This document shows, piece by piece, positions 1 through 64,000 of a stretch of DNA of 64,000 nucleotides. Position 1 is the first letter of the stretch. Every line of letters starts with the position of its first letter. Under the pieces are notes generated by a model. The model ran no database searches. It was not told the DNA's origin and was given only the letters and a program-made list of their open reading frames with translations. Made by a program: the position numbers and the translations under genes. Source of the stretch: a virus; IMG/VR virus record IMGVR_UViG_3300021197_000975, positions 6,359 through 70,358 of that record, one strand, 5' to 3'.

Positions 1-327
1 CCTATCTTTATTGAAGAAGAAGATGCTGATAAGTTCTTCTATCAACAGTGGATGTCAGGGGATAGCACGGATAATATATGGGGCCTTTGGAGAGTTGGTG
101 CTAAGACAGCAGATAAGATTCTTGATTCCCATGATAAAGAGAAATGGGATGAGCTGATCCTCGATAAATATATGTCTGAGGATTGGGATCGTAGGCCTGA
201 AAGCAAGACCCCTACTATCTCAAGAAGGGATTTTGCTATAGCTCAGGCAAGATGTGTTAGAATCTTACGGGATGGGGACTATGATAGTAATACTAAAGAA
301 GTTTTACTATGGTCCCCTGTCGAATAA
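1..327 (+). CDS. 5'-3' exonuclease (T7 gp6 / RNase H-like), C-terminal part, truncated by the window start
   Basis: Frame is open from base 1. QWMSGDSTDNIWGLWRVGAKTADKIL is the GDxxDNxxG..G.KTA helix-hairpin-helix motif; ends with the typical QARCVRILR...LW. Confidence 0.85.
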   Translation, partial: PIFIEEEDADKFFYQQWMSGDSTDNIWGLWRVGAKTADKILDSHDKEKWDELILDKYMSEDWDRRPESKTPTISRRDFAIAQARCVRILRDGDYDSNTKEVLLWSPVE

Positions 328-370
328 CCGTGCATTTAGCAGAAATTATTAAAAATTATAGGAGGTTTTG

Positions 371-2281
371 ATGAACCTATTTGAAGATTTTGTTGCCATA
401 TCCCGGTACTGTCGATGGATTCCTGAAATTAATAGACGGGAAACATGGGAAGAAACGGTAGATAGATTTGTAAACTATATTATAAATCGTTGTGGTTTCG
501 ATGGTATGATGAGGCCGGTATTAGATGACATCAGAGAGATGATCTTAAACCGGGAGGTGTTCCCCTCTATGAGGACACTCATGACAGCTGGGCCTGCTCT
601 TGATAGAGATGATACAGCAGCCTATAACTGTTCTTATGTGGCAATGAATCGAGTTGAAGATTTTAGAAACATAATGTACATTCTAATGTGCGGTACTGGT
701 GTTGGTTTCTCCTGCGAAGAAGCAGAGATAGATCAGCTGCCAGCAATCCCCTCTGAAATTATTAGGGATGATGGTCATATTATTGTGGTAAAGGACAGCC
801 GATCTGGGTGGGCTGATGCCTACTCTGGGCTACTCAACTGCCTATACAAGGGCATCCACCCTACCATAGACACCAAAGAGATCCGTCCAGCTGGTGCTAG
901 ACTGAAGACCTTTGGTGGCCGAGCTTCTGGACCTGAGCCTTATGAGCGACTTGTTCGCTTTACTGTTAATATGTTCAATAAAGCTAAGGGACGCAAGCTC
1001 AAGTCTATTGAAGTCCATGACCTTGTGTGCCAGATAGCTGAGGTTATCATCTGTGGTGGTGTACGAAGATCCGCTCTGATTTCTTTGTCTGATCTTTCAA
1101 ATAGAGAGATGGCAATGGCAAAGACTGGACCGTGGTGGGATACTGCTAGCCATAGAAGCTTAGCAAATAACTCTGCTGTATATGAACACAAGCCTGAGCT
1201 TGGTGGTTTCTTACAAGAGTGGTCTGCACTGTATGACTCACGTTCTGGTGAGCGTGGTATCATGAATAGAGAAGCACTTGCCATGTTAGCAAAAAGATCA
1301 GGGCGTAAAACAAATGACATTAAGTTTGGTACGAATCCCTGTTCTGAAATCATCTTACGACCTAATCAGTTTTGTAATTTGTCTACTGTTGTTATCAAAG
1401 CAGATGATGACAAGGATAGAATCGCACGTAAGATTGAAATTGCTACCATCTTAGGTACAATCCAAAGTTCATTTACTAACTTTACTTTCTTTGAAGACAG
1501 GGGAGATTACTCTTTCAAAGAAAACTGTGAAGAGGAATGCTTACTTGGTGTTTCTATGACAGGGATTCTTGATCACCCACTTATGAGTGGCAAGTTAGAT
1601 AAAGAAGATCTTAAAAGTTTCTTAAATGATCTTCGTCTTATGGCTCGTGAAGTTAATAAGATCTGGGCAGACATGTTGAACATCAATTCTTCTACTGCTG
1701 TGACTTGTATCAAGCCAGAGGGTACTACTTCCTGTGTTGCAGGTTCCTCCTCTGGGCTCCACCCTAGACATAGCCAATATTATATTAGAAGAGTACGTTT
1801 GGATATTAAAGATCCCCTTACTCAGCTAATGATAGACCAAGGTATACCTTCTGAACGATGTGTCATGAGACCCGAAAGCCAAATGGTCTTTGAGTTTCCA
1901 ATCAAGTCGCCAGCTGGCAGTGTTATCCAACAGGAACTAGGTGCTGAAGAACATCTTTCTATGTGGGAATTATACCAAAAGTTTTATTGCGATCACAAAC
2001 CAAGTATCACTATATCTTATACGGATGATGAATTCTTGAAGATAGGTTCTTGGATTTGGGAAAATTGGGAATGGGTTTCTGGCATTTCATTCCTTCCAGC
2101 AACGGATCATGTGTACAAACAAGCACCGTTTGAATCAATTGATAGGGAAAAGTATGATGAATTACTTGACCTTATGCCAGCAGATATTGATTGGTCTTTG
2201 CTTTCAGCTTATGAGAAAGAAGATGAGACCAAACACAACCATACTCTTGCGTGTTCCGCAAACGGTTGTGAAGTACAATAA
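371..2281 (+). CDS. nrdJ: Class II (adenosylcobalamin-dependent) monomeric ribonucleotide reductase
   Basis: Motifs RRETWEETVDR, YNCS, GTGVGFS, GGRASGP, GGVRRSA, GTNPCSEI, CNLS, TCIKPEGT and C-terminal CSANGC. GGAGG RBS upstream; no small-subunit gene nearby. Confidence 0.93.
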   Translation: MNLFEDFVAISRYCRWIPEINRRETWEETVDRFVNYIINRCGFDGMMRPVLDDIREMILNREVFPSMRTLMTAGPALDRDDTAAYNCSYVAMNRVEDFRNIMYILMCGTGVGFSCEEAEIDQLPAIPSEIIRDDGHIIVVKDSRSGWADAYSGLLNCLYKGIHPTIDTKEIRPAGARLKTFGGRASGPEPYERLVRFTVNMFNKAKGRKLKSIEVHDLVCQIAEVIICGGVRRSALISLSDLSNREMAMAKTGPWWDTASHRSLANNSAVYEHKPELGGFLQEWSALYDSRSGERGIMNREALAMLAKRSGRKTNDIKFGTNPCSEIILRPNQFCNLSTVVIKADDDKDRIARKIEIATILGTIQSSFTNFTFFEDRGDYSFKENCEEECLLGVSMTGILDHPLMSGKLDKEDLKSFLNDLRLMAREVNKIWADMLNINSSTAVTCIKPEGTTSCVAGSSSGLHPRHSQYYIRRVRLDIKDPLTQLMIDQGIPSERCVMRPESQMVFEFPIKSPAGSVIQQELGAEEHLSMWELYQKFYCDHKPSITISYTDDEFLKIGSWIWENWEWVSGISFLPATDHVYKQAPFESIDREKYDELLDLMPADIDWSLLSAYEKEDETKHNHTLACSANGCEVQ

Positions 2282-2291
2282 GGAGTAACAC

Positions 2292-2552
2292 ATGAGTATG
2301 TATGTTGTTGACTCAGAGTATGATATGGACACTACCTTAAAGGAATGTGTTAAGTTAATATCAACTACTGATAATGGAAATGTCCGAGTAGCTTTTAATA
2401 ACATGGGAATGGTACATATCTTCCTACAAAATTTATCAACTGCTTGTGACCACTTTGAAATTGACCCTGAAGACAAGGGGTTTTCATTAGATGTATTCGT
2501 TGGTGCTCCAATGGAAATGGATGATGAAGATGAGGGAGAATTATTACTATGA
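2292..2552 (+). CDS. Hypothetical protein (acidic)
   Basis: AAGGAG RBS; tightly packed after nrdJ. Confidence 0.7.
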   Translation: MSMYVVDSEYDMDTTLKECVKLISTTDNGNVRVAFNNMGMVHIFLQNLSTACDHFEIDPEDKGFSLDVFVGAPMEMDDEDEGELLL

Positions 2553-2821
2553 GTTTCGGTGGTCTTAACAGAGTGGAGTTGCTTAAGATGCAACGAGTAG
2601 CAGGAACAATAGTTCATGCAGATACTATTCTACTTTTAGAATATATTAAGGGATTAGAAAACACTAATGAAAAGTTACGACAAGAGCTTAATGATAAGCA
2701 AGAAGTTAGTGGACGAATTGAAGAAGCTGTACGGAACCCAGAGACCGGAGGAACTACAGCTAAACGAGTTCGAAAGAGGACAACGGTACGGAGAACTCCT
2801 CCTACTACAGAAGATAATTAA
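2549..2821 (+). CDS. Hypothetical protein (coiled coil)
   Basis: ATGA overlap with the upstream gene and a GGGAG RBS; its 3' half overlaps the next small ORF. Confidence 0.5.
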   Translation: MSFGGLNRVELLKMQRVAGTIVHADTILLLEYIKGLENTNEKLRQELNDKQEVSGRIEEAVRNPETGGTTAKRVRKRTTVRRTPPTTEDN

Positions 2822-2849
2822 CTGGTATGAATCAGAACAAGGAGCTTAA
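2667..2849 (+). CDS. Small hypothetical protein of the type preceding the head module in T7-like phages (true start may be a few codons downstream)
   Basis: ISKKLVDELKKLY...RYGELLLLQKI pattern and position two genes upstream of the portal. Confidence 0.55.
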   Translation: MKSYDKSLMISKKLVDELKKLYGTQRPEELQLNEFERGQRYGELLLLQKIINWYESEQGA

Positions 2850-2851
2850 AT

Positions 2852-3196
2852 ATGGGTAAAGGTGATTCAGGGCCTTCCGCAGGAGAAATGATGAGCATGC
2901 AAAGAAGGCTTCAGCGTGAAGCTTTTGATATGCAGCAGCAAGCTACATTAGAAGCGGAAGAAAGAGATTCAGCACGTCGTGAAGAAGATAGACTTGCTGA
3001 ATTAGAACGTAGGCGGCAGGGAGAAGTAGAGAAGGCAACGCTTGCAGCCGAAGAAGAACAGAGGGAAACTCTTCTTATGGGTGAGGCAGAAGCTATGGCC
3101 GACATTGAAGAAACCGGAGCTCTAGATAATCTTAACATGGAAGGCGTTCAGATTGAGCGTCCTGACTATGAAGACCTTGATGAAAGGCCGGAGTAA
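2852..3196 (+). CDS. Small virion/assembly protein upstream of the portal (positional analogue of T7 gp6.7/7.3)
   Basis: AAGGAG RBS, MGKG start, E/R-rich helix, synteny. Confidence 0.55.
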   Translation: MGKGDSGPSAGEMMSMQRRLQREAFDMQQQATLEAEERDSARREEDRLAELERRRQGEVEKATLAAEEEQRETLLMGEAEAMADIEETGALDNLNMEGVQIERPDYEDLDERPE

Positions 3197-3200
3197 TTAA

Positions 3201-4814
3201 ATGATGGACAATAAAATTCCAGAAAAAACTATAGCCAAACGTTGGGAAGCATTAGATAACAAGAGAGAAGATAAGCTTGAGAGAGCAAAGTCTTGCTCAG
3301 CTATTACTATACCAACCCTTTTACCTCCACAAGATTTTTCTGGACAGGATAACACATACCAGCAGTATTCTTCAGTTCAATCTAGAGGAATAACAAGCCT
3401 TGCTGCTAAGATATTATCCGTATTAATTCCATTAAATGATACTCCCTTCTTTAAGTTTGGTCTCAACAATGGAAGAACACCTGAGCTAGAAGTTCAAGAG
3501 TACTTAGAAAGATTATCTCTTCAGATTTACCGTAAGCTCCTCGGTGAAAACATGAGAGAAACAATCTACTTAGCTCTTCAACATCTTATAGTATTAGGTG
3601 ATGCGTTAATTGTATTCGATAATGACTACTCATTCCGAACAATCCGTCTTGACAACTATGTTATTAGGAGAAATGTACAAGGACATGTCCAAGAGATTAT
3701 TTATCTTGAGCATGTTGTTTCTCCTAATTACGAAGAGGTTGATGAGTCTGATTGGTATCGTGCTGGTGATGCTACCCAACAGGGGTACGCCACAGTCTAC
3801 GTTAGAGTGACTAAAGAGGATGATGGCCGTTGGTATATGTGCAAAGAACATGAAGAAGAAATCTTTGATGAAGGTTTCTTTGAAGTTAGTCCTTTCATTG
3901 CACTTCGATGGAGTAGTATAACAGGTGAAGATTATGGTAGATCTCATGTTGAGGATATCTATGGAGATATTGCTAGTCTAGAGGGTTACTCTCGTGCATT
4001 AATCCAAGGTATGGCAGCAGGTTCCACTTTCTTTATGGGAGTAGATCCCGCAGGCTTAACAGAAATAGATGACTTGTCTACCGCTCAGAATGGTGAGTGG
4101 GTTCCTGCAAGACAACAAGATATCTATACTATTACCCCTTCACAAACAATGAACCCCCAACTTCAGGTAACTCAAGCAGCAGTTGAAGCGATGAGAAAAG
4201 AAGTTGGTCAAGGTTTCCTCCTCCAAGCAGCTGCAATGCCAACAGGTGATCGTGTAACAGCGACTGCCGTTCGTGCTGTAGGTAATGAACTTGAAACTAT
4301 ATTGGGTGGCACATTCTCTAGCATTGCTAGGGATCTTATGACACCTGTAGTTCGTCGAGCTATTTATCTAATGCAAGCGGCAGGTGAAATTGATCCTAAT
4401 ATGGAACAACAATTCGATCAGGAGGAGGGAATATTAAACATTGAAATTATTACTGGACTACAAGCACTATCTCGTGAATCAGATCTTACTCGTTTATTAC
4501 AGATGGGTGAGATGGTTCGGAATCTTCCTGACACTGCCGCGCAAATGTTTAAGTGGGATGAGTATGCTCGCTCCCTCGTCATGTCGCTTGGTTTTGATCC
4601 CTCCAACTGGGTTAAGAATGAAGAAGATGTTATGGCTGAACAGCAGGCAGCAGCTCAAGCGCAAGCCCAGCAACAGCAGTCAAATCAGATGCAGCAGATC
4701 CTTGGATCACAGGTCGCAGATGTGGCCGGGCATGCCGCGAAACAATCTATAGACCAAGGGCAGGGCATGCCTCCTGAGGTCATGGATAAAGCTAAAGAAA
4801 TGTTTGGAGTTTAA
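3201..4814 (+). CDS. Portal (head-tail connector), T7 gp8-like
   Basis: TIPTLLP, SVQSRGITSLAAK, PFIALRW...GEDYGRSHVE, RVTATAVR...EL...LGG motifs; 537 aa. Confidence 0.95.
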   Translation: MMDNKIPEKTIAKRWEALDNKREDKLERAKSCSAITIPTLLPPQDFSGQDNTYQQYSSVQSRGITSLAAKILSVLIPLNDTPFFKFGLNNGRTPELEVQEYLERLSLQIYRKLLGENMRETIYLALQHLIVLGDALIVFDNDYSFRTIRLDNYVIRRNVQGHVQEIIYLEHVVSPNYEEVDESDWYRAGDATQQGYATVYVRVTKEDDGRWYMCKEHEEEIFDEGFFEVSPFIALRWSSITGEDYGRSHVEDIYGDIASLEGYSRALIQGMAAGSTFFMGVDPAGLTEIDDLSTAQNGEWVPARQQDIYTITPSQTMNPQLQVTQAAVEAMRKEVGQGFLLQAAAMPTGDRVTATAVRAVGNELETILGGTFSSIARDLMTPVVRRAIYLMQAAGEIDPNMEQQFDQEEGILNIEIITGLQALSRESDLTRLLQMGEMVRNLPDTAAQMFKWDEYARSLVMSLGFDPSNWVKNEEDVMAEQQAAAQAQAQQQQSNQMQQILGSQVADVAGHAAKQSIDQGQGMPPEVMDKAKEMFGV

Positions 4815-4816
4815 CT

Positions 4817-5866
4817 ATGGCTATTAGATTACAAGAACCCGGTATTTTTACAAGAACACTTGATATAATTGGTGAACATAACAGTGGTAATGAGATGGTA
4901 CTCAGGGCAAACAAAGATACTTTGTTAAGCCGTGGGACACAAGAACACATTATTTCTATGAGAGAAACCATTTTAGAAAACACCACGTTCGGTGGCTACC
5001 GTATTCCAGAAGAGTGGGATCAAGAATGGAACTTTAAACTTGGGCCTATATGGGCTCCTGATTCTATGTCCATTGCTACCTTGGGTTGCTGGCTCAAGCC
5101 AGAAGAGTTTGTCCGTGACAGTGGCGATGCTGCTTTTACACAGGCAACAGACTCTTCTTCTAATTCAGTAGACTTTGATCAATCAGTAGAAGCAAATATG
5201 CCAGACATTGGAGACAAAGGTTTAAATAATTATAGACCTCTTGATTACTCAGCAGCTGGTGGAGATCAGAACTTGTTTGCTATTACAGGAGATGGCAATG
5301 CTATCTTTAATGCAAGTGCTAGTGATGAATATTTTACAGCCTTTGTAATTAATACAGGCACGGATACAGATACTCTTTCAGCTCTTCTGTGTCATGGTAA
5401 TAGAAGTGATAACGGCCAACATTTAATTACTTTAAAATGGAATGGTACTAATAGGCATATACTTTACATCCAAAAGAATGTGACCAAGGGTCAATGGGAT
5501 AATTGTATTACTGTTGGTGCTGATCATATTATTACAATAGGTAGAGTTGGTGGCGGTCTTATTTGTAGGGTAGATGGTACTAATATAACTGCTTCTACTC
5601 TTGCTGCTCCTGCTGCTAATAGTTCTACTGATGATACTACTTTAGGAATGGCTTACACAGGAGCTTTGGGTGCTGCTAATTCTAAGTTTGATGGTAAAAT
5701 ATATGAGATGGTACACGCAAAACTTTCGGGAGGAGCATCGTCTGTTCTTCCAGATGTAAAAAAGATAGAGGGTTATTTAGCCCATAAATTTAATTTAACC
5801 GCAAGCTTGCCGAGTGACCATGATTATAAGAATAATCCACCCCGAGCTTCAGTAACAATTTCTTAA
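4817..5866 (+). CDS. Putative virion decoration protein with a concanavalin A/LamG-like beta-sandwich
   Basis: Beta-rich sequence with HIITI...RVDG, FDGKIYEMV and KIEGYLAHKFNL, typical of phage LamG-like domains. Confidence 0.6.
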   Translation: MAIRLQEPGIFTRTLDIIGEHNSGNEMVLRANKDTLLSRGTQEHIISMRETILENTTFGGYRIPEEWDQEWNFKLGPIWAPDSMSIATLGCWLKPEEFVRDSGDAAFTQATDSSSNSVDFDQSVEANMPDIGDKGLNNYRPLDYSAAGGDQNLFAITGDGNAIFNASASDEYFTAFVINTGTDTDTLSALLCHGNRSDNGQHLITLKWNGTNRHILYIQKNVTKGQWDNCITVGADHIITIGRVGGGLICRVDGTNITASTLAAPAANSSTDDTTLGMAYTGALGAANSKFDGKIYEMVHAKLSGGASSVLPDVKKIEGYLAHKFNLTASLPSDHDYKNNPPRASVTIS

Positions 5867-5876
5867 GGAGATAACA

Positions 5877-6086
5877 ATGCCAATGGGAAAAGGAACATAC
5901 GGGTCGTCTATGGGTAGACCACCTAAGAAGAAGAAGAAGGGTGCTAAGAAGACTACTGCTAAGAGATCAGCTAACGTTGGTGCTGGAGGCAAGCTTACAA
6001 GCAAGAGAAATACTAAGACTGCAAAAGGTCGCGCAGGTACAAGAGCATCATCCCGCACTTCAGAACGACGTGGCGGCGGTAAGTAA
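5877..6086 (+). CDS. Small, very basic protein
   Basis: AAGGAG RBS; MPMGKGTYGS..GRPPKKKKK; K/R-rich. Confidence 0.75.
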   Translation: MPMGKGTYGSSMGRPPKKKKKGAKKTTAKRSANVGAGGKLTSKRNTKTAKGRAGTRASSRTSERRGGGK

Positions 6087-6097
6087 GGAGAATAATA

Positions 6098-6247
6098 ATG
6101 GACGTAATTGCATACCCATTTAAGAAGCCCGCTGATTCAGCATGGCTTAATGGTGGCGGTGAAACAGAAGAGACTCCTATCTGCGCCCAGTGTGGTGAGA
6201 GACGGGAAAGTTGTGAGAATTGTTCTGGTAAGAACGATGGCGAATAA
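6098..6247 (+). CDS. 49-aa protein with a CxxC..CxxC zinc-ribbon-like motif (below the ORF-track cutoff)
   Basis: Manual translation MDVIAYPFKK...CAQCGERRESCENCSGKNDGE; AAGGAG RBS. Confidence 0.55.
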   Translation: MDVIAYPFKKPADSAWLNGGGETEETPICAQCGERRESCENCSGKNDGE

Positions 6248-6359
6248 AAAAAAGAAAAACAATCTTAAGGGTATGGGTGGCAAACATAAGACACCCAAGC
6301 TTCCTAATGTAAAAGGGAAAGCTTACCTTAAATCCTCTAATCGAAAGGGGAATAGGTAA
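6237..6359 (+). CDS. Small basic protein (MANKKKKNN...)
   Basis: K-rich 40-aa ORF overlapping its neighbours' ends. Confidence 0.5.
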   Translation: MANKKKKNNLKGMGGKHKTPKLPNVKGKAYLKSSNRKGNR

Positions 6360-6490
6360 TGGATAAATGTAAATGCTCTAAGGATTATGTAAAAAATAAC
6401 TCTGGTGTAAGACCAGACACTATGAAAAAAACAACAAAGAAAAAAGGTTCGACTCGTCGGAAGACGAACAATCGTAAAGGAACTTATTAA
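6359..6490 (+). CDS. Small basic protein (MDKCKC...KKTTKKKGSTRRK)
   Basis: Manual translation; TAATG coupling at both ends fills the gap before the scaffold gene exactly. Confidence 0.5.
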   Translation: MDKCKCSKDYVKNNSGVRPDTMKKTTKKKGSTRRKTNNRKGTY

Positions 6491-7446
6491 TGACAGATAA
6501 TAATATGGCTGAACAATCCCCCGAGACTCAGCCGGGGATGGATGTTGTAATGCCTGCTGAATCTTCTGAAGATCCTCGGGTTACACAGGAGAGAGCCGCT
6601 TTCGAACGCTATATTCAAGAGCAAGGCGAAGCAATTCCATCCAATTTTAAAACTGCTGAGGATTGGTTTAACTCTTTGAAGGAAGCCCAGTCCCAGTATA
6701 CTAAAGGACAGCAAGAGATTGCTGATCTCAAAAAGAACTACTCAGAAACTGGAGTTCAGAATCCTGCTTATGATCCGCAGGCTGAAGGACAACCCCAAAC
6801 GGCAGAACCACAGGAACAGGCACAGCCTGACGTTTCCAATATGCCTGATGAATTAGTTATCAATAAACCAGTAGAACCACCCACTCCTGAAGGAGTAACC
6901 CAAGAAGATTGGGCTAAGTGGGGACAGGAAATTGATACTAATGGTAACTTAACAGAAGCCACTCGTCAGGAAATTGCGACTCGTCTTAAGGCTGATCCCG
7001 TGGTTGTAGACCAGATGGTAAGAGGCAGACAGGCTATGAAGGAGCAATCATTCAACAAGTCTGCTGAGGTTGTCGGCGGTGCGGAAAATCTTAAGCAAAT
7101 TCTAAGGTGGGCAGGGGAAACATTGCCCCCAGCTGAAGTCGAAGCAGCTAATAGAGCACTACAGACCGATGCCTATGCGTCTGTACTGCTCGGCTTGCAA
7201 GCTAGATACCAGCAGGTTGTATCCCCTAGTCATACCTCTACTCAGGAACCTCCAGTTTCTACCCCTAATGCCGTTCCACAAGGGCAGACACGTATGCCAG
7301 CATCTGAACAGGTGCAGGCGTTTGCTTCGGAGGCTGAAATGAAAGCAGCTATTCAAGATCCTCGGTATCGTACCGATCCTGCTTTCAGACAAGCCGTTGA
7401 ACAGAGAGCAACCCTCTCCTATCAACACGGATACCGTAATAGGTAA
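6490..7446 (+). CDS. Capsid assembly scaffolding protein (T7 gp9-like)
   Basis: Acidic and P/Q-rich; VGGAENLKQILRWA and C-terminal EMKAAIQDPRYRTDPAFRQAVEQR; lies between portal and capsid. Confidence 0.9.
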   Translation: MTDNNMAEQSPETQPGMDVVMPAESSEDPRVTQERAAFERYIQEQGEAIPSNFKTAEDWFNSLKEAQSQYTKGQQEIADLKKNYSETGVQNPAYDPQAEGQPQTAEPQEQAQPDVSNMPDELVINKPVEPPTPEGVTQEDWAKWGQEIDTNGNLTEATRQEIATRLKADPVVVDQMVRGRQAMKEQSFNKSAEVVGGAENLKQILRWAGETLPPAEVEAANRALQTDAYASVLLGLQARYQQVVSPSHTSTQEPPVSTPNAVPQGQTRMPASEQVQAFASEAEMKAAIQDPRYRTDPAFRQAVEQRATLSYQHGYRNR

Positions 7447-7453
7447 ACCCAAA

Positions 7454-7474
7454 GGATCCCGTTAGGGACAATCC
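7454..7474 (+). promoter_or_regulatory. Small hairpin in the capsid leader (GGA-TCCC-gtta-GGGA-caa-TCC)
   Basis: Inverted repeat in the scaffold-capsid spacer; function inferred only. Confidence 0.35.
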
Positions 7475-7529
7475 AGAGGACAATTTACTCTTGCGATTTT
7501 AATTTATTAATCTCAAAGGAGAAATTATA

Positions 7530-8978
7530 ATGGCTGATAATTTTAATGCAGAACCATTATCTGCTGGAGCAACTACATGGTTGCCCGGTGGAGCAGCAGC
7601 TGCTACAACTAGTAGCACTACCCATGGTCAGTACGCTGATGGCGTTGGCGGAGCCACGTCGAGTGAACAGTACTGGCTTCCTATTTGGTCGGGTGAAATT
7701 CTTCACGCGTACGACCAGTACAATATGTTTGAACCGCTTGTTACCACTAGAAACATTACCAGTGGTACGACCATGCGATTCCCTATCACGGGAACCGTGG
7801 GTCATCAGGCTGTTTGGTCTGCCGGTGAAGAGTTAAATGGCAACGGTCTTCTTACCGATGCCCCCGGCTACTTCGATATCTCGCTTGACCAGAGGCCGAT
7901 GGCTTCTTACTTCGAGCTTGATGATATCTCCCTCATGCTTACGCAGTGGGAATATCGTTCGGAGATTGCTCGTCAGGCTGGTCTGTCTCTTGCTAACGCA
8001 CGAGATAAGCAGATCGCATGCTTGATCGCACAGGGTGCTTTCATGCCCTCACGTAGCCCTGCTGTTTCGCAGGGTGGTAACTTTGCTGGTGCAGCTAGTG
8101 CTGTGGGTTCGCCTTGGGCCAACACCGCAGACACTGACATGACCAGCTCAACCATCTATGACATGGAAGCATCAGCTGCTTTCAATGCTCTTGGTAATAC
8201 GACTGCCGATGTGGCTGGCCGTACTGCTGCTGCACTCAAGCTTCTTGAGTACATTGAGCGTTACATGGTTAGATTGCAGCAGATCGATGCACCTACTGAA
8301 GGTGTGTATTGTTCTGTTACGCCACAGGCATTCCAAGACATTCGTGCCTTGGGTATTGCTAGAAGCACTACTGCTGAAGCTGCAAACATGCAGCCGATGT
8401 TCGGTGGTGTTGCTGCTGCCGGTGGTCTGGGTGCTCAGTACTCTCAGGGTCTGAATACTCTTAGTGATAGCCTTGTTTACATGGGCTGCACAATCATTAA
8501 GACTAACCACATGCCAGAGCAGACTGTTCAGTACTCCGCAGCAGCGGCTGACTGGACAACGGCTGACACTGGTACTGCTACGCTGCCTGATGATGACATC
8601 GCAAACGTTATCTTCAATGCGTCAGACTATGTGGATGGTAACAGTGGTACTAAGATCGGCGGTACTCCCGCTGATACTGGTATCGGCAAGACGCTTCGTA
8701 AGATCCATGATCTTGGCGATGCAAAGTATGACTTTGACTGGGTTGGCTTCGCAGCTGACGGAGTTGGTGGCACGACCATCACCCGTATGCACCCCGTCAA
8801 GGCCCTCATGTGGCAGAAGGATGCTGTTGCATCCCTCAGCTTGCAGGGACTTAAGGTGAATTCCATTGAGGACATTCGCCGCAACACTCACTTCACCGTG
8901 GCTTCGGTCATGCGTGGCGGTGGCGTTCTGCGTCCCGAGCTGTGTGCCGCAATTTGCGGATACGGTCAGGTCATCTAA
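7530..8978 (+). CDS. Major capsid protein (T7 gp10-like, with insertions)
   Basis: LPIWSGEILHAY, RNITSGTTMRFPITG, YRSEIARQAGLSLANARDKQI, GGGVLRPELCA. Strong AAGGAG RBS and highly-expressed codon bias. Confidence 0.95.
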   Translation: MADNFNAEPLSAGATTWLPGGAAAATTSSTTHGQYADGVGGATSSEQYWLPIWSGEILHAYDQYNMFEPLVTTRNITSGTTMRFPITGTVGHQAVWSAGEELNGNGLLTDAPGYFDISLDQRPMASYFELDDISLMLTQWEYRSEIARQAGLSLANARDKQIACLIAQGAFMPSRSPAVSQGGNFAGAASAVGSPWANTADTDMTSSTIYDMEASAAFNALGNTTADVAGRTAAALKLLEYIERYMVRLQQIDAPTEGVYCSVTPQAFQDIRALGIARSTTAEAANMQPMFGGVAAAGGLGAQYSQGLNTLSDSLVYMGCTIIKTNHMPEQTVQYSAAAADWTTADTGTATLPDDDIANVIFNASDYVDGNSGTKIGGTPADTGIGKTLRKIHDLGDAKYDFDWVGFAADGVGGTTITRMHPVKALMWQKDAVASLSLQGLKVNSIEDIRRNTHFTVASVMRGGGVLRPELCAAICGYGQVI

Positions 8979-9010
8979 ATGATTTGATCAACTAGTGTAT
9001 AACTAATCAT

Positions 9011-9045
9011 GCCCTCCGGAGAGAGATCTCCGGGGGGTATTTTTT
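9011..9045 (+). terminator. Intrinsic terminator after the capsid gene (T-phi analogue)
   Basis: CCCTCCGGAGA-gaga-TCTCCGGGGGG followed by TATTTTTT. Confidence 0.88.
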
Positions 9046-9059
9046 CAAAGGAGGAATGT

Positions 9060-9263
9060 ATGAGTGATAACCCACTTAAGAAAAAGTCTGAAGGTCTGGG
9101 AGATACTGTAGAAAAGGTTGCTTTCATTGCAACTCTTGGTCATTTGGGTGGCCGAATGTCTCCTGCAAAACAAAAGAATAAGAAGAAGGATTGTGGGTGT
9201 GCTAAGAGAAAGGCTGCCCTTAACAATGCTGCAAAATATAATAAACCAGAAGAAGGAGATTAA
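9060..9263 (+). CDS. Small basic phage protein (GLGDTVEK...CGCxKRK type)
   Basis: AGGAGG RBS; recognisable motif of small phage proteins, function unknown. Confidence 0.7.
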   Translation: MSDNPLKKKSEGLGDTVEKVAFIATLGHLGGRMSPAKQKNKKKDCGCAKRKAALNNAAKYNKPEEGD

Positions 9264-9265
9264 TA

Positions 9266-9931
9266 ATGGGATCATTTTCCAAGTTAGATGCTGTTAATCA
9301 TATGCTATTATACAGTGGAGAACATATCGTTAATCACTTGGAAGACGATTCTAGTGTTGATACAGCTATTGCTGAGAGAATTCTAGAAGACAACATCATG
9401 TCTCATGTTATGCGTGGGTTGGTTAATAATACTTTTGTTAAGAAATATTCTCTTGATTCAAATGGATTTATCTACCTCCCTTCGGAAACTCTAGAGGTTA
9501 CTTTGTTAGATTATATTGTTGATGAAGAATTTAATTTACCCATTCAAGTATCTTACAAAGGAGGTTCATCCCCCTACCTTTGGAATGTTAGTGATCAGAC
9601 AGGTAACTGGACTGCCTACTTAAGTGATGTATCAGAGGATAAGTTTACCCTCGAAGTTATACATAACTTAGACTGGGAAGACATTGAGACTCCTATGCAA
9701 CGAGGGATTATGGCTTCGTCAGCTAGAGATTATCAAATGATTGTTCAGGGAGACAGTGGCTTAGATCAATACTTAGCACAGAGAGAAGTGGTTTACACAG
9801 CCAAGGGCAGGAGTTCTGATATACATTCTAAGAGAAGGAATTTCTTAATGGGAGATGCAGGAACTAAGTTTGCTGTGGGAAGACAAGGACCAAACTCAAG
9901 AGATCCCTTTAGTATTAGGAGAGGTTACTGA
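9266..9931 (+). CDS. Tail tubular protein A (T7 gp11-like)
   Basis: SKLDAVNHML..GE..V N-terminus, LDWEDIETPMQ..I...AR..Q, size and synteny. Confidence 0.9.
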   Translation: MGSFSKLDAVNHMLLYSGEHIVNHLEDDSSVDTAIAERILEDNIMSHVMRGLVNNTFVKKYSLDSNGFIYLPSETLEVTLLDYIVDEEFNLPIQVSYKGGSSPYLWNVSDQTGNWTAYLSDVSEDKFTLEVIHNLDWEDIETPMQRGIMASSARDYQMIVQGDSGLDQYLAQREVVYTAKGRSSDIHSKRRNFLMGDAGTKFAVGRQGPNSRDPFSIRRGY

Positions 9932-12900
9932 TGGCTAGAAAGAGGAGAACACAATCGGTTAACATACCTATCCACACACTCTCAGGTGGTGTAGCAAAGC
10001 AAGCACCATCCAAGAGACTGCCTTCAGAGGCAGAAGAGATAGATAATTGTTTAGTTTCATTGGAGAGGTCAATCGAAAAGCGTCCTCCTATTAGCCACAT
10101 TTCTACGAATACTGGAGACGGAAGACTTGATGTCAAGTATTTAAATGGTGAGGCAACACCAAACTCAGGTACTAAAGCTACAGCTACACTAACAATAGAT
10201 GCAGCTTCTGATGATGTAGAAACTATTACGGAGTTACATGACAAAACTTTAATCCTCCAAGATGTTGAAGGAGCTGCCTTTACTTTAACGTTTGATAATA
10301 CGGTAAAAGAAATAGCAACCAAAGCTACTGAAACAATGAAGTTCAAGACAACGACATTATCTAAATACTGTGGTTCCTTTGGTAATCCTTCAGATGCTTT
10401 CTATGATACAGGTTGGATTGGTCTTACTGATGCAGCTGGTGTATATAAGAAGTATAAATTTATAGCAGTAAACCCCTCAACTTTTACTCAGTATGCAACA
10501 GGAGCTCTTGCTGCTGCTCCTACAGGACAGTCTCAAGGTTTTGTTTGGGTTAATATCTATGGCAAAACTACAGTACAACAAATTGCTGATGAGTTTAAAG
10601 AAGCTGTTGATGGTGCAAACGGACATAATGCTGGTACAGCAGGCTCTGTAATTTCTATAACTACTTCTAGTGATGGCTCTGCTTTAATGCAACAGCAAAC
10701 TTTAGGAACTAGTGGCAATACAAATATTATTGAAAAGATAAATGGAAATCATAACCCAGATAAATCTTCTGGTTACATAACTTTTAGTAGTTGGACTTGT
10801 GATTACAGGTATGGCACTGACGTTCCTAAATTTACTGGAGGATACAACGGAGGCACATCTTCTACAATTGGATTGCATGGGCTTACAACAGTAGCACATA
10901 TATATTCTTCAATTATTACTTCAATTGATTTAGCAATCGTTGCTGGGTTAAGGATGACAAGAACAGGCACTGGACCTATTACATTAACTATGTCAACTGC
11001 CGGTTTAACAGGAAACAATAGAACTATTACTGGAACTTCTATCACCCCTACTACCCCAGCTACAGCTTCGCTTCAGTTTGGAGATGCTGGTTATGTAGGT
11101 GATTGTTGTGACCCTGAGAATAGTGTGTATGCTAATAAGACAATTACTTTGACTGATAGCTCAGGAGCTTCTGTTGTCTTTACTATAAAGACTGATGGCA
11201 CAGCAACAGGAAAAGTTACTTCGTCTGCATATAATGTAAGTTTCCAAGGTGTCTCAAAGAAATACCAGTATGCTGAAAGATTTCAAGTTGCTGTTGCTCT
11301 TGCAAAAACAAATAGTGACTTAGCTATTACTGCCGTGTGGGCTGGCGATACAGCTACGGCTGTGAGTTTAACTCAAGATGTTGTAGGTAACAATGGCAAC
11401 AGGGCAGTAACTTCTAATGTTTCTGGTACAAAAGCTACTGCAACCATAACAGTTCTTAATGATCAAGAAGCAACATTAGCTACTAACCTTGATGGTACTA
11501 CATTTATTTTAAATGATGGCAGCTCTTCTGTTACTTTTACTTTTGATGATGATACTAACGGAGCTTTAGGTACTACCATTTCAGTATGGGATGTTGATGA
11601 TACTCCTGCTATTAAAGCAGATGCTGCTGACTTCAATGGTTTTACCACTGGTACGGATAGAATTAGATTAAATGTTCCTACCGCAGCTGGAGGAGCTGGT
11701 AGTGATATTGATATCCAACTTGTTAATGACACTGACGGCAGTACTTCTGCTGGCTCAGGTGTTATTGGAGTAGGCACAAGTGGGGCAAGCGCAAGCACTG
11801 TCGTTGAGGCAGTGATTGATGCTATTAATGGGATCACTAATAGTAGAGTACACTTTGGTAGTGGGACCAGTGCTAGTGGTATAGTCGGATTGATAGCAAG
11901 CATTGGTACTAGTGGCACTAAGATGTCGCTTGAAGCAAACAACCCCGGTACAGCAGGCAATGCAATTACTATTGCTAACGCAGCTGGCGATGCTGCAAGC
12001 GCAGGCTCACTGGCAGGTGGACTTGATGGACAGATGACAGCAAAGTGTGTTGCAAATAGAATTGTAGATTGTATTAATTCTAACTCTATTAATATTACAG
12101 CTACCCCTAATCCTCCTACAGCTGACGGAGGTGGTGACTATGCTATTACTCTTACTCAAGATACAGCAAGTGATGCTGGTAACACAGCAATTACAGCTAC
12201 ATCAATATCAAACTATATAACTTATGCTGCTGCGTTTACAGGAGGAACTCGTGGGGTTTCTGCAACTAAGGTAGATGCGGTTGATTACAATGGGTTTACA
12301 ATTGGAGACTCATGGACGTTTACTACACCCGGAGGTACGATATACACCGTTAGAACTTCAGGTGCTGATGCAACGGGATCTGGATCTACAACCTCAACAG
12401 TAATTGCTGTAGGTTGTTCTTCAGGCCCAAGTGCAGGCACTGTAGCGGAGACTGTGGTTGATGCTATCAATGGACACTTTGGATCTGGTGGGGCGTATAA
12501 CCACGCCTTTGCAAGTGCAAACTCTGGTGTAAACACAGGTCTTCCTAATGTAACTGCTACTTTAAGTGGGTCTACGAAAGTAACACTAACCCATGACGAA
12601 GGTGCGAATGGAAACACGGCTGTCGTAGGGAACTCAACAGGTGACGCTGCGAGTGCCGGTGCTTTATCTGGAGGACACACTCAAATCCTTGGGGTAACTG
12701 GATTCACAGGTGGCGTTGGCAACATGCTAACTCCAACAACATTTGCTAGTGGAACTGATGATGTTATTCCTGATTTCAATTCAGACAATCTTTACTATCA
12801 TTTCCTTGATATAGATGGAACCCATAGATACTGCATTGTTGTTAATAGATCCATTCAAAATACAAGTGGCACAGATCTTGTAAATATCTATCGAATAGAA

Positions 12901-15381
12901 CCAACGGAGTGGGTAAAAGAAACCTTTGATCTTGGTTCATATGATGATTGTATGAAAGATTATATACTGTACAAAAACTTAGCGTCTGATTTGTTAGATG
13001 CTGATGGGTCTTCTATGCGAATAGATGAGGTTCTCGGCTCCATTGATTATGGTAAGGGTATTGTACTTTTTAACAAGCATATTGAATTAGAATATTTACC
13101 TGACAATTCAAACTTAACATACACTCATACAGACCCTTTGTTCAAGGGAGTAGAATTAGATCCTCAGTATAACCAAGCTGGAACTCCCTTTAGATTTAAA
13201 GTGGGTAGTATGGGATGGGGATGTAGTACTACCCAGTTACCCGGCGCAGATACAGAAGACCTTAATCCTATTTGCTACGGGGATGCCGGAACTTCAGAAT
13301 GTCCTGCTTGTGAAGGTGATCAATATTCTGAAGGTTGTTTTGATTTAGATGGCTTGTGTAAATGGTATGATAAAACTGGTGGGTTTGTTAATGTTTCGGA
13401 TCACATTGAAGCAAGAGTAAATACAGCTTCTCTTGAACCTTATGATGTTGGTAAATCAAGAACAAACTTCGGTGACTTTGATGTTCCACCTGCTGCTGAT
13501 GATTACAAAACATTCATGGGAACAAAAGCAAGAAGAGTTTGTGATCATACTTACAACCCCTTTACTACGACAGTAAAATGGTCTGAAGCTGTCGGTGCAA
13601 AAAACTGTAGACCAAACCCTTTCTATGGACCCGGACAACTTGATGATAGGTTTCTATACACAGGTGAAGATGGTATGTATGGCGAGGTGTGGTATGCAAG
13701 AGAATCATTCTTTACGTTCCCCTCAGGATTCTACCGTGTAACTTCAAAGGATGGTCTTCAGCCTTACTTCCATAGGATGAGATCTGAAGGGCCTAAGTCT
13801 GTCCTTGACCATACTACATTCCCTCTTATGATTTACAAGAGCAATGACTTGGATGATAATGGAAATGGTAAGTGGAAGATACGATACATGCCATTACAGC
13901 CCAAGCTAAGTGGTGGTGAAAATACTAACCCCGGTCCCACTGCTATTGATAATAAAGAGAAGATCAAAGGTGCTTGTATATGGGGTGATAGACTGTGGTT
14001 TGGAACTGAATCAACTATCTTCTCATCACGAATGGGGGAATACTTTGATTTCTTCCTCAATGATTACTTAAATATAGTAGATACTGACCCAATTGACTTG
14101 AGTCTTAACATTGGAAAGTATAGTGTTATTTCTCACATGGTTCCATTCCAAGGATATATTTTCTTGACAACCGAAAGTGGAACACAGTTTGAAGTACGTC
14201 CTTCTGGAACACTTGGTACAATAACACCAACAACCACAATGATTAGACCCTCTTCGTTCTTTTCTACTAGTGCAAAGATGACTCCTATTAGAATGGGAAC
14301 TAAGATATACTTCTTTGATAAGAAGAAATTGTTCTTATATTCTGGAGCAGAAACTTTTGGATACGAATTCTCTACAGCATATGAACTGTCCGAACATTGT
14401 CGTGATTACCTACCCAAGAACTTTAAGGATGTGACAGCTTCCTCTGCAACTAACTCAATCTTCATGGTAGATAAAGATATTCCCTATCATTTATATGTGT
14501 ACACAAACCGTATCACAGATAGAGGTGAGATGCAACAGAATGCATTCCATAGGTGGATTCTTCATACTTCAGATTCAATTGAAGCTGTCCATAGTTATGA
14601 AAATGATTTGTATATCATTGTAAGGAGAACAAATGGTCAAGCTCAGGGTATATATGCATACCATATGTCCTTAGATTCAGTACCTACTAACACTCCATTG
14701 ATGGACAGGATGGTTAAACTGTCAGGTGATAATATTACATATGATGGTAATACTAACTTAACAACTTTCCACCTTCCATATTATGATACGCATGCTAATG
14801 AAATAGTTTTAGCAGAAGATTGGGATTACTCATCGGGCGGTGTAACTAAGAAGCAAGCCTTCACCCGCCTCACTCCTGTCCAGCTTTCAGCTGTTGATCG
14901 AGGAGATTACTGGACAACAGATGTTATTGTTAACGGGAACTGGAAACAGCAGAACACTTCCGCTGGTACGGTTAGTAACTTTGTTGATAGATCCGCCTAT
15001 GTAGGTAGGCCATATGATATGAATGTAGAATTGTCCACTATTTTCCAGAGAGATCGAGACAATAATGCTGTTGATGGTACTCTAAACTTAAAGAGAATCA
15101 CAACAAGACATAAAGATACAGGACAATATGATATTGAAATCACAAGAAGAGGGAGATCTTCTACGACCGTTAGATCTGAAGCTCTCACTCTTGATGACAG
15201 TACAGACCTGCTAGGTGACACCCGTATTGATAGTGAAGGTGAGCTTATCTCTAAGATTCTGGCTCCTGCTGATGGGACTACGATTAAAATTAAAAGTAGC
15301 TACCCAACCCCTTGTAATATTTCTAACATTGATCTCATAGCCAACTTCAGGCCATACATGAGTTCGCCAACACAACAGTAG
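9931..15381 (+). CDS. Tail tubular protein B / nozzle (T7 gp12-like) with a ~860-aa insertion
   Basis: N-terminal IHTLSGGVAKQAP..R...Ns..SLERSIEKRPP; C-terminal RLWF, IFSSRMGEYFDFF, DTDPID, QNAFHRW, YVGRPY. 1816 aa, about twice the usual length. Confidence 0.88.
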   Translation: MARKRRTQSVNIPIHTLSGGVAKQAPSKRLPSEAEEIDNCLVSLERSIEKRPPISHISTNTGDGRLDVKYLNGEATPNSGTKATATLTIDAASDDVETITELHDKTLILQDVEGAAFTLTFDNTVKEIATKATETMKFKTTTLSKYCGSFGNPSDAFYDTGWIGLTDAAGVYKKYKFIAVNPSTFTQYATGALAAAPTGQSQGFVWVNIYGKTTVQQIADEFKEAVDGANGHNAGTAGSVISITTSSDGSALMQQQTLGTSGNTNIIEKINGNHNPDKSSGYITFSSWTCDYRYGTDVPKFTGGYNGGTSSTIGLHGLTTVAHIYSSIITSIDLAIVAGLRMTRTGTGPITLTMSTAGLTGNNRTITGTSITPTTPATASLQFGDAGYVGDCCDPENSVYANKTITLTDSSGASVVFTIKTDGTATGKVTSSAYNVSFQGVSKKYQYAERFQVAVALAKTNSDLAITAVWAGDTATAVSLTQDVVGNNGNRAVTSNVSGTKATATITVLNDQEATLATNLDGTTFILNDGSSSVTFTFDDDTNGALGTTISVWDVDDTPAIKADAADFNGFTTGTDRIRLNVPTAAGGAGSDIDIQLVNDTDGSTSAGSGVIGVGTSGASASTVVEAVIDAINGITNSRVHFGSGTSASGIVGLIASIGTSGTKMSLEANNPGTAGNAITIANAAGDAASAGSLAGGLDGQMTAKCVANRIVDCINSNSINITATPNPPTADGGGDYAITLTQDTASDAGNTAITATSISNYITYAAAFTGGTRGVSATKVDAVDYNGFTIGDSWTFTTPGGTIYTVRTSGADATGSGSTTSTVIAVGCSSGPSAGTVAETVVDAINGHFGSGGAYNHAFASANSGVNTGLPNVTATLSGSTKVTLTHDEGANGNTAVVGNSTGDAASAGALSGGHTQILGVTGFTGGVGNMLTPTTFASGTDDVIPDFNSDNLYYHFLDIDGTHRYCIVVNRSIQNTSGTDLVNIYRIEPTEWVKETFDLGSYDDCMKDYILYKNLASDLLDADGSSMRIDEVLGSIDYGKGIVLFNKHIELEYLPDNSNLTYTHTDPLFKGVELDPQYNQAGTPFRFKVGSMGWGCSTTQLPGADTEDLNPICYGDAGTSECPACEGDQYSEGCFDLDGLCKWYDKTGGFVNVSDHIEARVNTASLEPYDVGKSRTNFGDFDVPPAADDYKTFMGTKARRVCDHTYNPFTTTVKWSEAVGAKNCRPNPFYGPGQLDDRFLYTGEDGMYGEVWYARESFFTFPSGFYRVTSKDGLQPYFHRMRSEGPKSVLDHTTFPLMIYKSNDLDDNGNGKWKIRYMPLQPKLSGGENTNPGPTAIDNKEKIKGACIWGDRLWFGTESTIFSSRMGEYFDFFLNDYLNIVDTDPIDLSLNIGKYSVISHMVPFQGYIFLTTESGTQFEVRPSGTLGTITPTTTMIRPSSFFSTSAKMTPIRMGTKIYFFDKKKLFLYSGAETFGYEFSTAYELSEHCRDYLPKNFKDVTASSATNSIFMVDKDIPYHLYVYTNRITDRGEMQQNAFHRWILHTSDSIEAVHSYENDLYIIVRRTNGQAQGIYAYHMSLDSVPTNTPLMDRMVKLSGDNITYDGNTNLTTFHLPYYDTHANEIVLAEDWDYSSGGVTKKQAFTRLTPVQLSAVDRGDYWTTDVIVNGNWKQQNTSAGTVSNFVDRSAYVGRPYDMNVELSTIFQRDRDNNAVDGTLNLKRITTRHKDTGQYDIEITRRGRSSTTVRSEALTLDDSTDLLGDTRIDSEGELISKILAPADGTTIKIKSSYPTPCNISNIDLIANFRPYMSSPTQQ

Positions 15382-15394
15382 GAGATAAATAAGA

Positions 15395-18300
15395 ATGGCT
15401 GATTGGATTCGCGCTAGAAAGAATTGGTTTAGAACTAATAATAAATGGGTAGCCAAGGCATTTGAGAGCGCGAAAGCTAACAACAGCAATTGGGCAACGT
15501 ACTATGGTAAGTATGGGCATATCTCTAACTCATGGGGATTAAACCCAGACAATCCTTTTTATAATCCTACTAGAAAAATTGATAACTACTATGCATCTCG
15601 TGATTCAGATGGACAAGGCTTAGGCTTTCCTCGAAATGATGGTTGCGATGAATGTAATATTCTTGCAGAAATTATTAATTGTTCTGATGGTAATAATGAC
15701 AGTGCTGCAATGAAAGCATTAAGATCAGCATTGGGGAATAGAGTATGTGAATGTAATGGAACACAAAATGAAAAGTGTTGTGGGTGTATATCAAATAATT
15801 GCCAAGGAGCTGATGTTAATTGTATTCCAGTAAGCCCTCCAGATTGTCCAGATAATAGTAGTATAGCAGACTTATGTGCCGCAAGAGTTAATGCTGGGAG
15901 TAATTGGGATCCTTGTGCTGCGGGATCATGCGAATGCGGCTTCTGCCTAAATGGATGTCCATGTTGCGAGTATGGTGCTGCGGATTGTTCCGGCGATGTT
16001 GGTGATGGATGTTTAGACGGACCTAATGGAGAGTCAGGCTGCTTACCTCTGGAATGCACGGGTGAAGATTGTGCTACTATAGGCATGGCTGAATATGGTT
16101 TAGTTTGTAATGGCTGTCAAGAAGGACAAGAAGTAGTTGGTGAAAATGGTGAGAGCTTAGGGGAATGCTTATGCGAGGATATAACTGCCCCCGGATGTAC
16201 TACTGTTGCCTGCCCCTGTGGTGTTATTCCCGGTAGTTGTTACTTTGGGCCTGAGTGTATATCTCCATGCTGCCCACCGGGAGAAGAAGGGTGTTGTGAA
16301 TGTCCTGATGGATCATGGGTTCCCTGTGAATCTGGATGTGGATCTTCTGAATGCACTTGTCCTAACTATGGTGGTGGTACTTTACCATTAGAATATTGTA
16401 TGACTTGTGAGTATTGTGATTGCGTTTGTGATGATTGTGATTGTAGTAACTTTTCAGGTGAAGGTGGATTTGGGATGCAATGCTTAAATCCTCAGAGTTG
16501 TTTATGGTGTGAGATAACAGGTAAGTGGATCGATCCTTCGATTGAAGATTGTGATGAGCCACCTACTCCCTGTAACTGTGATTCGCAGGGTCCGTGTGCA
16601 ACGGACTCAGAATGTCCCGAGGGTACAGTGTGTATCCAAGGAGGTTGTCATGATCCCGAATGTGTTTATTGTGAATGCACGGAACGATGTCAACCCATAT
16701 GGTGGGACTGCGATTGTGAAGTAAATCCCTGCGAGGATCCAACGGATCCCGAATGTTTTGGAGGCCCCCCGATTGTGTGTTACGATTATAATTCAAATGA
16801 TCCGATATATTATAGTGCTAGTTCCTTAGGACCGTCAGTTACTGTTGAATATACAACAACTGATACTGCTACTGGAGGCACTTACTCGTATGGTAGTGTT
16901 GCTCTTCTTTGTGAAGTGCCTGATCAGTTCCAACTTTGTGTTTATGTTGAGGACTCAAGCGGTAATGAGACCCAATTAGCTTATGCTAACTGTGGAGACT
17001 TTAGCGAATCAGGATGTACAACGAACAACTCATTTATTATTAACCAGACGGCATCTACTATTACCCTTTCACCTACAACTTCTGTTCCGGGTGGTGGTAA
17101 AGTTGTTATGCGTCGATGTACAGATAACAATAGGATGATGCTGAGCTTTTCTGATGGGGCCAAGCTTACAGCAAACGATCTTAATGCTTCTTTACACCAG
17201 TTATTATTCTTAATCCAAGAAAAAGAATTTGCTAGTAATACTTATTACAATGTGGCGAATGCTGCGGACATTTCTGCAACTTCTTTCTTTGAAGTTAAGT
17301 CAGATAGTCCAGCTACGCTGTCAGGTAAGTCAATTCAATTAATAGCAAGCGATGGAACAACTAGGCAGTACGTTTTCTTTAACACAACAGGGCAGGGCCA
17401 TGACACTGGGGATGTTGGTGCGGCTACTAATGATGTTATCGTACAGGTATACGGATTATCCACAACTGCTACTATTGCTGCACAGTTAGAAGCTGCAATT
17501 GAATCTGCTGCTGGTCACAACAGTAAGATTCTTGTTAATGATTACACGGGTAATACATCCAAGAGAACTCTTACGCAATCTGTTGTTGGTACTGCTGGTA
17601 ATACAGCTATTACTACTACCGGCATAGATGATACCATTGTTATTATTCCTTCTATCTTTACAGGTGGTACTGACTATGGTGGGTCGGCTCTTATTAAGTT
17701 TGCTCCTGCTACTACATTGCCTGTTACCTTTAACTTTGCTGGTGCTTCATCAGGAGAAGTTTTAATATGGGATGGTAATGAAGTTTCTGCTACAGCTACT
17801 CCCCCCAAGAGCACATTGCTTGGGCTGGTTGATGTAGATGATACAGTAACTGCTGTGACTAATGATGTTCTTACATACAGTGGTGGTAAGTGGAAACCTT
17901 TAGCTGCCCAAGGAACTGGTGGGACAGGTGTTGACTTGACCGCGTTCCTCGTTATGGATTACTCTGCTAATGCAGCCCTTGATGATTTCTGGACCGCTAC
18001 GTCTACCTCTAGTGGACTTGGATCAGAAGTTTCAACGGTGTGGGAGAAGTCACACATCTCTACTTGGGTCAGCAATGCTCGTGGTGGAAGCTTTACAGCT
18101 AGCCAAGAGAAAGCTACAATTCCTAATGCAATTACTGCATTTGGTTTGGGTATGTTTGGTGCTCAGGAGTGGACAAGAAATGCACTTGGTGTGGGTGATG
18201 GAGTAGCTTCTAGTCAAATCTTTGATACATGGTATGATGGTAAATCACCTCCCGGCAGCAACACAGTACATGCAGCAATGGAATGGGATCTTAGTAAGGG

Positions 18301-20032
18301 CGTCGGTAGAAAGTGGGCTAGTGAAAGCCCTGAGCCTGTGACAAACAGTTCTCCTTACTGGGGTATTAATGATGTGTTAAGATTAAGCACCTCTCTGACT
18401 ACTTGTGGCCGAGCGTTCTATGAATCAATCTCTGTCAGTGGAGTAGATAGGAAGATTAAAAGAGTTGAGCTTTATAATATTGATCAATCAGGAGGTTTTG
18501 AACTTTATTCTGAGAAGTGCAGTACTACAGGTATTCAGTTCCACAAGAAGAATGCCTCTAATAATACAATGTCAGGACAACCCGAGGTAGACCATTACTT
18601 TAATAGCTTAAAGAACGCAGTTTCTTTAGCAAACTGGACTACCGGAAATAACTGGGGACGAACTCATCCTCTTGCTGGGGTATCTGGCGGGTTGGATTAT
18701 ACCGCAGGAATTAAAGAAGCGTTCCAGTCTGATTACGTCTACTCCTCATTAGAAGCAGGAGCTGATCTGTCGGGCGGTACTTATAATGCTGACCAGACTA
18801 CAGCTGGGTGGTGGAAGGCGCAGCTTAATATGCCCGCTGTCATTACTTATTATCTTGGTACTCTATATGATGCCGATTTGGCAGCTGGTAATTCAGATAA
18901 TACAACCAGAACTGTACCTAATGTATTAGAATGGAAAGGCAACTTAGAAAGTATTGTTGACCCTGACTTATTCTTTGATGATAATATTCCTAATGCAGAA
19001 GATGGGTTCTATACTACTCGACAATTCCTTAGATCAACACGAGGAACAAATGAGAGAGCAGGAACAGAATGGTACTTCCATAAGTGGTTCATTAGAGCCG
19101 ATGGTGCAACTTCTGAAGCTGGTTCCTCTTGGGTTCCTGAGTTTAATCCATTCAATGGATCACATTACCAAGATGGTGGTGGCTCAGATAACACGTATAT
19201 CCGACCATCATATAAGGATGGTACTGACCAAGGCGGAACTCTTTCATTTAACGCGGGCTATAGCTTTATGATTGAATCTAATAAGGTGTTCAGTTGGTTT
19301 ATAGAGAATACCCCTCCGATGTATGATGATTATGTCTTTAAGGTAACAATGAAAGATCAACTTCCTGCCAATGCATCTTATCAAGTAATGATTGATTTGC
19401 ATGAACATGTCAATGGTTGTTCACAATTAGAATCTGAAGGAGTAACGACAGCAAGTAAGAGAGTTGGGGATACCGATTGTGATCCTATTGGAATTGGAGG
19501 CACTAACATTGCTTCTGATGGAACAGAAAGATCCGGGCAGCATATCTATCCCGCTGACTTCCATCCTGAGTATGTGTCTATCTGGAATCAGGTGGACTTT
19601 ACTAAGATTAAAGCTTACTCTAGAAATCACCAGCCAACTTCGTTTGAGATTGTTTTAAAGATTCCTAGGTTTGTTCGTATTGGGGTTATAGATAGATATA
19701 CTGATCCTAATGATGAAAGCTACTACAATTCTTCTGGCGCCGGAACAGAGGTTGGTCCTTTATCTCTTGAGTTAATGGCTGATGGTTACACATCTACTGA
19801 TTGGTCAGATGATACTGATGGTTCAGGCGATGGCAATCCTCCAAACAACAACTCAAAGGGCATAACACAGGCAGGATCTGACACAGCTTCTGGTCTTATT
19901 GTTCCTAATACTATTGCTTCTGTATCTACAGAATCTGCTATTCAGTATATTAGATTAGGAATCCCTGCTAACATGATGCTCAGGTTTGCTGTTATTCCTA
20001 GCGCGTTATCACCCATGACAGAACCAACTTAA
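15395..20032 (+). CDS. Tail fiber-like protein: Cys-rich N-terminal extension plus an internal T7 gp17-type attachment domain
   Basis: VMRRCT....LSFSDGAKLTANDLNASLHQLLFLIQE is the T7 fiber anchor motif; about 68 Cys precede it. Confidence 0.75.
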   Translation: MADWIRARKNWFRTNNKWVAKAFESAKANNSNWATYYGKYGHISNSWGLNPDNPFYNPTRKIDNYYASRDSDGQGLGFPRNDGCDECNILAEIINCSDGNNDSAAMKALRSALGNRVCECNGTQNEKCCGCISNNCQGADVNCIPVSPPDCPDNSSIADLCAARVNAGSNWDPCAAGSCECGFCLNGCPCCEYGAADCSGDVGDGCLDGPNGESGCLPLECTGEDCATIGMAEYGLVCNGCQEGQEVVGENGESLGECLCEDITAPGCTTVACPCGVIPGSCYFGPECISPCCPPGEEGCCECPDGSWVPCESGCGSSECTCPNYGGGTLPLEYCMTCEYCDCVCDDCDCSNFSGEGGFGMQCLNPQSCLWCEITGKWIDPSIEDCDEPPTPCNCDSQGPCATDSECPEGTVCIQGGCHDPECVYCECTERCQPIWWDCDCEVNPCEDPTDPECFGGPPIVCYDYNSNDPIYYSASSLGPSVTVEYTTTDTATGGTYSYGSVALLCEVPDQFQLCVYVEDSSGNETQLAYANCGDFSESGCTTNNSFIINQTASTITLSPTTSVPGGGKVVMRRCTDNNRMMLSFSDGAKLTANDLNASLHQLLFLIQEKEFASNTYYNVANAADISATSFFEVKSDSPATLSGKSIQLIASDGTTRQYVFFNTTGQGHDTGDVGAATNDVIVQVYGLSTTATIAAQLEAAIESAAGHNSKILVNDYTGNTSKRTLTQSVVGTAGNTAITTTGIDDTIVIIPSIFTGGTDYGGSALIKFAPATTLPVTFNFAGASSGEVLIWDGNEVSATATPPKSTLLGLVDVDDTVTAVTNDVLTYSGGKWKPLAAQGTGGTGVDLTAFLVMDYSANAALDDFWTATSTSSGLGSEVSTVWEKSHISTWVSNARGGSFTASQEKATIPNAITAFGLGMFGAQEWTRNALGVGDGVASSQIFDTWYDGKSPPGSNTVHAAMEWDLSKGVGRKWASESPEPVTNSSPYWGINDVLRLSTSLTTCGRAFYESISVSGVDRKIKRVELYNIDQSGGFELYSEKCSTTGIQFHKKNASNNTMSGQPEVDHYFNSLKNAVSLANWTTGNNWGRTHPLAGVSGGLDYTAGIKEAFQSDYVYSSLEAGADLSGGTYNADQTTAGWWKAQLNMPAVITYYLGTLYDADLAAGNSDNTTRTVPNVLEWKGNLESIVDPDLFFDDNIPNAEDGFYTTRQFLRSTRGTNERAGTEWYFHKWFIRADGATSEAGSSWVPEFNPFNGSHYQDGGGSDNTYIRPSYKDGTDQGGTLSFNAGYSFMIESNKVFSWFIENTPPMYDDYVFKVTMKDQLPANASYQVMIDLHEHVNGCSQLESEGVTTASKRVGDTDCDPIGIGGTNIASDGTERSGQHIYPADFHPEYVSIWNQVDFTKIKAYSRNHQPTSFEIVLKIPRFVRIGVIDRYTDPNDESYYNSSGAGTEVGPLSLELMADGYTSTDWSDDTDGSGDGNPPNNNSKGITQAGSDTASGLIVPNTIASVSTESAIQYIRLGIPANMMLRFAVIPSALSPMTEPT

Positions 20033-20043
20033 GGAATATATAA

Positions 20044-22908
20044 ATGACTACAACTATTGAAAAAATATATGCTAGTGGCTCCGGTTATAATATCGCAAGC
20101 TTAAGTTGGACACCTGATATTACTACAATTGATTCTATGGGTGCATATCAGATTGTAATTTATGTCAAGAAGAGTGCTTCAGAATCAAGTGCAGAGTGGA
20201 CTCAGCTAGAAAGATCTTCATGGATCTCTACTTATGATTCTACATCTAAAACAGTAGACTTAAGTAACGCCACATACGTATCGGGTTCTAGTTCTGTTCC
20301 TGCTGCTATTACTAATACAGCAGATTCAGTTCGTTTCTTGAGGGTAACTTCATTAACTCCATTTAAATCCTTTACTGCCGGGGCCAAGCTTTCGGCATCA
20401 GATTTAACTACGGTTCATGATCAGTTATTCCATGCCGTGCAAGAAGAGGATGCCAATACTTCAGTTGATATCGCAGCTGAACGGACGTACTTGACAACTA
20501 ACTATTATACAAAGACAGAAGTAGATACATTCTTCAGTAACTTAAATCTCTTTCCTGATTGGACAGTTGGTGCTTCTTATTTAGTAGGTGATGTTGTCTT
20601 ATATAGTGGGAAGATTTGGTATGCAACGATAGATCATACAGCCGTTACAGGAGATCCTCCTGAGGTTGGAGATTCTAAGTGGACCACAGTTGCACCTGAT
20701 GCAACGGTAGAAAACATTACATATATTAGAAAGTTTCCCGGTATAAAAAGTACTCCACCTCTTTGGAATACTATTGTTCCTCAGCAGGCTACCGCAAAAG
20801 GTTTAGTACTTCAATACAATCCTGACCTTACAGCTACAGCAGATCTTTTTCAGATCCAAGACTCTAGTCAAAATGTAAAAGTTAGATATAGTACTACTAA
20901 TAAAATGATCTTCGATACTCAAGTAGATTTTAATACTACCCCTGAGTTTAATGATGATGTTAAAATGTTTCAGAGCACAACAGGTAAATCTTTATTTGTT
21001 GGCGTGGCTCCTACATCTGCTAGTCAGCCCAATGTGTTGGTGGGTACGTACCCCCGTGTTGTTATCAGCAGATCCGATGGTGACAATGCTTATCTTGAAT
21101 GCCGTAAGGATGATGGGACTACTCACTTCCTTGTAGGACAGTCAGGGCTTGTAACCACCTTCTCTGGTTTCTATTCTAAGGATGATGCAAGATTCTTTGA
21201 AAACATATGGGGTGGAACAGCAGTGTATACATCACTGCCTACCTTAACAGACAGTGGCGTAAGATCCGTTGGACTAACAGCAGGTGATAAGCATCTGTAT
21301 GGTGATTTAAATATTCGTTTAGGTCACTGGTCTGGTAGTGCGTTTACCGAGAAGCTGACTATAGATGGATCTACAGGATCTATTGGAACTGAAAGCACTA
21401 TCAATGCAGCTGGCACTATTACGAGCGATTCTATGGTGCAGGCAGATAAGGTTAGGCTTACACAGGCTGGAATGCAGAGTGCATCTTATCTTGGAACAAA
21501 TTCCTCAGGAGATATTATAACTAAGACAGGCCCTGCTTACTCTAATAGTGTTAATTATGATGTTACTAACAATGATGGCAACGCTTTAGCGAATGCAGAT
21601 CCTGTATACTTGGGCCGAAGTGAAACAGATGTAGTTAACTGGGCTTTGGCACAATCAAATGATGTAGATAAAGCATCGGTTGGTGTTATATCTAGCGTAG
21701 TATCTTACACGGAAAGCGTAGATGCTACAGGTAGAATTGATGCAGTCAGCCCAACAGCTTCTGCCTATCTAACTAAGACTTGCCAGATCTGTGATGGATC
21801 TGATGGCTCTAAGAAGTGTGTTACGTTTACTGCTGCTGGTTCAGCTGGTGGTAGCGGCACGGCTTGGAACTGGAACCTTGGTTCTATCACAGGCAACGCT
21901 ACTTATGTGGATGCTTTAGATCTAGACGGTACAGCTAGTAGTAGTACAGCTAGAATAACAATTACAGTTCCTACTGCCGCTGGTGGTGCAGGGAGTGCTA
22001 TTATTATTCAACTTTGTAATGACACTACTGGCAATACGTCAGCTGGTTCTGGAGTTATCGGTGTCGGTACATCAGGTGCTAGTGATGGCACAGTAGCTGA
22101 AGCTGTAGTTGATGCCTTCAATGGCGTAGACTCACATGGAAGAGTGAACTTCGGTAGTGGAACTAGCGCAAGTGGTATTGCAGGTCTTACAGCTACCTTG
22201 AGTGGCTCTGAAAAAGTAACATTAACTGCTTCCAATACGGGAACTGATGGTAATAGTATTACTGTTGCAGATGTTGCTGGTGCTATTGTCGGTGATGGAT
22301 CAGGAAGCCAGACTGTCACCTTGGCAGGAGGCTATGTACCTGAAGCCAAGATCGCGGAAAGAATTAAAGATGGTATTCAGGCTGCTGTTACCGCTGGTGA
22401 TCTCCGTGTGTCTGTTGCTTGGTCAAGTGGCAATGAGTTTGTAACTTTAGCTAACACAAGGGCAGATGGAACTACTACTAGATCTATAGGAGATACTGGA
22501 AATGTCGATATGGTCTTAACAGGATCTGATTCTGCTATCTTCACAACCACTGGAATGTCTGGTGGTGCAGATAAATGCGGAGATAATGATGGAACAGGAG
22601 GAACCTTCCCTTGTCAGGACTTTACTGTTACCTTCCAAGGTGCTGTATCTGGCTTTACAGGAAAGGTATGTAATTGTGCCAATGAGCATGGCACTTGTGG
22701 AGAAACTGGAACAGAAGCTGAATGTGATGAAGCGGGTGAGTTTACTTCTAACTTAAAGCCGGGTGATTGGTATTATGTTTCTGAAATTGGTAAGCTAAGG
22801 AACTGGAAGTGGCATACACTTGCATCCAGTAAAATAAATGATCCTATTGGATTAGCACTTACCAGTGATATCTTAATGGTTATGCCTTATAGAGCAAATA
22901 AAACTTAG
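20044..22908 (+). CDS. Tail fiber protein with a gp17-type anchor and a CBM5/12-like carbohydrate-binding module
   Basis: FLRVT....FTAGAKLSASDL...DQLFHAVQE; WTVGASYLVGDVVLYSGKIWYA...PP...KW. Confidence 0.8.
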   Translation: MTTTIEKIYASGSGYNIASLSWTPDITTIDSMGAYQIVIYVKKSASESSAEWTQLERSSWISTYDSTSKTVDLSNATYVSGSSSVPAAITNTADSVRFLRVTSLTPFKSFTAGAKLSASDLTTVHDQLFHAVQEEDANTSVDIAAERTYLTTNYYTKTEVDTFFSNLNLFPDWTVGASYLVGDVVLYSGKIWYATIDHTAVTGDPPEVGDSKWTTVAPDATVENITYIRKFPGIKSTPPLWNTIVPQQATAKGLVLQYNPDLTATADLFQIQDSSQNVKVRYSTTNKMIFDTQVDFNTTPEFNDDVKMFQSTTGKSLFVGVAPTSASQPNVLVGTYPRVVISRSDGDNAYLECRKDDGTTHFLVGQSGLVTTFSGFYSKDDARFFENIWGGTAVYTSLPTLTDSGVRSVGLTAGDKHLYGDLNIRLGHWSGSAFTEKLTIDGSTGSIGTESTINAAGTITSDSMVQADKVRLTQAGMQSASYLGTNSSGDIITKTGPAYSNSVNYDVTNNDGNALANADPVYLGRSETDVVNWALAQSNDVDKASVGVISSVVSYTESVDATGRIDAVSPTASAYLTKTCQICDGSDGSKKCVTFTAAGSAGGSGTAWNWNLGSITGNATYVDALDLDGTASSSTARITITVPTAAGGAGSAIIIQLCNDTTGNTSAGSGVIGVGTSGASDGTVAEAVVDAFNGVDSHGRVNFGSGTSASGIAGLTATLSGSEKVTLTASNTGTDGNSITVADVAGAIVGDGSGSQTVTLAGGYVPEAKIAERIKDGIQAAVTAGDLRVSVAWSSGNEFVTLANTRADGTTTRSIGDTGNVDMVLTGSDSAIFTTTGMSGGADKCGDNDGTGGTFPCQDFTVTFQGAVSGFTGKVCNCANEHGTCGETGTEAECDEAGEFTSNLKPGDWYYVSEIGKLRNWKWHTLASSKINDPIGLALTSDILMVMPYRANKT

Positions 22909-22917
22909 GAGAACTAA

Positions 22918-24123
22918 ATGGCTTACGGAAATAATAATGCAATAATCGAACCTTTGCCAAATCAAGGCACAGCATGCAACCAGTGCGGTCCTCTTGTATT
23001 GAACCCCAAAGGTATAGAACGTGGAGAAACTGGTACATCTTCTGTGTTTGTTGGTTTATTTAAAAATGATCCTGCAACAGACCAGATGTCAGGTGTAAAC
23101 CCTAGTGCTTTATTTACAACTGGTGTTGGTAGACCAGAGTTTACTTTAACTATTCAGAATATGACAGATGATGATGATAGTTCCTATATTAAATCTCTTA
23201 TGTCACCTACTTATACACAGTCAGAGTTGTTTAAGAACTCAGCTGGTACTATTTCTTTGCAGAATAGTGGGTCAATATTAACAGGGCTGACTGCCAATGG
23301 TAATGTAACAGCTACTGGTACTCTCAATCTTTCTTCTTCATCCGCAACTCATACAATTACAAAACATCTTTCGGTAGGTGAAAACTTAACCGTAGGTGGT
23401 GACCTTACGGTAGATGGTGGAATGACTATCTTTCAAGATAAAACGGTAAAGAATAATTTAACGGTTGAAGGAAATACCACCCTTAGTACCAATAGTAGCG
23501 CGATTACTGAGATATATGGCAACACAACCTTTAAAGATGAAAACTTAGTTAAGTTTGATAATGGTCTTTCAATTGTTGGAGGCACGCTTGAGATGAACGC
23601 ACGCACTTTAAACAGTGCAGGAACTATTACCACAACCGGAACGGTAGCAGCAGGCGTGGGAGACTTTACAAATGCTCTCGTTGACACTCCTCCCTCCGTT
23701 GACAAGAGTGTTGTAAGAAGAGTAGATATTAATATAGGTACTTCTATAAGTAGCACATTCAACCAACCTAAGGTAGTTGTAGCAGGTGGTTATATTACAG
23801 GTATAACCGAAGGGACTAATGAAAACGCTACTTCACATGGCGGCTATCATGCAACCTCCACGCTTACCACAGACGCTCCTGCCACTGGATCATCCGCCGC
23901 AGGTGCTATCAGTGCAGAAATGGTAAAGGGTGTTAGAAGAGATGCTCCTGTTCTTAAGGGGCCTATCAAGATTACTGATAGCTCTAGTAACTACACTCAC
24001 GCTGATGCTACACATGGCGATGGTACATATACTGGAGATTTATTTAAAATTATTGGATCAACAGAAGAGCCTGATGTAGATGGCCCGGCATACCAAGTTA
24101 TATTTAGAAAGGCAACTACGTGA
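22918..24123 (+). CDS. Putative fiber/spike subunit with short beta-strand repeats
   Basis: LSVGENLTVGGDLTVDGG...VKNNLTVEGNTTL repeats; T/G/S-rich; lies in the tail cluster. Confidence 0.55.
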   Translation: MAYGNNNAIIEPLPNQGTACNQCGPLVLNPKGIERGETGTSSVFVGLFKNDPATDQMSGVNPSALFTTGVGRPEFTLTIQNMTDDDDSSYIKSLMSPTYTQSELFKNSAGTISLQNSGSILTGLTANGNVTATGTLNLSSSSATHTITKHLSVGENLTVGGDLTVDGGMTIFQDKTVKNNLTVEGNTTLSTNSSAITEIYGNTTFKDENLVKFDNGLSIVGGTLEMNARTLNSAGTITTTGTVAAGVGDFTNALVDTPPSVDKSVVRRVDINIGTSISSTFNQPKVVVAGGYITGITEGTNENATSHGGYHATSTLTTDAPATGSSAAGAISAEMVKGVRRDAPVLKGPIKITDSSSNYTHADATHGDGTYTGDLFKIIGSTEEPDVDGPAYQVIFRKATT

Positions 24124-26585
24124 CAGATCCTAATCAGCAGAACAGACTATGGTTTAGAGACACTAATGGTAAAATCTATGATGACACTACTGGAGAATAT
24201 AAAGATGACACAGTAATGGATAAGATTTTTATACGTGACCCTGCTGATGACTACTATCATGAAGGTTTAGAGAAGACTGTTACTCCTGCCACAGAAATAA
24301 CAAAGGTATGGATACGTGATGAAACAGGAGCTCTTCAAATAATGTACCCCACTACAATAGATCCCCAGAATACACTAATTCAAACTATAGTATGGGACCA
24401 TTTTTGCCAGCTTGAACAGGGAGATCTAGATTTTGGAATATCAATCCATCCCTCCTTTGTTTCTTCATGGAATTATCTTCCTATTGAAAGCATCGGCTCT
24501 CCTGTTGGTAGTGATGAAGATAAAGTAGGAACTTCTATCTATCATTTCAGAAGTGGTGGAGTAAGGAACCCTGATTATGGGAATTATATATGGAATACAA
24601 CAGCCACAAGTACCCCTCCTTTGCTAAGTAGGGAATGGGGGTATGTTGGTAGTGTTGTTAGGCGGATACCTAAGATAAATACTACAGCTTCTTGTCCAGT
24701 TGAGTGGGTTAGTTTGATGTATACTCGTCCAGCTCTTAGGAAATTCTACCAAGGGTGGAATGTAAACTCAGATACTTGGGCATGGACAAGAGAAGCCGGA
24801 AGTCATACGCTTGAAGAGTATCCAGTAGAGGATAACGTACCTTATCTTACAAATGTACCGGGGTTAGCTGTTGATTTAGAATATTATGAATACATTCCAC
24901 AAGGAATTAAAGGAACAAGTGTTAGTAATCAATTCAGCTTAACAGGAAACCCTGTGGCTACCACTAAACCATGTGACTGTGGTGTGACAAGTAATTTAAA
25001 TGCATTCGGTTGGCCTACGTCTAGTGAAAACACTCCTGATCTATCTACGTTTGGTGAGCTTCCGAGAAATACATCAAGCCCCGAAGAGTTTACATACCAA
25101 GATCTTGATACATCCCTCCCTTACATGCGTATTGATCAACGCAATGGCTCAGTTAACCCCCCAGATGCTAAGACAGGTCGTTGGGTTGTGATAGATCCAG
25201 CAAAAGAACCTTACGCTTCCCAGTGGCCCAACGCTACACACACTACTAGTACCCCCTGTAGTGGGTCTACTCATCAAAACTTGTGTAATCTATCTACAGC
25301 AAATACTGAAAAAGAGTATATTGTTGCGTTTGTCGCTAACTGGCAATCGGATGGTTCTACAAGATATGAATTTGATTATACTGTAGATAATATGGGTGCT
25401 GACTTCTACAGCACGACGGCAAGTGTTTCCCCTCGGTGGGATTCTTGGGACGGGGATGGGTATGTCTTTTTATTTATGCGTTTTACTTCTAGTACTTTCA
25501 ATCACACTGATACTGATCACGGATATCCGAGACCCCCCGTAATGAGGGAGTTTTGGATACAGCCTAAAGCGTGGAAGTATGTCAATGGAACTGGTACAGC
25601 TTGGTCAAGTAATTATATTGGTATTGTATTGGAATCTTTACCTTCAATGTACACTGTCCCATGTAGTATGGATAGTAATACTAGTGACATTTTGAATATT
25701 CACCACGCTATGCAGACATTACCTAAGTATTATTACTGGAACATGCCAATACCTAAGTGTACTGGAGAGACCTATAGTAGTGATAAGACTACCGTATCAG
25801 GATCTTCAGGGGATCATGAACATTTTTATGGAACATACCCTGCATATGTGGATTGGACAGACAGTACAGGGCGGGTTGATCTCATGGGGTGCGGTAATTC
25901 ATCCTTTGGTGGTTTTGATCCTGCTCCAAGTACGTGGGGATCTAACAATTGTAGCGATGAATCGTGCATTAACCATGTTTATAGTATAGATTTGCTCAAG
26001 TTTAATAAACATTTTGGATCTATGTCTGGTTTCCCTTATGGTATTGGACATGGGTACGGTAGAAAATACCTTAGTCCTCAGCCAGCTTGTGCATGCACCG
26101 CTAACAATAGTGGTTCTATATCTGGTTTCTCAGATTATCCTGAACTCAACTGCCCCTGCCCAGAAGCATATGAAGTTGGTGGATCTACCGGATATGAGTG
26201 CGGTGAAATATCAGCACAGCCAACAGGCGGTTACATGTTAGATAAAACAAATACAAATACTGTAGGTGACTGGACCGTAACAGATTGGTCTACGCTTGGC
26301 TGGAAGAAAGCTTGGTGTGGAGATCCTGATGATATATCATACCCCGGAGGTGGCGTGTGTGGTTGTTCTAGGGACAGAATAAGTGAATGTAATAGACCTG
26401 ATCTTATAGATAATATGCCGGGATGCAACTCCCCAACTTGTTGGGATTGTTTATCTTTTATGAGTGGCTTTGGTAATGAGCAACTGGCATATTGTAATGA
26501 ATTAGGTTGGGATCAGGGGTGTATAGATGCTTTGCTATTATATTGTAGCTATAACCCAATAACAAATACGTGTACTAATCCGTAA
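24120..26585 (+). CDS. Hypothetical virion-surface protein, W/Y/C-rich
   Basis: 821-aa ORF coupled by GTGA overlap; repeated (W/F)IRD strands at the N-terminus and a Cys-rich C-terminus. Confidence 0.55.
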   Translation: MTDPNQQNRLWFRDTNGKIYDDTTGEYKDDTVMDKIFIRDPADDYYHEGLEKTVTPATEITKVWIRDETGALQIMYPTTIDPQNTLIQTIVWDHFCQLEQGDLDFGISIHPSFVSSWNYLPIESIGSPVGSDEDKVGTSIYHFRSGGVRNPDYGNYIWNTTATSTPPLLSREWGYVGSVVRRIPKINTTASCPVEWVSLMYTRPALRKFYQGWNVNSDTWAWTREAGSHTLEEYPVEDNVPYLTNVPGLAVDLEYYEYIPQGIKGTSVSNQFSLTGNPVATTKPCDCGVTSNLNAFGWPTSSENTPDLSTFGELPRNTSSPEEFTYQDLDTSLPYMRIDQRNGSVNPPDAKTGRWVVIDPAKEPYASQWPNATHTTSTPCSGSTHQNLCNLSTANTEKEYIVAFVANWQSDGSTRYEFDYTVDNMGADFYSTTASVSPRWDSWDGDGYVFLFMRFTSSTFNHTDTDHGYPRPPVMREFWIQPKAWKYVNGTGTAWSSNYIGIVLESLPSMYTVPCSMDSNTSDILNIHHAMQTLPKYYYWNMPIPKCTGETYSSDKTTVSGSSGDHEHFYGTYPAYVDWTDSTGRVDLMGCGNSSFGGFDPAPSTWGSNNCSDESCINHVYSIDLLKFNKHFGSMSGFPYGIGHGYGRKYLSPQPACACTANNSGSISGFSDYPELNCPCPEAYEVGGSTGYECGEISAQPTGGYMLDKTNTNTVGDWTVTDWSTLGWKKAWCGDPDDISYPGGGVCGCSRDRISECNRPDLIDNMPGCNSPTCWDCLSFMSGFGNEQLAYCNELGWDQGCIDALLLYCSYNPITNTCTNP

Positions 26586-26596
26586 TAGGGGGGGTT

Positions 26597-26869
26597 ATGT
26601 CTGATAAATCAAAAGAAGCTGCATCTGTATTACAGTTATTGCAGATTATTGTATTAGCAATTGGTTTGGGAGGTATCTTTTTAAGAGCAGGCCAAGCTGA
26701 AACTAGAATAAATCACAATATTAGTGAGCTTACAGAGCTTAAAGTTATTGTCCAAGACCTGACTAAGACTCAGATCCAACTAGCTACTTCAGATGCTAGA
26801 CATACGACAATGCTAGAAAGCTTAAAGAATAGGATGGACAAACTTGAGACACTTACTAGGAACAATTAG
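26597..26869 (+). CDS. Membrane-anchored coiled-coil protein (holin- or spanin-like)
   Basis: One N-terminal hydrophobic helix followed by heptad repeats; lysis-cassette position. Confidence 0.5.
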   Translation: MSDKSKEAASVLQLLQIIVLAIGLGGIFLRAGQAETRINHNISELTELKVIVQDLTKTQIQLATSDARHTTMLESLKNRMDKLETLTRNN

Positions 26870-27251
26870 TTTGTTTGTTATGTTTGCAGTAGGGGGCTGT
26901 TTTACAAGCCCTCCTAAGGTGGTGTCTACTTCACCAATACCAATAGACTTGCCCACATCTCTAGAACAGGTACACGGTTTAGAAAATCTGTCTCTATTAA
27001 GTGCGATTGGGGGATTGTGTCTCGTTGCAGGCATGGCTTTATTAGTTATTTCAAAAGGAACTATGGGATGGAGACCCGTCATAGGCGGTATCATTCTAAT
27101 AACAGTTAACTATCTTATTGCCCTATATGCCGATTGGTTATTTATTCCCGTCCTGATTGTAACAGGAGCTATAAGTTTAGCATGGGGATGGAAGACTGTC
27201 AAAGGTATTATCAAGGGAAAGAAAGATGGTTTATTTACAAGGAGAAAATAA
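26844..27251 (+). CDS. Putative lipoprotein with C-terminal transmembrane helices (lysis-related?)
   Basis: Signal peptide ending in AVGGC (lipobox-like), then about three hydrophobic segments and a basic tail. Confidence 0.5.
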   Translation: MRHLLGTISLFVMFAVGGCFTSPPKVVSTSPIPIDLPTSLEQVHGLENLSLLSAIGGLCLVAGMALLVISKGTMGWRPVIGGIILITVNYLIALYADWLFIPVLIVTGAISLAWGWKTVKGIIKGKKDGLFTRRK

Positions 27252-27362
27252 ATGGATGCGTTTTTAGGTTCGATCTGGTTTAGTATTATGGTTGGTTTAG
27301 TTGGATATATTATCGGCAGCGTTATGCCTGTCTCCAAGATTAAGGAGAAGTTAGGTGGCTAA
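27252..27362 (+). CDS. 36-aa single-pass membrane peptide
   Basis: Manual translation MDAFLGSIWFSIMVGLVGYIIGSVMPVSKIKEKLGG; AAGGAG RBS. Confidence 0.55.
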   Translation: MDAFLGSIWFSIMVGLVGYIIGSVMPVSKIKEKLGG

Positions 27363-27579
27363 GACCAAGGTAGATCAGTTGAATGAAATGCTTCTCGACG
27401 CTTTGATTACGGATCTTCAGGATCCTGATAGAAGAGGGCCGGGACTTTACACCGTTGTTCGCGGTGTTGTAAATGATAATAGGGAAATGATTGATCAGAT
27501 CCCTCAAGAAACAATTGAAAGGGTGACTGAAGCTATGGCTGAAGCAGTCCCTTTTAAGTTTAAGGAAGCAACTTTATAA
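27355..27579 (+). CDS. Terminase small subunit (T7 gp18-like)
   Basis: 74-aa helical ORF directly upstream of and coupled to the large subunit; LNEMLLDALITDL and C-terminal VPF. Confidence 0.7.
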   Translation: MAKTKVDQLNEMLLDALITDLQDPDRRGPGLYTVVRGVVNDNREMIDQIPQETIERVTEAMAEAVPFKFKEATL

Positions 27580-29240
27580 TGGAAATACCCCAAGAAGTAT
27601 TGCAAGATTTTCGTAATCATGTTTTCTTTGCTATGAAATACCTTGGATTGGGTGAACCAACTCCTATGCAGTATGAGATAGCAAGGCAATTACAAGAAGG
27701 ACCCACTGATTTTATCATGGCAGCTGGCCGGGGTACAGGAAAATCTACACTTACTGCAATATTTGCTTCTTGGTTTTTGTTATGTAATCCTGACAAGACA
27801 GTCATGGTCCTCTCAGCTACTCAGCAGAAGGCTATTGAGTTTGTCTCTCAGACTAGGAAGATCCTGACAGTTGTTCCGTACTGTAAAGAGATGGCTCCGG
27901 GCGATCATACTAAGGATTCAGCCCTTGGATTCAACATTGAAACACGGACTACATTTACTCAGGATATGTCCTGCACCGCACGAGGCTCTACGAGCCAGCT
28001 GACGGGCCTCCACGCCGATCTTTGTATCTGTGATGACGTTGAGATCTCCACAAATACACAGACGGCAGAGGCCCGTGAGAGCCTCCTGCACAAGCTCACA
28101 GAACTAGAGTCTATTCGTAACAAAGGCTCACGAGTTCTGTTCTTAGGAACCCCTCATTCCAGTGAGTCAATCTATACTGTACTGAGAGAGGCGTACCCTA
28201 TTGTAAAATACCCCGCTCTGATGCCAGACCCTACTATTCAGGGGCAAGCTCAAGATGTAGCTGATTGGATATGGGATCTTGGGCTACAGCCCGGTGATTC
28301 TACCCAACCAGAGCGGTTTGATGAAGAGATGTTGATGGACCGTAAGGCTAAGATTGGTCCCTCGGCCTTTGCTCTTCAATATATGCTGGATACTTCATTG
28401 GCTGACGCTGATAAGTATCCTTTAAAACTATCAGATCTCGTTGTCTTTGATGTAGATCTGGAAGAAGCTCCTGAAAAGGTTGTATGGCAGGGGCAGAATA
28501 GTAATAAGAAGCTCCCTAGTTGGGGACTAAGTGGTGATATGATCATGGAACCCATGTATGTTGCTACTGATTACCTCCCCTACACCCATAGGCACATGGT
28601 TGTAGACCCATCAGGCAGGGGTAAAGATGAAACTGCTGTCTGTGTTGCCTCCACGCTAGGAGGAATGATATATATCCATGAGCTTACGGGTTGGGAGGGA
28701 GGATACAATGATGCTGTCCTTAAGAAGATAGCAAAGTTGGCTAACGAATACAGTTTAAAACTAGTAAGAGTTGAATCTAACTTTGGTGATGGCTTGTTTG
28801 CAAAAGTTCTTGCCCCCATTTTATTAGATTACTGTGGCCCAATAGCTATTGAAGAGTTTAGGGTAGCTGGTTTTAAGGAAAAAAGAATGATAGAAACTTT
28901 AGAACCTGTCATGTCTCAGCATCGACTTTGCTGGGACAGAAGGGTAGCTAAGGATGAAAAGAATCAAATTCAATTAACTCGCCTTTGTGAAATTAGGGGT
29001 GCATTGAAACATGATGACCGGGTTGATGCGTTATCATCTGCGGTTGATTACTACAAAGATCATATGTCTTTGGATACTGACAAGGTTGTTGGAATTAATA
29101 AACAAAAATCTTGGGAAAAAATGGTAGACAAGTGGGCTAATGATTTCAGGGCAGGAGATTACGTACCACATAGTGGGGCGATTAGAGAAACTTCTCGCAC
29201 AAATAAACCAAAACGTATAGGAGGACAGTGGGGATGGTAA
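27579..29240 (+). CDS. Terminase large subunit (T7 gp19-like)
   Basis: Walker A AGRGTGKST, Walker B ICDDVE, FLGTP, nuclease motifs VDPSGRGKDET, ESNFGDG and HDDRVDAL. Confidence 0.96.
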   Translation: MEIPQEVLQDFRNHVFFAMKYLGLGEPTPMQYEIARQLQEGPTDFIMAAGRGTGKSTLTAIFASWFLLCNPDKTVMVLSATQQKAIEFVSQTRKILTVVPYCKEMAPGDHTKDSALGFNIETRTTFTQDMSCTARGSTSQLTGLHADLCICDDVEISTNTQTAEARESLLHKLTELESIRNKGSRVLFLGTPHSSESIYTVLREAYPIVKYPALMPDPTIQGQAQDVADWIWDLGLQPGDSTQPERFDEEMLMDRKAKIGPSAFALQYMLDTSLADADKYPLKLSDLVVFDVDLEEAPEKVVWQGQNSNKKLPSWGLSGDMIMEPMYVATDYLPYTHRHMVVDPSGRGKDETAVCVASTLGGMIYIHELTGWEGGYNDAVLKKIAKLANEYSLKLVRVESNFGDGLFAKVLAPILLDYCGPIAIEEFRVAGFKEKRMIETLEPVMSQHRLCWDRRVAKDEKNQIQLTRLCEIRGALKHDDRVDALSSAVDYYKDHMSLDTDKVVGINKQKSWEKMVDKWANDFRAGDYVPHSGAIRETSRTNKPKRIGGQWGW

Positions 29241-29962
29241 TAGATTTTAAGGAAATAGTAGGATGTATACTACTTGTAGGCCTTAGTGTAATTATTGGAG
29301 AGCTTATCCCTACTGATGATACAGTTTTATATGGGTTCTTTCCTATTGCCATGGGAGCAATGATGGGAATAAGTGCTTTAGCTCAAGGAATTGGCGGTAG
29401 TGCCAAGGCTGCCGCAGCTAATCAACAAGCCCAACAGCAACATACTGAACAACTCATTAATAAATCCTATGCGAATGGACGGGAGATTTTTCAAGCTGTT
29501 CATAGTGAAATGCAACAGGCAAAAAGAAATAGGGAAATTGCTGAATCAGCTCACCTTTTTAAAGCAGAATCAATGGCAGATCTTGGAAGACAGAATGCTT
29601 ATCTGCAAAATGAACTAAGTAGTACATTAGGTAATAATCAAGCCGTTCTCTCCTCCTCACTAGCTGCACAGAATTCAGTTGGTGGTACTGCAAAGGTCGT
29701 ACAAAAATCTTTATTATTAAAAGGGCTCAGTGGCGTAATGAATTTAGAAGAAAATGAACGCAAGGCTGCTAAGAATATTGACCGGCAGTTTAGTAATATG
29801 ATGTCACAAAGAACTCAAGATGTATACATCCCGAATATTAACGGGGTTGGTCCTCCTCCTGTTCAGCAAGATACAACAATGCCCCTTATTAGCGGTGTCA
29901 TTGGTGGTGTTGCATCAGGAATGGGTGGCTTTGCGAGCGGCACATCAGCCGGGTTAGGATAA
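29234..29962 (+). CDS. Internal virion protein (T7 gp14-like)
   Basis: Gly/Ala-rich hydrophobic N- and C-termini with a Q-rich helical middle. Start uncertain. Confidence 0.65.
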   Translation: MVIDFKEIVGCILLVGLSVIIGELIPTDDTVLYGFFPIAMGAMMGISALAQGIGGSAKAAAANQQAQQQHTEQLINKSYANGREIFQAVHSEMQQAKRNREIAESAHLFKAESMADLGRQNAYLQNELSSTLGNNQAVLSSSLAAQNSVGGTAKVVQKSLLLKGLSGVMNLEENERKAAKNIDRQFSNMMSQRTQDVYIPNINGVGPPPVQQDTTMPLISGVIGGVASGMGGFASGTSAGLG

Positions 29963-29966
29963 ATAA

Positions 29967-32900
29967 ATGTTAAATGATATGTATAAATCTCTTAATGTAA
30001 ACCCTGATTCTTCAGCGAATGTTGTTAAACAAGTTGGACCTGTTAAGAAGGTTAGTGGAGGAAATGTCACTGTTGATGTTACTCAAGAAGGACTAGTGGA
30101 TGCAGCGACCCAACAATGGGATGAGTTATCAAGGATGGCTGCTGACTCAGCAGAAGGTATCAAAAATTATGGCCTAATCTCAGAAGGAATTGCTGAAGGA
30201 GAGGGGGATCAAAAGAAGGACATAGCTCTTTGGAATAAAGAACAAGAACATATCATGGCGGCTACAACTGCTGCTGAAGATGTTAGAAATAACCTCCCAG
30301 ACTCCAACGGTAATAATTTATATGAAGTGCAGATAGGGCTTAATGAAAATGGTTCTCCGGTAATGGCTACATATGATTTAAACGATCCCCAAAAGAGAGA
30401 AGAAGCTGCTGGAATGGCTTACCAAAAGAGATTAGAAGGGATTGATATTGTTTCAACAAGGGGTCAGGCAGCGCATCAAGGGCATTTGAGAGTCCAAGCA
30501 GATCGAATGAGGGGACTTACAGCAGAATCAGCTGATAAGGATGTAGCTCGTATCGAAGAAATATATAATGAGTTTCTTTCATCTGAAGGAATAGATTATA
30601 ACCCCAGTCTAGCCTATAACGCATGGCAGAATAACGCAGAAGTGCAGCAAATATCTACAAGAATAGGTATGCTCCCGACAGATCAATACTGGAGACAACA
30701 ACAACAATTAGAAACATTACAATCAGGAATGAGATTTTCCCAAGTAAAGCACCAAAAAGAGGAAATGGTCAGGGATATTACTGCTCTTACTAATGGACAG
30801 GTAAAAGGGTTGCTGGATGAAATGGCTGACGTTGTGGTCGATCCTTCAATGGATCCTTCTCAAAAAGCTGGGTTTATCTTGTATGCTCTAAACGAACAAG
30901 GGCTACTGACACCAGAAGTTACCGCATCTATCGGTATTACAGGGGGTGGAGACGTAGCTTGGGGGGTAGCGTCTGGTTCTCCTACTGAATCTTTATTAAC
31001 GGATCCTAACCACAACTCTTGGAAAAAGTTTTTAAATGTTGTTCTTAATTCTTCTATTGCATCAGATGTTGAACAGAGTGGCTTGAGTCCTGCGTTTGTG
31101 GAAACAGCTATTAGTAATGCAGTCAACCTAAGATCATCGGATATTAACGGGTATGTTTCTCAAAACATTAGTAATATTAAAGACGCTGTACAAAAAGACC
31201 GAGAAGTTAGGTTCAATCTTGCCCAACAAAGGGTAAGAGAGATTACTCAAGAGAAATATGACTCTTCTTCACAATCTAGATTAGGCAGCCAAATACAGAT
31301 AATGGGTGAACAATCGTTTGGTGCGGCTGGTCTTTCTTCAGATGCATTTGCGGATGGCGCTACGGCAGCAGCGATTGATGTACTAAGTGCAGGATCTGCT
31401 GGACCTCATAGAAATGTTGAGTGGGTAACAGAAAACTTTATTCGGGGTCTTTTAGTAGATACACAAGACGGCATGTTTGATTCTCAAGAACAACTGATAG
31501 ATAGAGCAAACAAGAGAAGGCTTGTTGCAGGTTCAAGATTGAATCAATTTTTGGAGGGAAGAGATGATGGTCAGGGATATTCTCTAGTAGATAGTGAAGG
31601 ACGTATTAATGAGCAAGGTGCGAGGTTTCTGTGGAGGGAATATCAAAACCTTGCAGGAAAAATAAGAAACGATCCTGCATACCAAGCTAGAGTAATGACA
31701 TGGTTTGAGGTTGCGATAAATCTAGCCCCCGGAGATGCTAATGCATTAGATCAAACTCGAGTTGTTGATACTATGGTTCACGCCATCTCTTTAATAACAG
31801 GAGATGAATACTCTGATGAGGAGACAGCAGTAATAGCTGCAAGACTAGGGGCTCTTGGAGAAGAAGATAGACTTGCTTTAGTTGAATTGATACCTGAGCT
31901 GACAGATAAAACATATAAACAATTTGAGTCAATCTTAACTCGTGTTGTTAAGACTGGACAAGCTGCACTTGGAGAAAGACAAGCTGCTTTAACCAAGGCA
32001 ATTAGGGATACGGATGGTATATTGGAAGTTGACAAAAAGAGACATGGAAGACTTCTTGTTTCAACAGCCAGAAACGCTTTCTTAGTCGGAACAAACTCCG
32101 CAGAAGAAATGTCTTTAGTTAGGGAGTTAGATAAACATTTTAAGTATGCCCAAGCAACTGGAACAGCTCTTTCTTATATTGTTGGCGATGAATATTCAGC
32201 TAAATTGCTTGATCCTTTTGAAGCGGTTGCTAATCATATATCACATTTACATGGTGGCCTAGCAGATCCTGCTCTTGAACAAGATATAATGAGTATGTAT
32301 CTCGGCTACAAAAATACTTTAGGAACATTTGCTTTGACGGCTTCTCATTTAAATTCAATGCCGGGCGTAAAACTTGATACAGCATCGTTGCCTGATAATG
32401 TAGAACCAATAGGAATGTTTTTGCAAAATCCATCTAAAGCATTTGTTGAGGCGGACACGGACGGTGATGGGAAGATGGAGCTTTCTATTTCCCCGGATTT
32501 TGCTTCATCTATTGCAGTAGAAGCTTCTAGAGTCTGGGCATGGTCTTCAGATCATAGACTAAGAGGAAACACAGAGTATGAATCTAACGTTCAATCATAT
32601 TTAGGTCATATAGTAGATTATGTTCACTTACTAGGGGACACAACATTAGAACCTGACCAACGAATGAAAGTAGCAACATCTTTGCATGCAATTATGTATG
32701 CTCTTCAACCATTGGAATATACTGCTGATACTGATGCGCCTCCTATGAGAAGCTACTCATTGGTTGAAAGGGAGGGGAATGCTATTGTTAAATCAACGAT
32801 AGAGATTCCTGAGGTAAAAATGGGTGACATAGCTAGAAATCTTTTAAGACTCTCTGATATGGATGATGATGCAACAACTGTTTCTTCAATTACAGGAATG

Positions 32901-34802
32901 ATTGCTTCTTCAGATGATGTCTTTCAAGGCTTTGATCAAGATCCTGTTACAGCAGGAGAAGAGTTCCACTATAAGATCTTTAAGAATGGATCTAAAGTTT
33001 TAGGAACGATAATGTTATCTGGGATGACTATGGGACGAGATGGCTCAGATGCAACAAGGCGTATTGGGGCTTACGAAATAAAAGTAGATGGACAAGGTTT
33101 GGTTACAGATGAGCGAAATAAACCCGGTATACTAACTCGTTGGATCGCACAACACGGACACGAGATTAGTGATATAAGAACAGCTATGTTGGCTCGTTTT
33201 GCTCAAGAAAAAATGTATGGTGGAGAGACTAAAAACACAATTGATTATATGAAAGAAATGATTGACGTAGCTGTACGTAATGGTTTTGGTAATGACTTAG
33301 CTGTTAACCCTATGACTGGAAAACGAGAAACTTTATATGAATTAGCTGCACAGTTGGATCCAAATAGCGGAAGTTATGTTGAAAACAATTGGTACACTTA
33401 TGCAAAACAACAAAGTAATAAGTGGTATGGAAAGTATGACCACTTAGATGGCCCCTCACACACCACTAGCCACGCCTTCGCAGGACTAGATGATGAAGAA
33501 AAAATTACATTTAGGTTGTCTGAGTTTGATGATGTCTTATTAAACCCCGGCGCTGACTTTACCGGAGATATAGGCTTGTCAATGGAATGGGGAGGAGATG
33601 ATATTGATTTCTATGGGGGTGAAGGAGTACCTGTTGCTGGATACAGTAGCATTTTGATTGCCGCATCAAGAGCTGCTCATACCTATGCAAATGAAACTGC
33701 TAATGCGTATGGAGGACAGACTTTATCTGGTGCTCCGGGTTACTACCAAAATGCTGTATATCAACAGATTCCAGAAATGAATGAGATGTTTGAAGGGACT
33801 GGGGATCCAAATCTAAGAGTTGGAAGCCTTTCTGCCCATGTAGAACTTATGAAATTACATACTAATAGAAATTCGGTTGTTCCGGGCATGACTAGATACT
33901 CCCAGCCTATAACTGTGCCTATGCAATCCTCAGATGGCACTACAAGATTTAGAACACAACGTAATCTTAATCCAGAATATAGAGGAAAGTTATCTGCATT
34001 AGGTCACACATACTTAACACAAGAGAGCATTGATCTACAGGGAGAACGTTACCCATTATATGCTGGTGCTGAACTTCCTGCTATGTCATTCCTTCTTTCT
34101 GCTCCTTCTCATGATAATGAAATTGGTGGAACTAGGTGGGAAGTTGCCAAGCAAATGATAGAACAAAACACAGGCATGACAATGGCACAGTATGGTCAAG
34201 CAGGAGGAGATATAAAAAAACTACATAGCTGGGCAATGGATCCAGATATGGTAAATATGCAGTTCTTTGCTCTTATGGGAAAAGATGTCTTTGATACAGC
34301 GAATTCAAATATGTTTGGAGGAGCTGCTCCTCACATGGGACCAGTTACAGATAACTTGAGTAGCAATACTTCAGTTTTTCAAACAAGACAAACTAGATCT
34401 AAAGAAGGCGTAGGTGTTCCTATTATTGATACTAATGAAACAAATGCTCTTGGTCATGTTGCATTAAAAGCTGTAACAGTTGAAGGGGGAAATCCTGTAA
34501 CTATTATGTATGTACCACCTGAGTTATTTGAGACTGGGACTTCTCCGGGCAATAAAAGGGTTGCACAAAGACTAAACCAATTATCTTATGATTATTTAAC
34601 CTTTGATGAAACACATACTGGAAGACCTAGACGATTTATGGGCATGAGGAAAAATTGGTTAGGAATGCCCGTTGCTACTGTTCCTCCGGGGGAAGATCCG
34701 TTGCAGGGAGAAGATCAAGATATGGGACACCCTGCTCCGGTTTGGGATAACCCTGATGAGCCTTTCTTCAAAACAATTAATCAATACTGGAGACACAGAT
34801 AA
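29967..34802 (+). CDS. Large internal virion (ejection) protein, gp15-like position
   Basis: 1611-aa helical protein following the gp14-like gene; no recognisable enzyme motif. Confidence 0.6.
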   Translation: MLNDMYKSLNVNPDSSANVVKQVGPVKKVSGGNVTVDVTQEGLVDAATQQWDELSRMAADSAEGIKNYGLISEGIAEGEGDQKKDIALWNKEQEHIMAATTAAEDVRNNLPDSNGNNLYEVQIGLNENGSPVMATYDLNDPQKREEAAGMAYQKRLEGIDIVSTRGQAAHQGHLRVQADRMRGLTAESADKDVARIEEIYNEFLSSEGIDYNPSLAYNAWQNNAEVQQISTRIGMLPTDQYWRQQQQLETLQSGMRFSQVKHQKEEMVRDITALTNGQVKGLLDEMADVVVDPSMDPSQKAGFILYALNEQGLLTPEVTASIGITGGGDVAWGVASGSPTESLLTDPNHNSWKKFLNVVLNSSIASDVEQSGLSPAFVETAISNAVNLRSSDINGYVSQNISNIKDAVQKDREVRFNLAQQRVREITQEKYDSSSQSRLGSQIQIMGEQSFGAAGLSSDAFADGATAAAIDVLSAGSAGPHRNVEWVTENFIRGLLVDTQDGMFDSQEQLIDRANKRRLVAGSRLNQFLEGRDDGQGYSLVDSEGRINEQGARFLWREYQNLAGKIRNDPAYQARVMTWFEVAINLAPGDANALDQTRVVDTMVHAISLITGDEYSDEETAVIAARLGALGEEDRLALVELIPELTDKTYKQFESILTRVVKTGQAALGERQAALTKAIRDTDGILEVDKKRHGRLLVSTARNAFLVGTNSAEEMSLVRELDKHFKYAQATGTALSYIVGDEYSAKLLDPFEAVANHISHLHGGLADPALEQDIMSMYLGYKNTLGTFALTASHLNSMPGVKLDTASLPDNVEPIGMFLQNPSKAFVEADTDGDGKMELSISPDFASSIAVEASRVWAWSSDHRLRGNTEYESNVQSYLGHIVDYVHLLGDTTLEPDQRMKVATSLHAIMYALQPLEYTADTDAPPMRSYSLVEREGNAIVKSTIEIPEVKMGDIARNLLRLSDMDDDATTVSSITGMIASSDDVFQGFDQDPVTAGEEFHYKIFKNGSKVLGTIMLSGMTMGRDGSDATRRIGAYEIKVDGQGLVTDERNKPGILTRWIAQHGHEISDIRTAMLARFAQEKMYGGETKNTIDYMKEMIDVAVRNGFGNDLAVNPMTGKRETLYELAAQLDPNSGSYVENNWYTYAKQQSNKWYGKYDHLDGPSHTTSHAFAGLDDEEKITFRLSEFDDVLLNPGADFTGDIGLSMEWGGDDIDFYGGEGVPVAGYSSILIAASRAAHTYANETANAYGGQTLSGAPGYYQNAVYQQIPEMNEMFEGTGDPNLRVGSLSAHVELMKLHTNRNSVVPGMTRYSQPITVPMQSSDGTTRFRTQRNLNPEYRGKLSALGHTYLTQESIDLQGERYPLYAGAELPAMSFLLSAPSHDNEIGGTRWEVAKQMIEQNTGMTMAQYGQAGGDIKKLHSWAMDPDMVNMQFFALMGKDVFDTANSNMFGGAAPHMGPVTDNLSSNTSVFQTRQTRSKEGVGVPIIDTNETNALGHVALKAVTVEGGNPVTIMYVPPELFETGTSPGNKRVAQRLNQLSYDYLTFDETHTGRPRRFMGMRKNWLGMPVATVPPGEDPLQGEDQDMGHPAPVWDNPDEPFFKTINQYWRHR

Positions 34803-37577
34803 ATGGGGTATATAAATAGAATTCTTCAAGAAGAAAGAGATGTCACAGAATTAGAAAGAATATATGCTAACGCGAGAAGTGAAGCATATCAGGGTGACTA
34901 TACTACAAGTGCAGAAGCTTTAAATTCTCTTGGAGAAGATTTCGTAAACTATGGAACCTTTTTTATTTCTCCTGATCAGAACCAATCAGAAGGTCAAGCA
35001 ATGTACAATGACTACCTTCAGGATATATCGAAGGCGGGATTGGCAATGGAAGATGCCCTAAAGGCAGGAGTCTTAGGGTCTGGATATGATTCTTATACTA
35101 AAGAACGTTTAAGAAACCAAGGGTATGAATATACTTCAATGATAGATGACAAGTCTGTTATGGGAGAGTTTGTCCTGCCGGGTGTAGAAAACTCAATGGG
35201 GTACTGGGATGCTAATTGGTGGGCTACATGGGCTGATAAGCATGGTGGATCTGGTATAGCTGGAGAAGAACTACCCACTCTTTATACTGTAGCAAGACAA
35301 TACTCTACTGGAGCTGACACAACATACAAAGAATGGGCAGAGAAAACCCCCGGTGCTCAAATTTCTGAATATGATAGAGAAGCCGCAGAATATTATCAGA
35401 AAGATTCTAACAACTGGGAAAGATTTCTTCCATGGGATGGAGCTGCTTGGAGACACCCTGTTCTTGCAAACTTAATTGTAGTTGCTAATCCAAGCGACGA
35501 TAAATATAACTGGACTTTCCCCGGTAACTTCTTTTCTTCCAGAAGACAAGAGGGTTGGGATGGTAAGAAAGCTTACGAAGTATTTGAAAAAACAAACCCC
35601 CATCTTTTAAAACTAGCCCATGCTATTGGTGTTTCTAGGGAGACTCTTGAAGCTAGCCCTAACCACTGGGAATTTAGGTATGCGATAAATAATGCTGTAC
35701 AGATGTATACAGTAAGTGGAGTCTTAGACAGAACCAGTGCAAGGGGCAGTGGGTTTGGTAATGCTTCTAGGTTCGTTGGATCATTTGCTTGGAATACTCT
35801 AAATTCTGCTGACATGCCTGTTGAAATAGCAACTGCTATATTGACAGGGGGTACATCCCTCACTTATACAGCAGTCAAGGGGTCCGCTACTCTTGCTAAG
35901 ATTGGGTACAAAACGAGTAAACGTGTTTCTAGATTAGAACGAATGTTTAATACGACCCGAAAAGTAATTGGTATAGGAGGCAGGAGTAGATATGGTAGAG
36001 TTGCCAGAAGAGCAGAGGTAGATAAGGCTGACGTTGATGTACTTACTAACTGGTCCTTAAAAACAAGGAAGCTCAGGAACTTGATGGCGAATATTCACTC
36101 TTGGATTCCTTCTAACATCCCTGATAAAATTATTATGGGAGGGTACAGAAAAGCTTTTGGTACTGAAATGGGGTTAGGAAAAGGATTTAAGAATTATAGC
36201 CAGTTCTGGCTGACGAGAAGAGGGTTAGATTTTGGGATTGGCACAATTGAAGGAGCAATGTATGGAGCTCTCAACCAGTATGATGGCAATGATGGCTGGG
36301 ACTGGAGCCGATTCTGGAATGAAGTTATTACCGAAGGTGTTGGTCAGGTATTTGCTGGGCCTACTTTTAGAATGGTTTTGGGTAGAGGTGTGATGGCCCC
36401 TGCTCACAAGATAGGAAAATCAACTTTGAATAAGATTTATGAAAAAATGGATTTTAGTCCTGAGGTCAGGGCGGCAATAGATGCTGCATACAAACCTATC
36501 ATGCCTAACTTTGATAGGATGACAGTAGAGCAACAGGAGTCTATATTGTCTAGTAGAATTATGTTAGGATTAGCTCATTCAGGTTATGGGAAAATAACAG
36601 GAACAGATGGTCCTATTCCCATGTATCTTCAAAATATGGTGGATGAAATTAGTGCAGCTACTGGAATTCCAATCGATGCACATTCAGCGATAGATTCAAT
36701 ATATACAAAGGCTACTGATTCCGAAGGGAATACAACCGAATTAACTGAATTAGAAATGTCATTAGCATTAATTCATGCTGTTATGAATCAGGTTGATAAC
36801 CAAGGTCGGCAGGTTCTTCAGGTCAAAGACCCAGAGACCGGAGAAAATGTAGGGCAAATACAAAGTTTGTTAAGAACTGCAATCCTACACGGTTTGGTAC
36901 ACGAGAGAGCAACTAAAGGAGGGACTGTAGAATTAGAGGGAGCTGATTTAGTTGCTGCTCAAGTACAAGCATTAGAGGAACTAGCTGGGGTTGATCAGGT
37001 CGAGTTACAAAGTATTGTAGATAGCGCTTTAAAAGCAACTAAAACAGTAATGGAAAAGCTGGGGATAGACGCATCAGCAATTGTGACTACCGCAGGTAGA
37101 AGCGTATCATCTGTCCAACGATTGGATGCCCCAACTATAGAAATCTTAAGAAGGTTATATAAAGAAAATAAAAATATAGACTTGGGAGATGGTATTGCCC
37201 CAGAAGATATTGCAGCTATTCGGGAAGACACCTCCGATCCTGACACACCTACAGATGTAGATGAAGCAACGGGAACTGGAGAAACAACGGGAACAGAAGC
37301 CATAGATAGTGCAGCTTCTACACCTCCCCCTCCGGTAGATAATACTCAAACTGAATCTGCTAATGCAGGAGAAGGACAAGAAACCACTCCTTCCGAGCCA
37401 GCAGCAGTTGAAGGAGAAGATGGTTCTTCACTGCCCGATCAGAAACGAGTTGAAGCTGCCGTGGAACAAAATGCAAATATAGATACCTTACAAGAGCTTG
37501 GTCTTACAAAAGAACAACTAGCTGATGCACTTGAAACATATAATGAGAATAATTCTTGTTTTAGAGGAGTCAAATAA
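34803..37577 (+). CDS. Internal virion (ejection) protein
   Basis: Gly/Ala amphipathic segments (IATAILTGGTS; GTIEGAMYGAL) typical of ejection proteins; acidic low-complexity tail. Confidence 0.6.
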   Translation: MGYINRILQEERDVTELERIYANARSEAYQGDYTTSAEALNSLGEDFVNYGTFFISPDQNQSEGQAMYNDYLQDISKAGLAMEDALKAGVLGSGYDSYTKERLRNQGYEYTSMIDDKSVMGEFVLPGVENSMGYWDANWWATWADKHGGSGIAGEELPTLYTVARQYSTGADTTYKEWAEKTPGAQISEYDREAAEYYQKDSNNWERFLPWDGAAWRHPVLANLIVVANPSDDKYNWTFPGNFFSSRRQEGWDGKKAYEVFEKTNPHLLKLAHAIGVSRETLEASPNHWEFRYAINNAVQMYTVSGVLDRTSARGSGFGNASRFVGSFAWNTLNSADMPVEIATAILTGGTSLTYTAVKGSATLAKIGYKTSKRVSRLERMFNTTRKVIGIGGRSRYGRVARRAEVDKADVDVLTNWSLKTRKLRNLMANIHSWIPSNIPDKIIMGGYRKAFGTEMGLGKGFKNYSQFWLTRRGLDFGIGTIEGAMYGALNQYDGNDGWDWSRFWNEVITEGVGQVFAGPTFRMVLGRGVMAPAHKIGKSTLNKIYEKMDFSPEVRAAIDAAYKPIMPNFDRMTVEQQESILSSRIMLGLAHSGYGKITGTDGPIPMYLQNMVDEISAATGIPIDAHSAIDSIYTKATDSEGNTTELTELEMSLALIHAVMNQVDNQGRQVLQVKDPETGENVGQIQSLLRTAILHGLVHERATKGGTVELEGADLVAAQVQALEELAGVDQVELQSIVDSALKATKTVMEKLGIDASAIVTTAGRSVSSVQRLDAPTIEILRRLYKENKNIDLGDGIAPEDIAAIREDTSDPDTPTDVDEATGTGETTGTEAIDSAASTPPPPVDNTQTESANAGEGQETTPSEPAAVEGEDGSSLPDQKRVEAAVEQNANIDTLQELGLTKEQLADALETYNENNSCFRGVK

Positions 37578-40500
37578 ATGAGTTGTAGTTTAAATTTTCT
37601 AGATGATTTGAAACAGAAGTTTATAGATCAGGGTAATTCCGAAGCCGATGCAAACAATATGGTGGAGGCCCTGAAGATTGCTTCTTCTGATCCTAGATCT
37701 TTTAGGAAACATGTTGCAAGTGAGAAACTAAAGGAAACATGGACATCCGAAAATAAAGCCGATCTTCAAGGACTAATGAATAAGGTTCTTAAAAGCAAAG
37801 ATGGCACTCTTCTTTTTGATTCATTAAATGAAGAAGAATCCCAAAGTCTTAAATATTTATTAACGAAAAAAATGGCTAAAGATAATGACCAAGCTCCAGT
37901 AGTGCGTCCTTCGAATGCTGATGTTAGGATACAAGCAGAACAAGAACTAGAAACAGAGATCGAAAGACTACAAGAAATTGGTGATGATCGTGGGGCCGCA
38001 AGAAACCAACAAGCTTTATCTCATCTACAGCAGATTAGGAAAAATAATTCTAGGTTAGGTAATCAATATGAAAGCATCAGCGAGAGCATTGACAGTAGAG
38101 ATCGCCTTCGAGAACAGCTAGTTCTTCTAGATGTTTGGCTAAGAAATGTTGATGATGGTAATAAAAAAGCTGAAGCTCGTATAAAAGAAATGAATGAGCA
38201 GCTTAAAACAATCAAAGATGACAAGTATAATCAGGCCAAAGCAGATAAAAAGACTTATGAAAAACAGATAAAGAAGCTTAAATCTGAACTCAAGTCTATT
38301 AAGAATAAGAAATCTGAGCCAGCTAATAAAATTAAGCGGGAAATAAAAGAAAAAGAAGGTAAATTAAAAGAAGCAGTAGCTATAATTCAAAAGGCTGACA
38401 GGGAAGCTGGACCCCTCGAGAAAAAAATAAATAGGATTATAGAAGCAGCAAGAGAATTAAGCGATAAAAACCCTGAGGTTAAGAAGCTTAGAAAAGCCCA
38501 TAGCGCTGCCGAAAAGAAATTAAAAGATGTTATGGCAGAATTAAATAAGGCAGGGTTTGCTTCTGATGGCTTCCTTCAATCTATTGTTCAAGGAATTAAT
38601 ACTGCTGTAACAGCTAGACAGTTAGCTGAAGATCTCCAAAGAGCTAGGCAAGATGAGGCTCTTCGGATTGAGTTAATAGATTCTTATTTTGATAAGAACC
38701 ATAAAAATTATATCAAGCCTAAGGAAGAGAAAGAAACTACTCTTAGCAGGGATATCTTAAGTGAAATTCTTGGGCCGAGCTTTGTTGTATCTAGAACAGA
38801 ATATGGACAGGTGCTAACTAGAGAAGAGATAGATGTTTTATTAAAAGAGTGGAGAAGCCTGAACTATAAGTATGCTGGAGAGCATGGCCTGTTAATTGCA
38901 GATCTTACTTTTGCAGATCAACAATCACTTGAAGCAATGCAGGAGCAATCTACTAATGAAGGTAAGTCGGTAGATGAAACAGATAATAATACTATTATTA
39001 TTCCTATGTTAACACAAGCTCAAGCAATGGAAAAAAGCAATCCCGGTGTTATTCCAGATGCGAACGCTCAATTAACCCCTCAGGAATTAAAGCAGAGATT
39101 ACTTAAGTTTGTTCGAAAGCTAGAAACTCTTCGCTCATCTGTTGGCTATGGTAAGTATGTTGGTCTACAACATGTAGAAGCAGTCTTAAATAATATGCCC
39201 GGTCTTGACGATGTAAGTGCTCAAATCTGGTTTGATGATGCTGTTCGAGTCTTAAATGAAGAAGGTATTGAGACCCTAACCCACACGGAGAGACAAGAAA
39301 CTCTTAGGCATATTCTTAGATTAACTGGGATGACTGATGCAGAAATAAGTTCTTTGCCGGAAATGATTGATTATGGGAGATGGCTCCAAGATTTGGATGT
39401 CCATGATAAGGAAAACCCCATGCCCCTAAATCAAGTTGTTAGTTTTGATATTGAAACCCGAGGTAAAAACAACGAAGAAATTATTGGCTGGTCAATCAAA
39501 AGAATTGATGGTACAATAATTAATAGCAGAACTATTGGCGAAGCTATGACTAAAGAAGAAGCGCAGGAAATGCTTGCCCTGTTAAATGATCTCCAAAACG
39601 ACGGTTATAAAGTTGTAACTTTTAACGGTAATAGTTTTGATATGAATACATTGGGCGCGCTTGCAGAAAATCAACAGATGGGCGTTAGAATTGCTTATCG
39701 AAGTCTTGATGTTATGCAGATCCTTAGGACTTTTAAATCCCAAATCCATACTGAGGATGATGCACAAAGTTTATATTTTAGTTTAAACAATGTATCTAGA
39801 GCCTTAGGAATGGGAGGAAAGTTTGGAACAGTCGGGCCGGAAGGATCTGTTCTCAGGAACTTAGGTAAGTGGTATTATTTAGTACACAAGAAAGCTACCA
39901 CAGGCGAAGACGTAACATTTGCAGATATTGTAAAGAATGGTGAGACTATGGCAGAAGAGGATGCTCAATCTATTTTAGATGAAATAAATGGTATGAGTTC
40001 TGAAGAAGCTGCATCTTATCTCGACCAATATCTTGATGCAGATGCTATGCTTCCCGCTCAAATTCTCTATGGAAATGGAGCACAAGATGGCCTGTTTAAT
40101 ATGATGGGAAGAAATGTTAAAATTAAAAGCGCTAATAAGGGGGAAGCTACAGTGGAAATAGCAGCTCCTACACCCACTTGGGCCTTGACTTCAAATGTTA
40201 CTGAAGCAAAGCAAGATAGGTGGCATGGGCTTGAATGGGCTAGGCACGTTGCTGATATTGGGGAAGTAATGACTTCCGCTTTCTCCTCTATTGATGATAC
40301 AAGTATTGTATCTGTAGATTTAGATCTTGCGATCAGTAGAGTATATGACGCTGTTATTAGAGCTCAGCATCTTGATCCATCTCAAAGGTTATTAGCCGAA
40401 CGAATGGTAGATTTAGCGAAAGAGACTCTTTCTAAAGAACAGCTACTTGAAAAAGAAAAGATTAATATTATCCAAGCAAACCGACAAGCTCTTGAGAATA

Positions 40501-43500
40501 TACACAAGGAAGAGTTTGAAACTGGCGAAAATGCTGGTAGATATCCCATCGAATTTGTTGGGGCTAATAAGATAAGATATACTAGCGGTGCGATAGACGC
40601 ACAGAAGGCGGAGTATACAGACTCAGTAGTGAATGGTTTCATTACGTTTATTGGTAAAAGAAAAGCAGTAGATCTTGATATCATTGCAAAGGATATTGGA
40701 TTTAGAGAACGAGCTGTTAATGAGGGTGATAAAAAGTTTGCTGAACAAATTATTAATTACTTCATCACTCGATTCACACCTCATCAAAAGTTCCAGTTAT
40801 CCGACTGGGGGGATGGAACTATTGACTATGCCCCTGCTAATTCTGTGGGTATTGCTATTGCACAGATTGTAACTACTCAGCCTGAGGGTGCTCGACTGCG
40901 TGACAATGCAAGGGATTGGATGGAAGGTGGAGCAGAAGAATTTTCTGAGTCGGCTAAGTCAGAAGATGAAGCTTACAAAAGAGAAACAACCTTCCACCCT
41001 CCTATCTTTGATGAAGTACATCAAGCTTTACCAAGATCTCTTGCTGAAGTTGAATGGGCTTATGATGATTGGAGATTGAGAAAAAGATTAGAACACATCT
41101 TAGATCCCAAACATATTACTACTAAGGAAGAAGCACTTGAAGTAATTCAAAGCTTAAGAGACAGAGAAGAAAATGAAAACGATGTTATTGGTGACACTAG
41201 AACACCAAGAATGGGATTAACGCCCAATGTATCAAACAGATTAATATGGAACAAATTACCTAGTCTGGAAGAGCATACGAACATGGTATTGGAATCCATG
41301 TTAGATATGCCCCAGATTCTTATGACTTGGGTTCATGATTCTGTTGCTCTTGGTGGTGATCATCAAATGTTCTTAGATCCCGATCTTGCTGAAACTTACT
41401 TTGAGGATAATGCTTTATCTCCCGGCTCTATGACTGGCTCGGCTCTTATTTCTGGATTAGGGATTCAGCTTGCTCATACTAGAGCCTATCCCGTAATTAG
41501 TATAGATACTGTTATCCAATCTTTGGAAAGAGGTATATCAGCATACGGAGATCATGGAACAGATGTATTTGCTAAGGGTAATTATTTTGATTACAAGTTC
41601 AATGGTCTTCACCACTTCCTTGCACTGATGTTGCAATACTCTCCTCAAGGAGCACAAAAATTAGATGAGTTCCTTGCTGAGTGGGAGCCAACAGCTTTCT
41701 TGTATAAAACATCTAAAGAAGCTCAGGATATTTATGATACGGCTGAAGAATTAATATTTGAATCTTTGACAAACCATATTAAGAATACACAAGAGGGACC
41801 AAAGAGATCAGAACTCCAAAAGCTTTTAAACTTTATGGAAAGTGATCCTTCTATTAGAGATGCCATGAAGAAGATTGTCATTCCTCGCCTTTACATGGGT
41901 GGTATAGATGCCATGAAATCTGGCCTGAAGGAAAAAGCAAGAGAAGAAGGATGGGACATTAATACAGATCTTCTGGCTGAACTTGCAATGGGACCGATTC
42001 AAGCTACTAAGCTTAGGGTGGTTGATAAGGCATTAGGAGGTCTTACTGATTCTGATAGGCGACAGCTTGCAGATGCTCTTGTAACAATGTATGGTGATAT
42101 CTATGACCACGGTCGGTGGCATGAGCAGTACAAAGATTATGTAAAAGAAAACCATTCTCTGATGGAAGGCAAAGAATTTGCGTTAAGTGATCTTCAATTT
42201 GCAATTCAAAAGAGAATAGAATTTATGGTAGAAATCCTTACACCCAAAACTGCAAACGATGGTCTTAAACTAAGAGAGCGTAAGGGTAAAATGCTAACGC
42301 TTATTCAAGAAAGATTCCAAGGAAGAATACAAAAAGCTATTGATTTTGTGAATGAAAAGGGTGGTGTTATAAAAAACCAAGAAGATATGCGTCAGCTGCA
42401 TGTTATTATTTCAGGTAGTGAGTCTGCTTGGAAGACGAGTGGAACCTTAGCGGCTATGAATGTAATGGGCCGAACTGGATACAGATTAAGATCAGGTGAA
42501 AAGATAAATGAAACCGATACACTTCTTGAAGCCCAAAGGCAAATCATTGGTAGACATTTAACAGAAGAAGATTTGTTAAACTACCCAAGCCATTTGGTTT
42601 ACTTTGCAGTGGGTCAGGACAGTGCTGGTCAGAGATTATATTATCACTCCAACAACTGGGGAGTTCAGCCTCAGAATGTTCCGGCTGCTCAGGTTTATCG
42701 AGAGAATACTCATAAGGGTGAGGATGATAACCCCTATGGTATGTGGAAAATGGAACATAATAATCTTGCTAGCCTCTCAAAAGAGGATGCTGAAACTGAA
42801 GTAATGAAGTTAGTTGCTAGAGACTTGTCGGTTAGAATGGCAGGCTCTCATGCTCCTCAGTTTGGGGGCTATTCAACCAGACCACTTAAGGTTACAAAGG
42901 ATAATGTTAAAACACCCGGAGATGAAACAAGAGAAGGGTTCTGGAGAGATCTTAAGAAAAGAAGCACTGAAGAAGATAATGCTTACGTTAGAGCACTAAA
43001 TGAAGAAGCTAACTGGATATCAGCTGAAGAAAGAATGAAGGCAGGCGTTAGTATGGAAGGCGATGCAGCTTTAATTGATAAGCTTAAGCAGAGAAGAAAG
43101 ACAACGGGCCTGCGAAGAAACGCAACCAGAAATGTTTTAGACCCCACTCGAACTTTAAATAGAGCACAGAATGAAATCTATGTCCCGTCACAAGATGCAT
43201 CGGTTAAGGGACTTGGAGCATTTAGACCACAGTATGCTGACATCCCTTGGGCAGAAAGAGGGATCATGTCTATGGCAGAGGCTCGTTCAAACTTCAAAAT
43301 AGATAGAGGGTATAACGGCAGAATACACAAAGACGCATTAAGCAAAACTCCTGAATCTATAGCAGATGTTATTCCTTCAAGTGCAAGAGGATGGCAAGGA
43401 AAATATCAAGGATCGGATGCTCCATATGTTCATGAAACACCTATTGATTTTATAGGTGAAGGTATTCTTGGAGCTGGTCGAAAGAGAATTGCTAGAAGAG

Positions 43501-46500
43501 CAGAAGGATTAAAGAATGTTCTTGAGAAGTTTGCTGTAGAGAAGGGCCTTCAACATTTTTCAGAAAAGAATGATTGGACTTCTTTATACGTTAGGTGGCA
43601 AGTTGATAAGAAAATCACGAGACCTTTCCTTAAAGAGATCAGTGCTCTTGAAACTTCTACTGGAGCAACAAGGGGATCTAGTAGGCAGCAAGCTTTATTA
43701 GCAAGGGCCAATATGCTTTCTTCTCTTACTGGACTGCACCAGTTCCATAGAGATGTGAGCCAGCAGAATATGACACTAATTGAATATGGACAAATGCTTG
43801 GATTCCATCCTGAGGATTTAAAGAAGAGTGCTGCAAATCCAGAAGAAGGGAACCAAGCGTTCTATTGGGCGGACTTCTTTAAGTTACTCGCCAACCGAGG
43901 TGTGACAAATCTTGCACCCCTTACAATAAATATAGATGCTAATTCATTGAGTCCTGTCAATCTTACAGCAGAAGGTAATATTCTAATGGGTGGGGAAATG
44001 ACTGCCACCAGTAAACAAACTAGAATTATTACTTTAACTGTACAGCATAATGAAATGTCTCAGGTTCTCTTTACTCTCTTCTATGAACAGAGGGGAAGAG
44101 AAATCGCACAAGAATATCTTCAATCAAAAATGAGTGAAGCAGCTTATGGAAGGTTAAAGAAAGATGGAGCAGGTTTCCCAATGTTATCTGAAGTTCCAAT
44201 GTCTTTCCAAACAGAGTTAATGCATAGGTTGATTGAGGACAAAGAACTTCTTTCTATTGCTATAGATAATATGGGGTTACATATTATTCTCGATTCTTAC
44301 ACTAATGAAGCATTGGCTAGTATTGGTCCTCATAATCTTGACCCTGATAAAACACTTAGGCCCGGCATGCTAACAGGTGGCCTTCATAATTTCGCTGTTA
44401 ATGAAAACGCAGGGATGTATGGCATTACACCTGAGATTGCAAATTCTATGTTGTCTTCGTTAAGAAATACTGTAGTTAATAATACTGCGGAACTTGTATC
44501 TATTACTGGATCTCAGATGGGGCAAGTGGAAAGCCCATCTATGAGATTAAGAGATCAGGCTAAAAGAGATTTCTATGAATCACAGCGAGATGGATTCTCA
44601 GATGAAATGGATGCATTGTCTTATCTTCATATAACAAACAATGTTGATCCCCCAAAGTCTGTTAGGAATCCCAAGTTAAAGAATGAATACGGACAACCTG
44701 TTGTTGTTTATGATGCACCACATTACTTTGCTAAGAAAGACAAGACTACTGGATTGAATCCAGTTGAAGAAGGCTTTGCGGGATACATTAGATCGGCAGC
44801 CTTAAACGCTAGAGCTTTGGGATTAGAAACTGAAGGTAAATTACTTGCGCAAATTTTAAACCCAAAGTCTACTCTATTCCGTACAAAGTATTTACGAGAA
44901 GCTGTAGTCATTATTGTTGAAGCTTCTGGAAGTAAGATGGATTCCTTATTTAAGCTTGAAGCTTTCTTGCCCGGTAACTGGACAAGAGCTGACATTGAAG
45001 TTCTCTATAATGAAGCAACAAAAGTTAGAAAGGGATCCAAAATGTCTATTGTGGATGCTTATAGGATTGCAGCTTCAAGAACCATGGAAAGAAATACCTT
45101 CATCTCTCCCGCCAGAAGATACGTAGAATTGAACGGGGAGATAGATGAATTAAATATTTCAGCAGACTTTGCCGCTTATATTGGAGCAGATGTTAGCAAT
45201 CCCGAAACATTACTGCAAGCAAGGGCTGCTGCTAGAATTGCAAACAATTCATTAAAGGAAGTATCTTCAGAAGTTGAAGCCTTTAGTGGAATGGATGATG
45301 ATATTTCTCTTATGGAAATATCTGATCCCGAAGGCTTCTGGCATAAATACGGTAACGAGGGATCATCAATTACAGCCCAGATTTCAAGTATGGTTGGAGA
45401 AAATCTAATCACTCCCGAGACAGCTGCTTTCCTTAGGCAGATGATGGGTGTTGTTCTGTCCCATAATAATGATTTTGCAAATGGATTAAGTTTAATTCAC
45501 GATCCTGAAATCTCTAGAGCAAGCATTGCTGAGAAGTATGGCGACAAATACAGTATCCGTATTAACCCAGACTTAATTAAAAGAATGCCTCAAGCTGAAA
45601 TCATTAAAGTGTTTGCTCACGAGGTTGTGCATATTGCTAGAATGAAGTATATGGAGAGTGGGGATAGAGCTTGGAATTCTCTTGTTGGTGTTTACTCTAC
45701 AGAAAATGGTAGAGAAACAATGAGAGGCTTAATTACTATCATGACTAACGGAGATAGTAATGCAGTCAATGATGCAATGGAATACTATACAGGTAACATT
45801 GATGAGTTCCTTGCTGAGTGGGGTGCGTATTACTTGATGGCAAAGACATTAGGTAATCATACTGTTGTTAACGAAGTTCAGAATCTTAGGAATACTGATA
45901 CTACAGCAGAAGAAACTATGCAATGGTGGGACCGTGCGTTTAACTACATTAAGCGTGTCATGGGTAGCATTCACCAAAAGCTTTCAATTATGCAGCAGAC
46001 TAACCCTGAAGTATACAAGGAGATGAGTACTATTGTTGATGGCTTGTTCAACTTCGATAATGCTCACGAATTAACCGGCAGACCTCTAGCCAAGAATCCT
46101 AACATGCGAATGGGAGTTGCAAAACATACTCGCATGGGGCCTGACTTTGGTAGACCTAGTGATGAAAATTCTAGGATTAATTCGTTGGCTGAAGTAATCT
46201 CAAGAGAAAAGAACTTACGTAATACAGGAGCAGAGAGTGATACCAACCATCCCCGACATGAGGAATGGTTAGCTGCTACTGAAACAATTAGAGCCGAAGG
46301 ACTTCTTGATCATGATATCTTAGGTATTCCTCATAGTGAATACATATCAACACTACATGAAATGTGGGATGCTGATACTGGAGAATTTAAACAGCCAGAA
46401 AACGATAAGGAAGAAATGATAATGATATCATATCTCCTCAAGCAAGTTGCTAGACAAAGAGGAGAAAGAGTTGATTCTCCCGGTACGTTTGGACATCTTC

Positions 46501-49500
46501 TTCGAAAGGTGTTCCCTGAGTTTACTGAAACCGTACAAGATTTCTTATACAATAACAGTAACAGAACAGATAAGACTTGGAACAGTAAGGTAGCAATAAT
46601 TGCAAACCTTGCTTGGCTTCTTGACAATACTAAAGCAACAACTGAAAATGCATTTCAGGCTGAAGGTAACGGTATCATCCATAATAAAAATTACATCGAA
46701 CAATACTCAAGAAGAGTTACTGAAGCTTCTAATCTTATTCGAAGTACATATGATAAGTCAACAGCTATGGGTATTGAACAGACGGCATTCTCTTTGCTGA
46801 TGGATCCTGAATATGTTCTTCCCACTACTCTTACTGAAGAACAAAAACAACATGCTACTATGCTGTCAGATATCTTTAGAGCTAACCATGGGCAATTACT
46901 TAACATGGCTAAGGACATGCTTCTTAGAAGAGAAGGAAGAGAAACACATTCCAGCAATCTTGCTCTTAGATTAAATAGAGATTTTCTTCTTAGACAAGAG
47001 GGAAGGCGTGAAGAATTCGTCACAGCACTTGCTAATAAGCAATCAAGAAAGTTGCAAGCTTCTCTAATCCCAGCAGGAACAATTGATTCTACTCTTGTTT
47101 ACATGAGTGGTCTTGTTCCGCGAGTTATAACTAATCCAGATGGGAACAGTGTTCACCCTGAGTTTATTAATGAACTGGTAAAATACACCCGTGAAGATGC
47201 TCCGGGTGCTTTGAAAGCACAGTTAAAAATACTTGATAGACTGGCCTTGGAACAATTCCAGAAGAGCAATAAGGACTTGGATAGTGAATTATTAGCTAAT
47301 GAATTTGATCCTGAGGGAGAGAACCATTATCACAATATGGCTATTTATTACCAAAGAGCGGTAGTCAAGTTACTTAAAGATACTACAAATAAAAAGATAA
47401 CTTATAACGAGTTGTTTGATAAGGGTAGATTAAGTCAAGGTGAGCGAGGAGCTATCTTTAATTATCTCCAGAACAGAACAAATGTTGTTGAAGATGGTGG
47501 CGGTACTCTTGATGCGGTAGGTCGCGCTTCAGATCTAAAGTCTGGGCTTGGTGACATATTTAGATTAAGACAGGACATCTCTTCTGATATTGATGTCTGG
47601 GCTGGTGTCTCTCCAGATGCTGCCAGAATGAAGACAGCTTATCTTTTAGCACAGGTTGGTAACTCTACCTTCATTCCCTATGAGGATGGAACAGAATTAA
47701 CTATTACTGATATCTTTGGTCCTGATCAATATGGCGATGAAAGAGAACATTCTATTGTTCAAGCTGGGTTTACTCGAGATCTTAGACAGATTATCCGAGG
47801 AACTCAACGTGGTCTAGGAGCTGCTGCCCACACAAGAAAGGTTATCAAAGAACTTACTGGCGTAAACATGGACTTCAAAAGAATAATTGGATCATTACGA
47901 AGATATCTAGATGAGTCCCCTTACGCTACTCATATTTCTGAATCCGTTGATTTTAATGGCTTAGATAAATCTACCGGCGACCAAAAAGCTTTCATTCAAA
48001 GAGGGCTCGCACATCTCGAAAGAGTATATGAAGTAGGGATGAACATTGGAAACAGAGTTGAAATTACAGATAGAGCCGCGTGGGATACACTAGCAAAGTT
48101 TGGTCCTGATATTTTGACATACGTCTGGGGTCCAAACCTTAATGCTGCTAACTTAATCTTTGAGGGCGGGTTGTCTGGATTAACTACAGCTATGTATGGT
48201 GGTAATCCTGTCCAACTTTACTCTGATATCCTTGGTAATACCTTCTCACTCATATGGAAACTACGAAAGGGAATGTCAAACTTAGAATTCACTGGGCAAT
48301 TGAGAGCTTTGGGTGATGCTATGTTTGATACTGATTCAGCCTTACGTGACTTTATGGAAAACGATGTCTTTGAAAATGATCAATTCTTTGAGGAAGAAGG
48401 AATTCCTTTAAATGAAAGAGGCCGTAAGGCTTACTCCGGTTGGATTAAGGGATTAAGAACCTATAATAATATATCTGCTATGGCTGTTAAGATGGCAACT
48501 ATGAAGCAGGGCCACCGTATTCTTATGAAGAATCAAGAAAAATTACGGGAAATGATAGAGTGGAATAATAATTATGACGGTCCTGATAATATGAACAAGT
48601 TCCATAAGATGAAGAAGGAACTTGGTTTAAGATTCAGGGGTGAGGTTGCACAGATGTTTATGGAATCTGGTCTACTTAAAGAAGATAGTGCAGATAAATT
48701 AGATTGGATTATGGCTAATGTTCCTATGGTTCGGGGGATGATAGATATGTCATCTCTTAGAGAACGTATTGAACAATCTCCTAATGCTACTATTACCCAA
48801 GGGAATTCTGAATTTGCACTTAAAGATCTTTGGGAGTTTGCAACATCTATTGAATTGTTTGCTGATAAGTATTCTCAGCTTTCTGTTGTGAAGTCAGATC
48901 CCCTTGATAAAGATGTGGATAGTAATGCTGCGTGGTATCTTAATGCTTTATACCGCCAGTTCCCTAACTTGTTTGTGGCCCAGCATATTCTCCGTAAGGG
49001 AGCAAGGCATGGTATGGGTCCGTATGCTATGACCCTTAGTGCAGGTGTTGTACTCGATCTTATTTACAACTTATTCCTTGCCGCCTTGTTTGGAATGATT
49101 GAGCCAAAGGATTTCTCACGCTGGGCAAAGGGAGACTTTGATACCTCTGATCTCCTCCTTATTGGTAGATCTATTGCTAGATTCCCCGGATTTGGTATCA
49201 GAGGTAATGCGGCTACTGAGGCAGCAATGGGATTGGGATATGGTATTGCTAAATATACTGGAGGCGACATGGATTTAGCTAGAGCAGGAACCTTAGCTAT
49301 GCCCCTGCCAGTAGTTGCTGGAATTCGTTGGATAGAGAATATGTGGGCTGGTGTAAACAATCCCCTCAAATACGCATTAGCTGATTCTTCTGCGGATAAA
49401 GAATACTGGCAAGAGAAGACAATACGGGACTATGTGATGGCGGCAAAGAGTATGATACCCGGATTGAACGATAGTATTCTTACTTCGGTTATGAATAACG

Positions 49501-49898
49501 CATGGGGAGAACCCGTGAAACCCGGAAAGAAGCAGAGAACTGGAACTCCTTATCCTGTTAATGCGCCTACAATTAAGACCATAGAGGATGAACTTAATAA
49601 TAATTCTGTAGAGGGATTATACAGAAGAGCATTTACGGAGATGAATCCTGAACTTCCCTCCATTATGCACCAGAGAGGGAGGAGGACAGCAGCGATGAAA
49701 GAAGCGGTTAGCAACTCCCTTCCTGCTATGGCCCCTCAGATCCCCTCTAAGGCATCTTCACCCCAACCCACCTTACCCCCCTCGGGAGATCCGAAAGCTC
49801 CTCAGACGCAGCCTCCGGCTCCCTCAGGGCAAGTTACAGGACGGAGTGAGGGAGATGCTGCAACCAATCCTATACAAGCCCCTGAAGGCTTGATCTAA
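37578..49898 (+). CDS. Giant 4106-aa internal virion protein: coiled coil, DEDDy exonuclease, candidate T7-family RNA polymerase domain and zincin (HExxH) motif
   Basis: SFDIET / TFNGNSFD / YLDAD; FDYKFNGLHHF..QDIY..RDAMKKIVIPRLYMGG; FAHEVVH...DEFLAE. AGGAG RBS. Confidence 0.7.
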   Translation: MSCSLNFLDDLKQKFIDQGNSEADANNMVEALKIASSDPRSFRKHVASEKLKETWTSENKADLQGLMNKVLKSKDGTLLFDSLNEEESQSLKYLLTKKMAKDNDQAPVVRPSNADVRIQAEQELETEIERLQEIGDDRGAARNQQALSHLQQIRKNNSRLGNQYESISESIDSRDRLREQLVLLDVWLRNVDDGNKKAEARIKEMNEQLKTIKDDKYNQAKADKKTYEKQIKKLKSELKSIKNKKSEPANKIKREIKEKEGKLKEAVAIIQKADREAGPLEKKINRIIEAARELSDKNPEVKKLRKAHSAAEKKLKDVMAELNKAGFASDGFLQSIVQGINTAVTARQLAEDLQRARQDEALRIELIDSYFDKNHKNYIKPKEEKETTLSRDILSEILGPSFVVSRTEYGQVLTREEIDVLLKEWRSLNYKYAGEHGLLIADLTFADQQSLEAMQEQSTNEGKSVDETDNNTIIIPMLTQAQAMEKSNPGVIPDANAQLTPQELKQRLLKFVRKLETLRSSVGYGKYVGLQHVEAVLNNMPGLDDVSAQIWFDDAVRVLNEEGIETLTHTERQETLRHILRLTGMTDAEISSLPEMIDYGRWLQDLDVHDKENPMPLNQVVSFDIETRGKNNEEIIGWSIKRIDGTIINSRTIGEAMTKEEAQEMLALLNDLQNDGYKVVTFNGNSFDMNTLGALAENQQMGVRIAYRSLDVMQILRTFKSQIHTEDDAQSLYFSLNNVSRALGMGGKFGTVGPEGSVLRNLGKWYYLVHKKATTGEDVTFADIVKNGETMAEEDAQSILDEINGMSSEEAASYLDQYLDADAMLPAQILYGNGAQDGLFNMMGRNVKIKSANKGEATVEIAAPTPTWALTSNVTEAKQDRWHGLEWARHVADIGEVMTSAFSSIDDTSIVSVDLDLAISRVYDAVIRAQHLDPSQRLLAERMVDLAKETLSKEQLLEKEKINIIQANRQALENIHKEEFETGENAGRYPIEFVGANKIRYTSGAIDAQKAEYTDSVVNGFITFIGKRKAVDLDIIAKDIGFRERAVNEGDKKFAEQIINYFITRFTPHQKFQLSDWGDGTIDYAPANSVGIAIAQIVTTQPEGARLRDNARDWMEGGAEEFSESAKSEDEAYKRETTFHPPIFDEVHQALPRSLAEVEWAYDDWRLRKRLEHILDPKHITTKEEALEVIQSLRDREENENDVIGDTRTPRMGLTPNVSNRLIWNKLPSLEEHTNMVLESMLDMPQILMTWVHDSVALGGDHQMFLDPDLAETYFEDNALSPGSMTGSALISGLGIQLAHTRAYPVISIDTVIQSLERGISAYGDHGTDVFAKGNYFDYKFNGLHHFLALMLQYSPQGAQKLDEFLAEWEPTAFLYKTSKEAQDIYDTAEELIFESLTNHIKNTQEGPKRSELQKLLNFMESDPSIRDAMKKIVIPRLYMGGIDAMKSGLKEKAREEGWDINTDLLAELAMGPIQATKLRVVDKALGGLTDSDRRQLADALVTMYGDIYDHGRWHEQYKDYVKENHSLMEGKEFALSDLQFAIQKRIEFMVEILTPKTANDGLKLRERKGKMLTLIQERFQGRIQKAIDFVNEKGGVIKNQEDMRQLHVIISGSESAWKTSGTLAAMNVMGRTGYRLRSGEKINETDTLLEAQRQIIGRHLTEEDLLNYPSHLVYFAVGQDSAGQRLYYHSNNWGVQPQNVPAAQVYRENTHKGEDDNPYGMWKMEHNNLASLSKEDAETEVMKLVARDLSVRMAGSHAPQFGGYSTRPLKVTKDNVKTPGDETREGFWRDLKKRSTEEDNAYVRALNEEANWISAEERMKAGVSMEGDAALIDKLKQRRKTTGLRRNATRNVLDPTRTLNRAQNEIYVPSQDASVKGLGAFRPQYADIPWAERGIMSMAEARSNFKIDRGYNGRIHKDALSKTPESIADVIPSSARGWQGKYQGSDAPYVHETPIDFIGEGILGAGRKRIARRAEGLKNVLEKFAVEKGLQHFSEKNDWTSLYVRWQVDKKITRPFLKEISALETSTGATRGSSRQQALLARANMLSSLTGLHQFHRDVSQQNMTLIEYGQMLGFHPEDLKKSAANPEEGNQAFYWADFFKLLANRGVTNLAPLTINIDANSLSPVNLTAEGNILMGGEMTATSKQTRIITLTVQHNEMSQVLFTLFYEQRGREIAQEYLQSKMSEAAYGRLKKDGAGFPMLSEVPMSFQTELMHRLIEDKELLSIAIDNMGLHIILDSYTNEALASIGPHNLDPDKTLRPGMLTGGLHNFAVNENAGMYGITPEIANSMLSSLRNTVVNNTAELVSITGSQMGQVESPSMRLRDQAKRDFYESQRDGFSDEMDALSYLHITNNVDPPKSVRNPKLKNEYGQPVVVYDAPHYFAKKDKTTGLNPVEEGFAGYIRSAALNARALGLETEGKLLAQILNPKSTLFRTKYLREAVVIIVEASGSKMDSLFKLEAFLPGNWTRADIEVLYNEATKVRKGSKMSIVDAYRIAASRTMERNTFISPARRYVELNGEIDELNISADFAAYIGADVSNPETLLQARAAARIANNSLKEVSSEVEAFSGMDDDISLMEISDPEGFWHKYGNEGSSITAQISSMVGENLITPETAAFLRQMMGVVLSHNNDFANGLSLIHDPEISRASIAEKYGDKYSIRINPDLIKRMPQAEIIKVFAHEVVHIARMKYMESGDRAWNSLVGVYSTENGRETMRGLITIMTNGDSNAVNDAMEYYTGNIDEFLAEWGAYYLMAKTLGNHTVVNEVQNLRNTDTTAEETMQWWDRAFNYIKRVMGSIHQKLSIMQQTNPEVYKEMSTIVDGLFNFDNAHELTGRPLAKNPNMRMGVAKHTRMGPDFGRPSDENSRINSLAEVISREKNLRNTGAESDTNHPRHEEWLAATETIRAEGLLDHDILGIPHSEYISTLHEMWDADTGEFKQPENDKEEMIMISYLLKQVARQRGERVDSPGTFGHLLRKVFPEFTETVQDFLYNNSNRTDKTWNSKVAIIANLAWLLDNTKATTENAFQAEGNGIIHNKNYIEQYSRRVTEASNLIRSTYDKSTAMGIEQTAFSLLMDPEYVLPTTLTEEQKQHATMLSDIFRANHGQLLNMAKDMLLRREGRETHSSNLALRLNRDFLLRQEGRREEFVTALANKQSRKLQASLIPAGTIDSTLVYMSGLVPRVITNPDGNSVHPEFINELVKYTREDAPGALKAQLKILDRLALEQFQKSNKDLDSELLANEFDPEGENHYHNMAIYYQRAVVKLLKDTTNKKITYNELFDKGRLSQGERGAIFNYLQNRTNVVEDGGGTLDAVGRASDLKSGLGDIFRLRQDISSDIDVWAGVSPDAARMKTAYLLAQVGNSTFIPYEDGTELTITDIFGPDQYGDEREHSIVQAGFTRDLRQIIRGTQRGLGAAAHTRKVIKELTGVNMDFKRIIGSLRRYLDESPYATHISESVDFNGLDKSTGDQKAFIQRGLAHLERVYEVGMNIGNRVEITDRAAWDTLAKFGPDILTYVWGPNLNAANLIFEGGLSGLTTAMYGGNPVQLYSDILGNTFSLIWKLRKGMSNLEFTGQLRALGDAMFDTDSALRDFMENDVFENDQFFEEEGIPLNERGRKAYSGWIKGLRTYNNISAMAVKMATMKQGHRILMKNQEKLREMIEWNNNYDGPDNMNKFHKMKKELGLRFRGEVAQMFMESGLLKEDSADKLDWIMANVPMVRGMIDMSSLRERIEQSPNATITQGNSEFALKDLWEFATSIELFADKYSQLSVVKSDPLDKDVDSNAAWYLNALYRQFPNLFVAQHILRKGARHGMGPYAMTLSAGVVLDLIYNLFLAALFGMIEPKDFSRWAKGDFDTSDLLLIGRSIARFPGFGIRGNAATEAAMGLGYGIAKYTGGDMDLARAGTLAMPLPVVAGIRWIENMWAGVNNPLKYALADSSADKEYWQEKTIRDYVMAAKSMIPGLNDSILTSVMNNAWGEPVKPGKKQRTGTPYPVNAPTIKTIEDELNNNSVEGLYRRAFTEMNPELPSIMHQRGRRTAAMKEAVSNSLPAMAPQIPSKASSPQPTLPPSGDPKAPQTQPPAPSGQVTGRSEGDAATNPIQAPEGLI

Positions 49899-49912
49899 TA
49901 AGGAGATTAATT

Positions 49913-50179
49913 ATGGCTAAGAAAAGAAAAAGTAAAGGTGCAATGAAGGGCTGCAATATCGGCAATGGTTGCAAAAGTAAATCGGGGGGGCTTACGGCTA
50001 AAGGTCGAAGAATGATCAATAAGAAAACTGGATCTAAGCTTAAGGCCCCTCAGCCCGGAGGAGGAGCTCGTAAGAAAAGTTATTGTGCCAGATCAGCAGG
50101 GCAGATGAAAAAGTTCCCCAAGGCTGCTAAGGATCCTAACAGCAGATTGCGGAAGGCACGTAGGAAATGGAAGTGCTAA
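49913..50179 (+). CDS. Small basic protein common in aquatic phages
   Basis: GGLTAKGR...LKAPQPGGG.RKKSYCARS.G...DPNSR..KARRKWKC; AAGGAG RBS. Confidence 0.8.
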   Translation: MAKKRKSKGAMKGCNIGNGCKSKSGGLTAKGRRMINKKTGSKLKAPQPGGGARKKSYCARSAGQMKKFPKAAKDPNSRLRKARRKWKC

Positions 50180-50274
50180 AATCGACTATAGGGGTCGAGA
50201 ATTTGGACGGGGGGAGTATAGCTTTGAAGTTGAAGCTATCCCCCAGTACCCCCCCTTCAAAGGAGATACATACC

Positions 50275-50457
50275 ATGTATCCAAAGAAAAGACCTGAGAA
50301 AGGCAAGCTCATTGATATCTTCTCTCATAATCCTCTCGTAAAGGGAGGACAGGGAAGGTCTGCCCAGCAGACTAAGGAAGATACAATCAGTGGTGCTATT
50401 GTGTGGACTGTATTCATTGCAGTCTTCCTTGTGGTGCTGATCATCGCAGCTGCCTGA
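50275..50457 (+). CDS. Small protein with a C-terminal transmembrane helix
   Basis: AAGGAG RBS before ATG 50275; IVWTVFIAVFLVVLIIAAA. Confidence 0.55.
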   Translation: MYPKKRPEKGKLIDIFSHNPLVKGGQGRSAQQTKEDTISGAIVWTVFIAVFLVVLIIAAA

Positions 50458-50464
50458 TCTCACT

Positions 50465-50516
50465 GACAATCTCAACGATGCTCTCTCAATCGAGAGAGTA
50501 TCTATTGGGATTCTCA
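50465..50516 (+). repeat. 52-nt structured repeat, copy 1
   Basis: GACAATCTCAACGA-[22-nt hairpin]-TCTATTGGGATTCTCA; flanks identical to 50871-50922. Confidence 0.9.
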
Positions 50517-50565
50517 CTCTGAGAATTCTGTGCTTAAACTAGGGCTTGGCCCTAAGGAGTTTGAC

Positions 50566-50862
50566 ATGTCACAGTATGACGAACTGGCAGCCCGCCTTGC
50601 GGTGCTCGAAGCTCGTGATCGTATGCAGCGTGCCATCTTGTCGATGGTGACTGACCCTGCTACGTGGCAATCATTGCTTGACTTCCATGCTGAGTGGAAG
50701 GACGAGCTCCAAGCAATCGGTAAGGTTCTCAATGCTTTCTTCGATACGGAGAATGTACCTGAGCAGCTTATCGATACCATCGTTGATGGAGTCAAGGGAC
50801 ATGTAGCAGTACATGAGACTTGGCTAGAACATCATCGAGAGGCTGGTCACCTCAGTCACTGA
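50566..50862 (+). CDS. Hypothetical early protein
   Basis: AAGGAG RBS before ATG 50566; lies exactly between the two 52-nt repeats. Confidence 0.7.
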   Translation: MSQYDELAARLAVLEARDRMQRAILSMVTDPATWQSLLDFHAEWKDELQAIGKVLNAFFDTENVPEQLIDTIVDGVKGHVAVHETWLEHHREAGHLSH

Positions 50863-50870
50863 ACGTGACA

Positions 50871-50922
50871 GACAATCTCAACGACACCCTCTCTTAGGAG
50901 AGGTTGTCTATTGGGATTCTCA
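50871..50922 (+). repeat. 52-nt structured repeat, copy 2
   Basis: Same flanks and length as copy 1; different but still self-complementary core. Confidence 0.9.
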
Positions 50923-51057
50923 TCCCACGGAGGAGAACGAAAGGACACAAGGACCACGCCTGCGGTGGGCAGGCCAGACAAACTATGCAAGGAAGCAAGC
51001 TTCACGCTGTAGCTCAACAGATCGTTCCAGTGCTACAGCGGAGCAATAGACAATAGC

Positions 51058-51110
51058 TGCGGTAGACAGTAGGCGTGTCACTGCCTGCCGCACATTCTCC
51101 TGAGACACGC
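51058..51110 (+). promoter_or_regulatory. H-type pseudoknot in the leader of the divergent polymerase gene
   Basis: Stem 51058-70/51080-92; loop GCGTGTC is complementary to GACACGC at 51104-10. Confidence 0.6.
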
Positions 51111-51135
51111 GATAACTTTGGAAAGGAGGTTTGTC

Positions 51136-53046
51136 ATGATGGCAGACCGCACCAAAGTAGTGAGTGCTTTGACAAAGCCCGTATCAACGATATGGGATTT
51201 CGTCCACACTCTTCACACCTTCTGCAACATCCCGTTGCAGGAGGCTGGCGATCTCATGTTCGCCTTGGCTCACGATGGAACCATCGAGCTGTTCAACGTA
51301 GCAGACGATGAATCCAGCAAGACCACCACATATGTAGTTAATACACATGTGGCAAGTCGAGCCTTTGGACTTGATGGGGAATGTCGCCTCATCAGGTGTG
51401 ACGAGAACAAGCGTATCCCATCCCTCGGGGCGGGCGGGCGTCTTGGCTCTTTCCACTTGCCACCCATGTTGGCGAAGGCTATGGATCACAATGATTCCCA
51501 GCGGTTTATCATGCACACCGGGATGCTCGATATCTATCGACGCATCAAGGATGGCATGTCCCGCGAGGATGATTCCAAGAATGTGATCTGGACCCGTCGC
51601 CGCAACAGGATGGAACTGCTACTGGTTACGGAGTTCGAGACCCATGGTCCCGGCCCTTATCACCAGATCGGTACACCCGAGGCAGCATTCCGGCTCCATG
51701 TTCTGGCTTCCACTGCGGGCATTGCGTCCCATCAGGGAAGTGGTTGGCATCGTGCAGTGTGCGACTTCGCTCTTCGGTACGGAGCACCCAAGGGCAGTGA
51801 CGAGTGGGATCACGGTATGTACATCCTTGAACAGGAGTACAACGTGAACACCAGCAACTACGCCAAGATTCTCGAGGCAGGTTGCAGCTTGGATCTGTTC
51901 CTTAATCCCGCCAAGTACGAGCACATGCTCGGCACCACTGACGGGGCCAAGTTGGCCGAAGCTGTTCGCGCTGCGTTCTGCATTCATGAACTGCTGACTG
52001 AAGGATCCACCTCTTACATCTTCGGTAAGGACCGCAACTCCTGTGGTCCCGCCGATATGTCCCGTATGATCGGCTGCCGCGATCTCGCTACAGCTACGAA
52101 CATGATCTACTCGGGCAAGGAGGTGAACTTCGCAGCTGAAGTTCTCAAGTTTGTCGGCAAAAAGATTGCAGTGACTGACTCCATGTTGCCTTACGAGGAT
52201 CTCATCCTCGATCCCAAGGCAACTGGCAAGCCCTGCCTTCAGCCCATCCAGTACACGGCCTCTGCGGCTAGTGCGTCCCGTGCTCTTGTCTTTCGCAAGG
52301 GCAAGGGGGATGATGTCCATTACTTGGACGCTGCTGACATGTACATTCCCGGCTCTCTGGATAAGGTTGCTGAATGCGACCTCAACCAGAAGTGGCTCCA
52401 CGTTCACAAGGAGCTGGGTTGGGAGAAGAGCATTGCTCTTACCATTGAGACTGCAAGCTGCATCGAAGAGGCCTTCCACATGCTTTCCCACGGGAGGGCA
52501 CGAACGGCTGGTCAGATCATGAAGAAGGCAGTTGAAGTATGCAATGAGAATAAGACGTACCTCACATGGCCGACCGTCATGGGAATTGATTTCGTCTATC
52601 GGCCCACTGAACTTGATTACAGTGTGCTCGAAAAGGATGACGATGGCAACATCGTCAAGGACGAACGCATCAAGATCTCAGGTCGAGTGAATGGCAGGAG
52701 GAAGCAGTACAAGCTGTACCCGACTGTCACTGAAGCTCGTAGCTCAGGAGCCTTGGCTGCTGTGCTGCGTGTGAAGGATGCGGAACAGAATGTCCTGTAT
52801 AACTGCGAAGCCAGTGATGCAGGTATTCCCACCGCCAACACTCACGACAAGTTCGGCACAGCCCTTGGCTGCCTTGGTTTCGTGAACGAGGTGATCACCC
52901 GGAATGCAAAGACCGGGACCGATGCCAACTTCTTCAACGAGATCATTGACAGGTACGAACTGCCTTTCAACCACTTCACGCCACTGCGGCCTGAAGAGTT
53001 GGATGGCAAGCACATGCTGGACGGCACTCCGCCTCATCTGGCATGA
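51136..53046 (+). CDS. Highly divergent single-subunit (T7-family) RNA polymerase paralog, N-terminally shortened
   Basis: Colinear matches to the in-window RNAP: HQGSGWHRAVCDFA, KDRNSCG (motif A), KATGKPCLQPIQY (B), WPTVMG, KDAEQ, THDKFGT (C). AAGGAGG RBS. Confidence 0.8.
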   Translation: MMADRTKVVSALTKPVSTIWDFVHTLHTFCNIPLQEAGDLMFALAHDGTIELFNVADDESSKTTTYVVNTHVASRAFGLDGECRLIRCDENKRIPSLGAGGRLGSFHLPPMLAKAMDHNDSQRFIMHTGMLDIYRRIKDGMSREDDSKNVIWTRRRNRMELLLVTEFETHGPGPYHQIGTPEAAFRLHVLASTAGIASHQGSGWHRAVCDFALRYGAPKGSDEWDHGMYILEQEYNVNTSNYAKILEAGCSLDLFLNPAKYEHMLGTTDGAKLAEAVRAAFCIHELLTEGSTSYIFGKDRNSCGPADMSRMIGCRDLATATNMIYSGKEVNFAAEVLKFVGKKIAVTDSMLPYEDLILDPKATGKPCLQPIQYTASAASASRALVFRKGKGDDVHYLDAADMYIPGSLDKVAECDLNQKWLHVHKELGWEKSIALTIETASCIEEAFHMLSHGRARTAGQIMKKAVEVCNENKTYLTWPTVMGIDFVYRPTELDYSVLEKDDDGNIVKDERIKISGRVNGRRKQYKLYPTVTEARSSGALAAVLRVKDAEQNVLYNCEASDAGIPTANTHDKFGTALGCLGFVNEVITRNAKTGTDANFFNEIIDRYELPFNHFTPLRPEELDGKHMLDGTPPHLA

Positions 53047-53159
53047 TTCACCTTGACGGGTGACTCTCCGGGGACGGGCAGGCTGGGAGAAATCTCAGTC
53101 TGTCTATTAGATGTCTAGTTGTTAGATATCTATTTATTAATCTCACTGGAGATAAAACA

Positions 53160-53606
53160 ATGAACAATGGAAACAACGCAAGGTACTTCTACCTCGAGGA
53201 GGTGGAGTCACCTCACCGGAAGTTCTTCTTCACCTCATTCGGAGACCGGGTGGGTGTGAAGTTCGTGGACGCAATGCCCGAAGAGCTTCGTGAAGGTGCG
53301 AAGATATATGATCTTATTACCTTCCTGCCCATGTGTGAGCAGTCAGGGTACAAGGTCGTACAGAATCGCTGGACTTCCAAGCATATCCGTCTGACGAAGT
53401 TGGATGGGATCTGGAAGGCCAAGGTTGTGGCTGTTCACCCTCTGGCCGACAAGCCTCTTCACGCCACCTTTGGTGGTGAGACGATGCGAGATGCCCTCTC
53501 CAACTTCTGGCTTGGGTGGAACCAGAAGGTAGTGAATGAGTATGGACACCTCAATGTCCACACTCACATCATCTTCACCGAACCGAAGAAGTACCTCGAG
53601 TGCTGA
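53160..53606 (+). CDS. Hypothetical early protein
   Basis: GGAG RBS; 148 aa; codon style matches the island. Confidence 0.7.
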   Translation: MNNGNNARYFYLEEVESPHRKFFFTSFGDRVGVKFVDAMPEELREGAKIYDLITFLPMCEQSGYKVVQNRWTSKHIRLTKLDGIWKAKVVAVHPLADKPLHATFGGETMRDALSNFWLGWNQKVVNEYGHLNVHTHIIFTEPKKYLEC

Positions 53607-53617
53607 TGCACTGATTA

Positions 53618-53648
53618 CAAGGCCCCTTGCAAAGTGCTTGGGGCCTTG
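53618..53648 (+). terminator. Hairpin immediately after the gene (possible terminator or processing site)
   Basis: CAAGGCCCC/GGGGCCTTG 9-bp stem; poor U-tract. Confidence 0.4.
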
Positions 53649-53664
53649 ATCTCTAGGCATCTCT

Positions 53665-53870
53665 ACGTAACCCTAGATAACCCAAGTATCACGTAGCCCA
53701 TCATAACACAGGATAGCCCTAGAGGTAGCCCTAAGTCGGCCCAGAGTAGCCCGAGGTAGCCCTAGAGGTAGCCCTACAGGCAGGTAGCCCCGTGGTATCC
53801 CCTAAGTAGCCCCCAAGTAGCGGGGTAAGGGGGTATCCATAGGCCTACCTGCTTTTTTCGTAGCCCAACC
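53665..53870. repeat. Array of degenerate short GTAGCCC repeats
   Basis: About 8 TAGCCC copies plus variants (GTAACCC, GTATCCC), often 10-12 nt apart. Confidence 0.9.
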
Positions 53871-54105
53871 CAAGACGGAACGCTTCGCTGACCATCTCTT
53901 GCCTTCGGCACACGCGGAACACACTCCCAGTTGCTCCCGAATGCCAGCGGGGGTAAGCCCGTGGCATTCTGGGCAGTTTGTGAACATGTGTCACCGAGTA
54001 GGGATCTTTCGGGATCTTCTTGGTGACAGGTTGGAAGAGTCATCGTCCAGCCGTCCCCGTTGTGGGGAAGAAATGATGACGTACTCTTCGGAGGACTTGG
54101 AATCA

Positions 54106-54339
54106 ATGGCGAAGACCACTGATACCAAGCAGTCCACCAGCCCCAATGGATTCACTCGAATCCGTGAGGCTAAGGTGTCCCTTGAGGCCCAATACGCTGA
54201 GCGTGTTGAGGCTTGGGATGACGCCACGGTAGACCACTGCCTCGATATGATCGATGAAGGACGCATGCGCGTTCCCTTCAAGGTCCGTATCGTGCGTGCG
54301 TCTGCTGTCAAGCGTGGACTCGCCACTAATAACGGTTAA
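54106..54339 (+). CDS. Hypothetical early protein (MAKTTDTK...)
   Basis: GGAGG RBS at ~54090; biased codons; upstream extension unlikely. Confidence 0.6.
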   Translation: MAKTTDTKQSTSPNGFTRIREAKVSLEAQYAERVEAWDDATVDHCLDMIDEGRMRVPFKVRIVRASAVKRGLATNNG

Positions 54340-54344
54340 TCCGT

Positions 54345-54965
54345 TGTTGGGCCTCGCCTAGCGGGGTGGTGGTGTTTAGCACACCCGGCAGTAGCACTGG
54401 CTGTCGTTATGTCCTCAGTGCTTTTCTTTATGCTCTCTCCTTCGGGAGAGGGTGTAGAGAAAATGAGTTAGGTTGGAACCAACGGATCTCCCGTGAGCAG
54501 GTGCTTGCAGGGCTGCAACCCGGTGAAGGTGGCGACTGCCCCTCCATGGGAGATCCATTCCAACCGCAACGAGCAGCAGACGGGATGCAACTGCAATAAC
54601 AACATCCCAATTCGGGTGCTGGAGTGTGATGATGTCCGCCATTGACCAGCATACTATGAAGAGGCGGGTCCGGCTAAAGAAGGCAGCCGTGAGGTGGATA
54701 GGGGACGAATCGCCAGCCTTTACTTATGGAGACCTGAAGCCAGATCGTATGCTGGAACAGGATAAAGATAGCGCCTCTGTCTTAGGCGGGAACTGCTGGG
54801 CATGGTGAGAGGATACTCTCTTTGGATACGGTACACGCCGGTTACATGTAGGTAGATAAACCGTGGCCCGTAGCACGAAGAAATCGGGGCGGTACGGACC
54901 TTTGCTGTGAAGACGTTACCAGTAAAACAGCATGTGCCTGAGTATGCACGTAAATAACTACTCCA
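54345..54965 (+). ncRNA. Candidate large structured non-coding RNA
   Basis: No credible ORF; many nested helices with G-U pairs, a cUUCGg tetraloop and a terminal pseudoknot. Confidence 0.6.
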
Positions 54966-54973
54966 ATCTAATA

Positions 54974-55077
54974 GGGGGACCTAGGCATGCTCTACGATGT
55001 CCTGAGGTTGCTTGTGCTGGTTCAGGAGCCAAGATAAGTAACTTATGTCGTATCGGGTTCGAATCCCGGCCCCTCCT
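54974..55077 (+). ncRNA. tRNA-like element 1 (non-canonical)
   Basis: T-arm CGGG-TTCGAAT-CCCG and an imperfect G-rich/C-rich acceptor stem; a long hairpin replaces the anticodon arm. Confidence 0.55.
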
Positions 55078-55084
55078 AACCTAT

Positions 55085-55190
55085 GCCCTGCCGTGGCTTG
55101 GCTAAATTCTACGTGTCTTTGATAAGTAATTGGTCGTAGAAGATGAAAGTCAAAAGACTAGAGAGGTTCGACTCCTCTCGGGGCTTACCA
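55085..55190 (+). ncRNA. tRNA-like element 2 (non-canonical, encoded CCA)
   Basis: GCCCTG/CGGGGC acceptor, AGAGG-TTCGACT-CCTCT T-arm, variable hairpin AGTC-aaaa-GACT, 7-bp stem with a 21-nt loop, 3' ACCA. Confidence 0.6.
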
Positions 55191-55480
55191 TATCACGATG
55201 AGTCGTGCGTTAGTATAGAGCGTGAGACTATACCCAATGCAGAACTGGATTAGCGGGGGTGTCAGAGGTCTGTTGAGGTTTGAGTGCTACCAAGAGTCAG
55301 AAAGCATTACACGATTTTAGGTCTTGAGTTCGACACAAAACGGCTCGGGCTTGTGAGCTAAGGATCGTATCCTTCCCTGACTGCGAAATAACGTGAGGTC
55401 GATGGGTGGTGTAAGCATGACAACACACACGAGTTTCTTATGTATTACAAGGAGAACATATGATAATTCCAAACATGTTC

Positions 55481-55509
55481 TTGATCGGTGCTAGGTTATA
55501 TATTATACT
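55481..55509 (+). promoter_or_regulatory. Putative host sigma70-type promoter
   Basis: TTGATC-N17-TATACT upstream of the early gene run that leads to the RNAP. Confidence 0.45.
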
Positions 55510-55638
55510 AGAGCCCATCAGAATGACTCTTTGTTGAACCATATGGACAAGCCTAGACTGTAGTGATGGTGTGTAGTGGCTAGGATGAGGTCAGGGAGGC
55601 CAAGAGTAGCAATCTCCCCAGCATACAAGGAGGTGTCT

Positions 55639-55803
55639 ATGACACAAGATAATTACGATAGATACTACAAGTATCTCAATCTGCTCTCTGCCTACGGTCG
55701 TGAGGGTGAAGTGAGCGATCTTGTCGAGCACTTCAATGTCTCTAAATATGAGGCATTCAGAATTATAATGAATTGGGCTGAGTCCCAGAAGGAGTCTGAC
55801 TAA
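55639..55803 (+). CDS. Small hypothetical protein
   Basis: AAGGAGG RBS before ATG 55639. Confidence 0.65.
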   Translation: MTQDNYDRYYKYLNLLSAYGREGEVSDLVEHFNVSKYEAFRIIMNWAESQKESD

Positions 55804-56153
55804 TGGGTATGGATGTGTATGGTGCTAACGAAGGTACTTACTTTCGTGCTAATTGTTGGGGCTGGAGACCTATCGTTGAAGCCATCTGGGCAGCAGATAA
55901 GGGTGAACTCTTTAGTGAAGACCTGCTGTCTCGTATGGGATACAATGATGGTGCTGGCCCTACCTGTGAACATAGTTGTAGGCAGTTGGCTGACAAATTG
56001 GAACACTGGACCAATGAGAACGTAGAAGATACGTACTCTCCAGATGTGTTCCTTGAGGAAGATGGAACCAACTACTACGGAACAAGCAAAGGCCACCTTC
56101 TTGAGTTTGTCGCATTCCTTAGGGAATGTGGTGATGGATTTGAAGTGTGGTAA
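55803..56153 (+). CDS. Conserved hypothetical phage protein (MGMDVYG...YFRAN.WGWRP type)
   Basis: TAATG coupling; ends FLRECGDGFEVW. Confidence 0.75.
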   Translation: MGMDVYGANEGTYFRANCWGWRPIVEAIWAADKGELFSEDLLSRMGYNDGAGPTCEHSCRQLADKLEHWTNENVEDTYSPDVFLEEDGTNYYGTSKGHLLEFVAFLRECGDGFEVW

Positions 56154-56214
56154 CTTAGGTATACTATAGTTATATAGTTAATATAGTTATATAACTATAG
56201 TCTAATACCCAAGT
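56153..56214. repeat. AT-rich palindromic element with TATAGTTA repeats
   Basis: Perfect 18-bp palindrome at 56182-56199; inverted repeat 56163-75/56189-201. Confidence 0.8.
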
Positions 56215-56246
56215 ATATAGACAAAGGTTAAAACTAAGGTATTACT

Positions 56247-56489
56247 ATGACTGATGAAAAGGAAAGAGGCCCCCTCTCAGACATGAAGACTGAGCAACTG
56301 ATGGTTGCTCGTGTTCTCTTCGATGCTCTAAAGGATGTACTCAAACAAGGAATAGATGGCGATGATTTCGACTCAGAGTTTCATGACAATCTTGAAAAAA
56401 TCGAAGAAGAAATTTCAGAAATTGATGTCGAACTACTCACAAGAGATGACATCCCAGACCCAGATGATGGAGATGGATCAATACTGTGA
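56247..56489 (+). CDS. Hypothetical acidic protein
   Basis: ORF with AAGG RBS; very D/E-rich. Confidence 0.65.
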   Translation: MTDEKERGPLSDMKTEQLMVARVLFDALKDVLKQGIDGDDFDSEFHDNLEKIEEEISEIDVELLTRDDIPDPDDGDGSIL

Positions 56490-56668
56490 CGAGCCAAATG
56501 AATATGAACGAGATGAAAGTTACTCAAATTGGTATTCGTCTAGAGACTCTCTTGAATGAGGGTAAGATTCTAGACTATACCTCCGATGGATGGCTAAGGA
56601 TTCATGATAAATGGGTTCCTTGGCAAATAGGATTCAAGCAATTAGGAGATAAAAATGATTGCAACTAA
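56486..56668 (+). CDS. Hypothetical protein
   Basis: GTGA overlap; fills the gap before the next gene. Confidence 0.5.
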   Translation: MTSQMNMNEMKVTQIGIRLETLLNEGKILDYTSDGWLRIHDKWVPWQIGFKQLGDKNDCN

Positions 56669-57611
56669 TTTTGGTAACACCGTTACCTCAACTAATCACT
56701 CTGAAATTCTTGATCAAGCTGGTCTTGATTGGGATGTAGAGATGAGTAGTGGTATCGGTGGTACACTCTCAGATGGTACGCCCATCTACACTTCCAAGAA
56801 GTGTGCTGTAGTACGTAAGGATACCAACGATGTGCTTGGTATCGTGAGCCCTGACTATCAGGTAGTTCAGAATGAAGAGTTGGCATACATGGCATCGCAA
56901 CTGCATGGTACTAATGTTAAAGTTAGTAGTGGTGGCGAACTTATGGGTGGCAGCCGAGTGTTCTTGTGCTTGGAACAACCATCGTTTAACGTTGGCAATG
57001 GAGTAGATGATGAGGTTAAGCCTTATCTTGTGCTTGCTAATGGTCACGATGGTAAGTTCTCATTGCATGGACTTGGCACTACTATCCGTGTCTGGTGTGA
57101 CAACACACTGAATGCTGCTATGAAAGAGGGAAGGAAATCTAATAACCTTATCTCTATCAGACACAAGGGAAACATGTCCTCAAAGATTGAAGATCTTGTT
57201 ACTGCCCTGCGTGTTGTTAATAAGCAGACTGAAGATCTGAAGGAAGCATCCAACGCTATGGCACGCTATCAGATGACTTCGAAGAGTGTGAATGATTATT
57301 GGGATGATGTCTATGCTAGGTTCATTGATACAATTCCTAATACTGTTCAAACAAAAGAAGAACTCAGGCAACATAACCGATGGGCTTCAGTTAAGATGAA
57401 GTTCTGGGATGTGTTTGATAAAGAAGCATCTGCACTAGGTTCAAACCTATGGACTGCATTCAATGCTATTACTAATCACATTGATCACAATACTGTGTAT
57501 CGTGGTGACAATGGTAACAAGGCAAAGAATAAATTCTATGGGAACATCTATGGAAACGCGGCAAGTAAGAAGAAGCAGATTCTTCTGCATAGCCTTGACT
57601 CCATACGTTAA
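56655..57611 (+). CDS. DUF932/DUF945 family (phage/plasmid-like TIGR03299-type) protein
   Basis: AGLDWDVE, VVRKDT..VLGIVS..Y.VVQN, GGSRVF, NGHDG, IRVWCDNTL, IRH.G, LWTAFNAIT. Confidence 0.88.
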   Translation: MIATNFGNTVTSTNHSEILDQAGLDWDVEMSSGIGGTLSDGTPIYTSKKCAVVRKDTNDVLGIVSPDYQVVQNEELAYMASQLHGTNVKVSSGGELMGGSRVFLCLEQPSFNVGNGVDDEVKPYLVLANGHDGKFSLHGLGTTIRVWCDNTLNAAMKEGRKSNNLISIRHKGNMSSKIEDLVTALRVVNKQTEDLKEASNAMARYQMTSKSVNDYWDDVYARFIDTIPNTVQTKEELRQHNRWASVKMKFWDVFDKEASALGSNLWTAFNAITNHIDHNTVYRGDNGNKAKNKFYGNIYGNAASKKKQILLHSLDSIR

Positions 57612-57622
57612 CTCTAAACCAA

Positions 57623-57665
57623 GGGAGAGCAGGGATTTAATCGCGAGTAAGCGCCCTGCTCTCCC
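57623..57665 (+). promoter_or_regulatory. Strong intergenic hairpin (12-bp perfect stem)
   Basis: GGGAGAGCAGGG/CCCTGCTCTCCC; no U-tract. Confidence 0.5.
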
Positions 57666-57679
57666 GCTCCCATTGGAGG

Positions 57680-57871
57680 ATGATTATGTATTTAAAAGTA
57701 GAGACAACTGTAACACGAATCATTACATACTATTACAATGATGATGGACACCTGTCTGTTGTTGATTCTACTGATCCAATATCTAATCATACTATTCTGG
57801 AAATGAGACATGAAGAAACGATTACCAACACAATTCCCAAGCAACCCTCAAGTTTACTTGTTAGGATATAA
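57680..57871 (+). CDS. Hypothetical protein
   Basis: GGAGG RBS; 63 aa. Confidence 0.5.
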   Translation: MIMYLKVETTVTRIITYYYNDDGHLSVVDSTDPISNHTILEMRHEETITNTIPKQPSSLLVRI

Positions 57872-58304
57872 GACTGAGTATTCTAGTTATGTGGATAGAA
57901 TATTATCCCATCCAAGGCACACACATCTTGCTGTTCAAGTAGGAGATTGGTGCTATCATATCACAACTGATGCTACTCCTGATAACTCTAAGGCTTATTG
58001 GGTTAGTGAAGAAGTTAGTAATAGACTGTGGAAAAAACCACTCACAAAAATACTAGTAGGGACAACAGATAAGAAGTGGGAAGACATTGTAAACTTTAGT
58101 TTAAACTGGTCTTCGCCGTTGTATCTAACACTCATTACTTATTTTACCTTTAGATTATTTAGGTGGAAGAAGGATTGTGTTACTTACTCTAGAAAATATT
58201 TAGAGTATCTTGTAGGAATAAAGATTAAGCATCCGCATTCCGTAACCCCAGATGGTTTTATCAAGGAGATATTAAACTGTGGGTATAAAAACTCAATGGT
58301 ATGA
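57810..58304 (+). CDS. Putative permuted papain-like (NlpC/P60 superfamily) enzyme
   Basis: His motif HTHLAVQVG precedes Cys motif DCVTY...VTPDG, the permuted order. Confidence 0.5.
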   Translation: MKKRLPTQFPSNPQVYLLGYKTEYSSYVDRILSHPRHTHLAVQVGDWCYHITTDATPDNSKAYWVSEEVSNRLWKKPLTKILVGTTDKKWEDIVNFSLNWSSPLYLTLITYFTFRLFRWKKDCVTYSRKYLEYLVGIKIKHPHSVTPDGFIKEILNCGYKNSMV

Positions 58305-60726
58305 ACTGACTCCCGAGGAGCAGTCACACCGTATCAATTTACAAAAGGTATTTGAAGAAGAACTTTTGACTAGTGGTGTCGAGCGTTACTGGAAAGATTG
58401 GGAACGATCAACAGATGAAGGGAAACCTGAACAGCTGTTGCTTGAAAGTTCCGTGATCCACCTTGCTCCATACTATCAGAAGTGGATTGATGTGGCGGTA
58501 AGCCATAGAAAATCTCCTCTTTGGTTACCTCCATTGTTATCTTTAGGTGCTGCTAAGATGGCTGATCTAACTATAAGATCTGTACTCAAAACATTTCTTA
58601 CACGAGCCACTGTATCGAAGTTATCTATTGGCAATGGGATGCCGTTCAACGCTCCCACTGCGCAAGCAATATCTAAACAGATTGCTGATGATGCTATTGC
58701 TATCATCTCTTATCAACAAGCTAAAGATTTATTTAAAGAAGATTGGATGAGGCAGTCTAAGTTTATTAAAAACTGGACACCTAAAAGATGCAAAGCTTTT
58801 ACTGATAAAGTGGCTACTATTAGTGAGTATACACACAAACAGAAGGAAGACTTTGGTCACAACATGTTACGTGTTGCACTTCAATCTGATATATTGACAT
58901 CTAAAATTGTATTTACAGGAGCTAGACGTAAAGCATTGATGGTAAGCCTTGCTCCTAAGATTCTAGAAGAGCTGTCAAATAGGCATGCTCTACTTGAAAC
59001 TGCTAGCATGGTGTATAGACCTATGATATCTCCACCTGTTCTTCATACTAAAGAAGAAGATGGTGGGTTCTTGTCCCCTTGGATAAGAAAGAAGATGATT
59101 AAAAGATACCATCCTATTGGATCTGATCCTAAAGAATGGAACTCTAAACCAAGTCAACTTGTGTTGGATGGTTTAAATGCTCAGATGGAAACTGAATGGA
59201 CAGTTAACTCTAAGGTTCTTGATGTTATGGAAAAGTTTTTCTATAATGATTACCGAGAAGCTAATGTTCCTTCATATACATTCAAAGATCATGCATTCAA
59301 TCGACCTTACCCTGAAGAAGGAACCAAGGTTGACCAAGCCAAGTGGATTCAAGAAGCCAATGAGTCTTGGGGTGAGTGGTATAAAGAAGAACAAACTCGT
59401 AGTCGTATGCTTGTTAGACTAAGATTAGCTAGGAAGATGGAAGACTTTGATTTCTTTTATATGCCATACACATTAGACTTTAGAGGTAGAGCTTACTCAG
59501 TATGTGAGTTACTCTCTTGTCAGGGTGTAGACTTTGACCGATCCTTGATTACATTTGCCACACCTATCAAACAAACTGAACGTGGTTTGTTCTGGCTTAA
59601 GGTACATGTAGCAAACTTGTTTGATCAAGATAAGGTTAGCTTCGAAGAAAGAGTTCAATGGGTTGATGATAACATGGATCTTCTTAAGGAAATGAATGAT
59701 GATCCGCTTGGTAACAGAGGTTGGGTATCAGATGCAAAGAAAAAGAACAAGTCGTTTCAAAGACTGGCTTCTATCTTTGAGTTGTTCCGTACTGATGGCA
59801 TGACTCAGTTACCTATCCAATTAGATGGCAAGAACAACGGTGTTCAACACTGGAGTGCTATCCGTAGAGATAGGAAGCTCGCTGTTCTTACTAATGTTAT
59901 TCCAAGTGCGACGAATAACGATCTATATCAGTATGTTGCGGACAAGACCTATCATATTATGATTGAGAATGAAGACAACAGAGATTGGTATGATAAATTT
60001 ACAACGTATTGGAACGATGGTCTTCCTCGTAGTGTACCTAAAAGAAGTACTATGTGTGATGCATATGGTCTTACCTTCTTTGGTATGCAGAAGTATGTTA
60101 AGGAAGAAGGACACGTTGATTGGGTTGATCGTGATGATCGAGGTGGTGCTATTGTAGAACTATCTAGAGCATTGCAAGAAGGACTAAGTACTACAATGCA
60201 AGAGCCTAACATAGGTAAACAATACTTGCGTAGTGTTGCTCGTATCTTAAATGATATGAACCTCCCTCTTGTATGGACTACACCTAGTGGGTTCACTGTT
60301 CAACATGTATACAATCAGGTCATTGAAAGAGTTAGTTATGCTGAGCTTTTCAATAGAACTTCAATAACTTTCGCAGCTTTAACCGAAGAGTTGGATAGCA
60401 AGGCACAGTTCTTAGCTATTAGTCCTAACTTTATTCATAGTATTGATGCTGCACATATGTTTTTAACTATACATAGGATGATTATGGAACACAATATAGA
60501 TTCCTTTTCTTTTATTCATGATTCTTTTGGGACGTATGGTCCTAACATAGATGCCATGTCTAAAATTATTAGGGAAGAATTTATCAGAGTACATAGGGTT
60601 AATCCTTTGGAACAATTTAAGAAAGACATAGAGGAAAGATATGAGATCATACTCCCAGATGTCCCAGAAAACACAGACGACTTCAACATCGAAGATGTCA
60701 TCGAGTCGGAATACATCTTTGGATAA
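58279..60726 (+). CDS. T7-type single-subunit DNA-directed RNA polymerase
   Basis: PMISPP, LDFRGRAY, LDGKNNGVQH (motif A), RSVPKRSTMCDAYG (B), PNFIHSIDAAH, IHDSFGT (C), C-terminal YIFG. Confidence 0.97.
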   Translation: MGIKTQWYELTPEEQSHRINLQKVFEEELLTSGVERYWKDWERSTDEGKPEQLLLESSVIHLAPYYQKWIDVAVSHRKSPLWLPPLLSLGAAKMADLTIRSVLKTFLTRATVSKLSIGNGMPFNAPTAQAISKQIADDAIAIISYQQAKDLFKEDWMRQSKFIKNWTPKRCKAFTDKVATISEYTHKQKEDFGHNMLRVALQSDILTSKIVFTGARRKALMVSLAPKILEELSNRHALLETASMVYRPMISPPVLHTKEEDGGFLSPWIRKKMIKRYHPIGSDPKEWNSKPSQLVLDGLNAQMETEWTVNSKVLDVMEKFFYNDYREANVPSYTFKDHAFNRPYPEEGTKVDQAKWIQEANESWGEWYKEEQTRSRMLVRLRLARKMEDFDFFYMPYTLDFRGRAYSVCELLSCQGVDFDRSLITFATPIKQTERGLFWLKVHVANLFDQDKVSFEERVQWVDDNMDLLKEMNDDPLGNRGWVSDAKKKNKSFQRLASIFELFRTDGMTQLPIQLDGKNNGVQHWSAIRRDRKLAVLTNVIPSATNNDLYQYVADKTYHIMIENEDNRDWYDKFTTYWNDGLPRSVPKRSTMCDAYGLTFFGMQKYVKEEGHVDWVDRDDRGGAIVELSRALQEGLSTTMQEPNIGKQYLRSVARILNDMNLPLVWTTPSGFTVQHVYNQVIERVSYAELFNRTSITFAALTEELDSKAQFLAISPNFIHSIDAAHMFLTIHRMIMEHNIDSFSFIHDSFGTYGPNIDAMSKIIREEFIRVHRVNPLEQFKKDIEERYEIILPDVPENTDDFNIEDVIESEYIFG

Positions 60727-60997
60727 GGCGTATTCATATAGAAAAGGAACTAAACCTCCTATCATTGAGCTTCATTGGGTTGATGCTCAGACAACAGGTG
60801 GTTCAGAATGGATGGAATCAGAAGAGACTAAAGCTGTTGCTAAGTCTAAGCTACCCTGTATGTACTCGGTTGGTTATCTGATTCATGAAGATGAAACTCA
60901 AGTTGCTATCGTTAGTATGCTTGGGCCTAGTGAATCCTCTCAAGTTCACAAGATCCCTCAGTCTATGATTATTATGAGGCGAACTCTTGATGGCTGA
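60641..60997 (+). CDS. Conserved hypothetical phage protein (start probably further downstream)
   Basis: IELHWVDA...W...SVGYLI..D......IP..MI pattern. Confidence 0.65.
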   Translation: MRSYSQMSQKTQTTSTSKMSSSRNTSLDKAYSYRKGTKPPIIELHWVDAQTTGGSEWMESEETKAVAKSKLPCMYSVGYLIHEDETQVAIVSMLGPSESSQVHKIPQSMIIMRRTLDG

Positions 60998-61133
60998 GGA
61001 TAGGATTAAAAAGAAACATAATAGAAGTATCGATCCAGATGAGCGTGATGAACGCAGAAGGAGAAAAGATCGTGACAAACAACGGAAACAGAAAAGGCGA
61101 GACAAAACCCAAAGAGAAACTGAAGATGAATAA
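60990..61133 (+). CDS. Small highly charged protein
   Basis: Manual translation MAEDRIKKKHNR...RRRRKDRDKQRKQKRR; overlaps both neighbours by 8 nt. Confidence 0.4.
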   Translation: MAEDRIKKKHNRSIDPDERDERRRRKDRDKQRKQKRRDKTQRETEDE

Positions 61134-61368
61134 GTTCCAAGAGGAACACATCAAAGGTAATCTCAATGTTTATGCCCCTGTTGAAGCCTACTATCAGGAA
61201 TGGGAACACATAACAGATAACAAAGGAGACTTTGTTACTGCTAGACCCAAGCCTGAGACACGCCGTCGTGCTGACATGCCATCATTGGCTGAGCAGTGGC
61301 GGAATGATTGGGCTAAGCGGAGGCAAAGAATGGAGAAAAGGAATGTCAAGAGTTCTAGTAATAGGTGA
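61126..61368 (+). CDS. Hypothetical protein
   Basis: Packed ORF; start uncertain. Confidence 0.55.
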   Translation: MNKFQEEHIKGNLNVYAPVEAYYQEWEHITDNKGDFVTARPKPETRRRADMPSLAEQWRNDWAKRRQRMEKRNVKSSSNR

Positions 61369-62005
61369 CCTACACGCACCTGCCCATCACCCTAAGTACT
61401 ACTCATTTGTTAAGTCAATTGAAAAAAAGTATGATTGTAATAGGGTGGTATTCATTGGTGATGTTATAGATCACAATGCTATTTCCTACCACAAGAAGAA
61501 CCCAGATATGCCATCAGCTCTTGATGAATTCAAGCAAGCTATAGCTGTTGTTAAGAAGTACTACCGTGCCTTCCCTAAGGCCGACGTTACTATTGGCAAT
61601 CATGACGAACGAGTTATGAAACTGGCTTCTGATTCTGGTATTCCGCCTATGTATCTTAAAGGATACAGTGAAGTGTATGGAACAGAAGGTTGGGACTGGT
61701 CTTATAAAGTAGAGATTGATGGTGTGTTGTATACACACGGTACAGGTTGGGGAAGCAAGACACCGGCACTAAATGCTGCGGGTATTGGTCTGCAATCTAC
61801 TGTATGTGGACACCATCATTCAATCTCCGCAATTAATTGGATAAAAGGCCCAACAACCACGCTTTTTGGTATGTCTGTAGGTTGTGGTGTTGATAGACAT
61901 CATCCTGCAATGGAGTATGGTAAGAGTTATCTTAAGAAGCCTATCCTATCTTGTGGTGTTGTTATAAATGGACACCCTTATCTCGAAATAATGAAAGGAA
62001 TATAA
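61343..62005 (+). CDS. Calcineurin-like metallophosphoesterase
   Basis: VIGDLH, IGDVID, GNHD, THG and GHHH metal-binding motifs. Confidence 0.9.
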   Translation: MSRVLVIGDLHAPAHHPKYYSFVKSIEKKYDCNRVVFIGDVIDHNAISYHKKNPDMPSALDEFKQAIAVVKKYYRAFPKADVTIGNHDERVMKLASDSGIPPMYLKGYSEVYGTEGWDWSYKVEIDGVLYTHGTGWGSKTPALNAAGIGLQSTVCGHHHSISAINWIKGPTTTLFGMSVGCGVDRHHPAMEYGKSYLKKPILSCGVVINGHPYLEIMKGI

Positions 62006-62271
62006 TGAGTGAAAAGCTAAAGGTAGAAACTGATCTACCAGATGCACCGGAGGGTCAACAGTACCCTAATTTAATTGCAACTAATGCTGTGCTGTCTTAC
62101 TTGCGTGAGATCTTTATGGCATTAGACAATATGAGTTTTCAAATTCGGACCACTATGAATAGCATCATCAATACTGATGGCGCTAGCATGTCAATGGAGA
62201 ATCCCAACGATGCGGATTCTTCTGGTGATCCTATTATGGCAGGCGTTGATAAGGAGAATGATAATGTCTGA
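62005..62271 (+). CDS. Hypothetical protein
   Basis: TAATG coupling; AAGGA RBS. Confidence 0.6.
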   Translation: MSEKLKVETDLPDAPEGQQYPNLIATNAVLSYLREIFMALDNMSFQIRTTMNSIINTDGASMSMENPNDADSSGDPIMAGVDKENDNV

Positions 62272-62773
62272 ATACGGAACGTCCTTTACTACGGCCCCGG
62301 CAGAAGTCCGGTGGTCACATCTTATGAAGCCGGATGATAAGTTCGGTAACCCACACCATAGCGTAACTGTCGTGGTAACGCCCGAGTTGCAAAAGCAGCT
62401 CGATAGTTCGCTCGCTAACCTTAGCGGTTCTAAGATTAATGGAATGAAGACTGACGATGAAGGTACTACCCTCATTCGCTTCAAGAATAATCTTATGGCC
62501 CGTGAAGGAATCACTAAGTTTCCTATCCTTGATTCAGAGGATAATGATACTACTACGATTCCTTTCGGCACCGACAAGGTACGTGTACGTGTAACCCCCG
62601 CTCTTCTTGATCGAGACAATTCTGTTTCGTTCTACATGGACAAGATCCAGTTGATTGAGCGTAATTGGGAGCCTTCTAACGGAGGTTCATCCAATGGTAT
62701 GGGTAAGGTCGAAGGTGGTTTTGTTGCTCCTCTTGATGAGGCAACAACTGAAACTGCTGAAGCTCCCTTCTGA
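62264..62773 (+). CDS. Single-stranded DNA-binding protein (T7 gp2.5-like)
   Basis: VRWSHLMKPDDKF, VSFYMDKIQLIE and an acidic tail ending in PF. Confidence 0.85.
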   Translation: MSEYGTSFTTAPAEVRWSHLMKPDDKFGNPHHSVTVVVTPELQKQLDSSLANLSGSKINGMKTDDEGTTLIRFKNNLMAREGITKFPILDSEDNDTTTIPFGTDKVRVRVTPALLDRDNSVSFYMDKIQLIERNWEPSNGGSSNGMGKVEGGFVAPLDEATTETAEAPF

Positions 62774-63150
62774 TGATGGAGCTAACCTTCCCGGTTAGCC
62801 CTGTTGCTGCAAGTAGGCCCCGTGTTAGTAGGAGAGGATCCTATTACACGGGTGCTTACAAGCGGTATAGACATGAGGCTGCTGAAGTTATCCTTGAAGT
62901 TCTTGGACCTGACTTTGAACCGTTGGATGGTATGCTATCTGTTGACATCGAGTGTTATTGCACTCGTCCTAAGACTACCAAATTAGATGGACCCAAGTCT
63001 GATGTAGATAACATGGCAAAAGCAATCCTAGATTCTCTTAATGGGAAGCTATGGATTGATGACTCTCAAATAATTGAACTCCATATCACAAAACAATGGG
63101 CTTCAAAGGGAGAGCCGGGTTACTTTACACTTGGTCTATCACGTAAGTAA
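62773..63150 (+). CDS. rusA: RusA-family Holliday junction resolvase
   Basis: PVAASRPRV; PKSDVDNMAKAILDSLNG..WIDDSQI. Confidence 0.9.
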   Translation: MMELTFPVSPVAASRPRVSRRGSYYTGAYKRYRHEAAEVILEVLGPDFEPLDGMLSVDIECYCTRPKTTKLDGPKSDVDNMAKAILDSLNGKLWIDDSQIIELHITKQWASKGEPGYFTLGLSRK

Positions 63151-63152
63151 AT

Positions 63153-63189
63153 ATAGGGGAGAGCCTTCGGGTTCTCCCCTATTTTTTTT
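63153..63189 (+). terminator. Intrinsic terminator
   Basis: ATAGGGGAGAGCC-TTCG-GGTTCTCCCCTAT followed by a T-run. Confidence 0.92.
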
Positions 63190-63202
63190 AAGGAACATAA
63201 TA

Positions 63203-63460
63203 ATGTTTAACGAGATTAAAGATATCGTATCACGATATTATCCACAGACTAATTACTGGCATGATTTGAAATCAGATTTTTCTGTTGCTGAATCTGTTAT
63301 GGATGAAGCATTTGAACAGCACGTTGATGAACTTACTGATGATATCTGGTGTGATATTGAAACTATGGTTACTGATTGGATCGACCGCCATGGTGAGTAC
63401 ACAGCTGATCGTATGGCTGTTGATATTAAGCGTATGCTAGGTAAAGCTAATTCTTATTAA
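63203..63460 (+). CDS. Hypothetical acidic protein
   Basis: AAGGA RBS before ATG 63203. Confidence 0.65.
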   Translation: MFNEIKDIVSRYYPQTNYWHDLKSDFSVAESVMDEAFEQHVDELTDDIWCDIETMVTDWIDRHGEYTADRMAVDIKRMLGKANSY

Positions 63461-63471
63461 GGAAAGATATA

Positions 63472-63759
63472 ATGATGACGATTGATTTTATGGACTTGCC
63501 TGATATATGGGGTGCAGACCCCGGCTCTCCTATGTGGGGCGTGCCTCCTGAGGATGACCCCTATTGGGAGGATCGATTCAAGGAAGGGCATGATGAGCAA
63601 GTGTATTGGCTAGAGCGTGAGTTAGAGCACTGGTTCACAGTTGCTAAGAGTTTCTACCATGCGTGTGGTGGCCCTGATTGCTGTCCCTTTAATGCTCGTA
63701 AACTTCTTGCTACATACACCCCGTTCTTTGAGGAGAAAACTTATGGACCCCTTGACTGA
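63472..63759 (+). CDS. Hypothetical protein
   Basis: AAGGA RBS; 95 aa. Confidence 0.6.
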   Translation: MMTIDFMDLPDIWGADPGSPMWGVPPEDDPYWEDRFKEGHDEQVYWLERELEHWFTVAKSFYHACGGPDCCPFNARKLLATYTPFFEEKTYGPLD

Positions 63760-63889
63760 GCCTGATTGGAAGAATGTTGCAGATAACTTTTGGTATGCTG
63801 CATTCCATGGAGATACCGATCTCATGGATCACATGGTAGAGAAATACACTGATTGGTTTGATGAAAAGGATGAAGAAGATGTCGAATAA
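63743..63889 (+). CDS. Small hypothetical protein
   Basis: GAGGAG RBS; WKNVADNFWYA resembles WFTVAKSFYHA in the upstream ORF. Confidence 0.55.
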   Translation: MDPLTEPDWKNVADNFWYAAFHGDTDLMDHMVEKYTDWFDEKDEEDVE

Positions 63890-64000
63890 AGTATTTGAAA
63901 TAAGAATCAATGTCACAAGTACAACGTGGGACAGTGCCTATGCTTATGTTGAAGCCGAGACTGAGGAAGAAGCAAAGGAAATGTTCGAAGAAAATCCCTA
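63879..64000 (+). CDS. Hypothetical protein, truncated by the window end
   Basis: MSNKVFEIRINV...YVEAETEEEAKE; frame open to the end. Confidence 0.5.
   Translation, partial: MSNKVFEIRINVTSTTWDSAYAYVEAETEEEAKEMFEENP

What the first reader, a model, noticed from the sequence alone, without database searches (positions are those of the whole stretch)
54345..54965. About 600 nt of densely paired non-coding sequence: candidate new large phage ncRNA
Seen: CCCGGCAGT (54384)/ACTGCTGGG (54792) closes a ~415-nt multibranch domain. Inside are AGCACTG/CAGTGCT; a 19-bp stem with a cUUCGg loop (54422-54463); GGTTGGAA/TTCCAACC enclosing GGATCTCCCGTG/CATGGGAGATCC; GGGATG/CATCCC; CCAGCATAC/GTATGCTGG enclosing CGGCT/AGCCG; and CGCCT/AGGCG. 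More hairpins follow, and a compact pseudoknot (TGTGC/GCACG with GAGTA/TACTC, 54933-54963) lies directly before the tRNA-like elements. No ORF has a good RBS, in a genome that is otherwise wall-to-wall coding. Known: GOLLD and ROOL RNAs are large phage-associated RNAs often found near tRNAs; I cannot assign this one to them.
Basis: partly seen in the sequence, partly recalled or inferred. Interest (0 to 1): 0.78.

Follow-up and report, generated by a model that had tools for sequence, protein, structure and literature searches.

The report
Mosaic structured-RNA array in marine phage
The flagged stretch is real non-coding, hairpin-rich sequence in an uncultured marine phage, but it looks like a patchwork of small, separately exchangeable RNA modules rather than one conserved giant RNA.

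Summary
They lie in by far the largest ORF-poor gap of the window, 54340-55802. No Rfam family, tRNA or tmRNA matches.

The single ~600-nt RNA reading is not borne out.
- The proposed closing helix has ensemble probability 0.07.
- Folding stability is no greater than in neighbouring coding sequence.
- Three closer relatives (G001, G002/L012, G003) share only separate blocks: the GGGATG hairpin, parts of the CCAGCAT domain, and the 3' pseudoknot. These blocks are joined differently, and the 5' 235 nt have no homolog there.

RNA-level constraint on the + strand has modest support.
- Both pseudoknot stems carry a compensatory change.
- 5 of 5 population variants in named helices keep pairing (p about 0.06).
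- Flanking tRNA-like units also show compensatory changes, and one of them is an optional 111-nt cassette.

The same locus in more distant relatives holds Hammerhead_II and Pistol ribozymes and a manA-like RNA. The adjacent 642-aa gene is a cryptic second single-subunit RNA polymerase.

Best reading: a modular array of structured RNAs, probably processing or stability signals or small stable RNAs. Function is inferred; expression could not be tested.

The parts
54340..55480 (+). ORF-poor array of structured RNA modules. It runs from the stop of the small ORF 54073-54339 to a sigma-70-like promoter.
   Evidence: Largest ORF gap of the window. No Rfam, tRNA or tmRNA match. Mosaic block homology to relatives.
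54351..54376 (+). Short GC hairpin followed by a U-rich tail; weak terminator-like site just after the small ORF.
   Evidence: Terminator-like scan. No comparative data.
54384..54800 (+). The closing helix 54384-54392 / 54792-54800 has 9 pairs, one of them G.U.
   Evidence: Arms found. Ensemble probability 0.07. One variant, 54797 T>C, turns G.U into G-C. Absent from G001, G003 and L012.
54393..54422 (+). Hairpin AGCACTG/CAGTGCT.
   Evidence: probability 0.63. No variation seen.
54422..54463 (+). 19-bp stem with a cUUCGg tetraloop.
   Evidence: Probability 0.96. 3 of 3 variants keep pairing: 54440 C>T, 54457 G>A, 54461 A>G. No homolog in the other phages.
54471..54565 (+). Long composite hairpin: GGTTGGAA/TTCCAACC enclosing GGATCTCCCGTG/CATGGGAGATCC and a branched tip.
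   Evidence: Probabilities 0.97 and 0.88. Variant 54492 C>T gives U.G.
54582..54608 (+). Hairpin GGGATG/CATCCC with a 15-nt loop. It is the most widely shared block.
   Evidence: Stem and most of the loop are identical in window, G001, G003 and L012 (alignment A4). No covariation.
54646..54755 (+). Domain closed by CCAGCATAC/GTATGCTGG.
   Evidence: Probability 0.56. G003 keeps CCAGCAT/ATGCTGG around a 26-nt insert instead of 92 nt. G001 has the 5' arm only.
54772..54788 (+). Hairpin CGCCT/AGGCG.
   Evidence: Kept in G003, with U-A changed to U.G. Probability 0.36.
54933..54963 (+). H-type pseudoknot. Stem 1 is (T)GTGC/GCAC(G); stem 2 is the loop GAGTA pairing with TACTC.
   Evidence: Alignments A3 and A5. 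Stem 1 G-C in the window against C-G in L012 and G003. Stem 2 U-A in window and L012 against C-G in G003. G001 lacks the 3' half of stem 1.
54972..55078 (+). tRNA-like unit 1: acceptor-like stem, long arm, and T-arm CGGGTTCGAATCCCG.
   Evidence: Fold. Long-arm helix with one compensatory and two wobble changes against L012, and the same as population variants. The 3' 22-mer equals the 3' ends of bacterial tRNA-Ser genes. Not called by ARAGORN or Rfam tRNA.
55079..55189 (+). tRNA-like unit 2: cloverleaf-like with an oversized loop, a T-arm and an ACCA end. It is an optional 111-nt cassette.
   Evidence: Contigs of X5 and X13 skip 55079-55189 and 55082-55190 respectively. G001 lacks it. Fold.
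55190..55312 (+). Conserved RNA block with hairpin CACGA/TCGTG.
   Evidence: 95% identical to G001. Compensatory A-U to G-C at 55198/55203 in G001, X5, X6 and X13.
55481..55509 (+). Sigma-70-like promoter TTGATC-17-TATACT; probable start of the next transcription unit.
   Evidence: Scan. G001 has TTGATT-17-TATAAT in the homologous block.
51118..53046 (+). Context: divergent single-subunit RNA polymerase. It is the second one in this phage.
   Evidence: A profile of 6 syntenic homologs hits mitochondrial RNAP (E 1.9e-15), T7 RNAP (8e-6) and N4 RNAPII (1.3e-4). The L012 homolog matches PHROG 414 'RNA polymerase' at E 5e-51.
53690..53858 (+). Context: iteron-like GTAGCCC/TAGG repeats, then a long hairpin followed by T6 (terminator-like).
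   Evidence: Similar repeat fields sit at the same place in L002, G001 and G003.

Best explanation
Window 54340-55480 is the untranslated tail of a GC-rich gene module, and the finding covers its first half. The module holds a second, minimal single-subunit RNA polymerase, small ORFs and iteron-like repeats.

The stretch is a mosaic array of small RNA modules that fold independently on the + strand: long GC hairpins, one widely shared hairpin, a small multibranch domain, an H-type pseudoknot, and then tRNA-like units. The modules are gained, lost and recombined as cassettes between related marine phages. It is therefore not one conserved large ncRNA.

Inferred, not shown: the modules act at the RNA level as processing and stability signals. 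Long hairpins would be double-strand RNase sites or 3' protectors. tRNA-like units would be RNase P/Z-type cut sites or small stable RNAs. They would punctuate long transcripts made by the phage polymerases. In more distant relatives this role is taken at the same locus by Hammerhead_II and Pistol self-cleaving ribozymes.
For: Non-coding.
- Largest ORF gap of the window.
- 0 of 6 internal ORFs have a Pfam family.
- The 77-aa ORF has no homolog but itself.

Modularity.
- Of the 1299-nt region, only separate blocks match relatives: 54576-54675 to G001 at 92%; 54582-54608 to G003 and L012; 54709-54793 to G003 at 87% (98% over its core 54734-54778); 54956-55074 to L012 at 86%; 55190-55312 to G001 at 95%.
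- The homologous non-coding stretches differ widely in length. Those of G003, L012, L007 and L002 are 548, 287, 1121 and 526 nt; the one in G001 is split over the contig ends as 447 + 166 nt.
- Contigs from two other studies skip the 111-nt tRNA-like unit 2 exactly.

RNA-level constraint, + strand.
- Each pseudoknot stem has one compensatory pair.
- 5 of 5 itemised variants lying in named helices keep a standard pair. Three of them (C>T or A>G giving G.U) would be mismatches on the - strand.
- CCAGCAT/ATGCTGG is kept in G003 around a different insert.
- Compensatory pairs occur in tRNA-like unit 1 and in block 55190-55312.

Locus context.
- L002 has two Hammerhead_II ribozymes flanking an ORF. 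L007 has a Pistol ribozyme (51.7 bits) and a manA-like RNA.
- The window has two copies of a 22-pair hairpin flanking an ORF at the corresponding place.
- A sigma-70-like promoter at 55481-55509 marks the next transcription unit.
Against: - No expression data: no RNA run was listed.
- The comparative set is tiny, three closer and two distant phages, so no covariation statistic is possible.
- The 5-of-5 variant result has p of about 0.06 under a simple transition model (my arithmetic pair types).
- The read-laying output itemised only part of the differences. At least 12 differences counted in its table 8 are not listed: 9 in 54311-54371 and 3 in 54724-54842.
- G001 lacks the 3' arm of the CCAGCATAC helix and half of pseudoknot stem 1, so these helices are dispensable there.
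- Thermodynamic stability is not above that of neighbouring coding sequence.
- No ribozyme, RNase P or other known processing RNA is detected in the window itself.
- The processing role is analogy only.
Confidence: 0.55

Rival explanations
1. One large, multi-domain ncRNA of about 600 nt or more, specific to the window's lineage. This is the reader's view: a GOLLD/ROOL-like ornate RNA beside tRNA-like elements, whose peripheral domains vary between phages around a small conserved core (the GGGATG hairpin plus the pseudoknot).
For:
- Variant 54797 T>C strengthens the long-range closing helix.
- The GGGATG hairpin and the 3' pseudoknot recur in 4 and 3 phages respectively, in the same order.
- GOLLD and ROOL are described as often lying near tRNAs and in prophages (PMC5737381, passages read).
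Against: - The closing helix has ensemble probability 0.07 and is absent from G001, G003 and L012.
- The 5' 235 nt have no homolog in relatives.
- L012 joins the hairpin to the pseudoknot with about 50 unrelated nt.
- There is no match to GOLLD, ROOL or any large-RNA family at E up to 10.
- The 3' half is not stabler than shuffles.
Confidence: 0.15
2. A DNA-level element rather than RNA: a genome-end, packaging, replication-origin or recombination hot-spot region. It lies between the late or auxiliary module and the early promoter, and its hairpins and repeats would act in DNA.
For: - It lies just upstream of a sigma-70-like promoter that heads the block holding the T7-like RNA polymerase gene.
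- Iteron-like repeats lie 500 nt upstream.
- The G001 contig breaks inside tRNA-like unit 1.
- Many recombination joints map here.
Against: - Three of five helix variants create G.U pairs that are mismatches on the other strand and in a DNA duplex cruciform.
- The pseudoknot covaries.
- T-loop motifs and a UUCG tetraloop are RNA features.
- No terminal repeat is reported for the window's record.
Confidence: 0.12
3. A decaying remnant of a tRNA gene cluster and old intergenic hairpins. It would have no present function, and its structure would simply reflect its origin.
For: - T-arm remnants are present, and the 3' end of unit 1 equals bacterial tRNA-Ser 3' ends. Of 6 loci checked, the match lies inside a tRNA-Ser call in 4, inside a call named tRNA-Trp in 1, and at no call in 1.
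- Cassettes are dispensable between relatives.
- Relatives carry true tRNAs elsewhere, while the window has none.
Against: - Compensatory changes keep helices in unit 1, in block 55190-55312 and in the pseudoknot.
- Blocks are 85-98% identical between phages, while the adjacent polymerase genes share only 14-28% amino-acid identity with the window's in alignment A2.
- The phage genome is otherwise tightly packed.
Confidence: 0.12
4. The stretch encodes one or more small proteins, for example the 77-aa ORF 54366-54599.
For: ORFs of 50-77 aa exist on both strands. The only indel seen inside the 77-aa ORF is 3 nt.
Against: - No Pfam family for 6 ORFs.
- No homolog but itself for the 77-aa ORF.
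- No convincing ribosome-binding site upstream of its GTG start (sequence).
- The ORF runs through a 19-bp stem.
- 2 of 5 substitutions fall on third codon positions, so there is no codon signature (my arithmetic).
- A 2-nt insertion after 54609 shifts the three ORFs that span it.
Confidence: 0.03

Closest known systems
GOLLD (RF01998) and ROOL (RF03087) large ornate RNAs
   Same: Long, hairpin-dense, non-coding and phage-associated, lying next to tRNA-like sequences. ROOL averages 581 nt, and both are described as often near tRNAs and in prophages (PMC5737381, passages read).
   Different: No covariance-model match even at E up to 10. No conserved multi-junction core across relatives. The parts recombine as cassettes. 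The Rfam accession numbers are recalled, not taken from a call.
Phage intergenic regions rich in self-cleaving ribozymes (hammerhead, twister, pistol, hatchet)
   Same: The same syntenic locus in relatives carries two Hammerhead_II ribozymes (L002) and a Pistol ribozyme (L007). [quoted passage not shown]
   Different: No known ribozyme class is detected in the window. Self-cleavage was not tested.
Intercistronic RNase III hairpins of T7-like phages, and tRNA punctuation of long transcripts (recalled knowledge)
   Same: A phage with single-subunit RNA polymerases. Long irregular hairpins and tRNA-like units lie between genes. A repeated 22-pair hairpin flanks an ORF.
   Different: Here more than 1 kb of such elements is clustered, not single sites between genes. 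Cleavage has not been shown.
tRNA, tmRNA tRNA-like domain, and Y-RNA-like (YrlA) tRNA mimics
   Same: GGTTCGAATCC-type T-arms with acceptor-like stems. Unit 1 folds as acceptor, long arm and T-arm without a D-arm, which resembles a tmRNA tRNA-like domain (recalled).
   Different: ARAGORN finds no tRNA or tmRNA. Rfam matches only a 15-nt tmRNA T-arm fragment at 12.4 bits against a cut-off of 47. There is no tag reading frame.
manA RNA (RF01745)
   Same: Marine and phage-borne (PMC2864571, passages read). A manA-like RNA occupies this locus in L007 and L002, at 37.8 bits and with 4 compensatory pairs.
   Different: Not detected in the window at E up to 10. Even in L007 it is below the family cut-off of 55.2 bits.

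Membership tests
GOLLD / ROOL | Match to the family covariance model (conserved multi-junction core and pseudoknots) | tested here: not met
   cmscan of the whole window at gathering scores gave 0 matches. cmscan of 53500-55800 at E up to 10 gave 4 matches, none to these families.
GOLLD / ROOL | One conserved architecture shared by homologs | tested here: not met
   Relatives share only separate blocks in different combinations.
tRNA | Cloverleaf with anticodon arm, recognised by ARAGORN or Rfam RF00005 | tested here: not met
   0 genes in the window. No RF00005 match at E up to 10. Relaxed ARAGORN gave only calls with 58-194-nt 'introns'.
tmRNA (standard or two-piece) | tRNA-like domain plus tag reading frame and pseudoknots | tested here: not met
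   ARAGORN found none, also with lowered thresholds. Rfam tmRNA matched only 15 nt of the T-arm at 12.4 bits against a cut-off of 47.
Self-cleaving ribozymes (hammerhead, pistol, twister, twister-sister, hatchet, HDV-like) | Match to a family model | tested here: not met
   None in the window. They are present in relatives L002 and L007.
Self-cleaving ribozymes (any class) | Site-specific self-cleavage | not testable with these tools
   Needs in vitro transcription and a cleavage assay.
Group I / group II introns, RNase P | Match to a family model | tested here: not met
   No match.
manA RNA | Match to RF01745 | tested here: not met
   No match in the window at E up to 10. L007 scores 37.8 bits, below the 55.2 cut-off.
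Structured ncRNA in general | Covariation that keeps helices | tested here: inconclusive
   Within 54345-54965 there are 2 compensatory pairs (both in the pseudoknot) and 5 of 5 pair-keeping single changes. There are only 3-4 sequences per block.
Structured ncRNA in general | Expression as stable RNA | not testable with these tools
   No RNA run was listed among 20 holders.
Single-subunit (T7-like) RNA polymerase, for the neighbouring 642-aa protein | Palm motifs A, B and C and profile similarity | tested here: met
   The profile of 6 homologs hits mitochondrial RNAP, T7 RNAP and N4 RNAPII. D305, K371, Y379 and D577 are invariant. The window protein alone has no Pfam or PHROG hit.

The most novel reading that the evidence does not exclude
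The 1.1-kb stretch, together with the rest of the GC-rich module, is a dedicated RNA island of an uncultured marine phage clade. On this reading it is transcribed with or by a second, minimal single-subunit RNA polymerase. It holds new classes of functional RNA: either a lineage-specific large multi-domain RNA, or new self-cleaving or tRNA-mimic decoy RNAs that stand in for the hammerhead and pistol ribozymes found at the same locus in relatives.
Probability: 0.15. Interest if true: 0.8.

Novelty: new variant of a known kind. Interest (0 to 1): 0.5.

Why it matters
If the modules are functional RNAs, this locus is a compact natural catalogue of exchangeable RNA parts in a phage clade with no cultured relative. 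The parts are hairpins, a pseudoknot and tRNA mimics in the window, and ribozymes and a manA-like RNA in relatives.

It is also a promising place to look for new ribozyme or decoy classes, because known self-cleaving ribozymes occupy the same position in relatives.

The neighbouring cryptic second RNA polymerase has no hit in Pfam, in PHROGs or in the cultured-phage collection for the window's copie. It raises the question of what a phage does with two single-subunit polymerases, and whether one of them serves this GC-rich, highly structured module.

For the scan itself, the lesson is that dense pairing seen by eye, and even a z-score near -5, did not separate non-coding from coding sequence in this island.

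Tried and rejected
- Rfam at gathering scores on the window, and at E up to 10 on 53500-55800 and 49700-51200. Only chance-level hits appeared: miRNA and snoRNA models matching hairpins, and a 15-nt tmRNA T-arm.
- ARAGORN, standard and relaxed: no credible tRNA or tmRNA.
- blastn of 53600-55650 against 50,697 GenBank phage records: no match.
- The 642-aa protein against viral contigs, the 5.8-billion protein set (itself only) and cultured phages: no relatives. Relatives were reached only through the 815-aa polymerase and through DNA patterns.
No deep homolog set could be built, so no R-scape-type test was possible.
- Sequencing runs: no RNA holder was listed, so expression stays untested. Parts of the stretch without contig cover in X5, X6 and X13 say nothing.
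- Integrase (PF00589) in the whole record: none. The T-arm-like sequences therefore have no tyrosine integrase beside them to suggest an attachment site.
- A repeated promoter-like motif was sought. TTTATTAATCTCA has 2 exact copies and 6 within two mismatches, against 4.4 expected. TCTATTGGGATTCTCA has 2 copies. Neither occurs in the finding.
- cUUCGg-type loops (CTTCGG): 26 in the window against 14 expected, both strands mixed. This was not informative.
- RNAalifold on G001 against G003 gave many 'compensatory' pairs, but with two sequences this is over-fitted and I do not use it.
- The small ORFs downstream of the polymerase are not similar between window and L012. Nor are the ORFs flanked by hairpins or ribozymes in window and L002.
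- Supplementary files of the cited papers were not consulted. They may list further genomic contexts of manA, pistol and ROOL.
Full report
**What the window is.** The window is bases 6359-70358 of a 70,358-nt IMG/VR virus record. Almost all genes are on the + strand: ORFs of 80 aa or more on that strand cover 94% of it. The phage has no close cultured relative. Its 815-aa T7-like RNA polymerase (58279-60726) is 28% identical to those of cultured podophages. The 2-kb stretch around the finding has no blastn match in 50,697 GenBank phage records. The finding lies at the 3' end of a GC-rich island (about 49-55.3 kb, GC 0.47-0.54 against about 0.40 elsewhere).

**Check of the observation.**
- The stretch 54340-55802 (1463 nt) is the largest gap without a + strand ORF of 80 aa or more. 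The next gap is 327 nt.
- The 621 nt fold better than dinucleotide shuffles: z -4.71 on the + strand and -2.89 on the - strand, 20 shuffles each.
- Three things weaken the picture of one densely paired 600-nt unit.
  - First, in 300-nt windows only the 5' half is unusually stable (z -3.2 to -3.4). For 54551-55000, z is -0.5 to +0.15.
  - Second, coding windows of the island are just as extreme: -5.45 at 51101-51400, -5.39 at 53051-53350 and -5.6 at 53951-54250. The z-score therefore does not mark the region as special.
- Third, in the thermodynamic ensemble the local hairpins are robust: 19-bp stem 0.96, GGTTGGAA 0.97, GGATCTCCCGTG 0.88. The proposed closing helix 54384/54792 has mean pair probability 0.07 and CGGCT/AGCCG 0.02.

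**Not coding, and not a known RNA.**
- Six ORFs of 50-77 aa inside the stretch have no Pfam family.
- The longest, 54366-54599, has only itself among 5.8 billion proteins.
- In near-identical relatives, a 2-nt insertion after 54609 shifts the three ORFs that span it. The five substitutions inside the 77-aa ORF fall on codon positions 3, 2, 3, 1 and 2 (my arithmetic).
- ARAGORN finds no tRNA or tmRNA in the window.
- Rfam gives nothing at gathering scores. At E up to 10 it gives only hairpin-shaped chance hits and a 15-nt T-arm fragment.

**Relatives and synteny.** Relatives were reached through the 815-aa polymerase (L002 and L007) and through exact DNA patterns from the region (G001 = L011/L021/L022; G002 = L012; G003 = L023/L025, then 48, 49, 56, 57). 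All five share the module order:
- a 598-642-aa protein;
- usually a 150-170-aa protein and a field of TAGG-rich repeats with a hairpin and T-run;
- a small ORF;
- a non-coding stretch, followed by AT-rich genes.

A profile of the six large proteins hits yeast mitochondrial RNA polymerase (E 1.9e-15), T7 RNA polymerase (8e-6) and N4 RNAPII (1.3e-4), with D305, K371, Y379 and D577 invariant. The L012 copy matches PHROG 414 'RNA polymerase' at E 5e-51. The window's copy has no Pfam, PHROG or cultured-phage hit on its own. The protein next to the finding is therefore a cryptic second single-subunit RNA polymerase.

**The non-coding stretch is a mosaic.**
- Lengths differ widely. The window's stretch is 1299 nt; those of G003, L012, L007 and L002 are 548, 287, 1121 and 526 nt; the one in G001 is split over the contig ends as 447 + 166 nt.
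- Only blocks of the window match:
  - 54576-54675 to G001, 92%;
  - 54582-54608 to G003 and L012;
  - 54709-54793 to G003, 87% (98% over the core 54734-54778);
  - 54956-55074 to L012, 86%;
  - 55190-55312 to G001, 95%.
- The 5' 235 nt (54340-54575), which hold the strongest hairpins, match none of the five.
- In L012 the GGGATG hairpin is joined to the pseudoknot by about 50 unrelated nt.
- In G003 it abuts CCAGCAT directly.
- In G001 the 5' arm CCAGCATAC is present but its partner is not.
- Further downstream, contigs from two other studies (X5, X13) skip 55079-55189 and 55082-55190 respectively, which is tRNA-like unit 2. G001 lacks the unit too.
- Loose ends and joints in run X4 show several such variants coexisting in one seawater sample.
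- None of the three closer relatives has the closing helix.

**Evidence for RNA-level constraint.**
- Within the finding, pseudoknot stem 1 is GTGC/GCAC in the window and CTGC/GCAG in L012 and G003.
- Stem 2 (loop GAGTA with TACTC) becomes GAGC/GCTC in G003, a U-A to C-G change. One terminal pair is lost there.
- CCAGCAT/ATGCTGG and the CGCC hairpin persist in G003 around other sequence.
- Of the 6 substitutions that read laying itemised between 54345 and 54965, 5 lie in named helices and all 5 keep a standard pair:
  - 54440 C>T, 54457 G>A and 54461 A>G in the 19-bp stem;
  - 54492 C>T in the GGATCTCCCGTG helix;
  - 54797 T>C in the closing helix.
- Three of these create G.U pairs, which would be A.C mismatches on the - strand. 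This points to + strand RNA.
- Under a simple model (a random transition at a random paired base of these 40 pairs keeps pairing with probability 0.575), 5 of 5 has p of about 0.06. That is suggestive only.
- At least 12 further differences were counted but not itemised, and the sixth itemised variant (54571) lies in no named helix.
- Outside the finding, tRNA-like unit 1 has a long helix with one compensatory and two wobble changes against L012. Block 55190-55312 has a compensatory A-U to G-C pair in G001, X5, X6 and X13.
- The GGGATG hairpin is sequence-invariant in four phages, which says nothing about pairing.

**What sits at this locus in relatives.** L002 has two Hammerhead_II ribozymes (50.2 and 45.5 bits) flanking an ORF upstream of the polymerase. 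L007 has a Pistol ribozyme (51.7 bits) and a manA-like RNA (37.8 bits, below the 55.2 cut-off) in the non-coding stretch. The manA-like RNA is shared with L002, with 4 compensatory pairs. [quoted passage not shown] In the window, two copies of a 22-pair hairpin flank the 110-aa ORF at the corresponding place. The hairpin has 2 compensatory pairs among three copies, one of which is from G001. No known ribozyme is detected there.

**Interpretation.**
- What is shown: the stretch is non-coding, is built of blocks that are exchanged separately, and carries several helices whose variation fits + strand RNA pairing.
- What is inferred: the blocks are RNA modules that punctuate and stabilise transcripts of this module, or give small stable RNAs or tRNA mimics. 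Ribozymes would do the same job in relatives.
- A sigma-70-like promoter at 55481-55509, kept in G001 as TTGATT-17-TATAAT, suggests that the next transcription unit starts just after the array.
- The single-large-RNA reading keeps some probability for the window's own lineage.
- A DNA-level role (genome end, origin or recombination hot spot) and plain decay of a tRNA cluster are the other rivals.
- Unit 1's 3' 22-mer equals the 3' ends of bacterial tRNA-Ser genes. Of 6 loci checked, the match lies inside a tRNA-Ser call in 4, inside a call named tRNA-Trp in 1, and at no call in 1.

**Limits.**
- There are no expression data: no RNA holder was listed.
- Paper supplements were not seen.

**Verdict.** The specific model of one GOLLD/ROOL-like RNA is not supported. 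The locus is still an interesting, uncharted RNA-rich module beside a cryptic second phage RNA polymerase.

Noticed in passing
window 51118-53046: The 642-aa ORF has no Pfam, PHROG or cultured-phage hit, yet it is a very divergent single-subunit RNA polymerase. It is about the combined size of the two N4 RNAPII chains in PDB entry 6dt7 (269 + 404 residues). It is a second polymerase beside the 815-aa T7-like enzyme at 58279-60726. Motif A is degenerate (KDRNSCGP), while the L012 copy keeps DASCSGFQH.
   Followed up: partly
window 50460-50520 and 50866-50926: Two copies of a ~55-nt extended hairpin flank the 110-aa ORF. The hairpin has 22 predicted pairs, and 2 are compensatory among three copies, one from G001. 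In L002 two Hammerhead_II ribozymes flank the ORF at the same relative place. No Rfam match. It is a candidate processing site or an unknown ribozyme.
   Followed up: partly
window 53690-53858: An iteron-like field of GTAGCCC/TAGG repeats ends in a long hairpin with a T6 run. Comparable repeat fields sit at the same place in L002, G001 and G003. It could be an origin, a protein-binding array or a promoter array.
   Followed up: no
window 54972-55312: A cassette array of tRNA-like units. Unit 2 (55079-55189) is skipped exactly in contigs of two other studies and is absent from G001. Unit 1's 3' 22-mer is identical to the 3' ends of bacterial tRNA-Ser genes. Blocks here are held at 6-11% of sampled words by 16 of the 20 listed runs, from 12 further studies, one of them a freshwater metagenome study.
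   Followed up: partly
window 55481-55509: A sigma-70-like promoter (TTGATC-17-TATACT), conserved in G001 as TTGATT-17-TATAAT. It probably starts the host-polymerase early unit that includes the T7-like RNA polymerase gene.
   Followed up: no
window 55546-55612; L022 872-940; L025 6208-6295: A conserved leader-like element (GCCTAG...GCTAGG hairpin, then GGCCAAGAGTAG) always lies just upstream of a gene start. In G001 it sits after the homolog of the 116-aa gene, not before it as in the window.
   Followed up: no
L007 6140-6351 and L002 5975-6190; L007 6406-6482: A manA-like RNA below the Rfam cut-off (37.8 against 55.2 bits) has 4 compensatory pairs between two phages. It lies next to a Pistol ribozyme in L007.
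   Followed up: partly
window 50200-54400: The whole GC-rich island, coding parts included, folds much more stably than dinucleotide shuffles, with many 300-nt windows at z -3 to -5.6. The flanking giant-gene end at 49001-50050 is near 0 on the + strand. This is unexplained.
   Followed up: no
window 37578-49898: A 4106-aa ORF with only an RNase_H-like domain (residues 623-743) and a weak SprT-like hit (22.9 bits, below the 25.6 cut-off). It has no PHROG family.
   Followed up: no
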